Positions 1-64,000 of a DNA stretch of 64,000 nt are shown here, piece after piece. Under the pieces are notes generated by a model. The model was given only the letters and a program-made list of their open reading frames with translations. It was not told the DNA's origin and ran no database searches. Positions within the stretch are counted from its first letter, which is position 1. Every line of letters begins with the position of its first letter. Origin of the DNA: Bacilli bacterium (GTDB lineage Bacteria > Bacillota_I > Bacilli_A > RFN20 > CAG-826); the NCBI GenBank assembly GCA_035361955.1, contig DAOSDC010000005.1:32987-96986 (forward strand), in the 5' to 3' direction. A program made the position numbers and the translations under genes.

Positions 1-271
1 ATGAAGTGGATGTATTGATCGGAGAGAGCCATAAACCGTTGATACCTAAATCCGACAAATATTCGAGTTTGTCAGCGATGCCCTTAAAGTCACCAATGCC
101 ATCATCGTTGCTATCGGCGAACGAGTAAACGAGCAGTTGGTAATATGTTCGATATTTGGTCGGAACCGCTTGTGGACTCGGATATAAATCGGTTGTTGAG
201 GTTGCGCAACTTGCTAACGAAAACAAGGCGATTAACATGATCGCGACTGGGTGTTTGAGTTTAATATTCAT
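1..271 (-). CDS. Partial (5' end only; continues past the left window edge) GH13 alpha-amylase-family lipoprotein
   Basis: Minus-strand translation from the ATG at 271 gives MNIKLKHPVAIMLIALFSLASC (lipobox LASC), then YQLLVYSFADSNDDGIGDFKGIADKLEYLSDLGINGLWLSPI, the hallmark N-terminal motif of GH13 enzymes. An AAAGGGG RBS lies 7 nt upstream. Not in the ORF track because it has no stop in the window. Confidence 0.6.
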   Translation of the reverse strand, partial: MNIKLKHPVAIMLIALFSLASCATSTTDLYPSPQAVPTKYRTYYQLLVYSFADSNDDGIGDFKGIADKLEYLSDLGINGLWLSPINTSTS

Positions 272-287
272 GGTTTGCCCCTTTATA

Positions 288-1358
288 TTATAAATAATTG
301 GCGCACAACTGAGCGGTTCTTGAAGTCGTGTTACCATACACTTTGCAAGTGTAGGCTTGGTTATCGATGTACGGGTTGCGGTTCTTTTGTTTGTCATAGA
401 CGCGGTTGTTACGAATCATCGCCCAATCGTTGACCGGGTAATATAGCGCCCACAAAACGGCCAATTCCGCGGTTTGGAAATTGCCTTCAAGCGAATAACC
501 ATACAGCGTATTCAAATATAACGTGGCACGAGCGACTTCACCTTTGGCCGCATCGAGTGGTTCAAAGTAGGTTCCATTGGTCAGGTTTTGGGTCGTGCGT
601 CCCGCTGAGTCGACCACCCAAGTGGCGGAGGAAGGATCTAAATCAGCGAAGCGATCATTGTCACGGATGTTGTTCGTTTTCCAATCATCAGCAAAAATGT
701 GATGATTGTCGTTTGTCGCTGGAGAACTAATTTTTGATTGGGGATATGTATGTTCGCGGTTCCACTTGTTAGCGGCGTTACCAGAAACATGGGCGCTTTT
801 CGCATAACTTTGGCGAGCGTAAATCGTTAAAACATTATTTGAGTTAGCTAAATCTTGATCGGCGTATTCAAACCGGCCCCAATCATAACTAGTCGAAACA
901 TTTTTGCTAATGAGGCTCTTCAATTCATTTTTCAGCGTTGTGCCTGTCGAAGAAGTGCTGATGGAAGTGTAATAGTTAGGCGCGTTTGATGAAACGGAAA
1001 TCGTGGGAAAGACAATCGCGTCATTAACTTGAGAAGTTACCGAACTCGAGGATGAACTCGAAGATGAACTCGAAGATGAACTCGAAGATGAACTCGAGGA
1101 TGAACTTGATGAACTCAAAGATGAACTCGAAGACGAACTAGACGACAAAACTTCACTTGATGAAGCGGTGCTACTCGATGTCTCAGTGCTTGTTGTTTCA
1201 CTAGAAAACAAACTGCTTTCGGTGTTTGATGAATCTTGTTCGCTCGATAAAGATGGCGATGAGCTTTTGCATGCGCTCAAGATGACGGCAACGACTGGAA
1301 ACAACCACTTAATTCTTTTCAAGATAGACCCCTTTGATAATCTCGTTAATTTTAACAA
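288..1358 (-). CDS. Extracellular endonuclease I family (EndA/Vvn-like) lipoprotein with a long poly-Ser/Thr linker
   Basis: Signal peptide with lipobox (ILSAC). Contains WNREHTYPQS, DNHHIFADDW..NIRDNDRFADL and DAAKGEVARATLYLNTLYG, which match the catalytic and C-terminal motifs of the Endonuclease_1 family. A ~100-residue S/T tract includes pure poly-Ser. Confidence 0.62.
   Translation of the reverse strand: MLKLTRLSKGSILKRIKWLFPVVAVILSACKSSSPSLSSEQDSSNTESSLFSSETTSTETSSSTASSSEVLSSSSSSSSSLSSSSSSSSSSSSSSSSSSSSSSSSSVTSQVNDAIVFPTISVSSNAPNYYTSISTSSTGTTLKNELKSLISKNVSTSYDWGRFEYADQDLANSNNVLTIYARQSYAKSAHVSGNAANKWNREHTYPQSKISSPATNDNHHIFADDWKTNNIRDNDRFADLDPSSATWVVDSAGRTTQNLTNGTYFEPLDAAKGEVARATLYLNTLYGYSLEGNFQTAELAVLWALYYPVNDWAMIRNNRVYDKQKNRNPYIDNQAYTCKVYGNTTSRTAQLCANYL
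1046..1145. repeat. Tandem 12-nt repeat (gatgaactcgaa, ~8 near-identical units) encoding the poly-Ser tract of the nuclease lipoprotein
   Basis: Visible direct repetition gaactcgaagatgaactcgaagatgaactcgaagatgaactcgaggatgaa. The reverse complement reads tcg agt tca tct, i.e. SSSS in frame. Confidence 0.8.
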
Positions 1359-1453
1359 ATACTAACTTATGATAAAAGCAAATATTGAACGATGACAAAC
1401 GATGTGCCCAATTAAAGTCAGATTTGCTAATATGCTAGTAGTGAGGATTTTCC

Positions 1454-1615
1454 ATGAACCAATACAAATGCACGGTGTGCGGCTATATTTACGATGAAGC
1501 CGAGGGCGATCCAGACGGTGGGCTGCCTCCCGGCACACTTTATGATGATATTCCCGATAGTTGGATGTGCCCGATTTGTGGCGTTACCAAGGAACGTTTC
1601 GTATTAATTAAATAA
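1454..1615 (+). CDS. rub: Rubredoxin (53 aa); absent from the ORF track because it is under 60 aa
   Basis: Translation [53 protein letters not shown] has the two CxxCG knuckles of rubredoxin. A GAGG RBS lies 8 nt upstream, with an extended -10 TGcTAATAT upstream of that. Confidence 0.85.
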
Positions 1616-1616
1616 A

Positions 1617-1645
1617 AAAGCAAGGAGTACGCTCCTTACTTTTTG
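1617..1645. terminator. Bidirectional rho-independent terminator between rubredoxin and the convergent MarR gene
   Basis: Hairpin AAGGAG-tacg-CTCCTT with A-run and T-run flanks. The stem overlaps the MarR stop codon (1636-1638). Confidence 0.6.
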
Positions 1646-2049
1646 CCAATCTTCTTTAAAAGCGTTTGCAACGTCTTTTCTTCTTCGACGCTCATTCTAT
1701 CAAGCACTTGCCTAAGTCTTTGCTCGTGGATCGGATACATGTGATCCATGAAATCACGGCCGGCAGTTTTTAAATCGAGCCGATAGACGCGTTTATCAAT
1801 CGCGTCTTTGGTTTTTGTTATCATTCCTTTGCTTACGAGTTGGTCGATGACATAGCTCATGCTGGAATTTGGAATCAACACTTTGGATATCACTTGGTTA
1901 ACATTTAATGGCCCCTTGTGATAAAGCGCCTCCAACACGCCAAATTCACTAAGACTTAATCCGTGCGATAGCACTTCGTCTTTGATGACTTGCTCCAGTG
2001 CGTGGCTCGCTCTGAAAAAAATCGTAATCGTTTTTAAATCGCGTTTCAT
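1636..2049 (-). CDS. MarR-family transcriptional regulator (MhqR-like)
   Basis: 137 aa with a winged-HTH MarR pattern (SLSEFGVLEALYHKGPLNVNQVISKVLIPNSSMSYVIDQLVSKGMITKTKDAIDKRVYRLDLT). Directly upstream of, and co-oriented with, a ring-cleaving dioxygenase. Confidence 0.8.
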   Translation of the reverse strand: MKRDLKTITIFFRASHALEQVIKDEVLSHGLSLSEFGVLEALYHKGPLNVNQVISKVLIPNSSMSYVIDQLVSKGMITKTKDAIDKRVYRLDLKTAGRDFMDHMYPIHEQRLRQVLDRMSVEEEKTLQTLLKKIGKK

Positions 2050-2050
2050 A

Positions 2051-3034
2051 TCATAGCTCCTTTTCGATTGTCAAATGGCTACGTTTGGTATCGATCGGCC
2101 GCACGAGTTTTTCAATGCGCTCACGCATATTCCTAAATCGCGGCGGCAACGCCAATATTTCGCCTAATGTTTCATATGGTTCTTCATCGTCGATGAAACC
2201 CGGCCCTTCGGTCGCCAGTTCGAACAAAACGGGACGATATAACCTTGTGTATAGCGATTTGAAATAAAAACGATCGACATAACCGGAATTCGGCGCTCCG
2301 ATGCGGTTGAAATGGCGTGTCCACTCGTCGAGTTCTTCCTTGTCCTCAATTCTAAAAGCGACATGGTGGACGCTCCCATAGCCTTGCATGCCTCGGTGCG
2401 TAGTTTGGTCCTCGATAATGATAACCGATGCTCCGTTACCACCTTCGCCCATTTCATACAATCGTTGATTTTCTTCTTTTGCCACAAATCGAAGACCAAG
2501 CTGCTTAGTTAATATTTCATTCATATATTCCGGTTCACTGACCGCAATAAATATCGGCCCCAGTCCATAAATGGCGTATTGATTGGGAATCGGTCCTTTT
2601 TCCCAAGCGATTCCGGGGGCGATGCCCGGCACGCCTTCGTCGGAGAATAGCGCATAGCGCTGTCCGTCAAAGTCTGTAAAATACAAGGAGCTCCTACCAA
2701 ATATTACTTTGATGTCTTCGTGCTCGACGCTTTTTGCTTCAAAGCGTTTTTTCCAATACATAAGCGCTTCATCGCTTGGGACGCGAAAGCCAGTTCGGTC
2801 AATCTGATCGGTGCCCGCTTCCCCTTTAAGGCTCCCGGGAAAATCAAAAAACGTCATGTCGGTGCCTGGGCTGCCCCGATCGTCGGCGAAGAATAGATGA
2901 TATGTGTTGATATCGTCTTGGTTAATCGTTTTTTTGACAAGACGAAGTCCCAGTACATAAGTGAAAAATTCATATATTTTTTCGGCGCTAGAAGTAATCG
3001 CCGTCACATGGTGAATTCCTTTTAATTGTCGCAT
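2051..3034 (-). CDS. Ring-cleaving dioxygenase, VOC/glyoxalase family (MhqA/MhqO-like hydroquinone/catechol dioxygenase)
   Basis: The N-terminus MRQLKGIHHVTAI..LGLRLVKKTINQDDINTYHLFFADDRGSPGTDMTFFDFPG closely matches B. subtilis MhqO/MhqA-type proteins. Two VOC repeats. Confidence 0.72.
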   Translation of the reverse strand: MRQLKGIHHVTAITSSAEKIYEFFTYVLGLRLVKKTINQDDINTYHLFFADDRGSPGTDMTFFDFPGSLKGEAGTDQIDRTGFRVPSDEALMYWKKRFEAKSVEHEDIKVIFGRSSLYFTDFDGQRYALFSDEGVPGIAPGIAWEKGPIPNQYAIYGLGPIFIAVSEPEYMNEILTKQLGLRFVAKEENQRLYEMGEGGNGASVIIIEDQTTHRGMQGYGSVHHVAFRIEDKEELDEWTRHFNRIGAPNSGYVDRFYFKSLYTRLYRPVLFELATEGPGFIDDEEPYETLGEILALPPRFRNMRERIEKLVRPIDTKRSHLTIEKEL

Positions 3035-3102
3035 TTAATTAATCCTCGACTAAAATATATTTCGATTTTGAAATAATTTCAAATCATATGCTCACCAATA
3101 AA

Positions 3103-3133
3103 AAAACTCCGCGTTGTCGCGGAGTTGTTGCTT
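3103..3133 (-). terminator. Rho-independent terminator downstream of groEL
   Basis: On the minus strand: ACTCCGCG-acaa-CGCGGAGT followed by TTTTTTT. Confidence 0.5.
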
Positions 3134-3146
3134 TATATAGCGTTGG

Positions 3147-5029
<1,883 letters not shown>

Positions 5030-5053
5030 ATAAACTCCTCCATGAATATTAGT

Positions 5054-5080
5054 TTGGCACTCGTATTATTCGAGTGCTAT
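5054..5080. promoter_or_regulatory. CIRCE operator (HrcA binding site) in the groES 5' leader
   Basis: TTGGCACTC-gtattattc-GAGTGCTAT compared with the consensus TTAGCACTC-N9-GAGTGCTAA. Lies between the promoter and the groES start. Confidence 0.8.
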
Positions 5081-5088
5081 CAACATAT

Positions 5089-5116
5089 ATTTTAATGTTT
5101 GTCTATCGATTGTCAA
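5089..5116 (-). promoter_or_regulatory. Sigma-A-type groESL promoter
   Basis: On the minus strand, TTGACA then a 16-nt spacer then TAAAAT, about 10 nt upstream of the CIRCE element. Confidence 0.5.
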
Positions 5117-5206
5117 GATGGATGATTATCATTTTAAAAAATAATCTGTACGTGAAAAAGTGCGGCTCAAACGCAATTAAAAGCAGTGCGATCTACTTGG
5201 TCTTAA

Positions 5207-6136
5207 TTATTTATTAGTCGTTTTATCGAGTTCTTGGGATAGGACAACGGCATTGTTGTCAACGTCAAGTCCGTTAAGGCTGTCGATGAATTTACCGAAT
5301 TTGCTATAACCGTAGTTTTCGTAATCGAAGTCTTTGAATTGCGCTTTTAGCATTTTAATTATTTCCGGTAGTGCAATGCGCTTTGTCGGTCGCGCCTTGA
5401 TTTTCTTAATGATGAATCCAGCGATGTCTTGGTCGGTGCCGCTTTCGATCAGCTTCACGTAATGTTGATCTTTTTCTTTCACAAGCGCCAAAGTTTTAAT
5501 CGCCGAGACGAGTTTTGACAAATTGCGTGCCCCATAACGGCGCGGATCAAAATCGGATTGGAGATTCGTTAATAATATTCCTAACTGGCTTAATAAAATT
5601 CTGCCGTCGGTGCCACTTTCGATGATTAAACTTTTAATCGTGTTGGCAAGTTCTTTCGTCTCAATGGTATCGTCATCAGTATCACCATTATTTTTCTTTT
5701 CATCGACCAAATAATTAAAATATTTGAATTCGTTGCACGATGACACGAATGCTTTGCTCGCCTTTTGATCGCCGATGCCGATGACAAAAGCGCCTTTTTC
5801 CCTAAGTTTGATGACTAGTGGTGTAAAATCGCTGTCGGATGTAACGAGTATAAACATGTTGACAAGTCCTTCATTCATGATTTCTAGGGCATCGAGGCTC
5901 ATCGCCATATCGGCGGCATTTTTCTTGACGGCAACGTTATATTGATGAACGGGACGAATCGCGTATTCTGAGGAAATGCGGCGCCAGTCTTCGCCCACGG
6001 CTTTGATGTCGGCGTAAAATCGGCTCGTAATCGCCCGCCCGTATTTAGCCATTTCCTTGATGACGGCGCTCATGCGGTTGACCGGAACGTTTTCAGCGTC
6101 GATCAATAACGCAATTTTATAATTTGTATTATCCAT
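5207..6136 (-). CDS. NYN-domain protein with two C-terminal OST-HTH/LOTUS domains (LabA-like)
   Basis: N-terminus IALLIDAENV...MAMSLDALE...FILVTSDSDFTPLVIKLREKG is a NYN/PIN-like nuclease fold. The C-terminus carries two ~70-aa LOTUS-like repeats (LLSQLGILLTNL..RRYGARNLSKLV and LPEIIKMLKAQFKDFDYENYGYSKFGKFIDSL). Confidence 0.6.
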   Translation of the reverse strand: MDNTNYKIALLIDAENVPVNRMSAVIKEMAKYGRAITSRFYADIKAVGEDWRRISSEYAIRPVHQYNVAVKKNAADMAMSLDALEIMNEGLVNMFILVTSDSDFTPLVIKLREKGAFVIGIGDQKASKAFVSSCNEFKYFNYLVDEKKNNGDTDDDTIETKELANTIKSLIIESGTDGRILLSQLGILLTNLQSDFDPRRYGARNLSKLVSAIKTLALVKEKDQHYVKLIESGTDQDIAGFIIKKIKARPTKRIALPEIIKMLKAQFKDFDYENYGYSKFGKFIDSLNGLDVDNNAVVLSQELDKTTNK

Positions 6137-6286
6137 AATGTCTCCTAGATTGGATGATTTATCTACCTAATCATAACCGATTAAGCGGTTGTTCGCACGA
6201 ATCGATTCTATAATTAGGCGACGATTTTGGGCTTTAAGCCCCAAACACTTCGATGCATCGTATAAAATGACAATGAGGACTGATCG

Positions 6287-6805
6287 ATGACAAAAACCGA
6301 AATTCGTCAAATGATGATTGCCAAACGGACAGCAATGGAAACCCGTGATGTCAAACTAAGAAGCCATGCTCTAGTGGAAAAGCTAATGCGCGATTATCGG
6401 TTTATCGTCGCCGATATCGTGGCGATCTACGAACCGATTAACAATGAAGTTGATTTGCGTGGTTTGTATCAAACCGGCAAACGGTTTGCGCTCCCAAAAG
6501 TTGTGGGCACCGACATGCACTTCATCGAGATCACGGCTGAAACCGAATTAGTGCGCAGTTCGTTTGGGATCCTCGAGCCGCGCGATGGCCGTATCGTCGA
6601 CGACCACATCGATTTGCTGCTCGTTCCCACACTGGCACTTGACCGCAAGAATTACCGTATCGGGTTTGGCAAAGGTTATTACGACCGCTTTCTTGCCTCA
6701 CACAAGCCAAAAATGACGTTGGGCATCATCTATGATTTTCAGTTAATCGATGGTTTCGACCATCATGAGTTTGATATTGCCCTTGATGGGGCATTAATCG
6801 CTTAA
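6287..6805 (+). CDS. 5-formyltetrahydrofolate cyclo-ligase
   Basis: 172 aa with the MTHFS family pattern (YQTGKRFALPKV..GILEP..DLLLVPTLALDRKNYRIGFGKGYYDRFL). Confidence 0.8.
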   Translation: MTKTEIRQMMIAKRTAMETRDVKLRSHALVEKLMRDYRFIVADIVAIYEPINNEVDLRGLYQTGKRFALPKVVGTDMHFIEITAETELVRSSFGILEPRDGRIVDDHIDLLLVPTLALDRKNYRIGFGKGYYDRFLASHKPKMTLGIIYDFQLIDGFDHHEFDIALDGALIA

Positions 6806-8454
6806 TGACGTTTTTGGTGCGTCATCACGAACGTCGTGACATCAAAGGCATCCATCGGATAGGCGTATAAATATCCTTGAATGGCATCGATGCCATGTTG
6901 GACAAGGTAGTCTTGTTGAAATTTTTCTTCAACACCTTCGCCGACGACTTTAAGACCAAGTGCTTTGCCAAGCGAAATCATGAATTCGATTAATGGGTAA
7001 TTACCATCGACCTCTTCGATACTATTGATGAACTCACGATCGATTTTGAGAATGTCGATTGGTAATTGTTGCAAATACATTAACGACGAATAGCCGGTTC
7101 CAAAATCGTCTAAAGCGATGCGGAAGCCCATCGCTCGTATTGTTTTCAAACGGGCGACCGCTAGCTCGAAATTTTCCAAAAACAGCGACTCGGTAATTTC
7201 AAACACGAAGTATTTGGTGGCGACTTTGTGCCGGACGATGGCATCTTTCAAATAATCGATGAAATTAAGTTCAAGCACTAATTTTGTCGATAGGTTAATC
7301 GACACGCTCGTGGGAGCGGCGCCATCGGCGAGCAACTCTTGGAAATACGCGAAGCTTCGTTCGACCACAAACCGCGTCAATTCCTTGATTTGCCCCGATT
7401 TCTCAGCGGTTGGGATAAAGTCAAGCGGAGCGATGAATCCACGCTTGCCTTGCTTCCAGCGCAACAGTGCTTCCATCGCAAATATTTTGCCCTTTTTAAC
7501 ATCGTACACCGGTTGGAAATATACTTTTATTTCGTCGTTAGTTAGCGCCGAATGAAGTAAGTTGGTCAACTCGATGTTCTCGGTTATCTCTTTCTCGAAT
7601 GAAGCTTGGTAGGAAACCACCGAACCCGGACCCGATTTTTTAGCGACCGACAAAGCCATTTCGATGTGTTGCATCAACGTCTCGTATGTTTCGCCATCTT
7701 CGGGATAACACACGATACCGGAAGACACCGTAAAAAAGAAATCGTCGCCATCGATTGGAATCGATCGGCGCGCTTCTTTGGTATATTCTTGAATCAATTT
7801 GTCCATTTCTTTTCGCGAAGCGATGTTTTGCACCAACAAAACGAATAAGTCGTCGCTGAAACGGAATACATGATGATCTTCGCCCGCCAAAACGCGCAAA
7901 TCGCGAGCAATCGTCGTGATTAAAAAATCACCCGCGGCAAATCCTTTTACTTCATTGATTGAGCGAAAATTGTCGATGTCAATATAGACGATTCCAAGAA
8001 ATTGCCCTTCTTTTGTTTGAAAATGTTCCCGCAGTAGTTCACGAAATTTGTTTTTGTTGAACAAACCGGTCAACCGGTCAGTATAAGCGAGTTCGTAGAG
8101 ACGTCTTTCAAGTATTTCCAAATTGTCATTACTAATGTTGAGATTGGAATTCGATTCTTCCAACCGTTTAATCGCCGTGACATATAAATCCATGCGTCGT
8201 TTTATCAAAAAATAGAAAAGCAGCGTCGTCATCGCCACATAGAAAATACCTTTAGCCAACTGAATGCTGTCGACAAGCGCGTGATTATCACCAGTCAACC
8301 AAAGCAAAATCCGATCTGAGAGCACAATCCAAACAATGCCGAGCACGAGATAAACCGCCATGATTTGAAGCGTGCCCCGCACGGGAAGCAGTCTCCAATT
8401 GCTTTTTTTGAGTTTCTCGCGGAATTGCTCGTCAGCGTTTGGTTTATTACTCAT
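6802..8454 (-). CDS. Membrane-anchored c-di-GMP phosphodiesterase with a degenerate GGDEF domain plus an EAL domain
   Basis: Two N-terminal TM helices. GGDEF-domain region DIDNFRSINEVKGFAAGD with the signature replaced by RFSDDLF. EAL domain has EALLRW and later conserved blocks. Confidence 0.8.
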   Translation of the reverse strand: MSNKPNADEQFREKLKKSNWRLLPVRGTLQIMAVYLVLGIVWIVLSDRILLWLTGDNHALVDSIQLAKGIFYVAMTTLLFYFLIKRRMDLYVTAIKRLEESNSNLNISNDNLEILERRLYELAYTDRLTGLFNKNKFRELLREHFQTKEGQFLGIVYIDIDNFRSINEVKGFAAGDFLITTIARDLRVLAGEDHHVFRFSDDLFVLLVQNIASRKEMDKLIQEYTKEARRSIPIDGDDFFFTVSSGIVCYPEDGETYETLMQHIEMALSVAKKSGPGSVVSYQASFEKEITENIELTNLLHSALTNDEIKVYFQPVYDVKKGKIFAMEALLRWKQGKRGFIAPLDFIPTAEKSGQIKELTRFVVERSFAYFQELLADGAAPTSVSINLSTKLVLELNFIDYLKDAIVRHKVATKYFVFEITESLFLENFELAVARLKTIRAMGFRIALDDFGTGYSSLMYLQQLPIDILKIDREFINSIEEVDGNYPLIEFMISLGKALGLKVVGEGVEEKFQQDYLVQHGIDAIQGYLYAYPMDAFDVTTFVMTHQKRH

Positions 8455-8984
8455 TTGGTAATAACGGTTTCCTTTCGGATTTTTTTCTCAAGATCAAGCA
8501 GTTTCACTTGGTCACGATTTCGTTTGGTGTCCGAACGCAAACTGTATTTCGTCAAATATTTGTAAAGGCGCCATAAGTTCTTAACGTCAAGTACCGCATA
8601 CGAGGTGGCGTCGCGATTGACTTGAAGCGGATTTTCGTCTTGAAAACCGGCTTCTTTTTTCCAATACGATTGTTTGGCGATTTCGACTTCAACGCCGTTT
8701 TTCTTAAAAGCCAAATAGGGTTTGGCGACGCGTTTATATCCAGCTTTGCGAAGCAATAACGGCAGTTGATCACCACCGACAATCTCATCGTTTAACAGCA
8801 AATCGACGTCTTGGGCATCATAATCTTTATCAAGTGCCAACTCGACGCCCAACGAGCCGTATACGACGGGGTGAACCCCAAAACGACCTTCGATTAAGGT
8901 CACGACTTCGTGCAGTGTTTGATAAACGACTTGTCGATGTCCGTTCATACTTTGCCTATCGATTCGACGCTGGCGCGTTTCCAT
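8451..8984 (-). CDS. Small nucleotidyltransferase-fold protein (ANT(2'')/Lnu-like size and motif)
   Basis: 177 aa. YGSLGVELAL-x9-DVDLLL fits the G[SG]-x(9-13)-DxD Pol-beta nucleotidyltransferase motif. Overlaps the downstream EAL gene by 4 nt and the upstream GGDEF gene. Confidence 0.45.
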   Translation of the reverse strand: METRQRRIDRQSMNGHRQVVYQTLHEVVTLIEGRFGVHPVVYGSLGVELALDKDYDAQDVDLLLNDEIVGGDQLPLLLRKAGYKRVAKPYLAFKKNGVEVEIAKQSYWKKEAGFQDENPLQVNRDATSYAVLDVKNLWRLYKYLTKYSLRSDTKRNRDQVKLLDLEKKIRKETVITK

Positions 8985-10117
8985 GCGCTCTTATTAGATT
9001 TTTTTGCCATGTACAGTCCTTCATCGGCCAATCGGTAATAAGTGTCGAAATCAGTTTTTGCATCTGGTATTAGCGTCACGATACCGATACTTACGGCAAG
9101 CGTTAAACCATGTTCGGTAAATTTCTCGTGCTTGACGAGGTTGATGATATCCTCGGCTTTGACTTCCGCTTCTTTTTCTCCAGAACCTGGAAGAATTACC
9201 GCGAATTCGTCCCCGCCAAAGCGACCAATCGTTTGGCAACCACTCATCAATGGTTTCAATAAGTTGGATATTTGCGTCAGCACCTGATCCCCCGCCATAT
9301 GTCCGTGGGTATCGTTGACTGTCTTAAAATTGTCGATATCAAACATTAAAAGCGATACCGGTTGGTTGGATTCGCGTGCTTTGTTGATGCAAGTCGTGCT
9401 AATGTCTAAAAATGTTGCCCGGTTATTGATTTGTGTCAACTGATCGATATGTGCTAATTCTAATAGCACGGCGTCGGTCTTTTCCTTGCTCATCAAGATG
9501 AAACCGATATTGGTGACAATCATGTGGGCGAACAATAGCGTGTACATTAACTGATTGATCGGGCTTGTCGACAACACCGTTAAATCGACCCAACCGAAAA
9601 AGGCGTTGATGCCCCGGAACATCATGATGACGATGACCGTTACGTAAATGATAGCGAAAAATGCTTCCAGCGATGTGCGTTGCTTACGCCGTAATATCGT
9701 GATCGGGGGTCCAATCAGCAATAGTGTCCCGATGAGTGAGAAAAAGAATATGCGTCGCGGTTCCGTGTTCCAAAACAGCACGATCGACAGAAAGAACAAA
9801 ACCGAGGCGATGATAAAGCCCGTATACAAGTTTCGAATCCAACCTTTAAATTCGTCATGCAACGAGATGATTGCCCACGCCTCAAAGAATAGACCGACGA
9901 ACATACTCGTGTTGGCAAAAACTTGCACAATCCAAGCCGGCAACATCGGTTGTAGCATAAATAGCGTCCAGGCCACAGATTGAAACATCTTGGCAATGAT
10001 GAACAAAACTTTGTGAAGCGTGTCTTGCTTCTTAAACACATAGGCGAACAAAAACAAACCGGTAAATAAATTCCCGATTGTAATTAACAAGATAATGGTT
10101 GCAACATCAATTGTCAT
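8945..10117 (-). CDS. Membrane sensor diguanylate cyclase (GGDEF)
   Basis: About 6 N-terminal TM helices. C-terminal GGDEF domain with intact RFGGDEF, DIDNFKTVNDTHGHMAGD and RxxD-like elements. Confidence 0.8.
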   Translation of the reverse strand: MTIDVATIILLITIGNLFTGLFLFAYVFKKQDTLHKVLFIIAKMFQSVAWTLFMLQPMLPAWIVQVFANTSMFVGLFFEAWAIISLHDEFKGWIRNLYTGFIIASVLFFLSIVLFWNTEPRRIFFFSLIGTLLLIGPPITILRRKQRTSLEAFFAIIYVTVIVIMMFRGINAFFGWVDLTVLSTSPINQLMYTLLFAHMIVTNIGFILMSKEKTDAVLLELAHIDQLTQINNRATFLDISTTCINKARESNQPVSLLMFDIDNFKTVNDTHGHMAGDQVLTQISNLLKPLMSGCQTIGRFGGDEFAVILPGSGEKEAEVKAEDIINLVKHEKFTEHGLTLAVSIGIVTLIPDAKTDFDTYYRLADEGLYMAKKSNKSAWKRASVESIGKV

Positions 10118-10244
10118 AAGTTAGTAATCTTTCTTAATTCATTTTATCAAAGGGGGGCTTAGTCGCATAATTATTTAATAATTATTGCGATAATTTACGT
10201 ATTTTAGCACAATTTATTAGATAATTGTTTAAAGAGGACCCTGC

Positions 10245-10991
10245 TTGCTCGACCCGATCAGTTTCACAAAACTAAACGTCATTAATCTTGGACCAATGGT
10301 GTCAAAAGGCGGTTTCGCCTATAACAGCTATTTGTTCAAATCAATTGGAAAAACGTTTTTGATCGACATTCCCCACATTGCCTTAGGAGGCAATATCATT
10401 CCCGTCAATGGTTCCAGTGTCGATCGGGGCAAGATCGAAAAAAGCGGACTTGGAAAAAAGACGTTGGTCCGGTTTCAAACGCTGGAATATTTACGCGCCT
10501 TCACAAGTGGGCGCATCAGTTGGTCCGAACTTCGATCGTTATTAATCATCTCCGGCGCCTTTGGTATTTTTAAACGCGAAGAGTTATTGGATACCGGTGG
10601 CTATTTGACAGCGCTAGGCAAACTTAAAAAAGATACCGTCGGCGAAGACATGGAACTAGTCGTGCGCCTAACTTATCAAGCGCTTGTTAATAAACGATAT
10701 TACCGCGTTTCCTATGTGCATCACGCCAATTGCTATACCGAACTGCCGTCGGATTTGAAGAGTCTTCTCAAGCAACGCAACCGCTGGCAGCGTGGCTTAT
10801 TAGATATTTTGAGTTTGCACCGTCGCATCTTATTGCGACCTCAATATAAGCAACCGGGCATGCTTGGCTTCCCCTATTTCTTCTTTAATCTTGGGAGTAT
10901 ATTTTTGAAACTTTTGACCCTTTCTTGCCATAATAAAAACCTCCTACCAAGATTATATGGCAGAAGGTGTTTTTTATTTTGTGTGAACTAA
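10245..10991 (+). CDS. Truncated family-2 glycosyltransferase (C-terminal part only, with TED-like and Q(R)xRW motifs); probable gene remnant
   Basis: Contains VGEDMELVVRL and QRNRWQRG, hallmarks of processive GT2 synthases such as PgaC, BcsA or IcaA. It lacks the N-terminal DxD catalytic half, the C-terminal membrane region is abbreviated, and an AT-rich non-coding stretch lies upstream. Confidence 0.4.
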   Translation: MLDPISFTKLNVINLGPMVSKGGFAYNSYLFKSIGKTFLIDIPHIALGGNIIPVNGSSVDRGKIEKSGLGKKTLVRFQTLEYLRAFTSGRISWSELRSLLIISGAFGIFKREELLDTGGYLTALGKLKKDTVGEDMELVVRLTYQALVNKRYYRVSYVHHANCYTELPSDLKSLLKQRNRWQRGLLDILSLHRRILLRPQYKQPGMLGFPYFFFNLGSIFLKLLTLSCHNKNLLPRLYGRRCFLFCVN

Positions 10992-11051
10992 ATGGGGGTC
11001 AGTTCAATTGCGCGCCGTTTTCATTAATATGCATGTAAAACCGGCCTTGTT

Positions 11052-12341
11052 TCACGAAGGGTGGTACATTTCTCCGATGTCGCTACTGGATACAATGTAC
11101 TTGGCATATTTGGTCAAATAGCGTTTCGGAAGTTCGGCATCGACCGTAATCGTTTCCGGACCGTTATAGGCATGGAACACATAACCGTCTTCGTGAAGTG
11201 CACCGACGATGGCTTGCTCGTCATATGGTACCGACAAGACGACGGTTTGATAATATTGGTCCATCTCAACGCTGACATGCGCCAATAAACGCAAGACGCC
11301 GGATCCGGTTTTCGCAGATAAATCGAGTGTTTCCATCTCGAGTTTCACAATTGGGTTGCCGATGAGGTCCATCTTGTTGCGAACATAGATAACCGGCGTA
11401 TCACCGACTCCGATATCATACATCGCTTCCATCACGATGCGCGCATGCGTTTGTTGCTCATGGCTTGAGCCGTCGAGCACATGGACGATTAAATCGGCTT
11501 CGGTTATTTCTTCTAACGTCGAACGGAACGCGGCAATTAAATGTGCCGGCATATGCCTGACGAAACCGACTGTGTCAATCGCCACGAATTTGCGATTATT
11601 TGGTAATACAATCAAGCGTGAAGCCGTTTCCAATGTCGCGAATAGCTTGTCCTCTTGATAGACTTTTTTCTCTTCGGCTAATGCCCGTTTCGATTCATCG
11701 ACCATGCGATTGAGCAGTGTCGACTTACCAGCATTGGTGTATCCGACGATGGCCACGCTAAACACACCGGCGTCGATTCGTTTTTGTCGTTGCGTGCGTC
11801 GCTGGGTCACGAGTTTGGCCAAAGCGCGGCGGTCGCGCACGATGTTGTCGCGCAGTCGTCGACGTTCCAACTCTAACTTTTGTTCGCCTGGTCCCCCGAT
11901 TGTCGAGGTGGCCCCTCGTTGTCGCGATAGTTCGCGATATTTGCCGATGATGCGAGGCAGCATGTATTGGTCACGGGCCAACGATACTTGTAGTTTCGAT
12001 ACTTGCGAGTGTGCGCGGCTTTCAAATATTTCCAAAATGAGCATCGTCCGATCAAGTATTTTAATATCAAGCGCTTCTTCAAGATTGCGATAGTGAACCG
12101 GGGAAAGTTCTTGATCGAAGATGACCAAATCGGCGTTTAAAAGATCAACGCGCGCCTTGAGTTCATCGACCTTGCCTCGACCAATGTAAAAACTCGGTGT
12201 CGGCTTGTCACTTTTTTGTCGCATGACTTCAATCGTTTGGTAGCCGCAACTGGTTGCTAAATTTTCGAGTTCGAGCAGCGATTCTTCAAATTCGTGATCG
12301 CCAGGCAGTTCCAAGCCAAAGATAATTGCTTTGTTTTCCAT
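11052..12341 (-). CDS. hflX: GTPase HflX
   Basis: 429 aa. HflX N-domain (LNADLVIFDQELSPVHYRNLEEALDIKILDRTMLILEIF) plus a G-domain (GYTNAGKSTLLN, DTVGF, NKMD). Confidence 0.9.
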   Translation of the reverse strand: MENKAIIFGLELPGDHEFEESLLELENLATSCGYQTIEVMRQKSDKPTPSFYIGRGKVDELKARVDLLNADLVIFDQELSPVHYRNLEEALDIKILDRTMLILEIFESRAHSQVSKLQVSLARDQYMLPRIIGKYRELSRQRGATSTIGGPGEQKLELERRRLRDNIVRDRRALAKLVTQRRTQRQKRIDAGVFSVAIVGYTNAGKSTLLNRMVDESKRALAEEKKVYQEDKLFATLETASRLIVLPNNRKFVAIDTVGFVRHMPAHLIAAFRSTLEEITEADLIVHVLDGSSHEQQTHARIVMEAMYDIGVGDTPVIYVRNKMDLIGNPIVKLEMETLDLSAKTGSGVLRLLAHVSVEMDQYYQTVVLSVPYDEQAIVGALHEDGYVFHAYNGPETITVDAELPKRYLTKYAKYIVSSSDIGEMYHPS

Positions 12342-12391
12342 AATGTTATCCTAACATTAATTAAATAATTTAGACTTTGTTATTCGAATTA

Positions 12392-13057
12392 TTATTGTGT
12401 TTTATGCGGTTTAATCGTTTTAAACACAGCTAGCAGCGCTCGTAGACCAATGGCAATGACGGTCAATAACACCAACAAGATAATCATCCAATAAAAGACA
12501 CCGATGCCATTTGACGATATCGTGAACCAACCTAACGTTTCATAATCCATAAAGAAATAGGGAACTAGTGATTGCTCGGGTGGGAATTTAATGCCAAGTG
12601 CGATAAATGTCATGACAAACAAGAAATAAAATAACGCCGGAACATAAGCATAAGCCAACTCGGAATTTTTGACCTTGACGTCGTTTTCAAACAAGAATAA
12701 ATCGACAAGCGCGAATGATGGGGCGATGAAGTGAAGCATTACGCTCGTGACTGAGAAAGTCACGTCCAGTGGCAAAACGGGGGCTAAGATAATGCCAAAC
12801 ACCAACATCGTCAGTGTCACGGCAATCACCGATACGAACTTCAACAAGCGATGCCATGGTTTGATATAGCTATTACGATGCTTGATAACCCTAATTTCAT
12901 CAATTAGAAATATTGTTTGCACGATAATCATCCATAAATTGCTTTGTAGCGTGTAGTAGTATAGCGATCGGGGACTCTCGGCGGCTAAAATGCCAATCGA
13001 GGCAAAAACGATGAAGCCGACTTTTAACGTTAACGATATTTTGTGTCGCTTGTCCAT
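12392..13057 (-). CDS. Integral membrane protein (about 6 TM helices); possibly Pr6Pr/FAR-17a-like
   Basis: Hydrophobic profile and a YYTLQSNLW motif. No recognisable catalytic motif. Confidence 0.45.
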   Translation of the reverse strand: MDKRHKISLTLKVGFIVFASIGILAAESPRSLYYYTLQSNLWMIIVQTIFLIDEIRVIKHRNSYIKPWHRLLKFVSVIAVTLTMLVFGIILAPVLPLDVTFSVTSVMLHFIAPSFALVDLFLFENDVKVKNSELAYAYVPALFYFLFVMTFIALGIKFPPEQSLVPYFFMDYETLGWFTISSNGIGVFYWMIILLVLLTVIAIGLRALLAVFKTIKPHKTQ

Positions 13058-13070
13058 TGTTTGATACCTT

Positions 13071-13481
13071 TTAGAACGTTACCCATGGCGTGACGATTGC
13101 CACGAGGTCAACATACGATAATAGTAGATTAAAAATGGCTAACATCAGCACCCAAACGCCCAAAATAATGAACATGCGTGGCTGTTTGGCTTTAATCGTC
13201 ACAATAATATTACTCATGATTGATAAACCGGCGATTGGCAGGCTGACTGGCAAGATGCCATGGCCCCACACGTAAGCGATGGTCGCCGGCGGATTGGCGA
13301 TGCCGCCGCCTTCAATCGGAACATAGCCAAACGCCAACAATGTCACAAGCAGGATTGTGATAAATACCACCATCGCATAAATAACGGCCTGAAACAGCAC
13401 GTCATACAAATACGTCCCGAGCGGTTTGCCCGGGACGTAACGGATAGCTATCAGTTTTCTGAGCAGCGCTTTTATATCCAT
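13071..13481 (-). CDS. Small integral membrane protein (4 TM helices)
   Basis: 136 aa, strongly hydrophobic. Located 13 nt upstream of the next membrane protein. Confidence 0.45.
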   Translation of the reverse strand: MDIKALLRKLIAIRYVPGKPLGTYLYDVLFQAVIYAMVVFITILLVTLLAFGYVPIEGGGIANPPATIAYVWGHGILPVSLPIAGLSIMSNIIVTIKAKQPRMFIILGVWVLMLAIFNLLLSYVDLVAIVTPWVTF

Positions 13482-13520
13482 GGTGCAATCACCAATAATT
13501 AAAGCACATTCGCTCTTTGT

Positions 13521-13769
13521 TTAAACGCGTATATTGACAATCGTCCCATCGTGGGAATGAATGTTCACTAAATCGAAGTGCCCACTACGCCGCACGTACG
13601 CCCTAAGGGCGCGGACAATCGCGGGGGCGTTATCCCGCAGTGTTTTGAAATCAAACGCCGATTGATCACCCTGTTCCAACGCACGGTAGACGATGCGCCA
13701 CTTCAGCGCGCCAAGTGGCAACCAAAGGCGAATTTTCGGCCCGCCTTTGGGTAAAACTTTTATCGTCAT
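13521..13769 (-). CDS. Small protein homologous to the C-terminal domain of the adjacent XRE regulator
   Basis: IRLWLPLGALKWRIV..FDFKTLRD..GHFDLVNIHSHDGTIVNIRV aligns with VRILV..PVALVKIMV..IDFKQVLD..GKLVEVDSADGDHVEIVVE in the upstream protein. Its start overlaps that protein's stop. Confidence 0.5.
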   Translation of the reverse strand: MTIKVLPKGGPKIRLWLPLGALKWRIVYRALEQGDQSAFDFKTLRDNAPAIVRALRAYVRRSGHFDLVNIHSHDGTIVNIRV

Positions 13770-14257
13770 TACTCAACTACGATCTCGACGTGGTCGCCGT
13801 CGGCCGAGTCGACTTCGACCAACTTACCGATTACGCCTTGCTCGATTAAGTCGAGCACTTGTTTAAAGTCGATGTTCTTCAGCGTCTCATTGCCGTTAAT
13901 TTGCGGTAGCGCATTCGATTCGACCATAATCTTGACAAGCGCTACTGGTACGTTGACGCGCACCTTGTCGCCGTCTTTACTATTGACGAGGATACGCACG
14001 ACCATGTTCTTAATGTCTTTACGCTCCTCCTGTGGGACTAGTCGTGGCGTCTCTTTACTCTTGCCGACGAGTTCGTCGACCGTTACATCAAATAGGTCCG
14101 CGAGCGCGAGTAGTCCATCGATATCTGGATATGAGGCGTCGTTCTCCCATTTGGATACTGCTTGTGATGAAACGTGGAGTTTGTCAGCGACCTCCTCTTG
14201 TGTCATGCCTTTACTTTTTCTAATGCGGGCGAGGCGTGCCCCGAAGCTTTCTTTCAT
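13769..14257 (-). CDS. XRE-family HTH transcriptional regulator with a C-terminal domain of unknown function
   Basis: N-terminal HTH_3 (MTQEEVADKLHVSSQAVSKWENDASYPDIDGLLALADLFDVTVDELV). The C-terminal ~70 aa are homologous to the next ORF. Confidence 0.75.
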   Translation of the reverse strand: MKESFGARLARIRKSKGMTQEEVADKLHVSSQAVSKWENDASYPDIDGLLALADLFDVTVDELVGKSKETPRLVPQEERKDIKNMVVRILVNSKDGDKVRVNVPVALVKIMVESNALPQINGNETLKNIDFKQVLDLIEQGVIGKLVEVDSADGDHVEIVVE

Positions 14258-14409
14258 TTTATCGTTGCTCCTTTTTTCTGCCTAAATTGTAGGGTTCAAT
14301 CAATCAAATTATAAGCGACCAACGGTTGCAAATGCCGTTTTTTCTCTACTGTTAGTTGTATATACTATCAACCAAAAGTAGAAATAACCGTTTTTTGCCA
14401 TTTTTAGCC

Positions 14410-14447
14410 CAAAAACGAAAAGAAGGGGTGTCCCTTCTTCGTTTGTT
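14410..14447 (-). terminator. Putative rho-independent terminator after the DUF975-like gene
   Basis: On the minus strand: GAAGAAGGG-acac-CCCTTCTTTTC followed by GTTTTT. Confidence 0.4.
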
Positions 14448-14463
14448 AAAAATTAGGTGTTTA

Positions 14464-15060
14464 CTAGCGGATTTCTTTAATATCGACGACTTCGACTTTG
14501 CGCCGTTCGCGTAAGTCAAGGAAGAATTCATAATGGGCTAAATCCATTTTCGGCTTGACCCACAAGAACAGGATGCCCGCGGTCAAAATCGACAAGATAA
14601 TCCAGCCAAGATAACTCACGTCAAGACAAAATAATCGCCACTTGTGACCCCTCATCATCGCTTCGCTTTGCCGAAGTGCTTCGGAAGGATCGAGCTCTTT
14701 CTTTTCTTCAAGCAGGAAAAAAGCTAGTGCATAAGCATAATGTTTGATAATGCCGGGAATCAAAAATAACAGTGACCATAAAAATACGAATAGTTGTTGT
14801 AAAATCCAAAGCACTAACGCGGGGACAAAATTGTTGAACCCCTTAAATACGTCTTCAATTTCGGCTTTTTCACGTTTTGATAGCTTGATGATAAAAATCG
14901 TCAAACCAAGCGTGGCCGGTCCCGCTAAGATGAAGGCGCCGATACCCGTAGGCGTGGATATGCCCATAAGGGCAAAAAACAACAAATAGACGATGACGGT
15001 GTTGGTAATTTGGGCATTGGCCTTTTCATTGGCAATGCGCCGGAAATCTTTGGCTTTCAT
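14464..15060 (-). CDS. Integral membrane protein, DUF975-like
   Basis: 198 aa with 4-5 TM helices. N-terminal charged segment and overall pattern resemble DUF975 family proteins. Confidence 0.4.
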   Translation of the reverse strand: MKAKDFRRIANEKANAQITNTVIVYLLFFALMGISTPTGIGAFILAGPATLGLTIFIIKLSKREKAEIEDVFKGFNNFVPALVLWILQQLFVFLWSLLFLIPGIIKHYAYALAFFLLEEKKELDPSEALRQSEAMMRGHKWRLFCLDVSYLGWIILSILTAGILFLWVKPKMDLAHYEFFLDLRERRKVEVVDIKEIR

Positions 15061-15072
15061 GATTAGCTCCTT

Positions 15073-15402
15073 TTATATCTCGATATATACTTGTCCGGCT
15101 TCAACGGATGCTTTGAAAGTGCGCACCGATTGGGCGTCGCTATTGGGGACGAGAATTTTGGCCTTCGTGCTTGGTACGACCATTCCTGTCGTGACATCGA
15201 TTTTCAGGCCATGTTCCTTACACTGAATGATGCCGCCCTCAAGAACGCCGGGTGATAGCGGGGCTCCTTTATGCGGACACTTATCGTTGATGGCGTACAC
15301 TTTTTCGCCCACCAGTGCGATAAGAATCGGGCGCTCGTTGACCAAAACGCGCATTTTTCCTTTTTCTTTCAAGGCGCTCAAGGAACAGACTTTATGTTTC
15401 AT
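15073..15402 (-). CDS. Rieske [2Fe-2S] domain protein (NirD-like small ferredoxin)
   Basis: 109 aa with CPHKGAPLS...CKEHGLKIDVTTG, i.e. the CxH...CxxH Rieske ligand pattern. Confidence 0.7.
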   Translation of the reverse strand: MKHKVCSLSALKEKGKMRVLVNERPILIALVGEKVYAINDKCPHKGAPLSPGVLEGGIIQCKEHGLKIDVTTGMVVPSTKAKILVPNSDAQSVRTFKASVEAGQVYIEI

Positions 15403-15456
15403 CGATTTTTTACCTCGTTATTGAATATTCTAGCACGCACGAGCGTGAAAGAAAGA

Positions 15457-16638
15457 TTACTCGTCGCCGTATTTATCGAAATAGCCCTGGATATAAATCA
15501 CCGGTGTGCCTTTGTCGCCGCTGCCAGATACCAAATCACACAAGCTGCCAACAAGATCGGTAATGCGACGAGGCGTTGTTCCAAGCGCCTCATTGGCCGT
15601 CACCTCGCGATTAGCGTTTTCTTTGACATATCGTTTCATGGCCTTGCTGGCTTCGCTTGCGGACATATGGGCGAATTTCGTGTCCGATAAATACTTAAAT
15701 TTCAATTCATAGGGAACGCCAGATAGCCCTTTGGTGTAAAACGGGGCGACGACGGGGTCAGCCAGCTCCCAAATATGGCCGACGGGATCTTTGAAGGCGC
15801 CATCGCCATAAACGAGCACTTCGATGCGCTTGCCGTATTTGTCAAATAGTCGTTGTTGAATCCCGTCTACGAATGGTTGTCCGTTTCGCGGAAATAGTTT
15901 CAACACATTGTCGCTGGCAAAGTTTGACCCGAGCACGCCATAGGTTTCATTATATCCGCTTCCGTTAAGCGGTTGCGTCAATAAATCATCTAATCCTAAG
16001 ACGATTCGCGCACCCTTTTGTTTTAAGCGGCGTTTGGTCTTAAACCTTGAATGAATATCGGCAGCGATAACCGTATCGGTGTATTCGAGCACGGCTTCAG
16101 GACGATTCGAAAAGATGATTTCAACATTGTCGGCCACGTGATGGTAAATGTTTGGATAATCAATGCCGGTAAATGGATGCGTGAATGGCACATTTAATAG
16201 GTTTCTTAGTTCGTCTTCCTTGAATACGTCAACTAAAGGATTGATGTGATGCTGTTCAAGCAAATCGGCATCAAACAGTGCATTGCCAACTTCGTCTTGG
16301 GGATAAGAAAGCACGACGATAACGCGTTTTGCAGCTTGACTAATCGCTTTGAGAATACCCAAAAAACGATTGCGGCTCATAATCGGAAAAACGACGCCGA
16401 GCACTTCGCCACCGGTTTTGGTTTTGATGTCCTGACTAAGGGTGGCGCTTGTAGCGTAATTACCCTGGCTACGAGCCAGCACCGATTCGGTGATGCCGAT
16501 AATGCCGCCGTCTTTGGGAGAAAAACCTTCTTCGACGATGGCTTTATCTAATGAATCGATGACAATGTTGGCTAAATCGTCGCCTTGCTTGATGACAGGT
16601 AACCGCAATCCACGGGCGCAAACTCCAAAATGACGCAT
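15457..16638 (-). CDS. CofE-like F420-0:gamma-glutamyl ligase family protein (start revised to MRHFGV, 394 aa)
   Basis: LPVIKQGDDLANIVID...DGGIIGITESVLARSQG matches the PF01996 GDDL / KIVSKAEGR-type N-terminal pattern. An AAGGAG RBS lies 9 nt upstream of the internal ATG. The 5' extension in the ORF track has no support. Confidence 0.5.
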   Translation of the reverse strand: MRHFGVCARGLRLPVIKQGDDLANIVIDSLDKAIVEEGFSPKDGGIIGITESVLARSQGNYATSATLSQDIKTKTGGEVLGVVFPIMSRNRFLGILKAISQAAKRVIVVLSYPQDEVGNALFDADLLEQHHINPLVDVFKEDELRNLLNVPFTHPFTGIDYPNIYHHVADNVEIIFSNRPEAVLEYTDTVIAADIHSRFKTKRRLKQKGARIVLGLDDLLTQPLNGSGYNETYGVLGSNFASDNVLKLFPRNGQPFVDGIQQRLFDKYGKRIEVLVYGDGAFKDPVGHIWELADPVVAPFYTKGLSGVPYELKFKYLSDTKFAHMSASEASKAMKRYVKENANREVTANEALGTTPRRITDLVGSLCDLVSGSGDKGTPVIYIQGYFDKYGDE

Positions 16639-16791
16639 GGTATTTCTCCTTGTTTGATACAATTCCATAACCATTATAAAGAAACTTGACCATCGGAAAA
16701 GCGGATTCAAAAAACTTTCCGCTGAAAAGCGCTTTCTCTCACTTATAATGTATATGGACATACGAACCCACACCATCATAAGGAGTCACCT

Positions 16792-17874
16792 ATGCGCATT
16801 GAAGCTGACGTAAAACTCGATTTTTCTGATGTGTTGATTCGACCGAAACGGTCGGAACTCAAAAGTCGTAAAGACGTTGACTTAAACCGAAAGTTCAAAT
16901 TCAAGTACGCCAAATTCGAATGGACGGGTATCCCCATTATGGCCTCGAACATGGATGGCGTTGGGACGATTGAAATGGCGCTAGCGCTACAAGAATACGG
17001 CATGTTCACAACGCTAGTGAAATGCTATGAAGTCGAAGATTTCGAACCATATATCGATCGTTTGAATCCCGATCGTTTTGCGATTAGCACGGGCACGAGC
17101 GACCATGACTTCCATCGCCTTACCACCATTATCAAACAATATCCACAAATTAAATTCATTTGCATCGACGTCGCCAATGGCTATTCCGAACATTTCGGCA
17201 GTTACGTCTCGAAGATTCGAAAAGAATTTCCGAATCACGCGATTATCGCCGGCAACGTCGTCACCGGCGACATGGCCCAAGAGTTAATATTGCGCGGTGC
17301 CGACATCATCAAAATCGGAATTGGGCCCGGCAGCGTATGCACGACCAGACTTCAAACTGGCGTTGGTTATCCACAGCTTTCCGCTGTCATCGAATGCGCC
17401 GATGCCGCTCATGGCTTAGGCGCCCACATTATTAGCGACGGGGGCTGCGCCACGCCCGGAGATATTGCCAAGGCGCTGGGAGCAGGTGCCGATTTCGTGA
17501 TGCTTGGAGGCATGTTCGCAGGACACGAAGAAGGCAAGGGCGATATTTTTGAAGAACACGTCATTTCTGATCTGGTCGATCCGAATACGGGTAAACAAAT
17601 CGTTGAAGTTCGGAAACTCGTGCAATTTTACGGCATGAGTTCGGAAACGGCGATGAAGAAAAAATTCAATGAAGTTTATGATTATCGGACGGCTGAAGGT
17701 GGCACCGTATATGTTCCCTACAAAGGGCGTGTCGATAAAACGATTAAAGACATTCTCGGTGGCTTGCGCTCGACTTGTACTTATGTGGGTGCCCCAACGT
17801 TAAAACAATTATCAAGATGCACGACGTTTGTGATTGTCCATCGTATCTCTAACGACGTATTTATTAAGCGCTGA
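16792..17874 (+). CDS. guaC: GMP reductase
   Basis: N-terminus [45 protein letters not shown] is near-identical in pattern to E. coli GuaC. AAGGAG RBS present. Confidence 0.9.
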
Positions 17875-18217
17875 CGCTTACTTTCATTTCGATGTTCGTC
17901 TTATCGCCGCTTAACCGCAAGCGGTAATTTCCATCATACAATGTCATGGTTTTCTTCATCGGTTCGATCGTGTCGATTAAGGTGATAATTTCATCTTTGT
18001 TAACGGCAAACAGCATGATTGCCCCATCGATTTTGGTAATGTCGATCGTGACGATTTTGCGGTCACTAACCTTAATACGACCAATCGTGACCATACCGGA
18101 AAATAGATGCGTCCTGACATGGATGACGCCTCGAAGTTTGTGGCACATAAACATCCACGCGCTTCGATAGTTGACGATGCTTTTGATTCTTTTTTCATCG
18201 ATGAAAAACTTACTCAT
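17864..18217 (-). CDS. Hypothetical protein (117 aa)
   Basis: ORF with no clear motif. Divergent from the kinase/EF-G pair. Confidence 0.35.
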
Positions 18218-18388
18218 GCTTTTATCTTACTCTGAACATGAAGTTTTTGAATAGGAATCAGTGCCAACCAATCTAATTAAGTAAGCGCTTTTACGATATG
18301 TAGCCAAGTATGGTAATAAACATTATTTTTTTACATATATCGTGATAAAATATAACAAATAATAAGAAAAGGAAGATTATATGATAAT

Positions 18389-18946
18389 ATGTCCCGCATT
18401 ATTGTAATCGCAGGCGATTTGGCATCCGGCAAATCGACCTTGGCGAAAAATCTCTCGGATCATTTCAAAATTCCTTATTTCACGAAGGAAGGCATCAAGG
18501 AACTTCTTAGTGAAGAGATTGAGTTCTCAGACCGGAGTGAGAACAAGAAACTCTCAAACTCCGCCCTCAAAATATTAATTCACATCCTTGACCGCGTCAC
18601 CAAAGTTCATGGCGATGTCATCCTCGAAGCCAACTTCCACTCGGAAGAATTAGAAAAAATCAAACGCGAATGCGAACTCCATCACACGGAAGTAACCTTA
18701 CTGTATTTAACCGGGGATATCGATGTGCTCTATGAGCGCTTCATGTACCGCGAATACTACCAAAACCGTCACCCGGTCCATCTGACCCATCCGCTCCAAG
18801 ATGTTGATGAATTTGAAAACTACGTCATGAAATGGCGCAACGAACCCGAAGTATTGCCGCGCCACTACATCGATGTTACCAATTGCGACCGCGAAGTCAT
18901 CTTCGCGAAAGCGCTCGAAACCTTAAAACAACTCGAACAAAAATAA
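18389..18946 (+). CDS. P-loop NTPase/kinase (AAA_33/CPT/TmrB-like small kinase)
   Basis: Walker A IVIAGDLASGKSTLAKNL. 185 aa. A paralog lies at 61568..62131 with a shared R-x-P-x-RHPVH block. The stop is 17 nt before the EF-G-like gene. Confidence 0.6.
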   Translation: MSRIIVIAGDLASGKSTLAKNLSDHFKIPYFTKEGIKELLSEEIEFSDRSENKKLSNSALKILIHILDRVTKVHGDVILEANFHSEELEKIKRECELHHTEVTLLYLTGDIDVLYERFMYREYYQNRHPVHLTHPLQDVDEFENYVMKWRNEPEVLPRHYIDVTNCDREVIFAKALETLKQLEQK

Positions 18947-18963
18947 TGAGAGGACATTGATAT

Positions 18964-21039
18964 ATGATTTACGAATCGGAAAAAATCCGCAATATTATTT
19001 TCTTGGGCCATCAAGGGTCCGGCAAGACGACGCTGATTGAATCGCTTTATAGCCTAGCGTTTAAAACTCCTAAAGGAGCGATCGAACGAAAGAACACAAT
19101 CAGCGATTTTACCGTCGAAGAAAAAAACCGCCTCAGTTCTTGCAACATGGCAATCGTTCCCATCGAATATAACGGCTATAAACTCAATCTCATCGACGCC
19201 CCCGGTAACGACAGTTTTGTGTACGAAATCATCGGCGTGCTCGACATGATCAAAGGCGCGGTGCTTGTCATCGATGCCCAAAAAGGACTTGAGGTCGGCA
19301 CCGTCAAACATTATAACTTCCTGCGTAAACACGGCGTCCCCACCTTCATATTTGTTAATAAGCTCGACAAAGAGTCGATCAAATACGAAGAGCTGTTAGA
19401 AAACATTAAAGCAAAACTCGGCAAACAAGCAATATCGTTTGTATATCCCATCGGTCACAAAGAGAACTTTGATGGCTTCATCGACATCATTTCATTAAAA
19501 GCCCGCCGCCACAATGGCGTCGAATGTGTCGAAGAGCAAATCCATGACGACAAGAAGGAAAAAGTCATGGAACTCCACAATGTCATCGCCGAACAAGTCG
19601 CCGTCACCGATGAAGCGTTACTAGAAAAGTTCTTCTCGGGTGAAACACTGTCCAAAGAAGAAATTCATCAGGGATTACACACCGCGGTGTTATCGGGTGA
19701 TTTAACTCCCATTCTTGTTGGATCATCACTTAAAGACATTGGTCTTGATACGATGCTTGATATGATGATTGATTACCTGCCCAACCCCAACGAGTTAAAA
19801 CCATATGTGGTCAAAGCTAACGATGGTAGCGAAATCGTGCGTCACACGATTAGTAGCGACCCCTTCTCGGCATACGTATTCAAAACGATGCTTGACCAAT
19901 ACAAAGGCACGACCAACATCATCAAGGTCATCTCCGGAACGATTAGTTTGGGCGATGAAATCTATTGTCCCAACACCCAAGCAACGTTTAAAGTATCACA
20001 GATGTTCTACCTTAGCGGTAGCAAACAAACGCCAATTGAGAAAGTATACGCCGGCGACATCGTTGGATTAGCCAAACTTGAAGGCGTGACCACCGGTCAT
20101 ACGCTTTGCGATAAGGCGAAACCAATCACTTACCCAAAAGCCAAATATCCAACACCGGTTTATTACCGCGCCGTCAGCCCGAAATCGAGTAAAGACGAAG
20201 AAAAACTCGGTTCCTCGCTCTTTAAGATGCAAATCGAAGATCCGATTCTTGAAGTTAAGCGCAACACCGAAACCAAGCAACTGCTCATCGGCGGCTTAAG
20301 CAATTCGCACCTTAACTACGTGTTAGAAAAAATCAATAACATGTACGGTATCCAGGTTGATGTCGCTCCTCCAAAGATCAATTACCGCGAAACGATTCGC
20401 AAAGAAGCGCAAGCGCCTGGTCGCTATGTCAAACAATCGGGTGGCAGCGGCTTCTACGGTGTCGTCGAAATGAAATTCTTACCAAGCGGTTCCGACAAAA
20501 ATGAATTCACCGAAGAAATATTCGGTGGTTCGGTGCCTAAAAACTATATTCCCGCGGTTGAAAAAGGATTCTTTGAATCGACCAACCAAGGCTTACTCGC
20601 CGGTTTCCCGGTGCTTGGCGTCAAGGGCGTGCTGTTAGATGGAAAATACCATCCCGTCGACAGTAATGAACTCGCCTTTAAAATGGCGGGCATGATTGCC
20701 TTCAAAGAAGCTTACATGAAATGCTCGCCGACGATTCTCGAACCGATCATGAAAATAACGATCAACATCAACAATGAATTCACCGGCAACATCATGAACG
20801 ATCTCAATCAACGTCGCGCACGCATCATCAGCATGGATGAAAAAGGTAATAATATCCAAGAAATCGTCGCTCTCGTTCCCGAAACCGAAATTCTCGATTA
20901 CGTGACCAACCTCCACGTCATCTCACAGGGTAGCGGCTTCTTTAACCGAGAGTTCGATTCTTATCAAGAAGTGCCCGCGCATTTGATTGATGGCATTATC
21001 CGCGATAATTCGCTCCTTAAAAACGCTGATAACAAATAG
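18964..21039 (+). CDS. Divergent EF-G family translational GTPase paralog with switch-II His replaced by Asn
   Basis: 691 aa. G1 GHQGSGKTT, G3 DAPGNDSF (canonical DTPGHVDF), G4 NKLD. C-terminal EF-G domain IV/V patterns (NDLNQRRARIIS..ALVPETEILDYVTNLHVISQGSG..F..YQEVP). Confidence 0.8.
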   Translation: MIYESEKIRNIIFLGHQGSGKTTLIESLYSLAFKTPKGAIERKNTISDFTVEEKNRLSSCNMAIVPIEYNGYKLNLIDAPGNDSFVYEIIGVLDMIKGAVLVIDAQKGLEVGTVKHYNFLRKHGVPTFIFVNKLDKESIKYEELLENIKAKLGKQAISFVYPIGHKENFDGFIDIISLKARRHNGVECVEEQIHDDKKEKVMELHNVIAEQVAVTDEALLEKFFSGETLSKEEIHQGLHTAVLSGDLTPILVGSSLKDIGLDTMLDMMIDYLPNPNELKPYVVKANDGSEIVRHTISSDPFSAYVFKTMLDQYKGTTNIIKVISGTISLGDEIYCPNTQATFKVSQMFYLSGSKQTPIEKVYAGDIVGLAKLEGVTTGHTLCDKAKPITYPKAKYPTPVYYRAVSPKSSKDEEKLGSSLFKMQIEDPILEVKRNTETKQLLIGGLSNSHLNYVLEKINNMYGIQVDVAPPKINYRETIRKEAQAPGRYVKQSGGSGFYGVVEMKFLPSGSDKNEFTEEIFGGSVPKNYIPAVEKGFFESTNQGLLAGFPVLGVKGVLLDGKYHPVDSNELAFKMAGMIAFKEAYMKCSPTILEPIMKITININNEFTGNIMNDLNQRRARIISMDEKGNNIQEIVALVPETEILDYVTNLHVISQGSGFFNREFDSYQEVPAHLIDGIIRDNSLLKNADNK

Positions 21040-21064
21040 TGATTCACCGCCATATTCATTAGTA

Positions 21065-21110
21065 AAAACCCCGTCGATTGGAAAACATCTCCTGACGGGG
21101 TTTTCTTTTT
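21065..21110 (+). terminator. Rho-independent terminator after the EF-G-like gene
   Basis: AAAACCCCGTC..(loop)..GACGGGGTTTT followed by CTTTTT. Confidence 0.6.
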
Positions 21111-21164
21111 GCTTTATCTCATCGCCCGCATTCATCGCGTCGTAGGGGTGGTATAATTTTAAGT

Positions 21165-21791
21165 ATGAAACCCGTTAATAAATTAAAACCGCTTTTAAAA
21201 AAACTCGAGGCGATGGAACGCCGTCGCGGCACGATGAACGAATATGTCGAAAACGAGTATATGGATGAAGAAGGTACGGCGACGATTAATGTCAATCTTA
21301 AAAACGCCGACAATCTTTTTTCACCCTATTCAAGCAAAAAGGTATTAAACCAGGATTTACTGCGCTACATCGATTCACAGGCTGATCCGCTACCACCCCA
21401 TTTACCACTGGTCATCAATTTTATCGTCGATGATGTCAGCAAGGTTGACCAAGAGTATATTCGTCGGGCGATTAAGCGCTATTATTGGCTGTCTTACAAA
21501 TCGATGACCAAAGAGTTGCGTCGCATTAAAATCACGTCGTTGGTGCTATTTGCGATTGGCATTGGTATTCTCGTGCTCTACGAGGTGCTGACGCGATTTA
21601 ACATCGATATATTAGCTAATCAGATTATCCTGATTGCTTCCTGGGTATTCATATGGGAAGCGGTCAGCCGCTTGTTCTTTAATCGTCGCGAAAAACAAAT
21701 CGAACGTATGAATGAAGGCCAAATGGCCGTCGCCAGCGTCAGATTCGAAACACGACCGCAGCAACATAAAAAGCCTAAAAAAGAAGCTTAA
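21165..21791 (+). CDS. Hypothetical membrane protein (2 TM helices)
   Basis: 208 aa. Central hydrophobic helices ITSLVLFAIGIGILVLY and IILIASWVFIW. Confidence 0.45.
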   Translation: MKPVNKLKPLLKKLEAMERRRGTMNEYVENEYMDEEGTATINVNLKNADNLFSPYSSKKVLNQDLLRYIDSQADPLPPHLPLVINFIVDDVSKVDQEYIRRAIKRYYWLSYKSMTKELRRIKITSLVLFAIGIGILVLYEVLTRFNIDILANQIILIASWVFIWEAVSRLFFNRREKQIERMNEGQMAVASVRFETRPQQHKKPKKEA

Positions 21792-22153
21792 TACTTTTGT
21801 TTTAAGGGAATCACGCCGCGAATTCCGCCGCGCGGATCTTTGACATCGTCTTTGTAACGGGGAATCACATGCATATGGCAGTGATCGATCGTTTGACCAC
21901 CCGCTTCATTGATGTTAAATCCGATGTTATAACCATCAGGACGATGTTCCTTTTCAATCAGTCCTTCGACATGACGCGATAACGCTTGAATGGCCACCAA
22001 CTCTTCCTTCGACAGATCAAAATAGTTTTTGATATGCCGCCACGGGATAATCAAGACATGGCCAACATTGACTGGATAGCGATCATAAATGGCATAGGCG
22101 AGTTCGTTTTTGCAAATGATGTTAAATGTGTCGGTGTTACAAAAGATACACAT
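21788..22153 (-). CDS. HIT-family hydrolase
   Basis: Histidine-triad signature DHCHMHVIPR and a YPVNVGHVLIIP block. Confidence 0.85.
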   Translation of the reverse strand: MCIFCNTDTFNIICKNELAYAIYDRYPVNVGHVLIIPWRHIKNYFDLSKEELVAIQALSRHVEGLIEKEHRPDGYNIGFNINEAGGQTIDHCHMHVIPRYKDDVKDPRGGIRGVIPLKQKY

Positions 22154-22155
22154 AA

Positions 22156-22647
22156 TCAGCTACCTCCATATTCACAAAGAGGGATATATTTGCCCTGATT
22201 CGATTCGAACAATACGAACTTGCTAATACTCATCGACAAGGGGCGACCATTGAATCGGAATGGTACGTTTTTATTGGCGCGCGCTAGGGTAATGTGGGGC
22301 GTGAATTGATAACGGATGCCACCATCGATTGCTTGTATGGCGACAAGCGCGTTATTCGCTAAGGCGTTTAGTCGTTCGTTTTCGCAAATCTTTGCAAAGT
22401 ATACAACTTGACGGTTGACGAATTTACCAACGCCGTCGATGAGAATATCAAATGGTGCAATCCGGATACTCTTCAAAGCTTCGATGAATGGTTTTGGATC
22501 AATTACTTCTCCGATGAAAACAAGTGTTATGTGCAGTTTGTCAGATGGTTCCACTCGAAAGCCAGGACCAACGAAGTTTTGATTTTGAACATCAGACAAC
22601 GACAATGAGACCGATTCTTCAAGTGGGATGCCAACGAATAGACGCAT
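22156..22647 (-). CDS. RNA 2',3'-cyclic phosphodiesterase / 2'-5' RNA ligase (LigT/ThpR, 2H family); start revised to MRLFVGIPL
   Basis: Two H-x-T-x motifs (HITLVF and HITLAR). The revised ATG at 22647 sits 2 nt after the stop of the upstream membrane protein. The ORF-track extension would overlap that gene by 55 nt. Confidence 0.75.
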   Translation of the reverse strand: MRLFVGIPLEESVSLSLSDVQNQNFVGPGFRVEPSDKLHITLVFIGEVIDPKPFIEALKSIRIAPFDILIDGVGKFVNRQVVYFAKICENERLNALANNALVAIQAIDGGIRYQFTPHITLARANKNVPFRFNGRPLSMSISKFVLFESNQGKYIPLCEYGGS

Positions 22648-22649
22648 GA

Positions 22650-23429
22650 TTAAATCACACCCAGTGGCACAAGTGTGGCCAGCAGCAAGGCAACAATGCC
22701 CCAAGTGACAGTCAAAAACTTGATTTGCGTTTTTGGTAAGGCGTCATGCATCAAGAAGGCGGCTAGAAAGAAAGGAATATATGTGGTGACGAAAACTGGG
22801 ATTGCGCCCCACCAGGGATAAACCCAAATAAAGGCCGGTGTGCCCGCTAGGAATATCTCAAATATCGAAAAGAAAGCGGCATTGCCAATCGCAAACAAGA
22901 TGCGATTGTTCATCCCGAATATCTTTTTTTTCGGATCGTCGGGAAGCAGTTTCGACATCACGAGTCCGGCAATCGAAAACATCATTGACAGTTCCCAAGA
23001 TACGCCAATCAACAACATGAAACTGGTGCTGTCGGATGATACCGTCCATAGCGCATATCCAGATGCCGATTGAATAATGGCATTGACAATTTCATAGAGC
23101 CAATGCACGCCATAAAGCGATAACGCGGCAACAATGCCTTTATAGTTTTTGTGCTTGATTTCAGTTCCGTATATGTAGATAATCACTGCGAAGATCGCAA
23201 TAAACGTCCAATTGAAATTGGCATTCGATCTAATCAAGTTATTAGCGGCATCGGCTTCGGGAATTCGAACGGCGTCGCCCCAGAATGCAAAAAACGTACT
23301 GTTTTGACCAAGGAGCGACAACACAAAAATGATTAAACAAACACCAAGGGTAAAAGCTACGATAGGAAAAGCGTCAATCAAGATTCTTTTCAGGCAAATC
23401 TTTGGTTTCATGGTATATACCTCAATCAC
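22650..23429 (-). CDS. Integral membrane protein (about 7 TM helices), unknown function
   Basis: 259 aa, highly hydrophobic, no motif recognised. Confidence 0.45.
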   Translation of the reverse strand: MIEVYTMKPKICLKRILIDAFPIVAFTLGVCLIIFVLSLLGQNSTFFAFWGDAVRIPEADAANNLIRSNANFNWTFIAIFAVIIYIYGTEIKHKNYKGIVAALSLYGVHWLYEIVNAIIQSASGYALWTVSSDSTSFMLLIGVSWELSMMFSIAGLVMSKLLPDDPKKKIFGMNNRILFAIGNAAFFSIFEIFLAGTPAFIWVYPWWGAIPVFVTTYIPFFLAAFLMHDALPKTQIKFLTVTWGIVALLLATLVPLGVI

Positions 23430-23462
23430 ATATTAATGATTGGGGTTAGTTAAATCAATGAA

Positions 23463-23933
23463 TCAGAAGGTCTTTTTGACGTGTAAGAATAACTCGTGGT
23501 TTAAAAGTTTTTCCTTGAGCCAAATGTAATCTTTCCCAGAATATCCTGTTAGCTTTCCGTCAGAACCAACGACTCGATGGCAAGGTACGACTAACCCGAT
23601 CGGATTTCTTTTGCAAGCTTGCCCGACTGCGCGAAATGCGGTTGGATGACCGATTTGTTCGGCAATGCCGGCGTATGTGCGCAGCTCCCCTAAAGGAATC
23701 GTCAGCAATGCATTCCAAACTTTCTTTTGGAACTCGGTTCCACTTGTAAAACGAACCGGATATTTAATTGGCGTTCCATGATCGAAATAATTGTCGATCA
23801 ACTTTGAAAGAACCGGATGCTGTGGATACGTGGTTTTATCTTCGACGAAAGCCATTTCGATGAGTTCGTCATCGATTAGTGACATCCTGATGACTCCTAA
23901 TGGCGTCATGTGATCATAGGTCGTTTGAATCAT
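23463..23933 (-). CDS. ogt: Methylated-DNA--protein-cysteine methyltransferase (MGMT/Ogt)
   Basis: Active-site PCHRVV motif and conserved C-terminal winged helix. Confidence 0.85.
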   Translation of the reverse strand: MIQTTYDHMTPLGVIRMSLIDDELIEMAFVEDKTTYPQHPVLSKLIDNYFDHGTPIKYPVRFTSGTEFQKKVWNALLTIPLGELRTYAGIAEQIGHPTAFRAVGQACKRNPIGLVVPCHRVVGSDGKLTGYSGKDYIWLKEKLLNHELFLHVKKTF

Positions 23934-24072
23934 AATATTTTATCCTCCTTTATGATATGGACTATCATACTACGGGGACAAATGCGTAAATCCCGACTTT
24001 GTAACGAAGTAGTCTCATGAGACCTTATCTCACCTTATTAATAGGGTGGTCTATGGCCATTTGGACAAATTT

Positions 24073-25134
24073 TTATAAATATTTTTTCGGATTGTCTTTG
24101 CCTTCAAGCACCGCGAGCACGGCTGAGGCTAACGATTGCAGTTCTTCTTCGCCTGGATAGACAAATACCGGAGCAATCCATTTGACCTTTTCGGTCACGC
24201 TATCGATGAATAGTTTGCCATGACTAATGCCACCGGTTAAAAGTATGGCGTCAACCTTGCCGCTTGTTGTCGTCGCCATCGCCCCAATGTATTTGGCAAA
24301 CTGATAAACAAACGCGTCGAATATAAGTCGGGCATGTTCATCTCCTTGCTCGATCATCTTCGTGACTTTTCTTAAATCGTTGGTGCCCAGGTGAGCCATA
24401 AACCCGCCCTTGCCCCTTAAGAATGCTTGCATTTGCTTTAAGTCATACTCGCCAGAATAACATAATTCAATCAATTGTTTGCATGGTAAAGCCCCCGCTC
24501 GTTCGGGTGAGAATGGCCCATCGCTGACGGCGTCGGTCACATCGATAACGCGTCCATGTCGGTGCATGCCAATTGAGATGCCCCCTCCGGCATGGCCGAC
24601 GATAAGATTTACTTTTTTATAATCGAGCCCATGCAATTTACAGTGTTTACGAGCAATCGCTTTATGATTAAGCGCATGGAACGTCATTGGGCGCGATAAA
24701 AACGGTAATCCGGTTATCGTGGCGATTTCATCGGCTTCAAACGTGCTGGGTGGGTCGGTGATAAATGATGGGATATGATACATTTGCCCAAGTTCATAAC
24801 CAATCAGTGAAGCCAGATTGCTTGGATGTTTAAAATTTGAATTTTGTGAATCTTCCAAGATGCGGTCATTAATCGCATATGTTCCGCTGGGCACAAGGTT
24901 AATGATTCCACCACGACAACTAATCGCCGAAAAGTCCTCAATTTTGATATTTGCGTCTTTTAGCGCCTTTTCGATCACTTGACGACGAAATGAGATTTCA
25001 CTTTCGAACGTCGTGTTTTTGGCCTGCTCTTCGGGCGTATGCATCAGGTTATACTCTTTGATGATTTTGTCATCTTCGAAAATGCCAATCTTCGTCGAAG
25101 TACTGCCAGGATTGATAGCCAATATTTTGTGCAT
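24073..25134 (-). CDS. buk: Butyrate (short/branched-chain fatty acid) kinase
   Basis: N-terminus MHKILAINPGSTSTKIGIFEDDK matches the butyrate kinase/ASKHA pattern. 353 aa. Confidence 0.88.
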   Translation of the reverse strand: MHKILAINPGSTSTKIGIFEDDKIIKEYNLMHTPEEQAKNTTFESEISFRRQVIEKALKDANIKIEDFSAISCRGGIINLVPSGTYAINDRILEDSQNSNFKHPSNLASLIGYELGQMYHIPSFITDPPSTFEADEIATITGLPFLSRPMTFHALNHKAIARKHCKLHGLDYKKVNLIVGHAGGGISIGMHRHGRVIDVTDAVSDGPFSPERAGALPCKQLIELCYSGEYDLKQMQAFLRGKGGFMAHLGTNDLRKVTKMIEQGDEHARLIFDAFVYQFAKYIGAMATTTSGKVDAILLTGGISHGKLFIDSVTEKVKWIAPVFVYPGEEELQSLASAVLAVLEGKDNPKKYL

Positions 25135-25189
25135 GGGGCGTCCTCTTGTTCTATTTTAATATGAAACGAAAGCGGTTTCACGACAATCA

Positions 25190-25225
25190 CATAAAAAAAC
25201 CGACCCGAAGGCCGGTTTCTAAAGG
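25190..25225 (-). terminator. Rho-independent terminator after the LTD lipoprotein gene
   Basis: On the minus strand: ACCGGCC-uucg-GGUCGGU (UUCG tetraloop) followed by a T7 run. Confidence 0.5.
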
Positions 25226-25240
25226 AGGACAGCGCTTGAT

Positions 25241-26083
25241 TTAGCTGATGGTGTGTGTGCCAACGGTGTGGACAGCGGGGTTTCCTGTCGTGTAGGAGGC
25301 ATAGCTCCATTCGAGCGGATTGAATGAGTATAGATAGTCGGTTCCACCGATATTGAACGTATTAACGCTGGGACTGTGAATTGAAGGAATTCTTGTGAGG
25401 ACGGCATCCATGGTATTGCCACTGCCATTTGCAAACGTGGCGTTCCAAGCTGTGCCAGGATCAAACCCAATCGTTCCAAATGCATCAATCAAGACATCGC
25501 CAGAGCCATCATTTTTGAATAGACCAAACGCATCATCGCCGTTATGATTGGCGACATTGGTACCGGTCGATGTTCCTTGATCATAAGATCCTACCCATTT
25601 GCGGGCAACAGGAACGGCATTGACGGCAGCTAATAATCCGGTATCAAATGTGTCTGAAGCGACGTTATAAAACACGAACGTCTCTCCCGGCTCTAGCGTG
25701 CCTTCCATCGTCTTCATAATGTTAGAACTCGCTAAGTCGCGGCCATTTGAGAACAATTTAACCGTGTATTTTGTTAAGTCAATCGTTGTTGATGTCGGGT
25801 TGTAAAGTTCCAATACTTTATTCGTTCCCGGACCTTCAATATATTCCGAGAAAAATAAATCGGGTTCTCCTACCGGGATCGGTTCTGAAGAAGGAAGCTC
25901 GCTTGACGATGGTGTTGTTGAGGTTGGCGTAAGCGATGAGGTTACCTCTGATGAGGGGATTGCCGATGATGGTGCTTCAGATGTCGGCGTTGACGAAGAC
26001 GGGACGAGGGAACTGCTTTGGCATCCCGATAAAAATAGTGTTAACAATAATGCGCTACCGAATGTGATTTTCTTATTAAACAT
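25241..26083 (-). CDS. Lipoprotein with a lamin-tail (LTD) domain and an S/T/P-rich linker
   Basis: Lipobox LSGC. An S/T/P-rich low-complexity linker, then EPDLFFSEYIEGPGTNKVLELYNPTSTTIDLTKYTVK, which resembles the LTD motif (ISEI..G..N.fvELyN.t...vdLsgw.l). Confidence 0.55.
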   Translation of the reverse strand: MFNKKITFGSALLLTLFLSGCQSSSLVPSSSTPTSEAPSSAIPSSEVTSSLTPTSTTPSSSELPSSEPIPVGEPDLFFSEYIEGPGTNKVLELYNPTSTTIDLTKYTVKLFSNGRDLASSNIMKTMEGTLEPGETFVFYNVASDTFDTGLLAAVNAVPVARKWVGSYDQGTSTGTNVANHNGDDAFGLFKNDGSGDVLIDAFGTIGFDPGTAWNATFANGSGNTMDAVLTRIPSIHSPSVNTFNIGGTDYLYSFNPLEWSYASYTTGNPAVHTVGTHTIS

Positions 26084-26198
26084 AATTAATACTCCTTACC
26101 CTATAAGGCTAAAGGAATGCCGAGTGCATGTCAAACCTCTCTAATAATTATGCTGAAATAATTGCCTTGTAATCAAAATACACATGAAATAGTTTAAT

Positions 26199-27479
26199 TT
26201 ACAAATTCGATAATAAAGATGTCGTCAAGTGATAAACATCCGTATTGTCCATGACCCCAGTTAGTTTTCCATAATGATCTGGTGTTAAGCCCCAGCAATA
26301 GAAGGGGACATTGGATGTTGTATGTGTCGTTGTGGTCCAAGTCATTTTACTCAATATGTTTTCCGAATTAGCTCCATCATCGATAAGAAGGCCACCGGTT
26401 TCATGATCGGCAGTAACAATAATTGCCGTATCAGTGCGATTACTTGCCCATTTAAGGGCAACTTCGAGGGCTTGATCCATTGCTAATAATTCAAGAATCA
26501 TTGCTTCCGACAAACCATCATGCGCTTTATGATCAATTGCTGCTCCTTCAACACCCAAGAAAAAACCATTCTCGTTATTATCCAAAAAATCTAGTGCAAA
26601 TGTAGTCAGTTTATCAAGACTTGATCCAGTACCAACTGCCGGAATTGCTGGTAAAGCAGAGATAATTCGATTGTGCTGTTTTGACAATCCAGACATCTTT
26701 CCAATTGAGGTGAATCCTTTACTAAGGAAATTTGTTTCATACAAAGAATCAAAATCCCTAGGTGCAATTCCCATTATTAAATCGGCTTTGGATTCTGTCA
26801 TATTAGCCATAATATTCGCGTAATTGTTTCTACTAGTAGCATAAGAAAGGAAGCCCGCCGGGGTTCCTCCATATAAAGTATCACTTGTTAAAAAACCACT
26901 TCTTACTCCAACCTCGTTTAGTTGATCAATAAAGTTAGGAAGCACTTGTCCTGTGCCATTCATACGAACAGAACCATTGAAGACTTTCGTTCCAGTAGCC
27001 ATCGCTGTTGCTGCAGCGGCGCTATCTGTATAACCACTTGATAACGAATTTGTTGTCATTTCTGTTTTTAAAGATGCGGAATCAATCGCTAAAGACGTCC
27101 CTTTATAAAGGGTTGCCGCCTCAATATGTTCGAATCCCATACCATCACCAATAAACAAGATAACGTTTTTAATGCGGTCAGATACTATAGGTGCATAAAC
27201 GTCATACGAAGAATCATCGATTTCACTGCTTGATTGACTACTTGAAGTTATTTCACTACTTGAGTTTGCTTCACTAGTGCTCTCATAACTTGTTTCGCTC
27301 GAAGATGAGGAAACAACACTGCTTGTTGCAATGATAGAGCTTATCTGCGAATTGCTTGAAGTTACTGAAGAACTAACTACTTCAATCGACGAGGAGACAA
27401 TCGAAGATTGACAGCCCGATAATCCTAAAACGATAAGCATTAAGACGACATAGATTCTCGTTCTCAATTGGTTTTTCAT
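26199..27479 (-). CDS. Alkaline phosphatase (PhoA family) lipoprotein with a Ser-rich linker
   Basis: Lipobox LSGC. VILFIGDGMGFEH and DSAAAATAMATGTK (Ser-nucleophile motif, DSAA). The probable start MKNQ lies 5 codons inside the GTG-initiated ORF-track entry. Confidence 0.85.
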   Translation of the reverse strand: MKNQLRTRIYVVLMLIVLGLSGCQSSIVSSSIEVVSSSVTSSNSQISSIIATSSVVSSSSSETSYESTSEANSSSEITSSSQSSSEIDDSSYDVYAPIVSDRIKNVILFIGDGMGFEHIEAATLYKGTSLAIDSASLKTEMTTNSLSSGYTDSAAAATAMATGTKVFNGSVRMNGTGQVLPNFIDQLNEVGVRSGFLTSDTLYGGTPAGFLSYATSRNNYANIMANMTESKADLIMGIAPRDFDSLYETNFLSKGFTSIGKMSGLSKQHNRIISALPAIPAVGTGSSLDKLTTFALDFLDNNENGFFLGVEGAAIDHKAHDGLSEAMILELLAMDQALEVALKWASNRTDTAIIVTADHETGGLLIDDGANSENILSKMTWTTTTHTTSNVPFYCWGLTPDHYGKLTGVMDNTDVYHLTTSLLSNL

Positions 27480-27480
27480 G

Positions 27481-29808
27481 TCATCGCACCTCACTTTCTA
27501 TATCGAGTTCTCGTGGTGGGATGAACAGAGGCTGACGTATTGCGGAATATGGTCGCGGAGTTCCAAAAAGATAGGTTCCGACGACACCTCCGCGATAATA
27601 AAAGACGGTTCCGTCAGGATACTTCCATAGTCCGGCTGTATCTCTGAGTTCTATTGTTGGGGTTTTTACGACGCTGCTGGTACTGCTGAAAATTGCGTTA
27701 TACCAGTGATCAGGGGTTATCTCTGTTGAATAAAGCATGAATCCACCAAAATTTCCCTCATAAACCATCGTATAGCCAGGCCACACATTATTGGTTCCGC
27801 TGCGCCAAAAATAAGCAAAGTAATTGGGGGCGCTGACTTGGGTCTCAAAGAAATAGGTGATCGTGTTGGGATATTCTATGTCTGGAATAGTATATGGGCG
27901 TTCAGTTCCAAATAAATAACCATCAACTTCATTGTTGATCTCATAGAATATCGTACCTGTTGGATAATCGAGTAGATTGACATACTCGGTAAAGATTGAA
28001 CTGTTGTTGTTAACAAATCTAATCTCTGACCACATGCTGCTACTAAACTCGATTTTGTAAGTCCTAACTCCATCAATGTCCGTATCATATAACGCCATGA
28101 CTTCACCAGGCCATCCGTTGTTAATGGCCCCGTCTCGTAAGAAGGCATATTGAATTCGAGCGGGGTTCTTGGTCTCAAAGTAATATGTCAGGTTCGTGAT
28201 AGTTGGTTCATACGCAAATGTTGAATAACCACTTCCGTCAATATAAAAGGCAGTGTTTTCAGGATGTGAACCGAGTGGTATTTCGGGTGTTTCATGATAG
28301 ACTCCTTCAGCATCATAACCTCTAAAGATGACATAATTGAAAGTTCTTGTAATCGTGGCTTCATATAAGTACTTGTTATCGTTGGTCATTTCAACGAAGG
28401 TTAGCGATGTCGGTCCCAAAACAATTCCATCATAAAAATAAGCATAAAAATCGATTCCAAGCAGTGATGTCGAAGCATAATAGTACTTAATTTCTTCAAT
28501 CGCATCTAATAGATAATATGTATAGGCTGACGTGGCCGTGTTATTAATCGTCTTAAAACAGACGCCGGAGGGAAGACCGCGTAAATCAAGACTTGGAGTT
28601 TTTAGCAGGCCGGCACTAGAATCGTGGAAAATTATGTAATAAAATTCTTCCTCCATCATTGTGATTCCAAAGATTCGGCGACCATTGGATAATGTTTCAA
28701 TATAATTGGCATTAACGCCTGGCCATGCCGCATTTTCATGAGTTCCTCGATAAGCATAGGCATAGATTGTTGGAGAATTTACGGCTACTTCGTAATAGTA
28801 AGTTGCCAGTTTGCCGATGTTTTCAGGAATGTTCCCGCTTGCATAATCAAAAGCAAAATAATTGCCACTCTTAGTGTAAAAACACCATTTTTCACCCAAA
28901 TCATCATTTGAGTAATTTGATAAATCGATTGATGGCGTTGTTGGAGATCCTTCTGGTCCACTAAACTTGACGTAGTCAAAAATTCCTTTTTCTACCGTAA
29001 TTTTAAACATTTTCATCGATTCAAAATCCGCTAAAAATTCCATGTCGATACCTGGCCACATGTCCAATAACCGGATTGATGTCGTCCAAAAATACGCTTT
29101 AACGGTCTCTGTTTGATATGGACTTAAGAAATAGTAATCAATTGTTTCATCCCCATCATAAATGGTGATTAAATCATTGGGGTCTATCGATGAGGAAGAA
29201 TCAAGATTTAAGAGTTTGATGTTACGATGATATTCATTAAAGTCTTCTGGGGTGAAAATCAATTCATAGCTTCCGGCTCGGCGAAATACATGCTTACTAT
29301 TATTGATGTCAATGCCCCATTTAGTCGCGTGCGGGCTTAAATGATTGATAATCTGAAATTCTTCTTGATTATTAGCACTTACTTGAATTTTATATGTTAA
29401 TACCTCGGCGTCATAATCGCGAACGAGCGGTATTGCTGTCGATAAATCGTAATTGGTTGATTGAGAAATGTAATAGTAATCACCAATTGTTGAATCTTGG
29501 CTAGGATTCCATCGAGGATACAGGATAAGGTTGCTCATGACTGGTGTTTCAAACACGTACGGGTAAGTGAGTGCAAAATCTTCGTACCATCCTTGGAAAT
29601 CAAAACCCGCTTTCACCGGTGTCGAAGGACGTGCGATTGGTTCGCCTTCGCGAACGCGTATATTTGGCAGATTCGTGTCATGAAAATAAACACTATAGAA
29701 GGTGTCGCTATTGCTCTCTAGCGCCAATCCCGGCGCAAGATTCCCGCCTTGTATGATTAAATAGCACGCAATGATTCCAGTGAATATTTTCCCAACCGTT
29801 TTTTTCAT
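27481..29808 (-). CDS. Cell-surface protein: signal/anchor, one Listeria-Bacteroides (Flg_new-like) repeat, then five ~95-aa repeats resembling CBM25/CBM26 starch-binding modules; no catalytic domain
   Basis: N-terminal FDFQGWYED motif. Repeats share the pattern arom-x-Y-F-W..G...WPG..M....Y......Y.IIF.......KTP.I.L (e.g. YFAYFWRSGTNNVWPGYTMVY..YNAIFSSTSSVVKTPTIELRD), the consensus shape of CBM25/26. The true ATG (MKKTVGK) is 6 codons inside the TTG-initiated ORF-track entry. Confidence 0.55.
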   Translation of the reverse strand: MKKTVGKIFTGIIACYLIIQGGNLAPGLALESNSDTFYSVYFHDTNLPNIRVREGEPIARPSTPVKAGFDFQGWYEDFALTYPYVFETPVMSNLILYPRWNPSQDSTIGDYYYISQSTNYDLSTAIPLVRDYDAEVLTYKIQVSANNQEEFQIINHLSPHATKWGIDINNSKHVFRRAGSYELIFTPEDFNEYHRNIKLLNLDSSSSIDPNDLITIYDGDETIDYYFLSPYQTETVKAYFWTTSIRLLDMWPGIDMEFLADFESMKMFKITVEKGIFDYVKFSGPEGSPTTPSIDLSNYSNDDLGEKWCFYTKSGNYFAFDYASGNIPENIGKLATYYYEVAVNSPTIYAYAYRGTHENAAWPGVNANYIETLSNGRRIFGITMMEEEFYYIIFHDSSAGLLKTPSLDLRGLPSGVCFKTINNTATSAYTYYLLDAIEEIKYYYASTSLLGIDFYAYFYDGIVLGPTSLTFVEMTNDNKYLYEATITRTFNYVIFRGYDAEGVYHETPEIPLGSHPENTAFYIDGSGYSTFAYEPTITNLTYYFETKNPARIQYAFLRDGAINNGWPGEVMALYDTDIDGVRTYKIEFSSSMWSEIRFVNNNSSIFTEYVNLLDYPTGTIFYEINNEVDGYLFGTERPYTIPDIEYPNTITYFFETQVSAPNYFAYFWRSGTNNVWPGYTMVYEGNFGGFMLYSTEITPDHWYNAIFSSTSSVVKTPTIELRDTAGLWKYPDGTVFYYRGGVVGTYLFGTPRPYSAIRQPLFIPPRELDIESEVR

Positions 29809-29949
29809 AATAAAAGTTCCCCACAAATGGAATAAGACTAATAAAAGTATCTCATTGTGAGATATTTTTATGTATTCATGGTTTGCTGATATATGTTGAA
29901 ATAGTGCTATTAGAGAAGAATGTATTTAAGAAACAAAACGCAAGTGATG

Positions 29950-30876
29950 TCACTTTTGTGACAATATACGATATTTATTTGGTGTCAGTCCGCTGTTATG
30001 TCGCTTAAACACTTGGATAAAATAACCGGCATTACTAAATCCAACTTCTTGAGCAATTTCATCTAAAGATAAATCGGAACGTGTCAATAATGCTTTGGAA
30101 CGGTTAATAGACATTTCGTTTATAAAATCATTTATTGTGTTTCCCGTATGTTTTTTGAACAGACGCGAAAAATGAAATTCGCTATATCCAAATTTTTCCG
30201 CAAGTTGTTTGATTGTGATTCGTTCACTTAAATGCTCACTTAGAAAAGCCGCTGCTTTTTTTATCATTCTCAATTGATTCGTTTGCGGTACAAAGACATG
30301 ACTTTCCTGAAGATAGCCAAAACGAGCCAGATTGAAAAACAAAGCATACATTTCGCTTTTTATGAGCATTTCGAACATTTTTGGTTTTGTCTTAAGATTA
30401 TCCTCAATAGTAATAATCCGTTCGATAATAAAATCATAACCAGGATCTCCTGGATGTAGTATTTCAAAAATAATTGTTTGCCCTTCCCGTAATGGTTTAA
30501 AAACCGCTTTTTCTACCAAATCGTTTTCATGTCCCGATAGTAAAGATAAGTCGAATACGATGGCGTTGATTGTTAAGAAGTCCGCACCCATCACTTGACG
30601 AATTTGATGTAATTCATTTCTTGACACAAAAACGATGTCACCTGGATGGACATTGAAAATATGTCCATCTATATAAACATCAGCTTCTCCTTTAATAACA
30701 TGCATTAGCTCGAATTCTTTATGCCAATGAAGATAACAATTCTTAAAACCAGAATAAACAGATTCATAAAGACGAATAGGAAATTCTGGCTCACCGTGCT
30801 TTTTGTTTTCGTAATAGTTTGCGTCGACGCCCATGATACTATCTTTATTAATAATAAAGTTGGCTGTTGATACCAT
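29950..30876 (-). CDS. AraC-family transcriptional regulator (cupin sensor plus HTH_AraC)
   Basis: C-terminal AraC HTH (ITIKQLAEKFGYSEFHFSRLFKKHTG...SLDEIAQEVGFSNAGYFIQVFKRHNSGLTPNKYR) and N-terminal cupin-like domain. Confidence 0.85.
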   Translation of the reverse strand: MVSTANFIINKDSIMGVDANYYENKKHGEPEFPIRLYESVYSGFKNCYLHWHKEFELMHVIKGEADVYIDGHIFNVHPGDIVFVSRNELHQIRQVMGADFLTINAIVFDLSLLSGHENDLVEKAVFKPLREGQTIIFEILHPGDPGYDFIIERIITIEDNLKTKPKMFEMLIKSEMYALFFNLARFGYLQESHVFVPQTNQLRMIKKAAAFLSEHLSERITIKQLAEKFGYSEFHFSRLFKKHTGNTINDFINEMSINRSKALLTRSDLSLDEIAQEVGFSNAGYFIQVFKRHNSGLTPNKYRILSQK

Positions 30877-30969
30877 GCAATAGGTCAGTTCATATAAAAT
30901 TTAACTTTTGTGCGAAATAAAAGCGGCAAATATAATACCGCTTCTATCAATATTGTTTTAATCTTTCGT

Positions 30970-32142
30970 CTAATTAGTTCGTCTTTGTCGTATTTTTAAG
31001 TATAAGGCAGCAAACGCGGCCATTGTTGCAAATCCAAAGACAATCATTTCCAGTGTTGATTTGCTGTAATTTTGATTTACAAACCCGACCTCTGGACCTT
31101 CGGGTATGGCGTTGTATAGATATTCCATCATATCCCATTTGTCTTGGACTGGAACCGAACTCGTTTTTATTACGTCGCTCTTGTAATTGCCGTCTTCAAT
31201 ATCGGTTTGTTCGTGATCAATTAGTGTCAAGGAAGAAAGATCGGTAGATTCAAGGTTGTTATACCAATAAGTTTCTAAATTGGCCCAGGCTCCATATCCA
31301 TTTAGTGTGCTGTCTGTGCATGTTGTATAACCTTCAAGGACTTTCGCAAAAGCATCGGTCCGAATATTTGTGGGGGCAGCATCAACTACTGGTGCACTTC
31401 CTTTTGTGGAGGTAGGTAGGGCATACAATTTATAATGATTGGACGAAATGCCCGTCGTTGATCCCTTTGTTCCCAAATCAGTTGGAATATTAAGTGAATA
31501 AACCTGCCAATAACCCGAACTCACGGGAATATCTGCATAGTAATATGAAGCGCTTCTAGAATCATCAATACTAAAATAATTTAAATAGTAATGGGTATTG
31601 TCATCAACGCGTAAAGTAAGTGGATATCCTTGACTACCATACCAATTTGCAAAGTAATTAGTAATCCATATTCTCATCGTGGTTGGTGAAGAATGAAGAT
31701 GGGCTGATGGCTTGTCGGTTTTGGCAATCGGTTCATTACTGGAATTAACCATGAACATTATGCTAGTGGCGCTATAGGTGATTGAACTCGATGTGGCTAA
31801 CAATTCATCGGACGAGTTGTATTTCGAAAAAGTGAATTGGGTTACATCGTTTGGTAAATCAAAGTACCACATGAATGTGGTGGTGGATGAACCAGCGCTT
31901 GTAAGATCCAAAACCATTTCTGAAGTTGTCGGGATATCATCTGTGGTGTAGTTTATTTTCATAACTTCGCCAGATGCACCCCAAACAGAACTTGATGTAT
32001 TACCAAAAAAGTGCACTCTCTTTGTTGGTTCTGTCACGACAGCGGCGTCTACTTTGATGGTTGCATCGATTGCTGGTTTTGTGCTTATTCCGAAAAGCAG
32101 TACCATGCCGCAAATTGCTACAAGCATTGACATTTTTTTCAT
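30970..32142 (-). CDS. Secreted protein with a C-terminal TM anchor, unknown function
   Basis: N-terminal signal peptide, a T/S-rich mature region and a C-terminal hydrophobic helix followed by KIRQRRTN. Confidence 0.45.
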   Translation of the reverse strand: MKKMSMLVAICGMVLLFGISTKPAIDATIKVDAAVVTEPTKRVHFFGNTSSSVWGASGEVMKINYTTDDIPTTSEMVLDLTSAGSSTTTFMWYFDLPNDVTQFTFSKYNSSDELLATSSSITYSATSIMFMVNSSNEPIAKTDKPSAHLHSSPTTMRIWITNYFANWYGSQGYPLTLRVDDNTHYYLNYFSIDDSRSASYYYADIPVSSGYWQVYSLNIPTDLGTKGSTTGISSNHYKLYALPTSTKGSAPVVDAAPTNIRTDAFAKVLEGYTTCTDSTLNGYGAWANLETYWYNNLESTDLSSLTLIDHEQTDIEDGNYKSDVIKTSSVPVQDKWDMMEYLYNAIPEGPEVGFVNQNYSKSTLEMIVFGFATMAAFAALYLKIRQRRTN

Positions 32143-32443
32143 TTATTTTTTCTCCTTGTTGTGGATTAATGTCGATATTTTTAGTTAAAAAATTCTCGAC
32201 ATTGTCGATGTATATCAATTATTAACTTTTTACATTCGTAATCCCATCTACGTATTTGCTGAAAAATATCGATATACTGCTTTCGCCATGAAGAGGAACT
32301 CGTTTAGAAAATAATGTTGACCAAGGAGTAGGCATGGAAAATATCATCATGTTAATATGAAAGAAATCACGAATTGGTGCATGTTGATACATTGCCGACA
32401 AACAGCGTTTGCCACGTATTAATAATGTGCCTATGGAGAAATC

Positions 32444-34015
32444 ATGAATAAGAAAGCAATTGCCGCTATCGCCGTCATGAGTATCAGTTTTTTGGGCTAT
32501 ATGGTGGGGGTGTTTGCCCCCCAAAAAGAGGGGCGCCCAGTTTCTAAAATCAATGATTATATTTACACTCAAGTGAGCGATGGATACAAAATTGCCAAAG
32601 GGGCTTCATTCATCGGTCGCAGTGAACTATATCTACCAGCGGAGTATGATGGACAACCAGTGACTGAAATTGCCGCGAATGGATTTGAAAATGCCAATCT
32701 ACGCGTCGTTTATGTGCCACCCTCAGTCAAGCGTATCGGTCAATATGCGTTTAAAGATAATCCGCTGCTTGTTTATATGGAAATACCTTCATCAGTGATT
32801 ACCGTCGGGCAACGCGTATTCGAAGGTAATATTCATAATGCAACCTATGTGCGCATTGGAGGTCAACACGCTGGTACGCGCTGGTATGCCACCTCTGATG
32901 CTTGGCGCTACACGGGCACTGGCACCGATCAAGTAGCCAATGTCTGGTATGAAGTTGGCTATAAGCTTGAGTATGAGAAGCCCGATTACCATGAGATCAG
33001 CATCAATACCGTAACATACGATAAAGACGGCAATGAAGTATCAGCCATCGGCGTGGGCACACGAGTAAAACAAATATTGACGTATGGTGATGAGCACTTA
33101 GAAATAAAATTGGAAAACGATTCCGTGACCTGGGTTCCTTATAACACGGTTTCGCTCAGGAATAACCAACACGCCTTTGTTCACAAACAGATTTACGCCT
33201 CGATGACATACCTCAATCCATTTGATACGCAATCAGCCACGCTGAGTAATTACAATAACGATTACCGTAGCATTGATGCTAACCTTCACAAATTAATCCG
33301 CATCATTGCCATGGATTACCGGCTTGAACGAGATATCATGGATTATGATATCTTCCACAAAATTAATTATTATCTTGTCGAAGTCGAATCCGGGGAAGTT
33401 GGTTGGGTGCGTACAGAACACATTCTCCACGAACGTTTTAAACCAGCATTAGCGATTGGGTTTATATTTCATCCGCTTCGTAATTTCTTCGTGCTAGGCG
33501 AATCGGGCGTCTTCACTTTAATTGCGTTTTTGCTATTCTACTATGCACCGTTAATTGCTTTCGGTCTGGGAATTCGTTCATTGGGCAATGCGTTAAGCGA
33601 AAAAATCAATGGTAATAAACTGTTCAAAATAATGCTGATTGGCATCACGGTGTTTCAAATAATCTTGTTCCCATCGCTCGTAAGCGCCTATTATTCATTT
33701 AATTCATTCATGGGTATTTTATTTGCTTTTGGTGGGTTGGGTTTTACGACATTAATGTATTGGGCTGTAGCCCGTGGTATTCCAAACCGTCGTCTTTGCC
33801 CCAACTGCAATATGTGGGATGGCGTCATTCAAAACCAATATGTTACTAAAAAGTGGAATGAAACGACAACAACGACGACAACAACGACATATACGGATGG
33901 CTCTCAAAAAGTCGACCGTGATTGGAAGACCGAGAAGAAACAAGAAACCATGTATGATTGCGAGTGCCCCCACTGCGGAGAAACTTGGAACTTCACCGAA
34001 GTTGGCAGTCGTTAA
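32444..34015 (+). CDS. Membrane protein with a BspA-type leucine-rich-repeat-like ectodomain, multi-TM region, poly-Thr tract and C-terminal Cys4 zinc-ribbon
   Basis: N-terminal TM. LRR_5-like stretch (EIAANGFENANLRVVYVPPSVKRIGQYAFKDNPLLVYMEIPSSVITVGQRVFEGN). About 4 TM helices, then CPNCNMW...T10...CECPHCGETW. Confidence 0.5.
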   Translation: MNKKAIAAIAVMSISFLGYMVGVFAPQKEGRPVSKINDYIYTQVSDGYKIAKGASFIGRSELYLPAEYDGQPVTEIAANGFENANLRVVYVPPSVKRIGQYAFKDNPLLVYMEIPSSVITVGQRVFEGNIHNATYVRIGGQHAGTRWYATSDAWRYTGTGTDQVANVWYEVGYKLEYEKPDYHEISINTVTYDKDGNEVSAIGVGTRVKQILTYGDEHLEIKLENDSVTWVPYNTVSLRNNQHAFVHKQIYASMTYLNPFDTQSATLSNYNNDYRSIDANLHKLIRIIAMDYRLERDIMDYDIFHKINYYLVEVESGEVGWVRTEHILHERFKPALAIGFIFHPLRNFFVLGESGVFTLIAFLLFYYAPLIAFGLGIRSLGNALSEKINGNKLFKIMLIGITVFQIILFPSLVSAYYSFNSFMGILFAFGGLGFTTLMYWAVARGIPNRRLCPNCNMWDGVIQNQYVTKKWNETTTTTTTTTYTDGSQKVDRDWKTEKKQETMYDCECPHCGETWNFTEVGSR

Positions 34016-34148
34016 GCGCTAATATTGATTGGGTTTCTTAAATTTAGTTATTTCGTCACGTCGCGTTTGTTACTATTAAACATATAGTTATCGTGTTTCT
34101 CGTCCATGACGTGAAATAAATCATATTTGTATAGGTGCGCGATCATCA

Positions 34149-36503
34149 ATGAACAAACGAGCCTTCGTATCCCAACTCATCTTCTTCACGCTGGTCATCA
34201 GCTATACGATTTTGTATTCCCTGCTTTATTTCGTGCCGGCGATAACGTATTTGCACCGAGCGTTTTTGATGTTGGGTTTCTTCTATTTGGTGCTGTTTTG
34301 GTTTTTGAATGATTTTGGTGAACGTTCGCCACTTGTCAAATGGACCACCAGCGCGGTGCTAATCACGCTTCTGGCCCAATTTGTTATTGAGTTGGTCGGA
34401 CTCCATGAATTCGTCCACGCCAATCCAATCTTGAACTTCATCGTCCATTTCTTATTCGGCATCGCATATTTCATTTTTGCGCTCAGCGTGTTCAAAGAGT
34501 CGTTCATACAGGCGACAAATCGCCATATTCGCAAAGCTTCGTTTGATTATAATGATGCGGTTTTATTCGATTATGACAAACGGAAACGGACTATCGATAT
34601 TCAGTTTTCGCAATCCTTTTGTGACAAGTACAAATTGGAACATCCATCGTTGTCCTTGAGCGAAGTGGAGTTTCGCCAACTTGTCGTTCAAGAAGATTTA
34701 GCAAAATCGAATTGGTTTGACGAACGGCTGCCTCATGATGCCATCATTAATCAAAAATACCATGTGAATTTTTCAAATATCCCGACGAGTGTTGCCCTTC
34801 AAGTCAAAGGATCATATCAAGTTAACACACGCGTTGTTGTGTTGGCGTTTGATGTCAGCGCACTAGAAACCGCGGAGGCTGATTTGCTATCGTCTAATTC
34901 ACGCCGAATTGAACTACTAGAAAATTTGCCACTCGGTATTATTGAGCAAAAACCGATTTTTGATGATAAAGGTGTATTTATCGATTATGAATACATATAT
35001 TGCAACAAAGCATTTGGACGGATGACCGGCTATCCGCCTGATGTCGTTGTTGGAAACAAAGCCTCGGTCATCATCCCCAATCAATACAAAGAACGCATCA
35101 CCAAATTCGGACAAGCGATTCTCGATGGCAAATCGGTATCGTTTGACACGACGATTCAACCGATAAATCACACATTCTCGGTCAATGTATATCCCACCGT
35201 AAATAAAACGTTCATCTCGATTTATAAAGACATCCACCAACTTAAAGTGCTAAACGAACAACTCCATTATTTGGCGACGCACGACAAGATGACAAACTTG
35301 TACAATCAGCGCGGCCTTCTGGAAATGCTTGAGGAAAGAACAGACATTAAGACGGCGGTCTGCTTTTACGTTTCCATCGGCAATTACGAACGAATTTACG
35401 ATTTTTATGGATATACGTTTATTGAAGGTATTCTCAAACAGTTATCGGATGCCTATATTCCTTATATTCGCTCCGGCCATCTCGTGGCCACGACAAGTTC
35501 CAGCGATTTAATCGTGTTGTTAGTCAATCCCACAAGCAAAGAAGTCAATCAAGCATTAGAAGCCGCGCGCGCCAGCGTCTACCGCAAGATGACGATTGAA
35601 CATACGCAAGTGCTCGTCAAACAAAATATCGGTTATGCAGTGCTTGGCGAACACGCCGATAATATTCAACAGTTAATCGCCTGCGCGTCGTTGGCGATGT
35701 CAGAAGCCGCTTCAAGCGAACACAACATCATCGTCAAATACGTACCGAAACTTAAAGAAACGCTTGAGCACAACATCGCCATGGCTAACAAGCTCGATGA
35801 AGCGCTTGAAAATGGCCTGATTCGCATCGCCTTCCAAAACATCGTCGATTCGCGAACGGGTGAGGTCGTGCTATTAGAAGCGCTGGCCCGCTGGACCGAT
35901 GACAAAATGGGTTACATCGCTCCCGATGTCATCTTTGAATTTGCCAAAAAATCGAACATGATCGATTTACTTGATGACTATTTGCTTGAAAACACACTGA
36001 AAGAATATGCGAGACTTAGGCAAAAGGGTGTGACCGGCCGCTTATCATTGAACGTGTCGGCACCAGCATTTTTGCGCGCTACATTCCGGCGGACCGTCAT
36101 TGAAAAGGCCAAAGAATACCAACTTACGCCAGATAGTATCGTCATTGAGGTATCAGAAACGACATTTGTGCGCAACATCGAGCAAACGATTGCGATGATT
36201 AAGAATTATAAAATCGATGGCTTTCTAATTGCCATTGACGATTTTGGGAGCCAATATTCGTCAATCGGCATTCTAGACTTAATTCCTTACGATTACTTGA
36301 AACTAGATGGTATCTTCGCCAGCCGGCTCGGATCAGAAAATATTAAAGAGTTAATTCGCGTCCTCGTAAGCATTACTGAACGCGACAATGGTCAAATAAT
36401 CGCTGAGAAGATTGAAAATGAAGCGATGGTCGCTTTAATGCAAAATCTCGGCTGTCATATCCATCAGGGCTATCACTATCACCGTCCACAAATATTTGAA
36501 TGA
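34149..36503 (+). CDS. Membrane sensor with PAS, degenerate GGDEF and EAL domains (c-di-GMP phosphodiesterase)
   Basis: About 6 N-terminal TM helices and a PAS-like region. The GGDEF-domain region lacks the GG[DE]EF signature (SSSDLIVLL). EAL domain has LLEALARW, EVSET and IAIDDFGSQYSS. Confidence 0.8.
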   Translation: MNKRAFVSQLIFFTLVISYTILYSLLYFVPAITYLHRAFLMLGFFYLVLFWFLNDFGERSPLVKWTTSAVLITLLAQFVIELVGLHEFVHANPILNFIVHFLFGIAYFIFALSVFKESFIQATNRHIRKASFDYNDAVLFDYDKRKRTIDIQFSQSFCDKYKLEHPSLSLSEVEFRQLVVQEDLAKSNWFDERLPHDAIINQKYHVNFSNIPTSVALQVKGSYQVNTRVVVLAFDVSALETAEADLLSSNSRRIELLENLPLGIIEQKPIFDDKGVFIDYEYIYCNKAFGRMTGYPPDVVVGNKASVIIPNQYKERITKFGQAILDGKSVSFDTTIQPINHTFSVNVYPTVNKTFISIYKDIHQLKVLNEQLHYLATHDKMTNLYNQRGLLEMLEERTDIKTAVCFYVSIGNYERIYDFYGYTFIEGILKQLSDAYIPYIRSGHLVATTSSSDLIVLLVNPTSKEVNQALEAARASVYRKMTIEHTQVLVKQNIGYAVLGEHADNIQQLIACASLAMSEAASSEHNIIVKYVPKLKETLEHNIAMANKLDEALENGLIRIAFQNIVDSRTGEVVLLEALARWTDDKMGYIAPDVIFEFAKKSNMIDLLDDYLLENTLKEYARLRQKGVTGRLSLNVSAPAFLRATFRRTVIEKAKEYQLTPDSIVIEVSETTFVRNIEQTIAMIKNYKIDGFLIAIDDFGSQYSSIGILDLIPYDYLKLDGIFASRLGSENIKELIRVLVSITERDNGQIIAEKIENEAMVALMQNLGCHIHQGYHYHRPQIFE

Positions 36504-36526
36504 CGATGATGACCGGTCTATATAAA

Positions 36527-36555
36527 CGAAAAGGGCTGATAATCAGCCCTTTGTT
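36527..36555. terminator. Bidirectional rho-independent terminator
   Basis: AAGGGCTGAT-a-ATCAGCCCTT followed by TTGTTATTT, between convergent genes. Confidence 0.6.
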
Positions 36556-36788
36556 ATTTCACAGAAGAAACGATTGGTCTAAAGCGGCGTGTCATAATAC
36601 GGTTTTGGCACCTTTGCCGTTAAATTGCATAAGATTTAGCGCTCTTAAAAAATAGGTCTCTATAAAAAGATAAATTTTTTTCTACACACGATAATTTATC
36701 GGTTGTTTTGGGGAAATGGTAAGTGTGAAACTCATTGTTGCGTCAACCCTCCCCAATTCGGTTTAACTATCTGTATTTTATTCTCGTG

Positions 36789-38087
36789 TTAGTCCTTCAG
36801 CATCCCGATGGGAATAACATAAATACCATCTTCTCTTTGATAGGCATATTCAGTTGCTGAAATAATGGCAAGAAAAGAAGGGGCTTCCATCTTATTCAAG
36901 TCAATTTTATTTGCAAAATTCTTTAGTTTTTCAGCCGCTTCATCGAATAAATGTGAGCCCATTTTTACTTCAAGCGCAGCCCATCTAGCATCATCTAATT
37001 GAATGATGGCGTCAATTTCCAAACCTGATTTATCTTTATATCGATACACTTCGCCACCCAAGACTTCCGCATAGATTCTTAAATCACGTATAACGAGCGC
37101 TTCAAAAAATAAGCCGAAAGTTTCAAAATCTTTTAGTAACTTCGAGCTTGTTAATTTAAGCATCGTTGCTCCAATCGAGGGATCAACGAAAAATCTTGCC
37201 GCCGTGCTTCTTATGACCGTCTTGCTTCTAAGATTTGGATTCCATGATTTCAAGTCTTCGATAATATATAACTTGTTTAAGACATCTAGATAATCAAGTA
37301 GTGTGTTTTCTGCTGTGGCTGTCTCAATTGCAGATAGGTCCGATAATATTTTTCGATTGGTTGTTTCAGATGCTGTATACCTAGCCAAAGATTCTAAGAT
37401 TTTTCTTGTTCTATTTTCGTTGTATTTTTTTGAAGTTACTTTATTGATATCCTCTTTTACCAACGCATCAATATATGATTGCATTCTTCTAATTGATTGT
37501 TGTTCTGTGTCATCGATACTTTCTGGCCATCCACCTTTTATAATCCACTTAGCATAGTCTGCTACGGTTAGATTGCTTTTTTTGTATGTGATTGCAACTT
37601 TTGAAAATAACGTCTTTAAAGATATGGCACCTGATGAAGCTCCTGTTTCATACAAACTCATCGGTCTAAGTGTTAAACGACTGATTCTTCCGGCGCCTGA
37701 ATGTGCCGTTTCATCTAGATTTGCCGCCGAAGATCCAGTTAAAACAAAAAAACCTCTCCCGTCCATATGATCTACTTCGTGTCTAATAACGTCCCATATT
37801 TCAGGAATTAGTTGCCATTCATCAATCAGTTTCGGGTATGGAGGCGACAAAAATTCATTTTTGTTCAATTGTAACATTGTCTTAAAATCATTTTTGTTTA
37901 ACGGAGTCAAAAAAATACTTGAGTTCGCAAATCGTTCAGATAATGTTGTCTTTCCACAAAACTTGGGTCCGACTATCGCTACAACTTTAAATGTATCGAG
38001 ATATTCCTTTAATGATTTTTCTAATAATCTGTATTTATACATATGATCTCCTGTTTTATTTAAGAATAGCACACTTAACCTAGACAT
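36789..38087 (-). CDS. AAA-family ATPase with C-terminal DUF4143 domain
   Basis: Walker A VAIVGPKFCGKTTL with the AAA_14/DUF4143 arrangement. The likely true start (MYKYRLLEK) is 15 codons in. Confidence 0.78.
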   Translation of the reverse strand: MSRLSVLFLNKTGDHMYKYRLLEKSLKEYLDTFKVVAIVGPKFCGKTTLSERFANSSIFLTPLNKNDFKTMLQLNKNEFLSPPYPKLIDEWQLIPEIWDVIRHEVDHMDGRGFFVLTGSSAANLDETAHSGAGRISRLTLRPMSLYETGASSGAISLKTLFSKVAITYKKSNLTVADYAKWIIKGGWPESIDDTEQQSIRRMQSYIDALVKEDINKVTSKKYNENRTRKILESLARYTASETTNRKILSDLSAIETATAENTLLDYLDVLNKLYIIEDLKSWNPNLRSKTVIRSTAARFFVDPSIGATMLKLTSSKLLKDFETFGLFFEALVIRDLRIYAEVLGGEVYRYKDKSGLEIDAIIQLDDARWAALEVKMGSHLFDEAAEKLKNFANKIDLNKMEAPSFLAIISATEYAYQREDGIYVIPIGMLKD

Positions 38088-38380
38088 CGGTTTAATATGA
38101 AGTTTTTGTCGTTTTATTTTTGATGTTTATGTCTTTATAATTATGATGTTTTTGTCATAATATGAAAGTGCAAAACATGTATGAAATTAATAACCGGTTA
38201 AATCGACAACAAAACATGTAGATAAAGATCCACTCGCATAACAGTATCTGAATTTCTCATTAAAATAAGTACTGAATTATATTGAGTTGCACGAATTGAC
38301 TCAAGGCTAAAAGGTAAATAGCATACTTAAAAATAATAGTCTCATATAAAAAATCTAATCGAATCAGTTCTTATCTAATA

Positions 38381-38725
38381 CTACTTCGAATGGGTTTTAA
38401 ATCCTTTGACATAGTCGATGGGTACCGAGAAAATGATACCTGAATCGGGACCTTCAAGCGAACCGACGACGCTTTCGATGACCTTGGTGATTATTTCTAA
38501 CTGTTCATCTTTAGCGACGAATAGCAACGTCTTCGTTTGGCGATTATTTGAATTAAATAAACTTCTTAGCGAACCAAAAATTGAAAACTCGTCGACCTCG
38601 GCTAGTTCGCGACCCATGCCGGAACTGTCGATGATTGTGGCTCCCGACACTTTGCTATCGGCTAATTTGGTAAGTAACATTTGTAATAGTTCGACCTTGA
38701 TCAGAACATATACGATTAATTTCAT
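38381..38725 (-). CDS. P-II-like signalling protein (nitrogen regulatory P-II superfamily)
   Basis: 114 aa: MKLIVYVLIKVELLQMLLTKLADSKVSGATIIDSSGMGRE resembles the GlnB-like beta-alpha-beta fold pattern. Directly downstream of a cation/proton antiporter. Confidence 0.55.
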   Translation of the reverse strand: MKLIVYVLIKVELLQMLLTKLADSKVSGATIIDSSGMGRELAEVDEFSIFGSLRSLFNSNNRQTKTLLFVAKDEQLEIITKVIESVVGSLEGPDSGIIFSVPIDYVKGFKTHSK

Positions 38726-38751
38726 AGTGTGCTCCTTTATTTATTTTATCA

Positions 38752-40026
38752 TCACTTGTCTTTAACGGCTTCGCCGCTTTTGAATAACACGATTTTTAAT
38801 AAAATTGGTCCGAATATTTCGGAGATGAATACCGCGCCAATGATAACCGCGCGAATCATCATTCCATTATAAGTAGCCATGGGACCAGTGGTGGCGACTG
38901 GCAAAATGTCCATCATCAATAGACTAAGCCCCAAGGCAATGCCTCCTTGAGGCAAAAGTCCGAATCCAGCGTATTTTTTCACGACCTCAGGTGCTTTTGA
39001 TACACGGGCGCCAAGATAGGTTCCAAAAATCTTTCCGGCGATACGCGTGATTAAATAGACGATTAAAACAATTAACGCCATCAAAGACAATGATTCGATT
39101 TTTAAGTCGATACCGCTCATGACAAAGAAAATGATAACGATTGGCGGCGTCACTCTTTCAATCAAAGGCACGACCGTATCGACCGCGCGCGAGAAATTGG
39201 TAAACACCGCGCCAAAGGCCATCGCCATCATCAGCGATGAGAGTCCGATATCGAGTTGATATGTGAAAAACCGGGCCACGGCGATCATTAAAAATAGCAT
39301 AGCCACGATAATCGAGGTGCGATTGCCCCTTCCAGTAAACCATTTCATCAATAAAACGTTGATAAAACCAAGCAGGCCACCAATCAAAATAGAAGCCCCG
39401 ATCTCAATAAACGGCATCGCTAGCGCTAAACCGATGTTGACTTCATGGGTGCCCGTCATCAATCTGATAATCGACACGGCGATGCCAAAAAATATCAAAC
39501 CAGCGGCATCGTCAATGGCGACAACCGACAAAATCGTTTGGGCCAGCGGACCGCGAGCTCGGTATTGACGGATAACCAAAATCGTTGCCGCGGGTGCCGT
39601 CGCGCCACCAATCGCGCCCATCGCCAAAGCGAAATAAAGCGGGAAGCCCACCGCCCATAATCCAAGCGTGATGAAAACCACCGCAAAGAAAGCCTCCATG
39701 AAGGCAATCACCACCGGAGCAGGTCCAAGCTTTTTGAAATATTCGAGTTTAAATTCGGTTCCAATCGAAAAAGCAATGAAGGCCAACTCGATGTCGGCAA
39801 TGATTTTAATCGTCTCGACATACTTGTAACCGATGATGCCGGGAAAGTCGGGAAATATCATCGAGATAATGCCAGGACCGATTAAAACGCCACCTAGAAT
39901 GTATCCAGTGACGTTAGGTATATTCAGCTTTTTAGAGATCTTCCCGAATAATAATCCGGTGAAGAGTATGACCGCCAGTCCAAGCAGGAGAAAGTGGTCG
40001 TTTTCGTGTAAAAGTTCGGAAATCAT
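38752..40026 (-). CDS. Cation:proton antiporter (CPA/Na+-H+ exchanger family)
   Basis: 424 aa with 11-12 TM helices. The N-terminal LLLGLAVILFTGLLFGKISKKLNIPNVTGYILGGVLIGP is typical of the Na_H_Exchanger family. Confidence 0.72.
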   Translation of the reverse strand: MISELLHENDHFLLLGLAVILFTGLLFGKISKKLNIPNVTGYILGGVLIGPGIISMIFPDFPGIIGYKYVETIKIIADIELAFIAFSIGTEFKLEYFKKLGPAPVVIAFMEAFFAVVFITLGLWAVGFPLYFALAMGAIGGATAPAATILVIRQYRARGPLAQTILSVVAIDDAAGLIFFGIAVSIIRLMTGTHEVNIGLALAMPFIEIGASILIGGLLGFINVLLMKWFTGRGNRTSIIVAMLFLMIAVARFFTYQLDIGLSSLMMAMAFGAVFTNFSRAVDTVVPLIERVTPPIVIIFFVMSGIDLKIESLSLMALIVLIVYLITRIAGKIFGTYLGARVSKAPEVVKKYAGFGLLPQGGIALGLSLLMMDILPVATTGPMATYNGMMIRAVIIGAVFISEIFGPILLKIVLFKSGEAVKDK

Positions 40027-40163
40027 AATATCAACTAGTCGCTCCTGAATTCATTATTCTAATCTTTATTTTCTATAAAGCAATCGAAATTAAACACAAG
40101 ATGATAAAAGACACTCAATCGATGATAAGGTCAGGAAATACACGAAAAAACTAACCTATGTCC

Positions 40164-40397
40164 CTATTTTTTAATCAAGGTGATGATTTCTAGAGGGGTT
40201 AATACTTTACCTGCTGAAACGATTTTGCCATCGATGATGACCGCTGGGGTGCGCATTACGCCTAGCGTCGCCATTTGGGCGTAATCGGTCACGTAATCAA
40301 CTGTAGCCGCGATGTTCGTTTCTGCTATCGCTTGCTTGACATTTTCCAACAACTTCTTACAATTGGCGCATCCGCCGCCGACTACTTTGATGTTCAT
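40164..40397 (-). CDS. Small thioredoxin-fold protein (redox-active disulfide protein 2-like, CxxC)
   Basis: 77 aa with GGGCANCKKL. Conserved partner of DUF318 permeases. Confidence 0.72.
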   Translation of the reverse strand: MNIKVVGGGCANCKKLLENVKQAIAETNIAATVDYVTDYAQMATLGVMRTPAVIIDGKIVSAGKVLTPLEIITLIKK

Positions 40398-40409
40398 AGC
40401 ATCGCTCCT

Positions 40410-41429
40410 TTAAATAAAGATAAATCCGAATATGTCAAATAAATAACCCATGACCAAAATGCCGATGACAACGATGGCCACGAATGTCAGCAACAATTCC
40501 TTCTTGATGACTTTTTTTAACATAATCAATGATGGTAGTGACAAAGCGGTAACCGCCATCATGAAGGCCAGCACCGTGCCAACGCCGACGCCTTTACCCA
40601 CCAAAGCTTCGGCAATCGGAAGCGTCCCAAAGATATCGGCATACATGGGAATGCCAATGATCGTGGCAATAACAACCGAGAATGGATTGCGGCTGCCAAG
40701 TACGGCTTCAATTAACGTCTGCGGGATAAATCCATGAATTATCGCGCCGATGCCAACGCCGATGAGTATGTATATCCACACTTTCTTAATGATGAGCAAC
40801 ACTTGTTCAACGGCATACGCGGCGCGCTGTTTGAACCGAAGTTTCGTTTCATCTTGGTCGCCATTGATTGGCATACTATTCGAATCTGGCAAAGCGAATG
40901 ACTCGACATAGCGCTCCATTTTAAGCGAGCCGATAATCGTGCCACCGATCACCGCGATTAGTAAACCGACAATCACGTAAGCGAGGGCAATACGCCAATT
41001 AAAAACGCTGGCTAATAGCACGACTGACGCCAAATCGACAAGAGGCGAAGAAATGAGAAATGAGAATGTGACGCCAAGTGGCAAGCCAGCCTTGGTGAAG
41101 CCAATGAAAATCGGAATTGACGAGCATGAGCAAAATGGGGTGACGGTGCCTAGTAGTGCGCCAATGATATTCGCCCATATGCCACGGAAGCGTCCTAATA
41201 TTTTTCTGGTGCGTTCGGGCGAAAAGTACGATTGGATATATGAGGAAATGAATATCAAAATTGAAAGTAGTAAAAAAATCTTAATGACATCATAGATAAA
41301 AAACGTCAAGGCGCTAAATGTCATGCTTGAAGGATCGAGGCCGAAAACAGTTTCAAACAACCATTTGATTAAATCATCGAGCCATTTGAGTTTAAAGATG
41401 TTGTCGTTAATCCATTCAAAAACGATCAT
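40410..41429 (-). CDS. DUF318/ArsP-like permease
   Basis: 339 aa, multi-TM, with a CSCSSIP motif. Adjacent to the thioredoxin-like gene. Confidence 0.72.
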   Translation of the reverse strand: MIVFEWINDNIFKLKWLDDLIKWLFETVFGLDPSSMTFSALTFFIYDVIKIFLLLSILIFISSYIQSYFSPERTRKILGRFRGIWANIIGALLGTVTPFCSCSSIPIFIGFTKAGLPLGVTFSFLISSPLVDLASVVLLASVFNWRIALAYVIVGLLIAVIGGTIIGSLKMERYVESFALPDSNSMPINGDQDETKLRFKQRAAYAVEQVLLIIKKVWIYILIGVGIGAIIHGFIPQTLIEAVLGSRNPFSVVIATIIGIPMYADIFGTLPIAEALVGKGVGVGTVLAFMMAVTALSLPSLIMLKKVIKKELLLTFVAIVVIGILVMGYLFDIFGFIFI

Positions 41430-41517
41430 GTTTGCCTATTTCCTTAATCAATGTATGACAAACGTATGATAAATACAAATGAAGCTGTCTTTTTCCGATT
41501 AATCTTGAATGGTTGCG

Positions 41518-41946
41518 TTATTCGGAATACGTAAGTTCTGTTAACGGCTCCAAATATTTTCTTGTTTCGTCTTTGGTTAAAATGCCAAACAGGAATTCAA
41601 TCGTTTCAATCACATTAGCTTCAACGATGGCATCGACGATGGGGTGCTTGAATGTAAGGAAGCCACCTTCATTAACATACGCTTTAAACCAGTGCACGCC
41701 TTCATTAAAGGCATTGATGCGCAGCAGCACTTCCGTCGCCAACTCGATTTTGTCAAACACGAACGTGACAGCACATGAGCCTGATTCAAACGCGATAATC
41801 CGTAGAAATACGCCGTCGTCGATGTCGCGTATCTTGATGTTGCATTTGGCGACAAGCGAATCGCCGTCTTCTTCAAACCGCGGTTCAAATTCATATTTCG
41901 TCTTGAGTAACTTTTCTAGTTCTTTTCTTAAAACATCGAGTCTCAT
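41518..41946 (-). CDS. Hypothetical cytoplasmic protein, possibly YbjN-like
   Basis: 142 aa, acidic, alpha/beta pattern. Assignment is weak. Confidence 0.35.
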   Translation of the reverse strand: MRLDVLRKELEKLLKTKYEFEPRFEEDGDSLVAKCNIKIRDIDDGVFLRIIAFESGSCAVTFVFDKIELATEVLLRINAFNEGVHWFKAYVNEGGFLTFKHPIVDAIVEANVIETIEFLFGILTKDETRKYLEPLTELTYSE

Positions 41947-42001
41947 AATCGATTCCTTTCATGGTAACAGCCGATTAAAAAGCTTATAGGCTCATTATTC
42001 C

Positions 42002-42032
42002 AAACAAAAAGCCATCCGTAAAGGGATGGCTT
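42002..42032 (-). terminator. Rho-independent terminator downstream of the LemA gene
   Basis: On the minus strand: AAGCCATCC-ctttac-GGATGGCTT followed by TTTTGTTT. Confidence 0.6.
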
Positions 42033-42059
42033 CGGCGTAATTTCTAAAAATCTTCGTTA

Positions 42060-42725
42060 TTAGAAGAATTTGCCACGCGCTTGTTGTTTCATTTCGGCGC
42101 TGGTCGTAAATGGAATCCGCGTATGATAGCCGGCTTTGGAAGCGACGATCATCTTGGTCGGCCATGAGAAAATATCGCTGTTCCATTTTAAGACGGTATC
42201 GTTGTAGACTTCGCGAGCCGCGGTGATTTCCCGTTGCAGATAGCTATTTTGCTGCATCGCATCGGCAAGGGCGCGGTGGGCTTTCAAATCGGGGTAAGCT
42301 TCAAACGCGATATTGATTTTGCGCATCGCGGAATCGACTTCGCCTGCCATTTGGTTACGGGTTTCTTCACTAGGATGGACGCCTCCGCGTAAGGCGGCGA
42401 CGGTTTTCATCACGTCTTTGTCAAGATCGATTGATTTCTCAACGATGCCAACGACGTTTTGTAAAATGACGACGCGCTGTTCGATATAGTTATCGATTTG
42501 CGAGGCGTTGCTTTGCAGCCGTTGCTGCAGTTTTCTGAAGTAGTTACGGGCATTGATCTTCATGAATAGGAACACAAGTCCGGGGATGATGCCCAGCACC
42601 CATAAAGCGATTTCGAAAATGAGCGAGCCGACGCCGACTTTCGCCGGGAGCTGCTTTTCGATGACGTTGATGTCGCGTCCTTCTTTGTTGACTGGTCCAG
42701 TCACTTCGTCTAGTTCGTTTGCCAT
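42060..42725 (-). CDS. LemA-family protein
   Basis: TM helix followed by the LemA domain (…YIEQRVVILQ…AYPDLKAHRALADAMQQNSYLQREITAAREVYNDTVLKWNSDIFSWP). Confidence 0.8.
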   Translation of the reverse strand: MANELDEVTGPVNKEGRDINVIEKQLPAKVGVGSLIFEIALWVLGIIPGLVFLFMKINARNYFRKLQQRLQSNASQIDNYIEQRVVILQNVVGIVEKSIDLDKDVMKTVAALRGGVHPSEETRNQMAGEVDSAMRKINIAFEAYPDLKAHRALADAMQQNSYLQREITAAREVYNDTVLKWNSDIFSWPTKMIVASKAGYHTRIPFTTSAEMKQQARGKFF

Positions 42726-42768
42726 TGATTTTCCTCCAATTATTTATTATAGGCCATTTTTGGCTCTA

Positions 42769-44586
42769 TTAACCATTGATATATGCGATGAATCCCGCCA
42801 TCATGAACAGCGATTTCTCATCGGCTTGACCTTTGCGCAATTGTTCGACCATATCCTTAACCTTGTCGTAGCGGGTCTTCTCTTTCTCCTCGGGCACGAC
42901 ATGGACATTCATGCTCGATTCTTTGCTGACGGGAATGTATTCGACCCAGTGGACGGGCACCATATGCGTACGACCATCGCCGCCGAGGCGGGCAATATAC
43001 TCGGTCCGATTGATCGTTTTATACCCGTATGAAGTAACGGTAACCGTATCGCAGAAATTTCCGCTTTTGACGATTGACGTCTTCAAGATGTTACGTGTGC
43101 CCGATAGCGGATGAATGAAGGCGCTGGCGTTCATGGAGTTGGCGACGCGTTCGTGTTCATAGAAACACACATAACTGTCGTACAAGTCTTTGTAAATGTA
43201 TTCATGCGGTTTTTGCTGTTGATATAGCGGGATTGCCAATAGTGGCGCTAGCGCAAAATACATGTCCTTTAAGAACCGGTCGTTATAGGAGACGAACTTG
43301 ATGCGCATCGCTTCCAGGTCATAACCATAAAAATATCCGGCGACATCATTGAGATTGGCGGTTAAAAGATGCTCAGGGATCACGGTGTTGATCATCTTGT
43401 ATTTAATGAAATCAAAATTATCGCCATACCCAATCGTCTTATCTTTCATTAAATGGAGCAACTGCTTTTGAGCAAGTGGCGTAAACAGTAATCGAAACTG
43501 CGTTTCGTGGTTGCGGTCGCGCGCACCAAACAGCACTTCAAATTCAGAGTTGGCCATGACAGTGTAGTTGGTGCCTTTGGCAATGCTTTTTTCGGCTTTG
43601 CGGTTAAGTTTCTTAATGTCGCGATCGACCTTGCGTTCGATTTGTTTCTCACTCATTTTTTCGGCATCGGAATCCTGCCGGTGGAAAATCAAATCCGGCG
43701 CGGCTTCGTTTCCATAAACGACATAAGGCTGTTCGTGGTAATACGGGCATGGCTTTTCAAGCGATGCCGTTAATACTTGGCTATGATATTGGGTCACCCA
43801 TTGTCCGTTGACGCGGCGCTGGGTCGTCCAGGTGATGGTGATTGAACCGGTGTAGACTTTCGTGCCCAGCCGATGGACTAAATCGCGGCCAACGTAAAAC
43901 GGGTTGCCGTTAATTTCTCCCGATTTAATGAATAGCGCCGATCGGTTGATGTCGTTATTGTTGCCAAGACCGAATTTGCCGACTAGATAGTCATAACGTT
44001 TGCTATCAAACATCGGATCAATTCTAATCAGGGGAATCGTCTTGCGCATCAGCTCGACCGCCATGCCATCGTAAAACAAATTGTTAAGGGGCGCCATTTG
44101 TTCGTAGGCGACGCGAACTAGTTCGTTGATCTCGGTTTCCAGCACGCGTATTTCTTCGGCCAACCGTTTGATGTGGGGGTTGACGACTTTGATTAGCAGG
44201 ACAATCGCCAGTATTAAGAAGATGGCACCACCGGCCATCATTAGGATTTGATAAAGTTCTAAAAGACCTCCGCTGATGGCCAGATAAAGGCCAACTCCTA
44301 ACGAAGCGATTGACAGGACGATTAGTATGATAAGAAAAACTTTTTGTGTTTGATATTTAGTCTTTTGCTTATTTGATGCGGCTTTTTTCGCTTCCAGCTT
44401 CTTGATTTCGGTAACCGTCTTCTTGTTCGCCTCGACATCTACTTGCGATTTAGCGACTAGCTCGTCAAAAAACTCTTCAGCGTTTTTGTGATGGGCGTCT
44501 TTATACCGACGCGCATATTCATCAAGCGGCTCGTAAATGTGTTCGGGTTCGGTATCGATGGTCGCCGTAATCGTGTTGTTATCCAA
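42769..44586 (-). CDS. Large membrane-anchored protein (605 aa) co-transcribed upstream of LemA; unknown function
   Basis: N-terminal cytoplasmic coiled segment, two TM helices (residues ~85-135), then a ~450-aa domain. A 43-nt gap separates it from lemA. Confidence 0.5.
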   Translation of the reverse strand: MDNNTITATIDTEPEHIYEPLDEYARRYKDAHHKNAEEFFDELVAKSQVDVEANKKTVTEIKKLEAKKAASNKQKTKYQTQKVFLIILIVLSIASLGVGLYLAISGGLLELYQILMMAGGAIFLILAIVLLIKVVNPHIKRLAEEIRVLETEINELVRVAYEQMAPLNNLFYDGMAVELMRKTIPLIRIDPMFDSKRYDYLVGKFGLGNNNDINRSALFIKSGEINGNPFYVGRDLVHRLGTKVYTGSITITWTTQRRVNGQWVTQYHSQVLTASLEKPCPYYHEQPYVVYGNEAAPDLIFHRQDSDAEKMSEKQIERKVDRDIKKLNRKAEKSIAKGTNYTVMANSEFEVLFGARDRNHETQFRLLFTPLAQKQLLHLMKDKTIGYGDNFDFIKYKMINTVIPEHLLTANLNDVAGYFYGYDLEAMRIKFVSYNDRFLKDMYFALAPLLAIPLYQQQKPHEYIYKDLYDSYVCFYEHERVANSMNASAFIHPLSGTRNILKTSIVKSGNFCDTVTVTSYGYKTINRTEYIARLGGDGRTHMVPVHWVEYIPVSKESSMNVHVVPEEKEKTRYDKVKDMVEQLRKGQADEKSLFMMAGFIAYING

Positions 44587-44728
44587 AATGCGGTCGCTCC
44601 TATCTTTTAATAATTATCGCGTGCGCGTATTAAGCATTTTTATATTAGCACTAACGTATGAAAAATATCACATTGCGGGGATTTTATGATTAACAATCGA
44701 GATTACAAGTAATCGTTAAAAAACCATA

Positions 44729-45682
44729 TCAGCCGTTGGTTGTCGGCTTCTTAATTCCCAAGGTATTTAAAAGTTGCGAGTATTTGTCTTGTCCGGTTAA
44801 GCATGTATCAAGCAAATATCCACGTTGCTCGGGCCATTTATTCAGACCTCGATAATAAAACAACTTTAAATCTTCATCAATCGTGAATGGAATGTATCCG
44901 TGACGTAAACATTCTTTAAAAGCAATCAGTCGACCTACGCGACCGTTGCCGTCTTGGAATGGGTGAATGCTTTCAAACTGGTAATGGAAGGCAATGATAT
45001 CTTCGAATGATTGGAGTCGATTATGTTCGTATTTGGCAATGAGGTCCGCCATTGCTTTAGCAACGTTTTTTGGCTGGGTCGTTTCATTGCCGCCGACGGC
45101 ATTTGGTAGTTTTTTGTAATCCCCGACTGCAAACCAATCTAACTTAGCATCGCTTGTTCCTGTTTTTAAGATTTTGTGGAGATCTTTAATTAGCATTTCG
45201 CTCAATGGTTCAAGCGCGGTCTTTATCATGTAATCGATGCAACGAAAATGATTTGTTGCCTCGACAATATCATCAATGTTAACAACAGATTTCTCGTCGC
45301 CACTGATTGTGTTGGTTTCAAAAATGTATCTTGTTTGCTCATAACTTAATCGACTGCCTTCAATATGATTCGAATTAAAAGTAAGTAAAATCTGTGTTTC
45401 GTGATAGAGACCGCCTTTAATGCGATGGTTCATCTCTTCGAGCAAACGCGCATATAAATAAAAAGGAGGTTTAGTGTTTTTAAATCTAATGATTTCGTCA
45501 ATTGTTACATTAAAATAGCGACTAATAGCTTCAATCGTTTTTAAGGATACGTATTCATCTCGGCCAAACTTTGCCACTGTGGCAGTAGAAAGCCGCAACT
45601 CCTTGGTCATTTGAGTTAAACTTAATTTTCTCGAATCGAGAAGTTCGAATAATCCTGAGTAATCAATCGCCACTATCATCAC
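44729..45682 (-). CDS. Fic-family protein with N-terminal XRE-type HTH
   Basis: Fic motif HPFQDGNGRVGRL. N-terminal HTH (LSLTQMTKELRLSTATVAKFGRDEYVSLKTIEAISRYFNVTIDEII). Confidence 0.85.
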   Translation of the reverse strand: MMIVAIDYSGLFELLDSRKLSLTQMTKELRLSTATVAKFGRDEYVSLKTIEAISRYFNVTIDEIIRFKNTKPPFYLYARLLEEMNHRIKGGLYHETQILLTFNSNHIEGSRLSYEQTRYIFETNTISGDEKSVVNIDDIVEATNHFRCIDYMIKTALEPLSEMLIKDLHKILKTGTSDAKLDWFAVGDYKKLPNAVGGNETTQPKNVAKAMADLIAKYEHNRLQSFEDIIAFHYQFESIHPFQDGNGRVGRLIAFKECLRHGYIPFTIDEDLKLFYYRGLNKWPEQRGYLLDTCLTGQDKYSQLLNTLGIKKPTTNG

Positions 45683-45703
45683 CTCAAGAATATTATAATA
45701 TAC

Positions 45704-45752
45704 ATCTTTAGTTATCTAAAGCTCTTTATACTATATCTTTAGTTATCTAAAG
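45704..45752. promoter_or_regulatory. Two direct copies (31-nt spacing) of an 18-22-nt element containing the inverted repeat CTTTAG-N4-CTAAAG, overlapping the Fic promoter (-10 TATAAT)
   Basis: ATCTTTAGTTATCTAAAG at 45704-45721 and again at 45735-45752. Immediately upstream of the HTH-Fic start. Confidence 0.5.
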
Positions 45753-45844
45753 TTTTTAATAACTTATATTTAGTTTTGTAAAGAAATATCAAGGAAAAAC
45801 GAACGAATGCCATTCGTCCGTCTTGATATATCCTAGGGCCAAGA

Positions 45845-46024
45845 TTAAATGTTTGGTTCCCATTTACAGCGAACTTTGGAAACGATTTTTTCCTCGCGCT
45901 TGAGTGCTTTAAACGCTTTGTCAACTTCCTTAGCATCAAGCTTTGTTACGGCTTCGACTTCCTTTTGCGACAGTGGATGTCCGGCTTCTTTTAATGCTTT
46001 CAATACTAATTCTTGGTGATCCAT
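45845..46024 (-). CDS. Unannotated small protein (59 aa), winged-helix-like
   Basis: Minus-strand ORF MDHQELVLKALKEAGHPLSQKEVEAVTKLDAKEVDKAFKALKREEKIVSKVRCKWEPNI with a GGAGG RBS 7 nt upstream. Missing from the ORF track (under 60 aa). Overlaps the spurious ORF 45739..45939. Confidence 0.5.
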   Translation of the reverse strand: MDHQELVLKALKEAGHPLSQKEVEAVTKLDAKEVDKAFKALKREEKIVSKVRCKWEPNI

Positions 46025-46056
46025 TATATGTCCTCCGTTGTCATATTGGCGTGTTT

Positions 46057-46638
46057 CTACAAACCTGGTAGCGCGAGTCCTTCTTTGATGCGCTCAACCG
46101 AACTAGCAATGCGTTTTTGTTTAGTTGCCTCGGTTTTAGCGCTAGCAATAAATCCAAGATATGCTCGTTTTGACGAATTGCCCATCGCCCTGAAATTGTC
46201 TAATAGCCCATGTTTTTCAAGCGTTTGAAAGAGCTCGTCTTCGATTTCCTTGCTGATAAGACTAGAGTTATCGTCTTGATAGCGACCATTTTTCTTTGCC
46301 CGGTCAATCGCTTCGTACCCCAGTTTGGTGATTTTGCCTTCTTGTTCTAGTTTCTCGATGATGCCACGGTTTTTTGCCGAGAAAAAACTAGTAGCTACCC
46401 TTGGTGCGAAATAGCGAATGTAAATATCTTCATCGATGCTTTTGACAATGCCGTCAATCCAACCGAAGCAAAGGGCTTCTTCGAGCGCTTCAGCATAGCT
46501 GATCGATGGAATCTTGCGCTTCTTGTGTCCAACAATCCAAATACCTTCATGGTCATCGGCATGCTTCGTCAACCAGTCACGAAAATCCTGGCGTGAAGCA
46601 AACTCAAACTTTTTAGCATTAGCTATTTTGCTCATCAA
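46057..46638 (-). CDS. YdeI/OmpD-associated (OmdA, bacteriocin-protection) family protein
   Basis: FASRQDFRDWLTKHADDHEGIWIVGHKK..IPSISYAEALEEALCFGWIDGIVKS..YIRYFAPR matches the PF13376 pattern. Confidence 0.68.
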   Translation of the reverse strand: MMSKIANAKKFEFASRQDFRDWLTKHADDHEGIWIVGHKKRKIPSISYAEALEEALCFGWIDGIVKSIDEDIYIRYFAPRVATSFFSAKNRGIIEKLEQEGKITKLGYEAIDRAKKNGRYQDDNSSLISKEIEDELFQTLEKHGLLDNFRAMGNSSKRAYLGFIASAKTEATKQKRIASSVERIKEGLALPGL

Positions 46639-46641
46639 GAC

Positions 46642-47010
46642 TCATCTCCAAAACTTGTCATATCCGCGTTTATCTTCGATATTGTATTCAATTAGTTTGC
46701 TAAGCAATCGATAATCAACGGTGTCCGTAAAGTTAATGCGAAACAGCATGCTGGAGGCGCGATAGCCCGATTCGATGATGTCATTCATATGCAAATCGAG
46801 GCATTTTTTCTCGACGGCAACCGAAAAATGCGCTTTGCTGACTGAAAAGGCGATGATGAATGTGCCATCGTGTGTAAACATCGGCTGATTCCATTTATAT
46901 TCGAGTTTCAGTTGGGGGTAATTGTTTTTTATATATTCCAAAACACCGTTTATCGTTTGACGATGCTTGAAGTTTTCGATGCTATTGAGGAATGATTCGA
47001 TTTCTTTCAT
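46642..47010 (-). CDS. DUF1801 (YdhG-like) domain protein
   Basis: 122 aa with a YdhG-like pattern. 3-nt gap to the downstream gene. Confidence 0.55.
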   Translation of the reverse strand: MKEIESFLNSIENFKHRQTINGVLEYIKNNYPQLKLEYKWNQPMFTHDGTFIIAFSVSKAHFSVAVEKKCLDLHMNDIIESGYRASSMLFRINFTDTVDYRLLSKLIEYNIEDKRGYDKFWR

Positions 47011-47157
47011 GCTTGGTCTCCTATTAAGATTATTATATTCTAGTTATGCGTTGTTGTCGGCTTTCAGCTTCGGCTTGATGGAGATGTTGTGGCATCAAGT
47101 TATGATTGAAGCGCTTACATGGCGGTGCTAGAATAAGTATCGCATGATAAACGACAT

Positions 47158-47946
47158 TTGGAGATAATCAATTATATGAACTTTCATATCTATGGATCGC
47201 TATTCGACATTTCCCACATTACCTACATTGTCATCTCCCTTGGTTTGACGGTCCTATTTTTATGGTTGCCGTCAAAAGTATTCACAACGCAGACCCATAA
47301 AGATGTCTATTTAAAATTTTGGGGTTGGGCAACGATTTTCTTACACATTTCCCCTTTATGGATCGAGTTTTTAAAGGGCAATCAAGCCGTTGCCGCTGAC
47401 AATATGTTATTTCCCATTTATTTCTGTAATTTATCTATGTATTTGCTCGTGATCGTCGCCATTTGGGGCAACAAGAAATCCAAAGCCTTCAATTATTTGG
47501 CGACGATGACCGGTTACGCCGGCGCTCTTGGCGCGCTTATTTCGCTGTTTTACCCTGAATATTATATCCATGGTGGCTCGATCTTCGATTGGGGCGTGTT
47601 CAAAAGCATGCTCAGCCATTCGACGATGCTTGTTGGATCGCTATATCTCATGGTGGGTGGCTATTTCAAAATTCAAAAACAGAATACTGTCGTTTATTTT
47701 GTTGGTTTGCTCGTGTTCGGTTTAATTGGAATTGGGGTAAATCAAACATTTGCACTCGCAGGATTAAATGCTCCTAACGCCATGTTTTTGCAACGTCCTC
47801 CGATTGAAGATGTGCCCTTCTTGAATGTTTACGTCATCGCTTTGATGATGGTTACCCTAATTTTTGGATTCACTACCTTGGTTGAGCATTTACGAACAAA
47901 ACGACTGTTACAAACGGCGCCGCTTGTGGCAACCGATAACAACTAA
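47158..47946 (+). CDS. Integral membrane protein (about 7 TM helices), unknown
   Basis: Hydrophobic throughout. The likely start (MNFHIYGS) is 6 codons in. Confidence 0.45.
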   Translation: MEIINYMNFHIYGSLFDISHITYIVISLGLTVLFLWLPSKVFTTQTHKDVYLKFWGWATIFLHISPLWIEFLKGNQAVAADNMLFPIYFCNLSMYLLVIVAIWGNKKSKAFNYLATMTGYAGALGALISLFYPEYYIHGGSIFDWGVFKSMLSHSTMLVGSLYLMVGGYFKIQKQNTVVYFVGLLVFGLIGIGVNQTFALAGLNAPNAMFLQRPPIEDVPFLNVYVIALMMVTLIFGFTTLVEHLRTKRLLQTAPLVATDNN

Positions 47947-47955
47947 TAAATAAAT

Positions 47956-47985
47956 GGGAACGCCAAAATGGCGTTCTCTTTTTTA
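47956..47985. terminator. Bidirectional rho-independent terminator
   Basis: GAACGCC-aaaat-GGCGTTC followed by TCTTTTTT. The minus-strand gene's stop lies in the T-run. Confidence 0.6.
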
Positions 47986-49272
47986 GTGTGCCCAGAAAAG
48001 CCAGATAAGGCCATAAGCGACCGATACTGCCACTAGTGTCATCGGAATGGCAATTTTGGCAAAATCAATGAATTTGACTTCGTGTCCTTCGTTACGCAAA
48101 ATGCCGATGCCGGCAATATTGGCCGAAGCTCCGATCGGGGTAAGGTTTCCGCCTAATGTGGAACCGGCCAACAGCCCAAAATAAAGCAAATATGGACTGA
48201 TGCCCAAAGAAGGCGCCAACGCCGCCATCACCGGCAACATCGTGGCGACATAAGGAATATTGTCAATAAACGCCGATAGCAAGACCGAAACCCACACGGC
48301 CAGCGTAAACATGATAAATGGTGAGCCCCCACCGATCGAAGCAAAGGCGTTAGCAATATCGTTGATAATTCCTACTTCTCCCAAAGCGGCAATCACGATG
48401 AATAAGCCTACTAACAAAAGTAGTGTCGTCACATCAACCTTTTTGATTGCTTCAATCACGCCTTTAAAACAACGTTGCTTAATCAAATCGTAAGTAAGGG
48501 CAACAAGGGCGACGCCCATCGTAATGTAACCATTTGTCAAAGGTGGTTTATTAGGAATAAACGAGGCGATGATTAACAAGGCAATGATGCTAATAAGGAA
48601 CAAGGAGGGAACAAAATCATTGACATGTGTTTTTTCTTTTAATGCAAGGGGTGCTTGTAACTTTCGGAATAAGATTAACTGGACGCCGACCGTGGCGAGG
48701 GCTCCCGCTTGCACGATAAAGAAAGGGCCCGGGCGACCATCCATCCAAAAGAAGTCGGCAAAAGTCATCCCTGTCGCGCTGCCTAACATAATAGATGTCG
48801 TGTCGCCGACCAAGGTGGCAAAACCTTGGAGATTAGCCGATACGGTGATAGCAACGATAATCGGAATGGGAGAAATCTTAATCCGTTTGGCGATGTCGAT
48901 GGCAATTGGAGCGATAATCAAAACCGTGGCGACGTTATCGACAAAAGCCGATACCAGACCAGCAAAAACTGCCAATGAGATAATGGCCCATTTAACCGAA
49001 TGGACATGGTCAATGATAAAATCGGCTAATGCGGCCGGAGCCTTCGATTTGACGAAGAAAACGACGACGATCATCGTGCCGGCAATCATCATTAACACAT
49101 TCCAATCAATGCCATTAAGCAGTATTAAAGAATCAATATCAATGCCGGGGATAAATCCAAGCGTAAATATGATGGTCGCGGCAAATAGGGCGACATATGC
49201 ACGGTATTTTGGTAATATTAGCAGTAATAGGTAAGCAATTACGAAGACGACAAGGACGATTGTTTTTTCCAT
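47983..49272 (-). CDS. ArsB/NhaD-superfamily permease (anion/Na+ transporter, YbiR-like)
   Basis: 429 aa with about 12 TM helices and two-fold internal repeat architecture typical of the CitMHS/ArsB_NhaD permeases. Confidence 0.55.
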   Translation of the reverse strand: MEKTIVLVVFVIAYLLLLILPKYRAYVALFAATIIFTLGFIPGIDIDSLILLNGIDWNVLMMIAGTMIVVVFFVKSKAPAALADFIIDHVHSVKWAIISLAVFAGLVSAFVDNVATVLIIAPIAIDIAKRIKISPIPIIVAITVSANLQGFATLVGDTTSIMLGSATGMTFADFFWMDGRPGPFFIVQAGALATVGVQLILFRKLQAPLALKEKTHVNDFVPSLFLISIIALLIIASFIPNKPPLTNGYITMGVALVALTYDLIKQRCFKGVIEAIKKVDVTTLLLLVGLFIVIAALGEVGIINDIANAFASIGGGSPFIMFTLAVWVSVLLSAFIDNIPYVATMLPVMAALAPSLGISPYLLYFGLLAGSTLGGNLTPIGASANIAGIGILRNEGHEVKFIDFAKIAIPMTLVAVSVAYGLIWLFWAH

Positions 49273-49349
49273 AAGATGCGGTCCGTTCCGCGTTTAAAAT
49301 TATAGCACTAGGACTGTTAGACATTTCGTACATGTCGCGATTAATCGCG

Positions 49350-50393
49350 CTAATCAATCATGTCGATGATGAATGCGTATCCGATTTCGCTAAACCCGAT
49401 ATATGAAACTTCTTCTTGAAGAAAATCCCATTCAAAAATCATAAATGGCGTTGAACCGAATAACCCCGCATTAAACAGAAATCCTTCGGCGCACTGAAAG
49501 CCGAGATAGTATTTATTTCCAGCGCTGCTGGCATCGATAAATCGCGGTGTGCTGGTCAGATCTTGTTCTTCTAGCAAATTGACAATCGTTTGCCCGCGTG
49601 CCGATAATCGCATGAAATCAACGAATTCAATCGATTGGAACGATTGTTCGTTTTTAGTTATATCCAGCGTTTCGTTGTTAATAACAAGTTCATATGTGTC
49701 TGGTCCATCAACCACTCGTAGTTCATGATGTACTTCGCTTAACGTTCGAAAACTAGCGCTCGTCGGTGTCCCATTTACGAAATCATAGGCATCGATGACA
49801 TAGGTATCGCTTGTGTCGCGGTAACGGTAGAAAATACCGTCGCTGACAATGACTTGATACATGTCGTCAATCGCGGCAAATGTGGTAGTGGTTGCCGTTT
49901 CCAAATCATCGTATTCAAGTTGCAATAACGAATGATTGTCGTTGCGATAGATCAAAATATGATCACTATCCGCGAAGATGCGCGGATAATGTTCGTTGTC
50001 AATCGGATCAATTTCTAAAACATACATCGCGTCCATGGTCAATAAATCGATAGTCAATAAATGAAAACCGGTTATCATCTCGGTCATCGTCTCGGCAAAC
50101 ATAACGAATAATGTTTTCTCAATATATACAACTTCAGGATATAGCGAACCGTCGGCCGGAGTTACGTCATTGGCAACAAGCTGGGCGCCGATTAGTGATT
50201 CAATATTATATGTCTGATTATCAATATTGATTTGATAATCCGAGGCGATGAACGCATATCCTGTTTTCTCGACCGGGAGTTCCGATAGCGTCTGATTGAA
50301 ATCGGCATAACGGTTTTCACAACCCGACAATAACGTCAGCGATGCTGCAGCGATGATGGCGAATAGTCGCGGTCTGATTAGTTTATATTTCAT
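49350..50393 (-). CDS. Hypothetical lipoprotein (347 aa)
   Basis: Lipobox LLSGC. No recognised domain. Confidence 0.45.
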   Translation of the reverse strand: MKYKLIRPRLFAIIAAASLTLLSGCENRYADFNQTLSELPVEKTGYAFIASDYQINIDNQTYNIESLIGAQLVANDVTPADGSLYPEVVYIEKTLFVMFAETMTEMITGFHLLTIDLLTMDAMYVLEIDPIDNEHYPRIFADSDHILIYRNDNHSLLQLEYDDLETATTTTFAAIDDMYQVIVSDGIFYRYRDTSDTYVIDAYDFVNGTPTSASFRTLSEVHHELRVVDGPDTYELVINNETLDITKNEQSFQSIEFVDFMRLSARGQTIVNLLEEQDLTSTPRFIDASSAGNKYYLGFQCAEGFLFNAGLFGSTPFMIFEWDFLQEEVSYIGFSEIGYAFIIDMID

Positions 50394-50398
50394 AAAAT

Positions 50399-50818
50399 TT
50401 ACTTTTGCTCCAAATATCGTTTTAACGGTTCCATCATGGCAATCGTGCCCGCTTTAAATACCGCTTCGTCACGTTCGATTCCGTCAGCAAACTCAAACGT
50501 GACCTCCATATCATAATGCGTCGCTCCGTTAATCTCTTGAAATCGATAAACGCAAGTGTTGATAACATCGGGTATTTCATATACTAGGGTAATGGTTTCT
50601 GGCAAATTACTTGAGGGAACCGATACTTTCAATTTCGACTTAAAACCTGCTCCATCATAGATTTGATATCCGCTTGATCCTTGATTGAATAGTTTACCAG
50701 TCGTTGATTCGACCCTTACTAGTGTCGGTTGCCACTTTTTCAATTGTTCAATGTTAAGCAGCGCGTCAATCACGTCTTGGCGTGTCCTGTTAATAGTATC
50801 TGAAATCGAATATTTCAT
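50399..50818 (-). CDS. Hypothetical protein, possibly SRPBCC-fold
   Basis: 139 aa with a beta-rich pattern. Assignment is weak. Confidence 0.35.
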   Translation of the reverse strand: MKYSISDTINRTRQDVIDALLNIEQLKKWQPTLVRVESTTGKLFNQGSSGYQIYDGAGFKSKLKVSVPSSNLPETITLVYEIPDVINTCVYRFQEINGATHYDMEVTFEFADGIERDEAVFKAGTIAMMEPLKRYLEQK

Positions 50819-50880
50819 GATGGAACCTCTTGCATGTGCTCATTATAGAATAATGAAGTCATTGATGCCATCCATCGTTG

Positions 50881-51438
50881 TCACAAGTCGTACCAGTGAT
50901 TTGCCCCAACGCGAATCAATGCTATAGATGGGCCATATTGTTCAAAAAATGATGTCACCGCCGTATTTGGACCCTCGATGCCCATGATTTTGGTTTGGTC
51001 ATCAAACACCTGATAGTAGCCATCCGATCTAAAAATAAGCGACAAATCGTTTACATTAATGTCGGATTCTTCTAGGTAATTTGGATAAATTTTCAATTCG
51101 ATATCGTTGTTAGGATAATATACCGATTGCCAGATGTGCGGTTTGCTTTCAAGTAATGGGTGTTCTGGGGTCGAAAGTTGTTGTAAACTCCCATAATTTT
51201 GTCCATAAAACGAAAACATCGCATCGTATTCTGCCTCACTGATTTCAAACACATAAATCGAATAACCGTTGTCTTTTCGTTCGTTAAATTCGATGTTTTC
51301 AATACCTGTCTTGAATTGGATAAAGTCTGGATAGACGTAGTTGATGGGAAATCGTTGCCGCAAGTCGCAACTTGAAAGCAACGCGGCCACAAATAAAAGG
51401 TTCGTCAGTGTTGTTACAGTTTCACGAAATCGTTTCAT
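50881..51438 (-). CDS. Hypothetical lipoprotein (185 aa)
   Basis: Lipobox ALLSSC. Confidence 0.45.
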   Translation of the reverse strand: MKRFRETVTTLTNLLFVAALLSSCDLRQRFPINYVYPDFIQFKTGIENIEFNERKDNGYSIYVFEISEAEYDAMFSFYGQNYGSLQQLSTPEHPLLESKPHIWQSVYYPNNDIELKIYPNYLEESDINVNDLSLIFRSDGYYQVFDDQTKIMGIEGPNTAVTSFFEQYGPSIALIRVGANHWYDL

Positions 51439-51451
51439 CAGTTATACATAG

Positions 51452-52585
51452 TTAAAATATAATACACACTAATTGGAAAGTAATTACAATGATTGCTAAA
51501 GCAATCGGGTAGGTAGCCGCATAAGATGTAGCTACATCATCGGTTTCCGCCACGCGAATCAGTGTACCAAGCGCTGGGGTGCTCGTCATGCCCCCACATA
51601 TCGAACCTAGACTATTAAACATGCTCAATTTCATGACTTTTAGCGCAAAGAATAATCCGACAAACATCGGTAGTAATGTCATAATCGCACCATAAACAAA
51701 CACCATCACGCCATAATCCTGCAGCACCTGAATAAAGCCGGAACCGGCTTTGGTTCCCGCGCCGATTAAAAATAGCATCAAGCCTAATTCCCGAAGCGGA
51801 ACAAGCGTTTCCTTTTTGACTTTAAAATCAATCCGGGCAATCGAGCCGAAATGACCGAATAGTAAACCAGCGATAAGTGGTCCGCCCGAATTACCAAGTG
51901 AAAACGCAATGCCGCCTGGTAGCGGAATCGTCACTTTGCCCAGTAATACGCCAAGCACGACGGCCAGCGCAAACGCAAAGTAACCAAGCGGATCGAAACT
52001 TAATGTTTTCTTTTTTGAATCGACATTGACACCATTGGCCACTTTTTGATATTGTTCACGCTCTTTGACCATATCGGTTTTAAAGATGCGGGGCACCAGT
52101 TGAACAAACAACACGACGCCGATGACACCAAAGGGATAAGCAATCCCATAACCAATTGACGCTAGTGGCGAGCCCGTCGCTTCAATGGCGACACCTAGTC
52201 CAGGCGTTGTCGTCAGCGCTCCAGCCAGCAAACCAATCGCCAAATCGGTGCCAATCGGCGTAATCAGCACTAAAGCGATTACCGCGATAATGCCGACCAA
52301 AACGATAATGACTCCTAAAATCACGTAAGCGATCGCGTTGCTTCGAAAATTTCGGAAAAATTTCGGGCCGGCGATAAAGCCGACCGCCGTCACGAAAACG
52401 ACAAGTCCAAGATCTTGGACGACTGATAAAATCGTAATCCCAAAATGACCAAACGCCAATGCCACGAGCAAAACAGCGGCCGTGCCTAAACTCATGCCCT
52501 TAATGCTGATACGTCCAAAACCGTAACCGACTAGGGCAATTAAGAAGATTGTAAAGATGGGATTGGCGATTAAGAAATCTTTCAT
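51452..52585 (-). CDS. Putative dicarboxylate/amino-acid exchanger of the AspT/YidE/YbjL family (two Asp-Al_Ex repeats, no TrkA-C domains)
   Basis: N-terminal PIFTIFLIALVGYGFGRISIKGMSLGTAAVLLVALAFGHFG matches the Asp-Al_Ex repeat, and a second repeat lies in the C-terminal half. The gene ends 17 nt upstream of sucD. Confidence 0.6.
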   Translation of the reverse strand: MKDFLIANPIFTIFLIALVGYGFGRISIKGMSLGTAAVLLVALAFGHFGITILSVVQDLGLVVFVTAVGFIAGPKFFRNFRSNAIAYVILGVIIVLVGIIAVIALVLITPIGTDLAIGLLAGALTTTPGLGVAIEATGSPLASIGYGIAYPFGVIGVVLFVQLVPRIFKTDMVKEREQYQKVANGVNVDSKKKTLSFDPLGYFAFALAVVLGVLLGKVTIPLPGGIAFSLGNSGGPLIAGLLFGHFGSIARIDFKVKKETLVPLRELGLMLFLIGAGTKAGSGFIQVLQDYGVMVFVYGAIMTLLPMFVGLFFALKVMKLSMFNSLGSICGGMTSTPALGTLIRVAETDDVATSYAATYPIALAIIVITFQLVCIIF

Positions 52586-52601
52586 ATGCTCTACCTTACG
52601 A

Positions 52602-53489
52602 TTATAGTTCGATGCCGGCGCAAATCAATGCATCCAGCAGCGTTTCCCCAATAACATCAGGCGTTAGCGCAATCTTGACTCCGGCATTTCTAAGCGCGGA
52701 TATTTTGCCTTCCGCCGTGCCTTTGCCACCCATGACAATCGCTCCGGCGTGACCCATGCGTTTGCCTTTTGGCGATGATTGGCCACCGATGAAAGCGACA
52801 ACGGGTTTACTCATGTGCTGAGCGATAAATTGCGCGGCTTCTTCTTCGCCGCTACCGCCGATTTCGCCATTGATGACGACGGCGTATGTATCTGGGTCAT
52901 CTTCAAATGCTTGCAGGGCATCAACGAAGCTCGTTCCTTTGATGGGATCTCCCCCGATACCAATGACCGTAGATTGACCAATGCCGCGGTCGGTTAGCTG
53001 CTTGACCGCTTCATAGGTTAGGGTGCCCGAACGCGAGATAATGCCGACGTGACCTTTTTTATGTATGTATCCCGGCATAATGCCAATCTTGCATTCATCG
53101 GGAGTGATGATTCCAGGGCAATTAGGCCCAATCAATCTCGTCTTCGTTGTTTTCAAATGATGGATGACACGCGCCATATCAAGCACGGGGATGCCTTCAG
53201 TGATGCAGACGACTAACTCAATGCCGGCATCCGCCGCTTCCATGATTGAGTTGGCGGCAAACTTGGGTGGCACAAAAATTACCGAAGCGTTAGCGTTTGT
53301 TGCGTCTTTCGCTTCCTTGACGGAATTGAATACCGGAACACCTAAAATAGTCTGTCCGGCTTTGCCTGGAGTCACTCCGGCGACAACTTTCGTGCCGTAT
53401 TCAATCATTTTCTGAGCATGGAACGAACCGGCATTACCGGTGATGCCTTGAACGATTAGTTTGGTGTTTTGATTAATGTAAATACTCAT
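52602..53489 (-). CDS. sucD: Succinyl-CoA synthetase alpha subunit
   Basis: [39 protein letters not shown] and the phosphohistidine region MGHAGAIV. Confidence 0.9.
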
Positions 53490-54640
53490 CGAACGGCCTC
53501 GATTACTTTGGTAGCGCCATCGGCCATATCGGTGGCCGAAATAATGGCTAATCCCGATTCACTAAGGATTTGACGGCCTAATTCTACATTAGTGCCTTCA
53601 AGTCGCACGACAAGCGGGATATTTAAACCAATCGATTTGGCTGCGGAAACGACGCCATTGGCAATCACATCGCATTTCATAATGCCGCCGAATATGTTGA
53701 TGAAAATCGCTTTGACGTTAGGGTCTGATAGCAAAATCTCAAATGCGATTTTGACGCGTTCGGTGCTAGCTCCGCCGCCGACATCGAGGAAGTTGGCCGG
53801 TTGCCCGCCGTAATGTTTGATGATGTCCATCGTCGCCATAGCCAGACCCGCGCCATTGACAAGACAACCGATGTTCCCATCGAGCGTGACATAACTTAAA
53901 TCGTTTTGCGACGCCCAATATTCTTTGGGATCTTCTTCATCGACATCGCGCAGTTGTTTGATATCAGGGTGACGAAACAAGGCGTTATCGTCAAAGCTGA
54001 TTTTTGCGTCCAAGCATAATAAGTGGTCATTGTCAGTTAGCACAAGTGGGTTGATTTCCACGAGCGAACAATCTTTTTCGATGAAAAGCCTGATCATGCC
54101 TTGCAGGAGTGATTTCAGTTGTTCAAATAGTTGCACGGGAATATTTAACGCCTTTGCGACTTTAGAAGTGAGTTCATCATCTAGTCCCGATTGCAGCGAA
54201 ACTGGAATCTGGATGATTTTTTCAGGATGATCATGCGCCGTTTCTTCAATCTCGGTGCCACCTTCACTTGATGCCACGATGATTAAACCGGCGTTAGCGT
54301 AATCCGGGGTAATGCTTAAATAGTATTCTTTGGTGTATTTTACCGTTTCGGTCACCAGCACGCGTTTAACGCGTTTGCCTTCGGGCCCGGTTTGTTTTGT
54401 CACCAAGTTCATGCCGATTATTTGCGTGGCTAGCTCATAGGCGTGTTTTGGGTCTTTCGCTAATTTGATACCCCCGCCTTTTCCTCTGCCACCGGCGTGA
54501 ATTTGCGCTTTGATGACGCATGTTTGATAATGCTTGGCGGCATCTTTCGCCTGGGAGGCAGTTTCGCACACGAAACCGGTAGGAACCGGAAGACCATATG
54601 CTTTAAACAGTTCCTTGGCTTGGTATTCATGTATTTTCAT
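53486..54640 (-). CDS. sucC: Succinyl-CoA synthetase beta subunit (start revised to [10 protein letters not shown])
   Basis: ATP-grasp N-terminus [20 protein letters not shown]. The start ATG shares a base with the korC stop (TAATG). Overlaps sucD by 4 nt. Confidence 0.9.
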
Positions 54641-55200
54641 TAAAGGTGCGCTCGTTTCCATTCAAGCGCAAGTTGTTTGCCAACTTCAAGCGCTTTAATG
54701 TTATATTCTTTGCTACCGCTTGGCACATGCATGAGCACGGCTTGGCGCAATATATCGTCGCTGGCGATGTGTAAAAATTCATTGATCGCCCCAATGGCAA
54801 CGATGTTCGCGGTTTGGACTTTACCAACGACATGTCGGGCCGTGTCAATAAGGGGTAAGGTAATGACGTGGCTAGGTGAAACATCCGGAGGTATTTCGAG
54901 TCCTTGATCAAGCATCACGAGACTTCCCTCGGAAATACGGGGCGCATAACGCTCCAACGCTTTCTTGGTGAAAACGAGTAAAAACGAGGGGTCAAGCACT
55001 TTTGTGAACCCGATCGGTTTGTCGGATATTAGTATTTCAGCTTTGCAGGCACCACCGCGTGCTTCGGGTCCATATGTGCCCGTTTGCGCCGTGTGTTTGC
55101 CGCTAAGTATCGCCGCTTCGGCTAAAATGATCGTCGCTAAAATGACGCCTTGGCCACCATTTCCGGCGAGGCGGATGTCGTGTCGACTACTTATTTCCAT
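54640..55200 (-). CDS. korC: 2-oxoacid:ferredoxin oxidoreductase gamma subunit (likely 2-oxoglutarate, KorC)
   Basis: 186 aa POR/KOR gamma pattern (IRLAGNGGQGVILA...). Confidence 0.82.
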   Translation of the reverse strand: MEISSRHDIRLAGNGGQGVILATIILAEAAILSGKHTAQTGTYGPEARGGACKAEILISDKPIGFTKVLDPSFLLVFTKKALERYAPRISEGSLVMLDQGLEIPPDVSPSHVITLPLIDTARHVVGKVQTANIVAIGAINEFLHIASDDILRQAVLMHVPSGSKEYNIKALEVGKQLALEWKRAHL

Positions 55201-56062
55201 GTGCCGTCCTCGTCTTGGTTAAATTTTCAACCATTTCGCGGTAAGCCGCAGTGTATTCTTTATAATCCGCTTGATGCAATACGCCAATCACGAGTTTGTT
55301 TTTTAATTGTTCGCTAGTCATCTTCGCCGCTAACTCGACGGTGACGGCGTTTACTTGTTGCCATTTGAGCATTTCAACCGCGTCACCGGATTTATTTTCG
55401 CGACCATAATAAGTCGGGCATGTACTGGCGACATCGATTAATGAAAATCCTTGATGGGCGATGCCTTTTTGAATCAAATCGATTGTTTGTCGCACATGAT
55501 AGGCGCTACCTCTAGCGGCATACGATGCGCCGGCCCCGTAAGCGAGTTGCGCAATGTCAAATGTGCGGTCGATGCTCCCATAGGGCGCCGTTGTTCCAAT
55601 TGCTTGGGTTGGTGTCGTCGGTGAATATTGCCCCCCGGTCATTCCATAAACGTTGTTATTCATCACGACAACCGTCAATCCGATGTTGCGACGTGCGGCA
55701 TGGATTAGGTGATTGCCACCAATCGCCGATATATCGCCGTCACCAGCGATGACGATTACTTCAAGCTCTGGTTTGGCAAGTTTAATCCCGGTGGCAAAAG
55801 CGATCGCGCGACCATGAGTTGTATGAATCGTGTTGAAATCCATATATCCGGCTGACCGTGACGAACAGCCGATGCCCGATACGATAATCGTCTTATCGCG
55901 GCTAAGCCCTAAGTTTTCAATTGCTTGAACGACATCGCGCATAATGATGCCATTACCACAACCAGCACACCAAATATGAGGGAGGTGTTCTGTGCGCATG
56001 TATTTATCGATTAGTTTCGATGTATCACTGCTTTGGGTATCGAGGCCGATGGTATAACCCAT
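55187..56062 (-). CDS. korB: 2-oxoacid:ferredoxin oxidoreductase beta subunit (TPP-binding, KorB)
   Basis: HIWCAGCGNG and TPP-binding GDGD...NN motifs. The ATG at 56062 has GGAGG 10 nt upstream but overlaps the korA 3' end by 52 nt. An alternative ATG at 55999 (MRTEHLP) removes the overlap. Confidence 0.82.
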   Translation of the reverse strand: MGYTIGLDTQSSDTSKLIDKYMRTEHLPHIWCAGCGNGIIMRDVVQAIENLGLSRDKTIIVSGIGCSSRSAGYMDFNTIHTTHGRAIAFATGIKLAKPELEVIVIAGDGDISAIGGNHLIHAARRNIGLTVVVMNNNVYGMTGGQYSPTTPTQAIGTTAPYGSIDRTFDIAQLAYGAGASYAARGSAYHVRQTIDLIQKGIAHQGFSLIDVASTCPTYYGRENKSGDAVEMLKWQQVNAVTVELAAKMTSEQLKNKLVIGVLHQADYKEYTAAYREMVENLTKTRTAHGNK

Positions 56063-57195
56063 ACGTGCGCATCCTCCAATTTCTTGATTATTTCACTTGG
56101 CGTAATCATTGTGCCGTTATATTTTCCAACAAAATCAATTGGGCATGTGTTTTTAATGACGCGTTCCACTTCGAGTACCATTTGGCCGTAATTGTGTTCA
56201 ACGACGACGACTCGTTTAAGTTTCTTAGCGGCCAGCGCCAATTCCTTTTCGGGGAAGGGCCACAGAGTGATGGGCCGGAAGATTCCGACTTTGATGCCCT
56301 TCTCGCGGGCTTCTTCCATCGTCGAAAGGGCGGCGCGCATCGTGCCCCCGTAACAGAAAATTGCGATTTCAGCATCGTCCATACCCAGTTGTTCGACTTG
56401 GACGATATCTTCGTAATTGGTCGACACTTTCTTCATTAAACGGTCGAGCAGTTTTTCGGCGTTTTCCGTCGAACTGCTGGGAAATCCTGATTCATCGTGC
56501 ATTAATCCGGTGATGTTGTAGCGTTGGCCTTCGCCAAAAGGCGCCATCGCAGGAACTAGATTATCGGGAGTGGTGATATAAGGCTCGCGGTAGGGATCGG
56601 GGTTCTCGATCGTCGGGCGATCGATGATTTGAATGGAATCGCGTGATGGCAATTCCACGCCTTCGCGTAAATGACCGACCATTTCATCCATCATTAAGAG
56701 GACCGGTGTTCGATATTTTTCCGATAGATTGAAGGCGCGAATCGTTAATTCATAAGTTTCTTTGACCGAAGATGGGCACAATGCGATAACGGGATGGTCG
56801 CCATGGGTGCCCCAGCGCGCCATCATCACGTCGCCTTGTGAAGGAGATGTCGGCATCCCGGTCGAGGGACCCATGCGCTGGACATCGACGAGAACAAGCG
56901 GGATTTCCGCTAGAGCCGCATAACCGAGGTTTTCCTGTTTTAGTGAAAAACCGGGACCACTGGTCGCCGTCATTGATTTGACACCGGCCACCGAACTACC
57001 TATGGCGCAGGCGATTGAAGCTATTTCATCTTCCATTTGGATAAAGGTGCCCCCGACTTGAGGCAGTCGTTTGGCGGCTAATTCAGCAATCTCAGTCGAA
57101 GGAGTGATTGGGTAACCGGCATAAAGCCGCATCCCCGCGGCGATGGCGCCTTCGGTGCAAGCTTCGTTACCTTGCATGAGCACTATTTTTCCCAT
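56011..57195 (-). CDS. korA: 2-oxoacid:ferredoxin oxidoreductase alpha subunit (KorA); start revised to MGKIVLMQGNEA
   Basis: The typical KorA N-terminus follows an AAGGAG RBS (9 nt upstream). The 24-codon 5' extension in the ORF track is unsupported. Confidence 0.85.
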   Translation of the reverse strand: MGKIVLMQGNEACTEGAIAAGMRLYAGYPITPSTEIAELAAKRLPQVGGTFIQMEDEIASIACAIGSSVAGVKSMTATSGPGFSLKQENLGYAALAEIPLVLVDVQRMGPSTGMPTSPSQGDVMMARWGTHGDHPVIALCPSSVKETYELTIRAFNLSEKYRTPVLLMMDEMVGHLREGVELPSRDSIQIIDRPTIENPDPYREPYITTPDNLVPAMAPFGEGQRYNITGLMHDESGFPSSSTENAEKLLDRLMKKVSTNYEDIVQVEQLGMDDAEIAIFCYGGTMRAALSTMEEAREKGIKVGIFRPITLWPFPEKELALAAKKLKRVVVVEHNYGQMVLEVERVIKNTCPIDFVGKYNGTMITPSEIIKKLEDAHVWVIPSASIPKAVIHRN

Positions 57196-57407
57196 GGTGC
57201 TTTTTCTCCTTTGCCATCGTCGACATATATTGCATAATCGGGGCAGCGTTGCTCGCACAGCCCGCACATGATGCAGTTATTGTCCGCTTTTAACACGGCC
57301 TTGCCATCAACCATTTCGAGTGCGTCTTTGGGACAAAAGGCAACGCAAATGCCACAACCCTTGCACCAGGCCTGGTTGATTTTCAAATCTTTTTCTGGAG
57401 ACTCCAC
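57183..57407 (-). CDS. korD: 2-oxoacid:ferredoxin oxidoreductase delta subunit (2x[4Fe-4S] ferredoxin, KorD)
   Basis: 74 aa with CKGCGICVAFCP and CIMCGLCEQRCP. Overlaps the korA start by 13 nt. Confidence 0.85.
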   Translation of the reverse strand: MESPEKDLKINQAWCKGCGICVAFCPKDALEMVDGKAVLKADNNCIMCGLCEQRCPDYAIYVDDGKGEKAPWEK

Positions 57408-57610
57408 TATTTTCCTCCTCGCAGTACCGCAAAGAATTTATAGATAAAAAATACACTTCGAGTATGAATCAGATGTGTATATGGGTGATCAATGATAGGG
57501 GTTTCATTTAAGCGCTATTAATAGTATATAACTATAATTACTTTTTTAAACCATGAGTTTGGTTTTTAGCAAAGTTTCCTTGAAATATCTCAATTATTTT
57601 ATTGCCAGTC

Positions 57611-58135
57611 TCATAAATTAATCCAGTACCGCTGTGTCATTTTTCCTTCGACCGGAATTGTTTTTTCATAATTGCCGCCGTTGGCGAGTATCGTCTTGCG
57701 ACTGGCGAGATTATTTTCGTCACAAGTTATTAGTATCTTATCGATGCCAAGGTGTTTGCATATATGTAAGCTTAATCGCAACATTTCTTTAGCATAACCT
57801 TTGCCTCTTTGGCTTGATAAGACGGAATAGCCGATGTGTCCACCCCAAGTACTCAGGATTGGGTGGTTGATATGATGACGGATGTCAATCATGCCGACTA
57901 AAGTATCGTCACTTTCCCTAATTGCCAAATATAGTGATGAAGGAACGCGGTCGCTTGGACATGTGGCAACATTGGAGTACCGCTTCACGTCTTCGAGCCA
58001 CGCCTTAACACTATCGACCCGTTCAAGCGTCCCTCCTCCGGCAAGGCTTTCACCCCGAGTGAAAAAATCTTGTTTATAATTCCAAATTTGCTTGTCATAA
58101 CGTAGTGAAGGAACGACGAGTTTGATTTTTTCCAT
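57611..58135 (-). CDS. GNAT-family N-acetyltransferase (RimJ/RimL-like)
   Basis: GNAT motif A region QRGKGYAKEMLRLSLHICKHLGIDKILITCDENNLASRKTILANGG. Confidence 0.8.
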   Translation of the reverse strand: MEKIKLVVPSLRYDKQIWNYKQDFFTRGESLAGGGTLERVDSVKAWLEDVKRYSNVATCPSDRVPSSLYLAIRESDDTLVGMIDIRHHINHPILSTWGGHIGYSVLSSQRGKGYAKEMLRLSLHICKHLGIDKILITCDENNLASRKTILANGGNYEKTIPVEGKMTQRYWINL

Positions 58136-58137
58136 TG

Positions 58138-59493
58138 TTAAATAACCGCTGCCATTTCATATTTATGACCAAATCGTAGTAACGTCTGGTCATCGAATTT
58201 CTTGCCGACAAATACCATTGCTTTAGGTTGTTTGTTGAATATTCCTTCGGGGATACAAAGCGAGGGATTGCCATAGATTGGAGCGAAACTCGACCATGTC
58301 GGCGCACCAATGGCAATCAGATTGTGCTCGTGGAGTAAATGCTCGAATAAGTGGGCCTCCATTAGTAATTGATCGCGCCATTTCAGATATTCGGAATTGG
58401 TCAAATCTCCGTGGGTCGCGGTTGCTTTTTCCAAAATTGCTTGTCCATAACGAAGACATCTTTGCGCGTTATTTTTGTGAAATTCAATAATTCCATCAAG
58501 GTTTTGATAGGGTATTTTGTCCTTATGCGATTGTAAGAAGCGATTAATCGCGTATTTGAATTCCACTAACAAAGTGCGCTCGTTTTCGAGTGGTGGTAGT
58601 TCCACTGTTATTTCAACAAATGCAAAGCCGGCTTTAGTTAATTTGGCTTTGGATTGCTCAATTACCGATAATTCCTCACTTGAATACGGATGGTCTTTGA
58701 AATGTACGATGCCGATTTTACCCTGATTCAAGGGTTTGGTCATCGCATCGGTGAATGACATTGAAAATGGAAATGGGTGCCTTGTTGGTTGATCGTTGGT
58801 GAGGGCATCCATTAACAGTGCACAATCATAACAGCAGTTAGCCATTGGCCCAGCCGTGTCTTGAAGTGGTGATAGTGGGATGATGCCCGCTTGAGTGACA
58901 AGACCAAATGTTGGCTTCAACGATACGATTTGACACTGGAAGGCGGGCGCCATTAATGACCCATTTGTTTCGGTTCCAATCGCCGCTGGTACAATGCCAA
59001 GCTTGATGGCAACGGCACTACCCGTCGACGATCCCAGTGGATCGATCGTTTCATCGAATGGATGTTCGACTTGTCCATACATCGAGCCATAACCCGATGG
59101 CGTCTTTTCATCACCCATGAAATAGGCGAATTCTGACAAATTAGCCTTGCCAATGATAATCGCGCCTTTATCAATAAGATAATTAACAATTGGCGCATTA
59201 TGTGGCGGATAAAAATCGTTGAACGCATACGCGTTGCATGTTGTGGGGGTACCGTCTTTATAAAAGATGTTATCTTTGATAACAATTGGAATCCCGTGAA
59301 GAGGTCCACGAATGAAACCTTGTCGTCGTTCTTCGTCACCCTTTTTTGCAATCTTCCTAGCGAGCGGGCTAATGCGAGCTATCGCGTTTTTGGATAAAAA
59401 ACTGTGGTGTGCATTAATTGCTTTTTCTACAAGCTGGACGCTGGTGATATGCTCGGCTTCTAGGGCTTCTTTTATTTTTTTCAGTGTTTCCAT
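58138..59493 (-). CDS. Amidase (amidase-signature family)
   Basis: GSSTGSAVAIKLGIVPAAIGTETNGS, i.e. the AS-family Gly/Ser-rich signature with the catalytic Ser. Confidence 0.85.
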   Translation of the reverse strand: METLKKIKEALEAEHITSVQLVEKAINAHHSFLSKNAIARISPLARKIAKKGDEERRQGFIRGPLHGIPIVIKDNIFYKDGTPTTCNAYAFNDFYPPHNAPIVNYLIDKGAIIIGKANLSEFAYFMGDEKTPSGYGSMYGQVEHPFDETIDPLGSSTGSAVAIKLGIVPAAIGTETNGSLMAPAFQCQIVSLKPTFGLVTQAGIIPLSPLQDTAGPMANCCYDCALLMDALTNDQPTRHPFPFSMSFTDAMTKPLNQGKIGIVHFKDHPYSSEELSVIEQSKAKLTKAGFAFVEITVELPPLENERTLLVEFKYAINRFLQSHKDKIPYQNLDGIIEFHKNNAQRCLRYGQAILEKATATHGDLTNSEYLKWRDQLLMEAHLFEHLLHEHNLIAIGAPTWSSFAPIYGNPSLCIPEGIFNKQPKAMVFVGKKFDDQTLLRFGHKYEMAAVI

Positions 59494-59703
59494 TTATCCC
59501 TCATCAATAACCGCAAAATTTCGTGCTTGTTTCCTCATCTGGTTAAATAATAATCTCGTGAATTAGCTAATAGACGTCTTGAGGAATGTTTACCGCCGTT
59601 AATCGTATTCTGCATAAATATCGTAACCACATGACATCATATTATCTAACAAACTTCTATTTATTGTGGAACGGCACCCTTAAAAGGTATGCTGCCCGTG
59701 TCA

Positions 59704-60195
59704 TCAAGTGATAATCTGACTAGAAATATTCTTAAGCCATTCTATTGTTTGTTGGATGCATAATTCTTTATTTTTATTTACGTCGATGAAATCATGAAAA
59801 CCCATCCATGTGTTGTGTTTACTTATGAGTTTGTAAGCGCGTTGTTGCACGCCTTTGATGCCGCCTTCGTGCGTACAAAAGAAATAAACTTGCTTGTCTT
59901 TAACGTAACCGTTTTCGAACAGCGTCCTTATCGCGGGAGCATAGGTCCATGACCAAACCGGCGAACCGATAAACACCGTGTCATAACTTGAAAAGTCGCT
60001 GTTGAATTGCTGCAATTTTGGTTTTTGTTTCATCGCCACTTGCTTGCCGCCCCAAATGTATTTGGAAAAGCCAGTTGCTGTCATCTCTTTCTCGGGAATC
60101 AAACGAATAATATCACAGTCCAAAATTTTTGAAATCGCTTCAGCGATAGTCTTGGTATTGCCTTCATATGAATAATAAATAACTAGTGCTTTCAT
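59704..60195 (-). CDS. Flavodoxin-like protein (start revised to MKALVIYYSYEGNTK, 164 aa)
   Basis: Flavodoxin FMN-binding N-terminus. The revised start removes the 83-nt overlap with the upstream gene. Confidence 0.7.
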   Translation of the reverse strand: MKALVIYYSYEGNTKTIAEAISKILDCDIIRLIPEKEMTATGFSKYIWGGKQVAMKQKPKLQQFNSDFSSYDTVFIGSPVWSWTYAPAIRTLFENGYVKDKQVYFFCTHEGGIKGVQQRAYKLISKHNTWMGFHDFIDVNKNKELCIQQTIEWLKNISSQIIT

Positions 60196-60238
60196 AGATT
60201 TAAACCTCATTTCAAGCATAGCATCGCGGGGGTGTTGA

Positions 60239-61009
60239 TTACTTGGTTTCCTCTGATAAATTTGGATATACCTTGATGAAATGGTAGCAACTTGATAAAT
60301 GGTGATAGCCCCATTTTTCATACATGAAACGCGGGGTGTCGTTCATGTCAGTCACCAAATAAACAAATTTGGTTTGTTTTGTTTTTAAGAATGAAATAGC
60401 GTGTGCCATTAAAGCCGACCCGATGCCTTGATGCCGGTAAGGTTCTAGCACCGTAAAATCGTCAATTTTGGCGCATTGATCCGACCAAGTGACGTTGATC
60501 GATCCCACAATATGACCATCCAAAATCGCATAAAAATAACGATAATCTGTTTGCTTCATTAAAACTTCCCATTGCCTGATTGCGTTATTCACCGAGAATT
60601 GTTCGCCATATTCGCGGTTTTCTAAATAAAGATAATGGCAAAATGATTCCTTGATTGAGGGCTCAATTATTTGAATGTCAAACGATTTAACTTTCGGGAT
60701 TTTGACATCATTAATCGGTGCCCAATAGTAACCGTTGACACTTGGCTTATAGTCTTTCAAAACATCTTCAAACCCAGTTGGTTTTTCTTCGAATCGAAAG
60801 TGGACATGTCCATATTTTTTATAGGCCGCTTCATAGTCGCCTAGTTCGTTTTGTGATATTTGATTAGTTTTATAAACATGAAGATAATTGTGGTAGTACT
60901 TATCGCGTTGCATCGAGTCAGAGGCGATATAACCATATCTTGTTGCTTCGATGCTAGAAAACATCGCCACATAGTGTTTCTCAAACGCAAGAATATCTTC
61001 ATAAGTCAT
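60239..61009 (-). CDS. GNAT acetyltransferase-domain protein (C-terminal GNAT with an N-terminal uncharacterised domain)
   Basis: ILDGHIVGSINVTW..DFTVLEPYRHQGIGSALMAHAISFLK is GNAT motif A. Confidence 0.6.
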   Translation of the reverse strand: MTYEDILAFEKHYVAMFSSIEATRYGYIASDSMQRDKYYHNYLHVYKTNQISQNELGDYEAAYKKYGHVHFRFEEKPTGFEDVLKDYKPSVNGYYWAPINDVKIPKVKSFDIQIIEPSIKESFCHYLYLENREYGEQFSVNNAIRQWEVLMKQTDYRYFYAILDGHIVGSINVTWSDQCAKIDDFTVLEPYRHQGIGSALMAHAISFLKTKQTKFVYLVTDMNDTPRFMYEKWGYHHLSSCYHFIKVYPNLSEETK

Positions 61010-61571
61010 TGTGTGGGATGCTCCAATCTAAATCCAAATAATGTTCCCTGTTAAGAACGTAATCGATCACGTCTTGTTTGACGCCAAGTTGATCAGTAAA
61101 CGCTTGATAGCGAATCCCATTTGAAACAAATCCGAGCGATTCATACACATGCCTCGCGCGTTTGTTGGCCAAATTGGTATCCAAAACGATTCGAACGATG
61201 TCCTTGTTATCAAATATAAACGAAATCAAACATTTAAGCGCTTGTCGTCCCAGTCCTTTGTTTTGATGGATTGCTTCGCATATCTTGATTCCAATTTCGG
61301 CTTCATGTTCGCGGTAATTGACATTCATCTCGCCGATGGGGTGTTTCGAAAACATGATGATGAACAAGTGATTGTGCCCACCGCTGGGCGTCTGCTGTTT
61401 TTCAAGTCGTTTTGCTAAATCGGCCTCTTCGATTTCAATTCCGTGAGGAAAGCCGGCGTGGGCCATTACCGCTCCATCGCGCCACCAGGCAACCAATGTC
61501 TTGGCATCGCTAGGAAGCGCGCTTCGAAGTACAATGTCCTGGAATTTAAGTGCTAAAATGTTTGGTTTCAT
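60999..61571 (-). CDS. GNAT-family N-acetyltransferase (RimL-type)
   Basis: QNKGLGRQALKCLISFIF..LDTNLANKRARHVYESLGF. Confidence 0.8.
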   Translation of the reverse strand: MKPNILALKFQDIVLRSALPSDAKTLVAWWRDGAVMAHAGFPHGIEIEEADLAKRLEKQQTPSGGHNHLFIIMFSKHPIGEMNVNYREHEAEIGIKICEAIHQNKGLGRQALKCLISFIFDNKDIVRIVLDTNLANKRARHVYESLGFVSNGIRYQAFTDQLGVKQDVIDYVLNREHYLDLDWSIPHNDL

Positions 61572-62131
61572 ATAGTTTGTTCGTCATTTGATAAAAATCT
61601 TTTTGTAATCGTTAATAAGTCGTGGTATTTGGTCTCGTTAAAGTCAGTTGTGTCGCATTTAACGACTGTTCCAAAACAATCATCTGAGCGATAGCTTGCC
61701 ATGGAAGCGGTGAATGTTTCATATGACATTAACTCAATCGATTTGTGAACGGGGTGTCGCGATGGTTGTCGCGTTTTGTAACGCTCATAAATGACATAGG
61801 GATTTCCTTCAATGAATAAAGTCAACACGTTTTCGAGTGAAATTGGCAGTATTTCGCGAAGCTCAATGAGTTCCGGTTGTTTGAAATTGCTTTCGATGAT
61901 AACGTCAATACCCGCTTGGAGCAGTTTTTCTATCATCATTTTCATGATTTTGAAGGTGGCTTGGGAAAGTTTGAGGTTTTCCGCTCGATTCGAGTAACCG
62001 ATGGTGTCACCCAATATTTCTTTGAACGAATCTTTATTCAAACAAACCAGTTTCAAGTCGTTGCTAAGTCGACTGGAAATCGTCGTCTTCATCGTCGCTA
62101 GAAAGCCGGTAATAATGATTAATTTGGCCAT
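61568..62131 (-). CDS. Paralog of the 18389..18946 P-loop kinase, with a degenerate Walker A
   Basis: LIIITGFLATMKTT: the second Gly of GxxxxGK[ST] is replaced by Met. Shares a C-terminal RQPSRHPVH block with the other copy (QNRHPVHLTHP). Confidence 0.55.
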   Translation of the reverse strand: MAKLIIITGFLATMKTTISSRLSNDLKLVCLNKDSFKEILGDTIGYSNRAENLKLSQATFKIMKMMIEKLLQAGIDVIIESNFKQPELIELREILPISLENVLTLFIEGNPYVIYERYKTRQPSRHPVHKSIELMSYETFTASMASYRSDDCFGTVVKCDTTDFNETKYHDLLTITKRFLSNDEQTI

Positions 62132-62190
62132 GTTGTGTTCCTATTATTTAAGTATTTGTTGCGTGCTGATGCGTATTAAATAGTATGCGG

Positions 62191-62559
62191 CTATTTATTC
62201 GCCTTGGTTAAATTTTCCTTAACGCGTTGTTTGACGATCGCGCGAATCAACTCAAATGGTAGGGGTTTATTTAATGGAAAGTTAATCGATCCTTTTGCGG
62301 TCTTATAAGGGGCCAGTTCTTTTTCAAACATGGAAACGCCGGATGGGGTTGGATAAAACCCAATATGGTTTTTATACGCTGCAAAGTGTACCAAATTTCC
62401 ATGAAGATAGAACGTTGGCATTTGATAGCTAATTTTTTCGCTGGCATTAGGTGCTTCTTCGTGAATTATTTGGCGCATCTTTCGTAATATTGTTTGAACC
62501 TGTAATGGAAACATTGCGATGTATTCATCGACGCTCGTGAATATTACTTTTTTTTCCAT
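62191..62559 (-). CDS. DUF1801 (YdhG-like) domain protein
   Basis: 122 aa with a YdhG-like pattern, including YQMPTFYLHGNLVHFAAYKNHIGFYP. Confidence 0.65.
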   Translation of the reverse strand: MEKKVIFTSVDEYIAMFPLQVQTILRKMRQIIHEEAPNASEKISYQMPTFYLHGNLVHFAAYKNHIGFYPTPSGVSMFEKELAPYKTAKGSINFPLNKPLPFELIRAIVKQRVKENLTKANK

Positions 62560-62690
62560 ATCATTTGACCTTCCTTAGCAGTAAATACTATTGCCGTGCT
62601 ATTCGATGAAGAAAGTCATCGAATTTTCGCGTTTAAGCATAAAATCATCATATATAATTTTTTTGAACATAGTCGTATTGAGGTACACAT

Positions 62691-63587
62691 ATGAATATTA
62701 TATTTCGCTTCTATCAAGGAACCATCAATTATGATGGGGATTATCAAATCGTATGTGATTTTCTTAAAAGTGGAAACGCGAATGAACTTAAAGAACCCGA
62801 TTTCTTTTGGGCGCGCTTTGAATGGATGTTTGCGAGAGCTTCGTTTGACCAATCGTTGCTAAAAAAGATTGGATTATGGTTTTTAGATGGTCGACTTGTT
62901 GCCATGGTGACTTTTGAAGACCACCTCGGTGAAGCTTTTATCATTTGCGATGAAGCCTGTCATCATCTTTATCCAGCTTTAATCAAACATGCGCAGCAAC
63001 ACTTTTCTCACGATGGCGCGATTAAGATATTGGTGCCTGACCATAATAAAGTATTCCAAAAATATGCTTATCAAGCAGGATTCTTAGCAACCACTCATAA
63101 AGACGAAAACGCCATTTATGATTTGAATAACTTGCCGCAGCCCGCTGGTGACGAGCAATACAAAATCATTTCATTAAATGAGTGTCCCGACTTTAGAAAG
63201 GTTAATAGAGTTTTGTGGCGTGGTTTTAATCACGAGGGCGTTGCCCCCGAAGATGAGGAATCACTGTTGGGTCGTCAAGGAAGGTTTTCAAGTCCTAATT
63301 TTAAACGGGGCTACGCCATTGTTTGTGTTAACGAGGAAGATGATTTCGTCTCATTCGCGAGCAGTTGGTATCTACAAGACACCAAAATAGCACTTCTCGA
63401 ACCAGTAGCTACCGATCCTGATTATCGAGGCAAGGGCTTGGGTGGCAAAGTCGTATATGAAACAATGCGGCAGTGCCAAAAACAAGGAGCCGAATATGTT
63501 ATGGTTGGATCGGGTCAACAATTTTATTATTCACTTGGATTTATTCCCTATTCGACAAGCACTTGGTGGCTGAAAAAAATCGGATAG
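62691..63587 (+). CDS. GNAT acetyltransferase-domain protein
   Basis: C-terminal PVATDPDYRGKGLGGKVVYETMRQCQKQGAEYVMV is GNAT motif A. Confidence 0.65.
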   Translation: MNIIFRFYQGTINYDGDYQIVCDFLKSGNANELKEPDFFWARFEWMFARASFDQSLLKKIGLWFLDGRLVAMVTFEDHLGEAFIICDEACHHLYPALIKHAQQHFSHDGAIKILVPDHNKVFQKYAYQAGFLATTHKDENAIYDLNNLPQPAGDEQYKIISLNECPDFRKVNRVLWRGFNHEGVAPEDEESLLGRQGRFSSPNFKRGYAIVCVNEEDDFVSFASSWYLQDTKIALLEPVATDPDYRGKGLGGKVVYETMRQCQKQGAEYVMVGSGQQFYYSLGFIPYSTSTWWLKKIG

Positions 63588-63678
63588 CGATTGTTTTCAT
63601 AATTGATAGATTGCTATCTATCGATTGATCATACAACGGATATTCAAGCAATGAGTTCAAAGGAGTGAATATGACTTA

Positions 63679-63999
63679 TTAAGTAGCCTTCGATGTTTTA
63701 TAAGTCCACTCTTGGCCACACGAACCGCAACGGCAGCGATGTAATTCAATTTCGGCATTAGGGGAATAAGTTTCCAATTCTTGACCTTCCCAACGATGAC
63801 ACGCCGGACAATACGTTCGTTTATAAGAATGCCACACCTCAAGTAGGGTGCCAAAACCAAAAATATAGCCGATGATCAAAGCGGCAATCCGCCAACCACC
63901 GACCATAAAAGGAAACAAATCGATGAAAATCGGCAACAGGAACACGAACATGGCGATATGTATCACAAAATGTAAACTTATCAATAATATGCCCGGCAC
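63679..63999 (-). CDS. Membrane protein with a C-terminal Cys4 zinc-ribbon (N-terminus probably beyond the window edge)
   Basis: Two TM helices then CPACHRW...CRCGSCGQEW. Homologous to the C-terminal module of 32444..34015. The ORF reaches the window end with no ATG (first in-frame codon GTG). Confidence 0.5.
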   Translation of the reverse strand: MPGILLISLHFVIHIAMFVFLLPIFIDLFPFMVGGWRIAALIIGYIFGFGTLLEVWHSYKRTYCPACHRWEGQELETYSPNAEIELHRCRCGSCGQEWTYKTSKAT

Positions 64000-64000
64000 T

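Follow-up and report, generated by a model that had tools for sequence, protein, structure and literature searches.

A small, soluble nucleotidyltransferase (NT) is encoded between a membrane diguanylate cyclase and a membrane c-di-GMP phosphodiesterase in the 64,000-nt stretch of DNA analysed here (the window). The reading that we favour, at somewhat better than even chances, is that NT is an NMP-transferase acting on a probably small-molecule acceptor, and that it is co-expressed cargo of a c-di-GMP operon and not an enzyme of c-di-GMP metabolism. NT belongs to an unnamed, widespread family that is modelled by no curated library and is functionally uncharacterised; its linkage to c-di-GMP genes is restricted to one clade, in which the gene persists under purifying selection after the loss of either neighbour.

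Architecture of the operon

The operon comprises three ORFs, 8945..10117 (390 aa), 8451..8984 (177 aa as the longest ORF) and 6802..8454 (550 aa), in the order GGDEF cyclase, NT, degenerate-GGDEF/EAL phosphodiesterase. Coordinates are positions in the window, all three genes lie on the minus strand, and residues of NT are numbered from M13 of the longest ORF. The features are:

10118..10244, minus strand: AT-rich region, presumed promoter region of the operon (consensus scans only, numbers near shuffled expectation)
8945..10117, minus strand: membrane diguanylate cyclase, 390 aa (Pfam GGDEF E=2e-38; NCBI HOJ44879.1, GGDEF domain-containing protein)
8945..8948, minus strand: ATGA start/stop overlap of cyclase and NT (read from the sequence; same 4-nt overlap at loci L001, L004, L012, L018 and L043)
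8451..8948, minus strand: soluble minimal nucleotidyltransferase (NT), 165 aa from M13 (longest ORF to 8984, 177 aa; NCBI HOJ44878.1 also 165 aa)
8802..8858, minus strand: NTase core motif G31-S32-x14-D47-V-D49, predicted metal and NTP site (S32, D47 and D49 invariant in 35 and 105 family sequences)
8682..8684, minus strand: E89 in the strand GVEVEI, candidate third carboxylate or catalytic base (invariant in the subfamily of the window protein)
8502..8564, minus strand: C-terminal helical motif Y129...R138-x3-K142-x3-D146-x2-K149 (Y129, R138 and D146 invariant, K149 nearly so, in 35 and 105 family sequences)
8451..8454, minus strand: ATGA start/stop overlap of NT and phosphodiesterase (read from the sequence; same overlap at L001 and L004)
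6802..8454, minus strand: membrane c-di-GMP phosphodiesterase, 550 aa (Pfam GGDEF E=3e-31, EAL E=3e-63; NCBI HOJ44877.1)

All NT homologues start at the position of M13 and the NCBI annotation agrees, so that translation almost certainly begins at 8948 and yields 165 aa. Because the ATG of M13 forms an ATGA with the stop codon of the cyclase, both junctions are 4-nt overlaps; the one between cyclase and NT suggests translational coupling. An earlier note on this DNA had identified the genes and the layout of the operon correctly, as the ORFs, the Pfam matches to GGDEF and EAL and the predicted fold of NT confirm. Its 4-nt overlap of NT and phosphodiesterase also stands, but the 40-nt overlap of cyclase and NT and the 177-aa protein that it described are artefacts of choosing the longest ORF, and the agreement in size that it saw with the 177-aa ANT(2'') is therefore coincidental. 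Consensus scans, with numbers near shuffled expectation, found no convincing intrinsic terminator between the three genes, and the locus shows no anomaly of composition.

The cyclase is a multi-pass membrane protein with at least six hydrophobic segments in its N-terminus and an intact GGDEF at aa 301-305 (nt 9203-9217); an RxxD I-site just upstream of this motif is absent. The phosphodiesterase has two TM segments, a degenerate GGDEF domain (SDDLF at aa 200-204 instead of GGDEF) and an EAL domain (EAL at aa 328-330) with the complete set of catalytic residues (EAL / EITE / DDFGTG / KID / EGVE / QGY).

Fold and motifs of the nucleotidyltransferase

The AlphaFold (AF2) model of NT (pLDDT 95.1, pTM 0.89) bears out the assignment as a minimal Pol-beta-type NTase, since its best Foldseek matches are the NTases ANT(2'')-Ia, TM1012, LnuA and MenT1 (TM 0.55-0.65). 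The top match in the PDB was ANT(2'')-Ia (5cfu, 4wqk; E about 4e-5, TMq 0.56, rmsd above 6 A), the highest TM-score belonged to MenT1 (8an5_B; TMq 0.65, rmsd 3.6), LnuA (4fo1) reached TMq 0.58, and TM1012 (2ewr) and 5uvd gave E about 1e-4 and TMq 0.57-0.64 (5uvd 0.64). No signal peptide or TM segment was found in NT.

The invariant aspartate pair, which hhalign aligns with D44/D46 of ANT(2'')-Ia, is D59-V-D61 in the 177-aa numbering, 14 residues past G-S; the motif GS-x9-DxD proposed previously had taken D54-Y-D56 instead. E89 is replaced in a second NT subfamily in the family alignments, and may have a catalytic role in the subfamily of the window protein. The C-terminal helical motif is proposed, from its conservation, to bind the triphosphate or the acceptor.

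No model of Pfam, NCBIfam, PADLOC or PHROGs matched NT above threshold; the sole Pfam model touching it was DUF2204 (PF09970), with E=0.002, 18 bits (gathering threshold 20.3) and the first 45 profile positions covered. In the search for resistance NTase families that the earlier note had proposed, the window NT matched neither PF10706 nor the NCBIfam Lnu or ANT models, whereas 8 of 35 family members matched PF10706 (best E=6e-6). The sub-threshold PF10706 matches of the family are collinear over the N- and C-terminal halves, and the PF10706 matches point to a distant relationship with the ANT(2'') family.

Genomic context of the family and of the linked clade

An exhaustive search gave 66 family representatives at 50% identity, and a profile search 1,989 clusters at 90% identity; the few clusters with organism names (Bacillus, Virgibacillus, Oscillospiraceae, Ruminococcaceae) place the family, so far, in Firmicutes. 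Members were found on just 2 of 72,556 plasmids. Neighbours of outgroup members encode GNAT, a PF00144 beta-lactamase-like protein (4-nt overlap), Y_phosphatase3, an MBL-fold protein, NUDIX, an Rph-like enzyme and transporters (MFS, MatE, and ABC with ABC_tran and ABC_tran_CTD). Among 10 long matches, five are fusions to GNAT, and fusions to Y_phosphatase3 and NUDIX occur as well. GGDEF or EAL genes were found at 0 of 26 distinct outgroup loci, where many contigs are short, so that their absence was sampled across limited flanks only.

Linkage to c-di-GMP genes, which the earlier note had suggested looking for in related genomes, was thus present in a single clade of uncultured Bacilli (11 distinct loci, 33-98% NT identity) and absent from the outgroup loci; neither a clear place of NT in a resistance clade nor a conserved linkage elsewhere was found. 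In the linked clade NT is at every locus the gene immediately following the cyclase or a cyclase remnant, and it usually precedes the GGDEF-EAL phosphodiesterase. It is kept at two loci at which the cyclase has decayed (L011, internal deletion; L001, N-terminus lost) and at two without the phosphodiesterase (L018, L045). Its dN/dS of 0.07-0.08, like that of the neighbouring genes, indicates purifying selection. The whole block is syntenic in the clade, flanking MTHFS and NYN genes included, and the NT gene is, from this arrangement, vertically inherited within it.

Members of the linked clade are less acidic than other family members (net charge -3 to +5 against medians of -4 to -7; Mann-Whitney p=0.002, not corrected for phylogeny); the window NT has a pI of 9.2, and ANT(2'')-Ia and LnuA have net charges of -16 and -12. 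With such charges a cationic antibiotic fits poorly as the acceptor, and an anionic acceptor would be compatible. The shift, together with the ATGA-coupled adjacency at 11 distinct loci down to 33-36% NT identity and the invariable position behind the cyclase or its remnant, could be explained if NT had a function within the c-di-GMP module, whether by nucleotidylating the cyclase or phosphodiesterase (AMPylation, GMPylation or similar), by acting on pGpG, GTP or c-di-GMP, or as a c-di-GMP-responsive output enzyme; a precedent is Listeria, whose output-related enzyme PssZ has its gene flanked by DGC and PDE genes (PMC4125290). We consider such a role unlikely. Purifying selection still maintains NT at loci with a destroyed cyclase or no phosphodiesterase, the outgroup loci lack GGDEF and EAL genes, and vertical inheritance of the syntenic block in one lineage can account for the linkage. 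Moreover, no conserved NT position carries a clade-specific basic or novel residue, and inspection of the sequence by eye made no PilZ, MshEN or other known c-di-GMP-binding motif evident. The modification of a second messenger put forward earlier consequently finds no direct support.

In relatives, an ODP-GGDEF-REC gene and a gene for a 941-945-aa processive-type GT2 (Glyco_trans_2_3) run divergently from the operon. By analogy with PssZ in the Listeria dgcA-dgcB-pssZ-pdeC operon (PMC4125290, PMC13492145), NT might modify an exopolysaccharide or cell-envelope precursor from this c-di-GMP-linked synthase, and Foldseek lists the NTase-fold sugar-phosphate transferase FKRP weakly (TMq 0.34). We regard this as quite improbable: in the window genome the ODP-GGDEF-REC gene is lost and the GT2 is reduced to a 214-aa fragment, yet NT is intact; outgroup members do not adjoin glycosyltransferases; and NT has no export signal or membrane anchor of the kinds sought above.

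If NT is the co-expressed NMP-transferase that we favour, the two-lobed protein of 165 aa, predicted to be catalytically competent, would bind Mg2+-NTP through G31-S32 and D47/D49 (plus E89), complete its pocket with the C-terminal helical lobe (Y129, R138, K142, D146, K149) and transfer NMP onto an acceptor hydroxyl. The acceptor would most probably be a small molecule (xenobiotic, antibiotic-like compound or metabolite), because the nearest folds (ANT(2'')-Ia, LnuA) and the usual neighbours and fusions (GNAT, Y_phosphatase3, NUDIX, beta-lactamase-fold) point that way. The gene would have become fixed, in a single lineage of uncultured Bacilli, directly behind the membrane diguanylate cyclase, usually ahead of the GGDEF-EAL phosphodiesterase. 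With ATGA overlaps that would couple it to both neighbours, NT would be made whenever the turnover pair is made; as no link to c-di-GMP is seen among its relatives elsewhere, NT is most probably a passenger that is co-expressed and would function independently of c-di-GMP. Against a passenger, the depth of the linkage (down to 33-36% NT identity) combined with the putative translational coupling exceeds what a random passenger would be expected to show; against a small-molecule acceptor, the predicted model has its best TM-score with a tRNA-modifying toxin (MenT1), not with a small-molecule enzyme.

Comparison with known systems

Like NT, ANT(2'')-Ia (AadB; 4WQK, 5CFU; PF10706) is a two-lobed minimal NTase of ~170 aa in which an N-terminal alpha/beta lobe is followed by a helical one at the C-terminus, and the G-[GS]...D-x-D metal motifs of the two align. 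LnuA (4FO1) has nearly the same size (161 vs 165 aa), the same fold and the best profile-sequence alignment over the core motif region (hhalign probability 32%, E=5e-4, 52 columns). These similarities, and the resistome-like neighbourhoods of some family members (Rph-like, GNAT, beta-lactamase-like and efflux genes), would fit a horizontally acquired resistance enzyme (true ANT or Lnu) that had hitch-hiked into the operon, as the earlier note had considered; we judge this extremely improbable, and it has no direct support. The identity to ANT(2'')-Ia is about 12-15% (hhalign probability 1%), NT has YGSLG in place of GGW, and it is basic whereas ANT(2'')-Ia is strongly acidic (pI 4.5); LnuA likewise differs in charge. 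ANT(2'')-Ia is integron- or plasmid-borne, whereas NT is chromosomal and not on a mobile element, matches no curated ANT(2'') or Lnu model, lies in a block of unremarkable composition whose synteny is vertical across large divergence, and belongs to a family nearly absent from plasmids. Nothing points to aminoglycoside modification, the trait of ANT(2'')-Ia, for NT.

MenT1 and the DUF1814 (AbiEii) toxins (8AN5) are, like the window NT, small basic NTases whose C-terminal part has conserved basic and acidic residues, which are activity-essential in the toxins; the R...K...D...K helix of NT resembles the K and D residues that are specific to the DUF1814 toxins (PMC7450476), and TglT/MenT3 and JHP933 are also among the Foldseek matches. 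That NT is a growth-arresting toxin adding nucleotides to tRNA 3' ends is nevertheless very unlikely: PF08843 is unmatched in the window NT and 35 relatives, PADLOC gave no match for the window NT, the flanks (the 390-aa membrane cyclase and the 550-aa phosphodiesterase) offer neither an antitoxin-like neighbour nor a defence or TA setting, most of the wider family is acidic, fusions to GNAT, phosphatase or NUDIX domains are frequent in it, and the gene is chromosomal, non-mobile and vertically inherited.

TM1012 (2EWR) and the Paracoccidioides NTase-like protein (5UVD) share the size class and fold of NT and are themselves uncharacterised minimal NTases; DUF2204, with its partial match below gathering, is likewise without known function. 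The dgcA-dgcB-lmo1913(pssZ)-pdeC operon of Listeria monocytogenes (PMC4125290) is a Firmicute operon of similar arrangement: membrane diguanylate cyclase genes on one side and the gene of an EAL phosphodiesterase on the other flank one for a non-signalling enzyme. This intervening gene is not homologous to that of NT; its product is no NTase but a membrane-bound glycoside hydrolase that acts specifically on the Pss exopolysaccharide.

The operon and its surroundings

Three open reading frames (ORFs) make up the operon:

8945..10117, minus strand: cyclase ORF, 390 aa, Pfam GGDEF (E=2e-38)
8451..8984, minus strand: longest ORF of the small nucleotidyltransferase gene, 177 aa
6802..8454, minus strand: phosphodiesterase ORF, 550 aa, Pfam GGDEF (E=3e-31) and EAL (E=3e-63)

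The flanking genes were correctly described in the earlier note as encoding a GGDEF cyclase and a degenerate-GGDEF/EAL protein, since Pfam domains, the NCBIfam assignments in agreement with them, motifs and transmembrane (TM) segments all concur. The cyclase carries six or more hydrophobic segments in its N-terminal part, and its GGDEF motif (residues 301-305) is intact. The phosphodiesterase has two TM segments, a degenerate GGDEF motif of its own (SDDLF) and a complete predicted EAL set (EAL 328, EITE 419, DDFGTG 449, KID 470, EGVE 506, QGY 526). Judged by these motifs (GG[DE]EF in the cyclase, the EAL set in its partner), the two would form a c-di-GMP turnover pair around the nucleotidyltransferase (hereafter NT). 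Identical proteins for all three genes are deposited for the MAG 'Bacilli bacterium' (HOJ44877-HOJ44879). Scans for promoters and terminators gave no useful signal, their counts being close to the shuffled expectation, and no Rfam family (c-di-GMP or other riboswitch, tRNA or rRNA) reached its gathering score across the 64-kb window.

The 40-nt overlap between the cyclase and NT genes reported earlier is an artefact of taking the longest ORF. The N-termini of the homologues all fall at position M13 of the 177-aa ORF, the NCBI annotation of the gene is 165 aa long, and the M13 start codon overlaps the stop codon of the cyclase gene as ATGA; NT is therefore a protein of 165 aa (8451..8948), numbered here from M13, and both junctions are 4-nt overlaps. 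A genuine 12-aa N-terminal extension, and with it the 40-nt overlap, was rejected because it is not shared by the homologues. The dN/dS of NT against two relatives is 0.07-0.08, similar to that of neighbour genes, with dS near saturation, and NT is under purifying selection; a non-coding or decaying ORF was rejected at this dN/dS (about 0.07).

A 5-formyltetrahydrofolate cyclo-ligase gene (6287-6805, plus strand) is convergent with the phosphodiesterase gene and shares a 4-nt tail-to-tail overlap with it (6802-6805), an arrangement also kept in relatives. Between groES/groEL and the cyclo-ligase gene lies a gene for a 309-aa NYN ribonuclease-like protein with two OST-HTH/LOTUS domains (5207-6136, minus strand). 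Some 25 kb from the operon lies the gene of a second GGDEF-EAL protein (784 aa; 34149-36503, plus strand), which matches the domains of the operon proteins in phmmer (EAL E=1e-31, GGDEF E=2e-6).

Fold and conserved residues of NT

The assignment of NT in the earlier note as a minimal Pol-beta-type nucleotidyltransferase (NTase) agrees with both motif and predicted fold. The minimal-NTase motif, hG[GS] plus [DE]h[DE]h, is present as Y30-G31-S32 ... D47-V-D49-L, and S32, D47 and D49 are invariant in the family alignments of 35 and of 105 sequences. The motif proposed before, GS-x9-DxD with D-Y-D as the acidic pair, has to be replaced: in both alignments the invariant pair is D47-V-D49 (D59/D61 in 177-aa numbering), 14 residues past G31-S32. 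By hhalign, D47/D49 are placed on D44/D46 of ANT(2'')-Ia (AadB); the reference sequences used for AadB and LnuA match PDB 4WQK and 4FO1, respectively, at 100% identity. The candidate third carboxylate is E89 (strand GVEVEI), a residue that does not vary within the subfamily of the window; in the second subfamily this position is Ala, and a Glu five positions later is conserved. Also conserved in the family is a C-terminal helix motif, Y129...R138-x3-K142-x3-D146-x2-K149. No TM segment was found in NT.

The AlphaFold2 model, computed from the 105-sequence alignment, reached a pLDDT of 95.1 and a pTM of 0.89. All ten Foldseek matches at E<=1e-3 were NTases or NTase-like, which points to an alpha/beta NTase core. 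Among the best PDB neighbours were ANT(2'')-Ia (TMq 0.56 at E about 4e-5), TM1012 and the fungal NTase-like protein 5uvd (TMq 0.64), together with MenT1 and LnuA (see below). No NTase turned up when the PDB was searched by sequence, either with NT alone or with the profile of the family; NT is tied to known structures through fold comparison only. NT is taken to be a genuine, and probably active, minimal nucleotidyltransferase. It would bind Mg2+-NTP by means of G31-S32, D47, D49 and E89 and then transfer NMP to a hydroxyl on an acceptor.

Linkage to c-di-GMP genes

Eleven distinct loci were recovered in the one clade of the family that is linked to c-di-GMP genes (the window, L001, L004, L012, L008, L009, L010, L011, L018, L043 and L045), with NT identities to the window of 33-98%; a locus search with the narrower clade alignment yielded four genome loci. 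NT lies directly downstream of the cyclase or its remnant in all 11, usually with a 4-nt overlap, and where contigs extend far enough, the convergent 5-formyl-THF cyclo-ligase gene and the NYN/OST-HTH gene come next. With the N-terminal membrane domain of the cyclase as a query, only clade members were matched. Regarding orthologue identities, NT diverges about as fast as the cyclase and the cyclo-ligase do, and the NYN/OST-HTH gene is the most conserved of the neighbourhood (74-96% across the clade); on this pattern the loci represent one moderately deep lineage with conserved synteny.

The full cyclase-NT-phosphodiesterase trio is found in seven clade loci. In L011 (UBA6120; 5700-5993; NT identity 39%), an internal deletion fuses the first TM segment of the cyclase to its last ~25 residues; the remnant is 98 aa long and has no GGDEF domain. 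In L001-L003 (L001:5430-5909; NT identity 87%), the cyclase has lost its entire TM region along with the beginning of the GGDEF domain, and only a truncated GGDEF fragment is left. NT and the phosphodiesterase are intact in L011 and L001 despite this decay. L018 (2722-2809) and L045 have no phosphodiesterase gene, and the cyclase-NT pair is followed directly by the convergent cyclo-ligase gene. NT is thus intact in every clade locus with cyclase decay or phosphodiesterase absence, and the conserved core is the cyclase-NT pair, not the trio.

The outgroup set consisted of 26 distinct loci, with P0039 (36% identity), P0041, P0042 and P0050 as the nearest, P0060 and B. subtilis P0141 as more distant members, and 20 mostly short metagenome loci from the second-subfamily alignment. 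None of the 26 holds a GGDEF or EAL gene in a phmmer screen, the seeds of which do pick up a divergent ODP-GGDEF-REC protein in control loci. The co-occurrence with GGDEF/EAL genes that the earlier note had proposed to look for is therefore present in 11 loci of one clade and absent from 26 outgroup loci. GNATs dominate the outgroup neighbours (at least 7 of 50 neighbour proteins); the others include Y_phosphatase3, NUDIX, MBL-fold, PF00144 beta-lactamase-like and Rph-like enzymes, MFS and MatE efflux pumps and ABC transporters. This habitual pairing with GNATs, phosphatases and NUDIX proteins points to an uncharted activity in modifying or detoxifying small molecules.

The most economical reading, to which we give slightly better than even credence, is that NT is a co-expressed cargo enzyme and not an enzyme of c-di-GMP metabolism, because NT outlasts the independent loss of cyclase and phosphodiesterase and no linkage is seen in other branches of the family. 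In one Bacilli lineage, its gene lies within a c-di-GMP turnover operon, to which it is coupled in translation.

A role of NT in c-di-GMP signalling is fairly unlikely, even though the adjacency of NT and cyclase, with NT always the next gene after the cyclase, holds down to 33-36% identity, and a precedent exists in Listeria, where pssZ, the gene of an output-related enzyme, is placed between the DGC and PDE genes (PMC4125290). (Listeria lmo1913 was considered as an NT homologue and rejected, as it is the glycosidase PssZ.) The linked clade is also less acidic, with net charges of -3 to +5 versus medians of -4 to -7 elsewhere in the family (p = 0.002, ignoring phylogeny), a shift that would favour an anionic acceptor, for example a phosphorylated protein, an RNA or a nucleotide. 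However, no conserved position carries a clade-specific basic residue, which makes the charge shift weak evidence, and NT has been kept in the window despite the loss of the ODP-GGDEF-REC gene and most of the GT2 gene from which the operon is divergent in relatives.

Regarding this loss, the ODP-GGDEF-REC gene (645-673 aa in L001, L004 and L012) is entirely absent from 10118-11051, and the GT2 gene (941-945 aa in relatives) is represented by a remnant (10269-10883, plus strand) corresponding to residues ~616-829 of the 945-aa protein (Glyco_trans_2_3, HEAT). Apparently some 4 kb have been deleted between hflX and the promoter region of the cyclase, or the gap may be an artefact of MAG assembly. 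That NT modifies EPS or the envelope, a reading to be seen beside this glycosyltransferase neighbourhood, is quite improbable.

It is likewise unlikely that a minimal ANT/Lnu-like NTase was recruited in this Bacilli lineage as a dedicated third component of the c-di-GMP module. Its target there could be pGpG or some other guanine nucleotide, or it could tune signalling by covalent nucleotidylation of the cyclase or phosphodiesterase; alternatively, it could itself be an output enzyme under the control of c-di-GMP. If it was recruited, the shift of the linked clade from acidic to neutral or basic would mark a switch to an anionic acceptor, and functional coupling, not inherited gene order, would explain why NT directly follows the cyclase at every locus.

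A single full-text search of a library of papers found no description of an NTase within a DGC/PDE operon. The observation made in the earlier note is real, with its details corrected, and its interpretation (modification of a second messenger, or a hitch-hiking resistance enzyme) is partly supported. The clade wedged between cyclase and phosphodiesterase is a natural test case for whether an NTase has been co-opted into second-messenger signalling. If co-opted, NT would add a new enzymatic layer to the c-di-GMP networks of Firmicutes, which to our knowledge have few known effectors; otherwise, it would be a signalling operon with an ordinary passenger gene in it.

Comparison with known nucleotidyltransferases

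No curated model of Pfam, NCBIfam, PADLOC or PHROGs matched NT at threshold. The only Pfam model to appear was DUF2204 (PF09970; E=0.002, 18.0-18.2 bits versus a cutoff of 20.3), with the match confined to profile positions 4-46. PF10706 (Aminoglyc_resit; gathering score 21 bits) gave no match for NT at E<=0.1 and touched 8 of the 35 relatives, mostly below threshold (best E=6e-6), the sub-threshold matches being collinear over the N- and C-terminal halves. No NCBIfam Lnu family matched NT, and one of the 35 relatives matched Lnu(D) (E=0.006).

Foldseek matched the NT model to MenT1, a toxin that modifies tRNA (TMq 0.65, rmsd 3.6 A), the likeness that speaks for a MenT-like toxin. This is very unlikely: the MenT/AbiEii model (DUF1814, PF08843, including motif IV) matched neither NT nor the 35 relatives, PADLOC gave no match, and there is no adjacent antitoxin gene, the neighbours being the 390-aa GGDEF membrane protein and the 550-aa GGDEF-EAL protein. 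CD-NTases (cGAS/DncV-like, CBASS) have about 300 or more residues and a defence-operon context, whereas NT has 165 and no PADLOC match; DwCdnB was only marginal in Foldseek (E=0.02, TMq 0.37). The HMM comparison suggested in the earlier note hence leaves NT outside PF10706, the Lnu families and the CD-NTases, and NT is not a demonstrable member of these, of DUF2204 or of DUF1814. As the motif and fold agree and the named families do not match, NT is regarded as a new family-level variant of the minimal Pol-beta-fold NTase. Its family, a remote relation of the ANT(2'')/Lnu group, is covered by no curated model.

An exhaustive HMMER search gave 66 family representatives at 50% identity, and a profile search gave 1,989 clusters at 90% identity. 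Most of the profile matches listed are about 155 aa long and unnamed or labelled hypothetical; among them, the few organism-named members belong to Bacillus, Virgibacillus, Oscillospiraceae and Ruminococcaceae. Five of ten longer members examined are fusions to GNAT acetyltransferases; Y_phosphatase3 and NUDIX domains are the further fusion partners. GNAT fusions occur in both domain orders (P0056, P0067, P0071, P0075, P0082, P0183), with single cases of Y_phosphatase3 (P0070, tyrosine-phosphatase-like) and NUDIX (P0086); in one lineage (L013:3283-4658) NT overlaps a PF00144 beta-lactamase-like gene by 4 nt. These fusions and this overlap are leads to the substrate of the family. With a confident fold and conserved catalytic residues now defined for an unmodelled family of about 2,000 clusters, its members are well-defined orphan enzymes, of which the c-di-GMP association is intriguing but lineage-restricted.

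Family members were found in 2 of 72,556 plasmid records, and an acquired ANT/Lnu resistance gene is highly improbable, for all the structural likeness to both enzymes. NT lacks the strong acidity of the ANT(2'')-Ia family, which binds cationic aminoglycosides and confers resistance (pI 9.2 and net charge +5, versus pI 4.5 and -16 for AadB; LnuA has a net charge of -12). LnuA is matched at TMq 0.58 in Foldseek and at a probability of 32% in hhalign. Taken as a whole, the family has the look of chromosomal enzymes that modify small molecules, in the structural class of ANT(2'')-Ia and LnuA.

Follow-up and report, generated by a model that had tools for sequence, protein, structure and literature searches.

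An EFG II paralog of elongation factor G with Asn at the catalytic His position and a putative kinase as operon partner in one lineage of uncultured Bacilli

Paralogs of elongation factor G belonging to the EFG II subfamily (fusA2 or EF-G2 type) are widespread, and the three that have been characterised comprise an active GTPase and translocase, a hydrolysis-free translocase and a stress-specific ribosome binder. The subfamily, described by Margus et al. in 2011 (PMC3150367), has the five domains of EF-G, the G1, G3 (DxPG), G4 and G5 motifs, a set of characteristic type I residues and a location outside the str operon, and it relaxes the G2 consensus of translational GTPases (trGTPases), RGITI, to xxxSx, with Ser for the Mg-coordinating Thr and a Clostridia variant reading RxxSI. 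Its structural prototype, Thermus thermophilus EF-G-2 (PDB 1WDT), is without the catalytic His of switch II (DAPGY) and is nonetheless a ribosome-dependent GTPase that is active in translocation. Bacteroides thetaiotaomicron EF-G2 (fusA2, BT2167; PDB 7UVP/8DMF), which at 718 aa carries additional sequence in domain IV, also lacks the His (DCPGS) and reportedly carries out translocation with no hydrolysis of GTP; carbon limitation reportedly induces its gene, which gut colonisation is reported to require. In the EFG II-type EF-G2 of Mycobacterium smegmatis (PDB 9K0Z/9K10) the His is replaced by Tyr98 (DTPGY), the residues of the P-loop and switch I that contact the sarcin-ricin loop are changed and G4 is altered, and the protein binds the ribosome but has neither recycling nor GTPase activity. 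Two further kinds of system are relevant here, namely the ribosomal protection proteins Tet(M), Tet(O) and Tet(Q), which are EF-G-derived translational GTPases working at the same ribosomal site and which keep DTPGH (‘idtpgh’ in Tet(M)), and the pairs eEF2K-eEF2 and PrkC-EF-G, in which a kinase is tied to the translocase in starvation or stationary phase.

Here, we describe a locus in a 64-kb stretch of Bacilli DNA (64,000 nucleotides, analysed as a whole and called the window below), in which an EFG II protein lies directly downstream of a gene for a putative kinase. The family and its loss of the His are known; only the kinase operon partner of one Bacilli lineage is new. The features of the locus, all on the plus strand, are as follows.

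18343..18351, +, putative extended -10 promoter, TGaTAAAAT, for the two-gene operon (promoter role predicted from the sequence)
18389..18946, +, P-loop kinase-like protein, 185 aa (open reading frame with Walker A GDLASGKST)
18413..18436, +, Walker A / P-loop of the kinase, residues 9-16, GDLASGKS
18947..18963, +, intergenic spacer of 17 nt with GAGAGGA, the ribosome-binding site of the paralog
18964..21039, +, EFG II-subfamily elongation factor G paralog, 691 aa (five EF-G domains, NF009381, six type I positions)
19006..19029, +, G1 / P-loop of the paralog, residues 15-22, GHQGSGKT (alignments)
19129..19143, +, G2 / switch I of the paralog, residues 56-60, RLSSC replacing RGITI (alignment to 2xex)
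19195..19209, +, G3 / switch II of the paralog, residues 78-82, DAPGN (Asn82 codon at 19207-19209)
19357..19368, +, G4 of the paralog, residues 132-135, NKLD, the guanine specificity motif
20431..20460, +, domain IV loop I, residues 490-499, KQSGGSGFYG (aligns with RQSGGRGQYG of S. aureus EF-G)
20644..20670, +, domain IV loop II, residues 561-569, KYHPVDSNE (aligns with SYHDVDSSE of S. aureus EF-G)
21061..21113, +, intrinsic terminator, stem CCCCGUC...GACGGGG, then UUUUCUUUUU

The paralog has the full EF-G architecture that had been claimed for it, with GTP_EFTU, EF-G_D2, EFG_III, EFG_IV and EFG_C all above the Pfam cutoffs and with G1 (GHQGSGKTT) and G4 (NKLD) intact; GSSLK is also present beside GHQGSGKT, DAPG and NKLD. 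Its P-loop is without the Ile and Asp of the canonical AHIDAGKT, and within its clade G15, H16, G20, K21 and T22 are 100% conserved, as are Ser59 of switch I and the K and D of G4 (N 97%). The claim that Asn replaces the catalytic His agrees with the HMMER alignment of switch II to S. aureus EF-G (2xex), in which ‘nlidapgndsf’ lies on ‘niidtpghvdf’ with Asn82 at the position of the His; next to it, Asp83 shows 100% conservation within the clade. The canonical set for ribosome-activated hydrolysis is lost as a whole and not in the His alone, the alignments showing the P-loop Asp and both Ile of the ‘hydrophobic gate’ to be replaced. A sequencing error or a pseudogene was considered and ruled out, full-length proteins with DxPGN being found in 120 of the 120 closest homologs (60-98% identity) and in all 28 related loci. 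Domain IV is the most conserved domain of the paralog (76%): loop I, which in canonical EF-G is the tip reaching the decoding centre, is 97-100% conserved within the clade, and loop II includes the conserved His of YHxVDS, its K, H, V, D, S and N being 100% conserved. As the Bacilli clade keeps the Asn, the motifs for nucleotide binding and the tips of domain IV without variation, the paralog would be a selected factor that binds nucleotide and engages the A site, and this pattern of sequence conservation shows it to be under purifying selection.

On sequence grounds, the paralog fits into the EFG II subfamily as an ordinary member. It passed the NCBIfam model NF009381 (PRK12740.1-5, an ‘elongation factor G’ subfamily) with 768.7 bits against a cutoff of 583, residues 3-682 matching profile positions 4-685 of 692; automated annotation already places it in this curated subfamily. 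The comparison with family models that had been proposed as a check gave failures for all of the more familiar assignments, with 560.5 bits against a cutoff of 659.4 for the canonical EF-G equivalog TIGR00484, 488.4 against 890 for the EF-G2 equivalog NF009377, 525.2 against 1000 for the Bacteroides-type EF-G2 model NF058620 (where the best stretch covers residues 2-506 only), 281 against 775 for the Tet ribosomal protection model NF012153, and 134-192 against cutoffs of 900-1425 for the models specific to Tet(M/W/O/S), Tet(Q) and Otr(A).

The diagnostic residues point the same way. At the six type I positions, taken from Table 1 of Margus et al. 2011 with the 1WDT sequence confirmed as 100% identical, the paralog has all six EFG II residues, G15, L24, S59, T308, G352 and K371 corresponding to G16, L25, S61, T291, G333 and K/R352 of 1WDT, and 113-120 of the 120 clade members keep these residues; at the same sites P0249 and P0315, the canonical references, have A, L or T, T, V or I, A and G. 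Agreement at the type II positions (D216, V250, L264, K471, K472, E513 and G603) is partial, being exact for D, K472 and E and conservative for V and L (I and M, respectively), with clade-wide mismatches at K471 (V489) and G603 (S623). The RLSSC that lies on RGITI fits the EFG II relaxation of switch I. The paralog also shares the five domains, the G motifs and the location outside the str operon, having a gene of the IMPDH/GMP-reductase family and the kinase gene upstream. It differs from 1WDT, to which it is 34% identical, in having Asn, invariant in its clade, where the prototype has Tyr, and its Bacilli / Mollicutes-like lineage is absent from the sub-subgroups of 2011.

Loss of the His is unsurprising because the paralog is an ordinary EFG II member. 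The sequence-only reading had taken all known paralogs to keep DTPGH, which does not hold for the EF-G2 types, whose motifs read DAPGY, DTPGY and DCPGS as given above. It does not hold for the nearest relatives either: among representatives at 50% identity (150 in the set, 147 with a readable motif) the His is absent in 143, the residue at its position being Y in 62, F in 29, D in 11, S in 10, N in 7, L in 7 and, after rarer residues, H in 4. A His-less EF-G paralog is therefore to be expected, is no anomaly and leaves the current picture unchanged. One thing that sets this clade apart, among the homologs compared, is that the Asn is fixed at the catalytic His position within an uncultured Bacilli / ‘Tenericutes-like’ lineage.

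The reading that we favour, and hold to be probable as a whole, is of an EFG II paralog serving as an alternative factor and encoded in a conserved operon with a kinase. By analogy with its characterised relatives, the probable role of the paralog in starvation or stress is that of an alternative translocase or of a factor that binds the ribosome. Its most likely functional analogue is B. theta EF-G2; the paralog is ~34% identical to the Bacteroides-type representative P0331, and no kinase partner has been described for the B. theta protein. It would bind GTP and the ribosomal A site in the manner of EF-G, its GTP hydrolysis would be slow, altered or absent, and it may offer a low-cost alternative when cells are starved or stressed, a canonical EF-G encoded elsewhere in the genome working alongside it. 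The characterised EFG II proteins disagree among themselves, so that analogy leaves the mechanism unfixed. Compared with M. smegmatis EF-G2, the paralog has Asn rather than Tyr and an intact NKLD.

The layout of the sequence signals shows that kinase and paralog form an operon and are predicted to be co-transcribed. The earlier proposal that the kinase gene ends 17 nt upstream of the paralog, in one operon, is borne out by the reading frames, the gap, the putative promoter and the terminator. The spacer leaves no room for a terminator, and the gap is similarly short, at 4-27 nt, in ortholog loci. A block reading TGnTA(g/a)AAT, which precedes the start codon (ATG) of the kinase gene by ~40 nt, is shared by the window and four related loci (L001, L002, L004 and L025); conservation does not extend farther upstream. 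Downstream of the paralog, the terminator RNA folds with -20.3 kcal/mol (z = -4.18; none of 200 shuffles folds as well), and was missed by a consensus scanner because of its long loop. With a leader riboswitch or T-box in mind, Rfam was searched and gave no match at E <= 1 across 17700-21300, and none at gathering score in the whole window. A cre-like palindrome upstream of the kinase gene, GTAAGCGCTTTTAC, was rejected, as it is not conserved in related loci and the cre consensus is unmatched in the window.

The putative kinase has a P-loop fold of the NMP / gluconate / shikimate-kinase type, with a Walker A motif of the form GxxxxGK[ST] (G9, A12, G14 and K15 being invariant in an alignment of 40 sequences) and a parallel-sheet kinase core with a LID region. 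The structures nearest to it belong to small-molecule kinases or to proteins that are uncharacterised, one being the putative kinase Caur_3907 of Chloroflexus aurantiacus (PDB 2RHM), which is only 20-22% identical and, as a structural-genomics deposit, does not inform the substrate of the 185-aa protein. Sequence models place it no more closely: Pfam AAA_18 gave 28.9 bits, just under the gathering cutoff of 29.4, no NCBIfam model came near its cutoff, and neither Pkinase nor Alpha_kinase matched in Pfam at E <= 0.01. No specific sequence similarity or closest structural similarity to the antibiotic P-loop kinases (chloramphenicol phosphotransferase, TmrB/TmrD) was found. A second copy of the kinase gene in the window is unlinked to the paralog and adjoins two GNAT acetyltransferase genes.

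The paralog was the ordinary EFG II protein that the sequence-only reading had set against its own proposal, but it was not the kinase-less one, since the pairing was found in all 11 ortholog loci, with at least six different flanking contexts and down to 55% identity for the kinase and 61% for the EF-G. The search for such pairs in other genomes that had been proposed as a check thus found them among orthologs and not across the family. Within the loci compared, kinase linkage is confined to one subclade of uncultured Bacilli: the kinase gene is absent next to 19 paralog loci of the sister clade, where an ECF S-component, PfkB, ABC permease, sugar transferase or Fic gene lies upstream, and the four distant kinase relatives are all stand-alone. 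As sister clades do without it, the kinase is not required for the core function of the paralog. The conserved operon nevertheless suggests that the two proteins may share a physiological role, and a kinase operon partner conserved in one subclade also separates this case from EFG II in general. No kinase is mentioned in Margus et al. 2011 (PMC3150367).

The earlier claim that no described system has this pairing still stands, as we found it described nowhere. We know of no earlier EFG II group in which an operon partner is conserved, and such a partner could offer an experimental handle on the function of EFG II factors.

Among the alternatives, it is possible, though we do not favour it, that the adjacency reflects only inherited synteny and co-expression, the kinase being a small-molecule enzyme (for a nucleoside, nucleotide or sugar acid) without a direct functional link to the paralog. 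The restriction of the pairing to a single monophyletic subclade, with unrelated genes upstream in the sister clade, fits this account, as do the stand-alone distant relatives, the unlinked second copy in the window and a fold of the small-molecule kinase type. Against it, survival of the pair through that many contexts and that much divergence, with gaps of 4-27 nt, is more than passive synteny usually keeps.

The favoured reading leaves the invariance of the Asn unaddressed, and this invariance, at a position that varies in the family at large, may be a sign of a specific and perhaps catalytic function. An account that makes Asn82 catalytically competent, with its amide acting as the Gln of Ras-like GTPases does and the factor remaining a real, if slower, ribosome-dependent GTPase, is doubtful in our judgement. 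All 120 homologs and every locus have the Asn, at a site that holds Y, F, D, S, L, A and others in the remaining EFG II, and the fully conserved Asp83 adjoins it. Precedents come from E. coli EF-G, where H92Q, with an amide side chain, remains able to hydrolyse GTP but releases Pi more slowly and H92A is deficient, and from T. thermophilus EF-G-2, which is GTPase-active without the His. Set against these are the loss of the P-loop Asp and of both gate Ile, which hold the catalytic residue in place at the sarcin-ricin loop, and a side chain one methylene shorter than that of Gln. The Asn-fixed lineage would offer a natural test case for the question whether hydrolysis can be supported by an amide in the catalytic position.

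A regulatory pair, with the kinase phosphorylating the paralog, the ribosome or tRNA as a switch in the manner of eEF2K-eEF2 or PrkC-EF-G, we consider unlikely. The tight conserved operon would suit such an arrangement, and kinase control of EF-G and eEF2 has these two as its nearest precedents; in both, however, the enzyme belongs to another class (an alpha-kinase and a Hanks-type Ser/Thr kinase) and is not in an operon with its target, whereas the protein described here has an NMP / gluconate-kinase fold, no Pkinase or alpha-kinase signature, and closest structures that are small-molecule kinases or uncharacterised. The paralog has only six clade-specific fixed positions, of which one bears a hydroxyl. 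This is Ser508, in a two-residue insertion in a domain IV loop, and as a phospho-acceptor specific to the kinase-linked clade it was the sole candidate and too weak to carry a protein-kinase model.

An extended form, to which we give an equally small chance, is a dedicated two-component translation-control module in which the Asn82-Asp83 pair would support hydrolysis through a Ras-Gln-like amide and the kinase would switch the mode of translation in starvation. That the kinase of this module acts on the factor, the ribosome or tRNA, or supplies the factor's nucleotide, is likewise improbable. Were it true, the module would correspond in bacteria to eEF2K-eEF2, but would be encoded in an operon and have an unrelated kinase fold.

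A role in ribosome protection or antibiotic resistance, which the sequence-only reading had also raised, fared badly, and a resistance module made of an EF-G-like ribosomal protection protein and an antibiotic-modifying kinase is very unlikely. EF-G-like protection proteins exist, Tet(M) and Tet(O) are among the matches of the paralog, and the second kinase copy has the GNAT acetyltransferase genes beside it; the Tet scores, however, lie far below their cutoffs, the tips of domain IV are invariant and resemble those of EF-G, and the DAPGN and EF-G-type domain IV loops of the paralog set it apart from the Tet proteins. In addition, the clade tree looks vertical, the context is chromosomal with no flanking mobile elements in the window, and the paralog has neither PADLOC nor resistance-type matches.

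It is scarcely credible that the paralog is the organism's sole EF-G, a His-less factor doing all translocation: no canonical EF-G gene (fusA) was found in the 64-kb window or in 42 related loci, and the lineage has small genomes (contigs of 1.2-1.3 Mb), but the sequence examined is a small fraction of any genome, so that absence there says little, the paralog lies outside the str-operon context, and single-EFG genomes always have EFG I, which occurs in 97% of bacteria (Margus et al., PMC3150367).

Two minor observations concern neighbouring or possible defence functions. Membership of a defence system was considered and set aside, PADLOC giving the kinase a weak generic P-loop match (VakA, E 1.5e-5) and the paralog nothing. 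The Fic gene upstream of the paralog in two loci (L021 and L027) was considered as a second ‘modifier’; its product matches a stand-alone SoFic defence protein (E 7e-32), and its position there is probably incidental.

Both same-strand reading frames described in the sequence-only reading are present in the window, as follows.

18389..18946, + strand: kinase ORF, 185 aa (ORF reading)
18964..21039, + strand: EF-G paralog ORF, 691 aa (ORF reading)

The 17-nt spacer between them holds a GAGAGGA ribosome-binding site and is too short for a terminator, and a CCCCGUC...GACGGGG hairpin with a U-run lies shortly 3' of the paralog stop codon (-20.3 kcal/mol, z = -4.2; 0 of 200 shuffles fold equally well). 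About 40 nt 5' of the kinase ATG is an extended -10 element, TGnTA[g/a]AAT, the sole conserved block upstream of the kinase when five related loci are compared; no Rfam family matches the kinase leader. Taken together, the spacer, the conserved -10 element and the terminator hairpin support the operon proposed earlier and make a single bicistronic transcript very probable.

A neighbourhood search for the same pairing in other genomes, suggested earlier, gives a two-sided result: the pair recurs, but in one lineage only. At all 11 ortholog loci tested, an orthologous kinase (54% identity or more) immediately precedes the DxPGN paralog, separated from it by 4-27 nt, and the related genome loci carrying the pair besides the window are L001-L005, L010, L024, L025, L034/L035, L040 and L041. 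In a neighbour-joining tree, the paired loci form one monophyletic subclade, and the clade of their most recent common ancestor takes in 110 of the 148 sequences of the paralog clade, namely the uncultured Bacilli homologs with Asn at the catalytic-His position. The genes upstream of 19 paralog loci outside this subclade are unrelated, distant kinase relatives (34-45% identity) stand alone in 4 of 4 cases tested and, judged from these sequences, sister clades clearly have a working paralog that needs no such kinase. The pair itself occurs in six or more distinct flanking contexts, among them an IMPDH/GMP-reductase-family gene, a PDH complex with DUF2188 and arginase, a spermine-synthase-like gene with CarD, and MarR with YqeY. 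Because the pair outlasts repeated rearrangement of its surroundings, a shared function of kinase and paralog is suggested, and passive co-expression without direct coupling is a minority possibility, on the unlikely side.

The 691-aa protein contains the full Pfam series of EF-G domains (GTP_EFTU, EF-G_D2, EFG_III, EFG_IV and EFG_C), and S. aureus EF-G (PDB 2xex) aligns to its residues 4-682 in HMMER. In this alignment, 'nlidapgndsf' stands over 'niidtpghvdf', which confirms that an Asn, Asn82, takes the place of the catalytic His of switch II. The paralog has also lost the P-loop Asp and the two 'hydrophobic gate' isoleucines, with GHQGSGKT where the canonical P-loop has AHIDAGKT and RLSSC where the canonical switch I has RGITI; neither change figured in the sequence-only reading. 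Full length and DxPGN are shared by 120/120 of the closest homologs (60-98% identity) and 28/28 related genome loci, ruling out sequencing error as the source of the His-to-Asn change. Within the clade, the nucleotide-pocket motifs GHxxxGKT, DxPGND and NKxD are essentially invariant, the Asp of DxPGND as much so as the Asn before it, as are the domain IV tip loops KQSGGSGFYG and KYHxVDSNE, and no domain is better conserved than domain IV (mean identity of 76% to the window's protein). In canonical EF-G, these tip loops reach the decoding centre. The invariance of pocket motifs and loops points to a protein that would still bind guanine nucleotide and still put domain IV into the A site.

Among NCBIfam models, the paralog passes the subfamily NF009381 'elongation factor G' (768.7 bits against a cutoff of 583) and fails the canonical EF-G equivalog TIGR00484 (560.5 against 659.4), the Tet ribosomal-protection model (281 against 775) and the two EF-G2 models. 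On these cutoffs, it was rejected as a member of either curated EF-G2 equivalog, of the Tet proteins or of canonical EF-G. Bacterial EF-Gs have been divided into EFG I, spdEFG1, spdEFG2 and EFG II (Margus, Remm and Tenson 2011, PMC3150367), the last keeping G1, DxPG, NKxD and G5, with RGITI relaxed to xxxSx as its hallmark and a set of diagnostic positions. These were mapped on a T. thermophilus EF-G-2 reference 100% identical to PDB 1WDT. At the six type I positions, the paralog has the EFG II residue throughout (G, L, S, T, G, K). The same holds for 113-120 of 120 clade members, and EFG I residues stand there in canonical references. The seven type II positions, which are weaker, give three exact matches and two conservative changes; the remaining two depart from EFG II, with Val at K471 and Ser at G603. 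On these matches, we assign the paralog to EFG II with high confidence, and its mode of working appears to resemble that of the EFG II/EF-G2 family. The paralog's own Bacilli / Mollicutes-like sub-group is missing from the 2011 list (PMC3150367), and its identity is about 34% whether it is compared with the T. thermophilus prototype, a Bacteroides-type representative or canonical EF-G.

The earlier statement that known paralogs, EF-G2 included, keep DTPGH proved wrong. Where the paralog has DAPGN, T. thermophilus EF-G-2 (1wdt) has DAPGY, M. smegmatis EF-G2 (9k0z) DTPGY, with Tyr98 standing for His88 (2026 preprint), and the B. thetaiotaomicron EF-G2 structure 7uvp DCPGS. An exhaustive HMMER search over 1.84 billion cluster representatives, from which the 150 nearest were taken (31-56% identity), found 62 Tyr, 29 Phe, 11 Asp, 10 Ser, 7 Asn and 7 Leu at this position, with His in only four, two of them plainly canonical EF-Gs. 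Across these sequences, loss of the catalytic His is thus the rule in EFG II, and its absence here is a known family trait and no anomaly, although the 2011 survey (PMC3150367) never discusses this residue. Peculiar to the paralog clade is that Asn has become fixed, with an Asp just as invariant behind it; the undescribed elements are this strict Asn and the conserved operon with the kinase.

How the paralog uses GTP is not fixed by its sequence, since characterised relatives differ. T. thermophilus EF-G-2, likewise His-less, is active both as a ribosome-dependent GTPase and in translocation. B. thetaiotaomicron EF-G2, which is induced by carbon limitation and needed for gut colonisation, is cited as a paralog whose translocation does not involve GTP hydrolysis, and mycobacterial EF-G2 binds ribosomes but has neither GTPase nor recycling activity. 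We tentatively favour a paralog that would act under nutrient limitation, beside canonical EF-G, as an alternative translocase, slow or hydrolysis-sparing, or as a ribosome-binding factor. E. coli EF-G H92Q, with its amide side chain, still hydrolyses GTP, with Pi release 25-fold slower, whereas H92A is deficient, and by analogy Asn could keep some hydrolysis chemistry. That Asn82 is a working catalytic residue, as its strict invariance would favour, is compatible with the favoured explanation and in itself unlikely.

Six residues are fixed only in the kinase-linked clade. Ser508 and Gly509 (window 20485-20490) make up an 'SG' insertion of two residues within a loop of domain IV (...FLPSGSDKNEF...), which is present in 106-107 of 110 kinase-linked sequences and missing from almost all sister-clade ones. 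As Ser508 is the only clade-specific hydroxyl residue, the sequences lend little support to the paralog being the kinase's substrate. A regulatory kinase-target pair comparable to eEF2K-eEF2 or PrkC-EF-G is improbable, the kinase having a fold that speaks against it and no protein-kinase signatures. The ribosome-protection or resistance role raised earlier is more doubtful still, given the low Tet score, an EF-G-like domain IV and apparently vertical chromosomal inheritance. That the paralog is the organism's sole EF-G deserves almost no credence, being very unlikely on the Margus et al. survey (PMC3150367).

A second, diverged kinase copy in the window is not linked to the EF-G paralog; it resembles the 34-45% identity group, which is never EF-G-linked, and overlaps the start of the first of two GNAT genes by 4 nt.

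61568-62131, - strand: second kinase copy, 187 aa (32% identity, tblastn E 5e-25)
60999-61571, - strand: GNAT acetyltransferase gene
60239-61009, - strand: next GNAT acetyltransferase gene

Its Walker A is degenerate (GFLATMKT, the GK of GDLASGKST now MK), so that it may not bind ATP. At two loci of a sister subclade with DLPGN and G2 'RRGGSAQ', a Fic/DOC-family gene, a second nucleotide-transferring enzyme adjoining an EF-G paralog of the clade, lies directly 5' on the same strand.

L021:4948-5985, + strand: Fic/DOC-family gene, 15-nt gap (Pfam E 4e-15)
L027:4885-5976, + strand: Fic/DOC-family gene, 24-nt gap (Pfam E 7e-16)

This adjacency is probably incidental, because the protein matches the stand-alone SoFic defence protein (PADLOC, E 7e-32).

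Elsewhere in the window, the following features were recorded.

15073-15402, - strand: small Rieske [2Fe-2S] protein, adjoining the next gene
15457-16779, - strand: F420-0:gamma-glutamyl ligase match, 440 aa (E 1.5e-47)
17864-18217, - strand: 117-aa ORF flanking the operon
21165-21791, + strand: 208-aa ORF flanking the operon
25241-26083, - strand: 280-aa ORF with a lipoprotein-type signal (…LFLSGCQSS)

All 218 positions of the ligase profile are matched, and their spread over residues 57-432 implies large insertions in the predicted protein; its pairing with the Rieske gene, kept in the close relatives L002 and L004, is unusual for a small-genome Bacilli lineage. The two flanking ORFs have no Pfam, NCBIfam or PADLOC matches; the 208-aa gene has its own extended -10, TGGTATAAT, at about 21149-21157, and the 117-aa gene recurs upstream of the operon, at 29-38% identity, solely among the nearest relatives (L001, L002, L004 and L025). 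No Rfam family reaches gathering score on either strand of window 1-64000, so that tRNA and rRNA genes, riboswitches and T-boxes are all absent from it. In the 280-aa ORF, a long Ser/Thr/Pro-rich low-complexity linker follows the signal. Among public records, 7uvp/8dmf (B. thetaiotaomicron EF-G2) are deposited as 'Tetracycline resistance protein TetQ', an annotation problem, and the 'Methanomicrobia archaeon' label of one paralog and one kinase cluster (P0009, P0128) almost certainly reflects a mis-binned bacterial contig.

Follow-up and report, generated by a model that had tools for sequence, protein, structure and literature searches.

The analysed window is a stretch of 64,000 nucleotides from a Bacilli-class MAG of an uncultured, anaerobic, environmental lineage, a relative of which was found in agricultural groundwater (PMC5383146). 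On its minus strand, positions 27481..29808 encode a non-catalytic CBM26-array protein of 775 aa. This is a single open reading frame with the stop codon at 27481-27483 and the likely start codon ATG at 29808. The TTG codon at 29826 is only an upstream extension from the list of open reading frames; gene callers also give 775 aa on identical contigs. At NCBI the identical protein P0001 is named 'InlB B-repeat-containing protein [Bacilli bacterium]'. The product consists of a signal peptide, one InlB-type B-repeat, a beta-rich region of about 120 aa and five tandem CBM26 modules.

Catalytic domains are absent. A Pfam scan of the whole sequence at E<=0.1 yields CBM26 and Flg_new only, with neither a glycoside hydrolase nor any other catalytic domain, in agreement with the preliminary description of this DNA. 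When the pieces are scanned singly at E<=10, the extra matches are sub-threshold and at chance level (SET_assoc, DUF6882). The B-repeat (Flg_new / List_Bact_rpt, residues 49-97, 29518..29664, minus strand) matches the Listeria-Bacteroides / InlB B-repeat family PF09479 with E 2e-10 (41.1 bits against a gathering score of 27), and the B-repeat of internalin B in PDB entry 2y5p with E 0.003. The following beta-rich region (residues 98-220, 29149..29517, minus strand) has no significant Pfam or relevant PDB match; its best Pfam match, DUF6882, has E 0.16 and 12.2 bits, below the cut-off of 23.9 bits. It is 65% identical to the orthologue in locus L013. It was also considered as a hidden sixth CBM26 and rejected (hhalign probability 0.4%, nothing relevant in the PDB sequence search).

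The five repeats, of about 100 aa each, occupy residues 221-323 (R1, 28840..29148), 333-433 (R2, 28510..28812), 438-536 (R3, 28201..28497), 537-640 (R4, 27889..28200) and 647-755 (R5, 27544..27870), all on the minus strand. Their pairwise identity is 18-36%. Profiles built from four repeats recognise the fifth with 18-66 bits, the lowest score being that of R3, whereas the best of about 500 shuffles reaches at most 11 bits. All five are thus linked to each other, as had been proposed, and the motif string given for them earlier (Y-Y-F ... AY.W ... WPG..M ... IIF ... KTP.I.L) is seen in the repeat alignment. The whole protein matches CBM26 (PF16738) with 48.6 bits (gathering score 28.1). Scanned alone, R1, R2, R4 and R5 match CBM26 with 17.4, 24.3, 13.3 and 16.1 bits, respectively, and no family scores better, while R3 has no Pfam match. 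No single repeat reaches the gathering score, R2 being the best. Single-repeat Pfam scans at E<=10 yield neither CBM25 (PF03423) nor CBM41 (PF03714), and a fibronectin-III or Big identity was rejected, as the same scans give no match to these families either.

In the PDB, the five-repeat profile finds Amy10 of Ruminococcus bromii (E 4.6e-5) and the CBM26 of Sas6 (E 0.36). A deeper profile finds Amy16, Amy10, Amy4, Amy13K and Sas6 with E from 4e-26 to 1e-8 (1.4e-8 for the Sas6 CBM26). The five-repeat profile retrieves 565 representatives from 1.84 billion proteins, and Pfam CBM26 is present in 96 of the 97 best matches that were scanned. GH13 occurs in only nine of these 97, Flg_new in 12 and dockerins in 20; CBM26 proteins without a recognised enzyme domain are common among the relatives. 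The repeats are homologous to one another and belong to CBM26. No further CBM26 genes were found within the 64 kb window, and a scan of GTDB genomes gave one related locus only.

The model of R2 (pLDDT 92.2, pTM 0.85) shows a beta-sandwich of the CBM25/CBM26 type. In a Foldseek search against the PDB its top eight matches are CBM25 modules (2lab, 2laa, 2c3w/x), Sas6 and domain 1 of Sas20; the CBM26 modules of Amy13K and of Bacillus halodurans stand lower in the list. Probabilities are 0.9-1.0, TM-scores 0.5-0.6 and E 7e-3 to 0.3, with the highest TM-score, 0.60, obtained for Amy13K. The matches to CBM25 occur because the two families share a fold, and neither fibronectin-III nor Big domains are among the top matches. 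The starch-binding type of the modules, described earlier as CBM25/26-like, is thus retained: by sequence they are CBM26 and neither CBM25 nor CBM41, and the fold is the sandwich that CBM25 and CBM26 have in common. Neither outcome named as refuting in the preliminary description, a lack of CBM matches or a fibronectin-III or Big fold, was observed. The full-length AlphaFold model, built from three orthologues, has a mean pLDDT of 53.8, with residues 1-220 below 50. In its Foldseek list the tandem CBM26 of Amy13K (rank 2) stands among generic Ig-like arrays, and the model was not relied on.

Sas6 stacks on its ligand via Y55 and W63 (bioRxiv 10.1101/2022.11.20.514607). With these two positions and W32 of LaCBM26 as the reference for the aromatic platform, the residues aligned to Y55/W63 are W/W, Y/W, Y/L, R/W and W/W in R1 to R5. 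Both platform aromatics are therefore present in three of the five modules, R1, R2 and R5. In R3 the WPG motif is changed to VLGPT and thus the stacking Trp is lost, and R4 has Arg at the position of the stacking Tyr and retains the Trp. This pattern is invariant across four orthologues, including the one missing residue each in R3 and R4. Among the repeats, conservation relative to L013 is highest in R2 (85% identity) and lowest in R3 (62%); R2 and R5 are the best-conserved parts of the whole protein. The Gln of the usual hydrogen-bonding motif QT.D is replaced by K, T, E or F in the repeats.

The signal peptide spans residues 1 to about 30 (29719..29808, minus strand). It starts with MKKTVGK followed by a hydrophobic core; no other 19-mer region of the protein is hydrophobic. 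Cleavage is likely at GLA|LE, as judged by eye. A lipoprotein reading of the segment GIIAC was ruled out: the cysteine is absent in three orthologues, which keep GLAL[ED]. The preliminary description called the product a surface protein. However, it contains no LPXTG-like motif, no C-terminal transmembrane or other second hydrophobic segment, no conserved lipobox and, according to Pfam, no anchoring domain (SLH/LysM/GW). Since no anchor of any kind was found, the surface location is not established. The benefit that a cell would draw from a freely secreted binder is hard to account for.

The stop codon TGA is followed, after one nucleotide, by the ATG of a gene encoding a lipoprotein alkaline phosphatase of 426 aa (26199..27479, minus strand; Pfam and motifs in the translation). 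Its ribosome-binding site GAGGTG lies within the 3' end of the CBM26-array gene. The phosphatase has the motifs DGMG, TDSAAA, IDHKAHD, TADHETGG and TTHT, and the D-S-A and DHET columns are invariant. Judging by this arrangement, which was absent from the preliminary description, the two genes are translationally coupled. In both the window and L013, the phosphatase gene is followed by a lipoprotein gene with a lamin-tail domain (25241..26083, minus strand; Pfam LTD E 1.5e-13).

Directly upstream, on the same strand, lies an AraC-family regulator with a cupin sensor domain and two HTH motifs (29950..30876, minus strand), as described earlier, and this adjacency is kept in L001 and L013. The best NCBIfam matches of the regulator (AryK, PocR, AraC, RhaR, MelR) are all far below the equivalog cut-offs; hence NCBIfam gives no equivalog-level match to a maltose- or maltodextrin-responsive type (MalR/MelR). 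The first gene of the conserved cluster (30970..32142, minus strand) encodes a protein of 390 aa with a signal peptide and a C-terminal membrane anchor. Only five relatives of it were found, and it has no Pfam or NCBIfam match and no similarity to CBM26 (hhalign probability 0.1%, nothing relevant in the PDB sequence search). The order 390-aa membrane protein, AraC, CBM26-array protein, alkaline phosphatase is the same in three lineages, that is, in the window, L001 and L013. However, the lineages are close relatives (69-81% identity), and thus the synteny may stem from recent shared descent and not from selection. BspA-type LRR and further surface proteins are encoded near the CBM26-array gene. 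Neither the conserved cluster nor the annotated parts of the window contain starch or maltodextrin genes. As far as the gene order indicates, the unusual trait of this locus is that the partner gene encodes an alkaline phosphatase and not starch-degrading functions.

The two inverted repeats placed by the preliminary description in the promoter region both exist. TATCTCA-ttg-TGAGATA is at 29848-29864, and its left arm is not conserved. TGTCAC-tttt-GTGACA is at 29948-29963 and not at about 29929, and since it straddles the AraC stop codon (29950-29952), it is not in the promoter. Perfect repeats are frequent in the 64 kb window (11 with a 7-bp stem and a 3-nt loop, 42 with a 6-bp stem and a 4-nt loop), and the orthologous locus L001 preserves neither of the two palindromes. 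Given these counts, the lack of conservation and the position of one repeat in the coding end of AraC, both were rejected as operators or other regulatory sites. Comparison with the orthologous intergenic region reveals two conserved blocks. The 28-nt block TAGCACTATTTCAACATATATCAGCAAA (29882..29909, minus strand) is identical in the orthologue and unique in the window, and on comparative grounds is a candidate operator or promoter element. The second block, AATGAGATACTTTTATTA (29839..29856, minus strand), holds only the right arm of the TATCTCA palindrome and a -10-like TATTA(G/A), read by eye. Rfam and tRNA scans of the window gave nothing.

We suggest that the gene product is a secreted, non-enzymatic, multivalent binder of alpha-glucan (starch, glycogen or maltodextrin), with a probability of about 0.6. 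R1, R2 and R5, with both stacking aromatics, are the predicted active binding sites, and R3 and R4, each missing one aromatic, would probably be weak sites or spacers. Several weak sites per chain would provide avidity for polymeric or granular alpha-glucan. The gene is predicted to be transcribed together with the membrane-tethered alkaline phosphatase, and probably with the LTD lipoprotein too, likely under control of the upstream AraC-type regulator. The captured glucan may serve a cell whose hydrolases, the phosphatase and a distant GH13 lipoprotein, are lipid-anchored and have no binding module of their own. The sub-threshold Pfam scores of the single repeats, the degenerate platform in two of the five modules, the atypical replacement of Gln in QT.D, the lack of starch genes in the cluster, the 27 kb to the only GH13 gene seen and the absence of an anchor speak against this function.

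The same observations could mean that the CBM26 fold was re-purposed in an adhesin or envelope-associated protein for another ligand. Candidates are a surface polymer of the cell itself, an exopolysaccharide and partner proteins such as the membrane-anchored 390-aa protein, which co-occurs in all three lineages. Such a role would agree with the sub-threshold Pfam scores of all single repeats, the fixation of degenerate R3 and R4 platforms in all orthologues, the N-terminal InlB-type B-repeat, the BspA-type LRR and other surface proteins nearby, the cluster devoid of starch genes and the environmental lineage with its groundwater relative (PMC5383146). On the other hand, R1, R2 and R5, the most conserved repeats, retain both residues of the stacking Tyr/Trp pair without variation, and the folds that match best belong to starch-binding modules of CBM25/CBM26. 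By sequence, the repeats are closest to bona fide CBM26 modules from amylases and amylosome proteins, and all CBM26 ligands known to us are alpha-glucans. We consider this alternative unlikely.

Another reading starts from the phosphatase. The CBM26 array could be the substrate-capture subunit of a phosphate-scavenging module, holding glucan-rich particles or phosphorylated alpha-glucans (phosphate esters of starch or glycogen) close to the membrane-anchored alkaline phosphatase, which would remove the phosphate. By analogy, the pair would correspond, outside a bacterial cell and split into two polypeptides, to the glucan phosphatases that combine a CBM with a phosphatase. The tight translational coupling, the adjacency of the genes in three lineages and the retained catalytic motifs of the phosphatase are consistent with this. 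Moreover, CBM26 is independently fused to homologous alkaline phosphatases. P0010 contains six CBM26 modules, an alkaline phosphatase and a dockerin in one chain, and P0039 contains an alkaline phosphatase, three CBM26 modules, Big domains and SLH (phmmer against the window phosphatase, 2e-43 and 1e-46, respectively); P0250, P0264 and P0297 (about 475 aa) have one N-terminal CBM26 and a phosphatase. A look-up of the fusion proteins gave no recorded names. P0010 is the fifth-best match of the window-repeat profile, the window protein itself counted. A calcineurin-like phosphoesterase occurs in five of the 45 top repeat matches, three of which also have a dockerin.

However, fusion to CBM26 is seen in only three of the 120 closest phosphatase homologues, and of 80 metagenomic loci of the phosphatase subfamily, 853 kb altogether, none carries a CBM26, either fused or within fetched flanks of up to 10 kb. 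A general linkage between CBM26 and alkaline phosphatase is contradicted by these loci; the fusions exist but are rare. Other CBM26 partners among the relatives are proteases, CotH, LRR and further secreted proteins, and thus the fusions may mean only that a secreted enzyme is kept on a starch particle. The neighbourhoods of two fusion proteins, P0264 and P0156, contain housekeeping or unrelated genes only and are uninformative. Alkaline phosphatases have broad specificity, and activity on glucan phosphate esters is putative. None of the literature searched connects alkaline phosphatase or phosphoesterases with CBM26 or amylosomes in such a sense. The capture role is therefore improbable in our opinion. 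Its narrower form, in which the array and the co-translated lipoprotein phosphatase make up a two-component extracellular 'glucan phosphatase' stripping phosphate esters, was made less likely by the absence of CBM26 from the 80 loci and seems to us improbable as well; the literature searched contains no bacterial extracellular glucan phosphatase of the CBM26 kind. If it were true, phosphate would be harvested or the glucan made digestible, and the CBM26-phosphatase and CBM26-calcineurin-like fusions of Firmicutes metagenomes, some with dockerins, would represent this activity in fused form.

The preliminary description assigned the protein to the starch-adherence proteins of the Sas/amylosome class and pointed to a GH13 lipoprotein in the same genome. 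The N-terminus of the latter, 90 codons, is indeed encoded at 1..271 on the minus strand (Pfam Alpha-amylase E 5.6e-14, lipobox LASC). On the parent contig it has 528 aa and is oligo-1,6-glucosidase/TreS-like, below all equivalog cut-offs. However, 27 kb separate it from the cluster, to which it does not belong. Assembly with amylases by cohesin-dockerin pairs, as in a Sas scaffold, is suggested by the resemblance of the repeat profile and fold to the Sas6 CBM26 and Sas20 domain 1 and by the dockerins in 20 of the 97 repeat relatives, but is hardly tenable: the defining dockerin or cohesin was found neither in the protein (Pfam E<=0.1) nor in the scanned neighbours (Pfam E<=0.1 or 1e-3), the only GH13 protein seen is the 528-aa lipoprotein without dockerin, the enzymes around the gene are lipoproteins and thus retained on the cell in another way, and the genome is a Bacilli-class MAG and not a Ruminococcus-type clostridium. 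Since no anchor of any kind was found either, the protein is most probably not a component of an amylosome.

The alpha-glucan binder favoured here can be compared with several known systems. One is Sas6 of R. bromii (PDB 7uwu/7uww), with the layout CBM26, BIg, CBM74, BIg, dockerin. It, too, is a secreted protein without a catalytic function, a Tyr/Trp pair forms the stacking platform of its CBM26, and among the fold matches of the R2 model it ranks second (24% identity, probability 1.0). Unlike Sas6, which combines one CBM26 with CBM74 and an amylosome dockerin, the window protein has five CBM26 modules, an InlB B-repeat and a phosphatase operon, and lacks the CBM74, BIg and dockerin domains. 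Sas20 of R. bromii (PDB 7raw, domain 1 CBM26-like) is also non-enzymatic and has the CBM26-like fold (probability 0.95). However, it carries a dockerin and belongs to the amylosome, its second domain is of another kind, and it has no tandem array.

Head-to-tail arrays of CBM26 modules of about 90-100 aa are known from amylases. Alpha-amylases of Lactobacillus amylovorus, L. plantarum and L. manihotivorans have four or five C-terminal CBM26 repeats, and the CBMbc of Eubacterium rectale Amy13K (6b15) and R. bromii Amy16, Amy10 and Amy4 (9qf9, 9qf8, 9qf3) are the best PDB sequence matches of the window repeats. These arrays give multivalent starch binding but are attached to a GH13 catalytic domain, which the window protein lacks. 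SusE and SusF of Bacteroides thetaiotaomicron are non-catalytic proteins with several starch-binding beta-sandwich domains, acting beside membrane-tethered amylolytic enzymes. Unlike the window protein, they are lipoproteins of a Gram-negative polysaccharide utilisation locus, with different CBM families and adjoining genes for starch enzymes and a transporter; both are mentioned in PMC10826348.

The glucan phosphatases laforin and SEX4/LSF2 combine CBM20 or CBM48 with a dual-specificity phosphatase (PMC5215930, PMC5779698). The likeness, a starch- or glycogen-binding module together with a phosphatase, is an analogy for the two-component reading only: those enzymes are intracellular, eukaryotic, single-chain and of the dual-specificity fold, whereas here the enzyme is of the PhoA type and a separate lipoprotein. 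The recurring pairing of CBM26 with phosphoesterases, in an operon here and in fusions elsewhere, is the point of most note, with thin support and rare occurrence among alkaline phosphatase loci. Should the pairing result from activity on phosphate esters of starch or glycogen, this would be an undescribed step in microbial starch breakdown. We know of no glucan activity of the PhoA-type phosphatase found here.

Non-catalytic starch-binding proteins help to determine which bacteria hold and use insoluble alpha-glucans. To our knowledge, the characterised ones come almost all from gut Ruminococcus (Sas6, Sas20) or Bacteroides (SusE/F). The CBM26-array protein is a fairly ordinary addition to this class, not surprising alone. 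It would represent the same solution built differently, with five CBM26 modules and neither a dockerin nor a lipid anchor, in a lineage whose extracellular enzymes are lipoproteins.

The CBM26 gene lies on the minus strand as a single gene. The ORF listing starts it at a TTG (27481..29826), and gene callers on identical contigs choose the ATG at 29808, yielding a 775-residue protein that exactly matches the NCBI entry "InlB B-repeat-containing protein [Bacilli bacterium]". The sole hydrophobic segment (residues 4-30) is N-terminal. Behind it lies a B-repeat of the InlB type, which Pfam scores as Flg_new at 41 bits and which has an internalin B match in PDB. A stretch of about 120 residues follows that Pfam, PDB and a CBM26 profile comparison assign to no family, and then come five tandem repeats, R1 to R5, each roughly 100 residues long. 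No catalytic domain was found, Pfam detecting only CBM26 and Flg_new, in agreement with the preliminary description, which had noted the lack of a glycoside hydrolase domain; the region of about 120 residues is too small to hold a GH13 domain. Since Pfam and hydrophobicity analysis revealed no dockerin, cohesin, SLH domain or second hydrophobic segment, and the signal-peptide cysteine (possible lipobox) is missing from three orthologues, where GLAL[ED] is kept, the protein is concluded to be secreted. It contains no LPXTG-like motif. The earlier term "surface protein" is an assumption, no anchor having been found.

The repeats are real, far beyond chance. Their pairwise identity is 18-36%, and leave-one-out profiles built from the other four recover each repeat at 18-66 bits, whereas shuffling that repeat about 500 times gave no score above 11 bits. 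The motif string proposed earlier matches their alignment. The whole protein scores 48.6 bits against Pfam CBM26 (gathering score 28.1). Scanned singly, R2, R1, R5 and R4 score 24.3, 17.4, 16.1 and 13.3 bits, R3 has no Pfam match, and no other Pfam family outscores CBM26 on any single repeat. As no single repeat passes the Pfam cut-off, a profile of the five repeats was constructed. Run against PDB sequences, it matched two Ruminococcus bromii CBM26 modules, the C-terminal one of Amy10 (E 4.6e-5) and that of Sas6 (E 0.36). When 1.84 billion representative proteins were searched exhaustively, 565 passed E<=1e-3, and 96 of the 97 best-scoring ones scanned contain Pfam CBM26. With these matches added, the deeper profile found Amy16, Amy10, Amy4, Amy13K and Sas6 at E 4e-26 to 1e-8. 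The AlphaFold model of R2 on the deeper alignment is confident (pLDDT 92.2, pTM 0.85). In the PDB fold search, starch-binding modules took all of the first eight places: CBM25 of Paenibacillus and of Bacillus halodurans, Sas6, and domain 1 of Sas20; the CBM26 modules of Amy13K and B. halodurans occur lower in the list. Two outcomes had been named as refuting the original assignment, the absence of CBM matches and a fold of the fibronectin-III or Big type; both were looked for and neither occurred. That assignment, CBM25/26-like, can be narrowed: judged by sequence, the repeats belong to CBM26, not to CBM25 or CBM41.

In the CBM26 of Sas6, the ligand stacks on Y55 and W63 and is hydrogen-bonded by Y53, K101 and Q103, and mutation of the tryptophan equivalent to W63 in a Lactobacillus module abolishes binding (bioRxiv 10.1101/2022.11.20.514607). 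The stacking positions were assigned from the HMMER alignment to Sas6. The residues at the Y55 and W63 positions are W and W in R1 (residues 221-323), Y and W in R2 (333-433), Y and L in R3 (438-536), where WPG is lost, R and W in R4 (537-640), and W and W in R5 (647-755). This pattern is the same in four orthologues with 69-81% overall identity. The best-conserved parts of the protein are R2 (85%) and R5 (78%), and the least-conserved repeat is R3 (62%). Thus R1, R2 and R5 are predicted to be competent binding sites, and R3 and R4 to be weakened.

The CBM26 gene is the third in a series of minus-strand genes. In the order of transcription, it is preceded by genes for a 390-residue protein anchored to the membrane at its C-terminus (30970..32142) and an AraC-family regulator (29950..30876), and followed by genes for a lipoprotein alkaline phosphatase (26199-27479), a lamin-tail-domain lipoprotein that is similar to the ExeM nuclease N-terminus (25241..26083), and butyrate kinase (24073-25134). 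The ATG of the phosphatase gene (27479) is one base past the CBM26 stop codon, and its ribosome-binding site GAGGTG falls within the last part of the CBM26 coding sequence. The order of the first four genes is retained at the orthologous locus L001, where the CBM26 protein is 81% identical, and at the more distant locus L013 (55% identity for the 390-residue protein, 69% for the CBM26 protein). The 390-residue protein is secreted, has no family match and only five relatives in 5.8 billion clusters, and its gene adjoins the AraC and CBM26 genes in all three lineages with examined neighbourhoods. The G+C content is 0.37-0.40 over this surface-protein cluster (26000-32000) versus 0.43-0.49 in most of the window.

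No starch or maltodextrin genes were observed among 29 further window ORFs scanned (of 56 ORFs of at least 150 residues). The GH13 lipoprotein fragment at 1..271, cited earlier as context, is real and lies 27 kb from the CBM26 locus. It is part of a 528-residue protein of the oligo-1,6-glucosidase/TreS-like type, scoring below every equivalog cut-off, and is followed by a WG-repeat protein, three GH32 genes and fructokinase (12752-20984 of the parent contig L009, left of the window). Therefore the neighbouring carbohydrate locus is for fructans, not starch.

Both inverted repeats of the preliminary description exist (29848-29864 and 29948-29963). The window holds 11 and 42 perfect repeats of these two sizes, respectively. 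At the orthologous locus L001 the palindromic structure of both is lost, and the second runs into the AraC stop codon. The operator and the promoter (-10) are more plausibly sought in two conserved blocks of the 141-nt spacer between the AraC and CBM26 genes, of 28 nt (29882-29909) and 18 nt (29839-29856), identical in one orthologous locus where the flanking intergenic sequence has diverged. The former occurs once in the window; the latter includes a -10-like TATTA(G/A).

Several other window genes deserve mention. An Endonuclease I lipoprotein (288-1358, minus strand) has a linker with more than 40 consecutive serines; together with the lamin-tail lipoprotein and the alkaline phosphatase it suggests extracellular scavenging of nucleic acids or phosphate by lipid-anchored enzymes. 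A 523-residue protein (32444-34015, plus strand), divergently oriented from the CBM26 cluster, has a BspA-type leucine-rich repeat, a multi-pass hydrophobic region and a cysteine-rich C-terminus with a weak CapR-like match. Three cyclic-di-GMP proteins with GGDEF or GGDEF-EAL domains, one also with PAS (6802-8454, 8945-10117, 34149-36503), are encoded within 64 kb, notable for a small-genome Bacilli MAG that otherwise looks mollicute-like in its reliance on lipoproteins. Genes for succinyl-CoA ligase subunits adjoin that for 2-oxoacid:ferredoxin oxidoreductase (52602-57267, minus strand), which, with butyrate kinase and the rubredoxin encoded on the contig, fits a strictly anaerobic fermenter. 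Minus-strand ORFs of 605 (42769-44586) and 347 residues (49350-50393) matched no Pfam family at the thresholds used.

The reading we favour (probability about 0.6) is a secreted multivalent alpha-glucan binder, produced with a tethered phosphatase under an AraC-type regulator. R1, R2 and R5 would each hold a short turn of alpha-1,4-glucan against a Tyr/Trp platform, and joining the sites in one chain would provide avidity for polymers or granules. The AraC-type regulator would control production, the membrane-tethered phosphatase would be co-produced, and the beneficiary would be a cell that deploys its extracellular enzymes as lipoproteins devoid of binding modules. Domain layout, CBM26 family and fold, the pattern of stacking residues and the arrangement of the genes are observed directly, whereas the ligand, avid binding, control by AraC and teamwork with the lipoproteins are proposed.

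One alternative, which we consider unlikely, is that the protein acts with the phosphatase in scavenging of phospho-glucans or phosphate. The one-base coupling and the synteny are consistent with it, as are database proteins joining CBM26 to a phosphatase: P0010 has six CBM26, an alkaline phosphatase and a dockerin, P0039 an alkaline phosphatase, three CBM26 and SLH, and P0250, P0264 and P0297 one N-terminal CBM26 and an alkaline phosphatase. The phosphatase in these independent fusions is homologous to that of the window, and calcineurin-like phosphoesterases with CBM26 constitute 5 of the 45 best repeat matches. Counting P0016, P0042 and P0043, the fusions with PhoA-type phosphatases or calcineurin-like phosphoesterases are several unrelated metagenomic proteins, some with dockerins or SLH. 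On the other hand, no CBM26 module was found at 80 metagenomic loci encoding the window phosphatase subfamily (853 kb), CBM26 fusions make up only 3 of the 120 nearest phosphatase homologues, CBM26 is joined to proteases, CotH, LRR and other secreted proteins as well, and the three genomes sharing the gene order are closely related. The link is real in this clade and sporadic elsewhere, and does not form a general rule. The literature search found no paper tying CBM26 or amylosomes to phosphatases, nor a description of the fusion architecture.

A second alternative, a re-purposed adhesin or envelope-binding array, is considered just as unlikely as the scavenging role. The proposed Sas/amylosome membership is very improbable, being contradicted on the defining feature, as the protein has no dockerin or cohesin: it is a member of CBM26 and not of the amylosome/Sas class.

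As a multivalent alpha-glucan binder, the protein is predicted to work like Sas6, Sas20 and SusE/F. In its array it is similar to the tails of tandem CBM26 modules found in Amy13K and in the amylases of R. bromii and Lactobacillus. Among the 97 nearest relatives scanned, 12 also contain Flg_new and only 9 GH13, and thus catalytic-domain-free CBM26 arrays are not unusual in metagenomes; to our knowledge, few have been characterised. The protein has few close orthologues, with three among 5.8 billion clusters and one GTDB genome. The sole departure from known starch-binding proteins is the pairing with a phosphatase, from which most of the interest of the locus comes.
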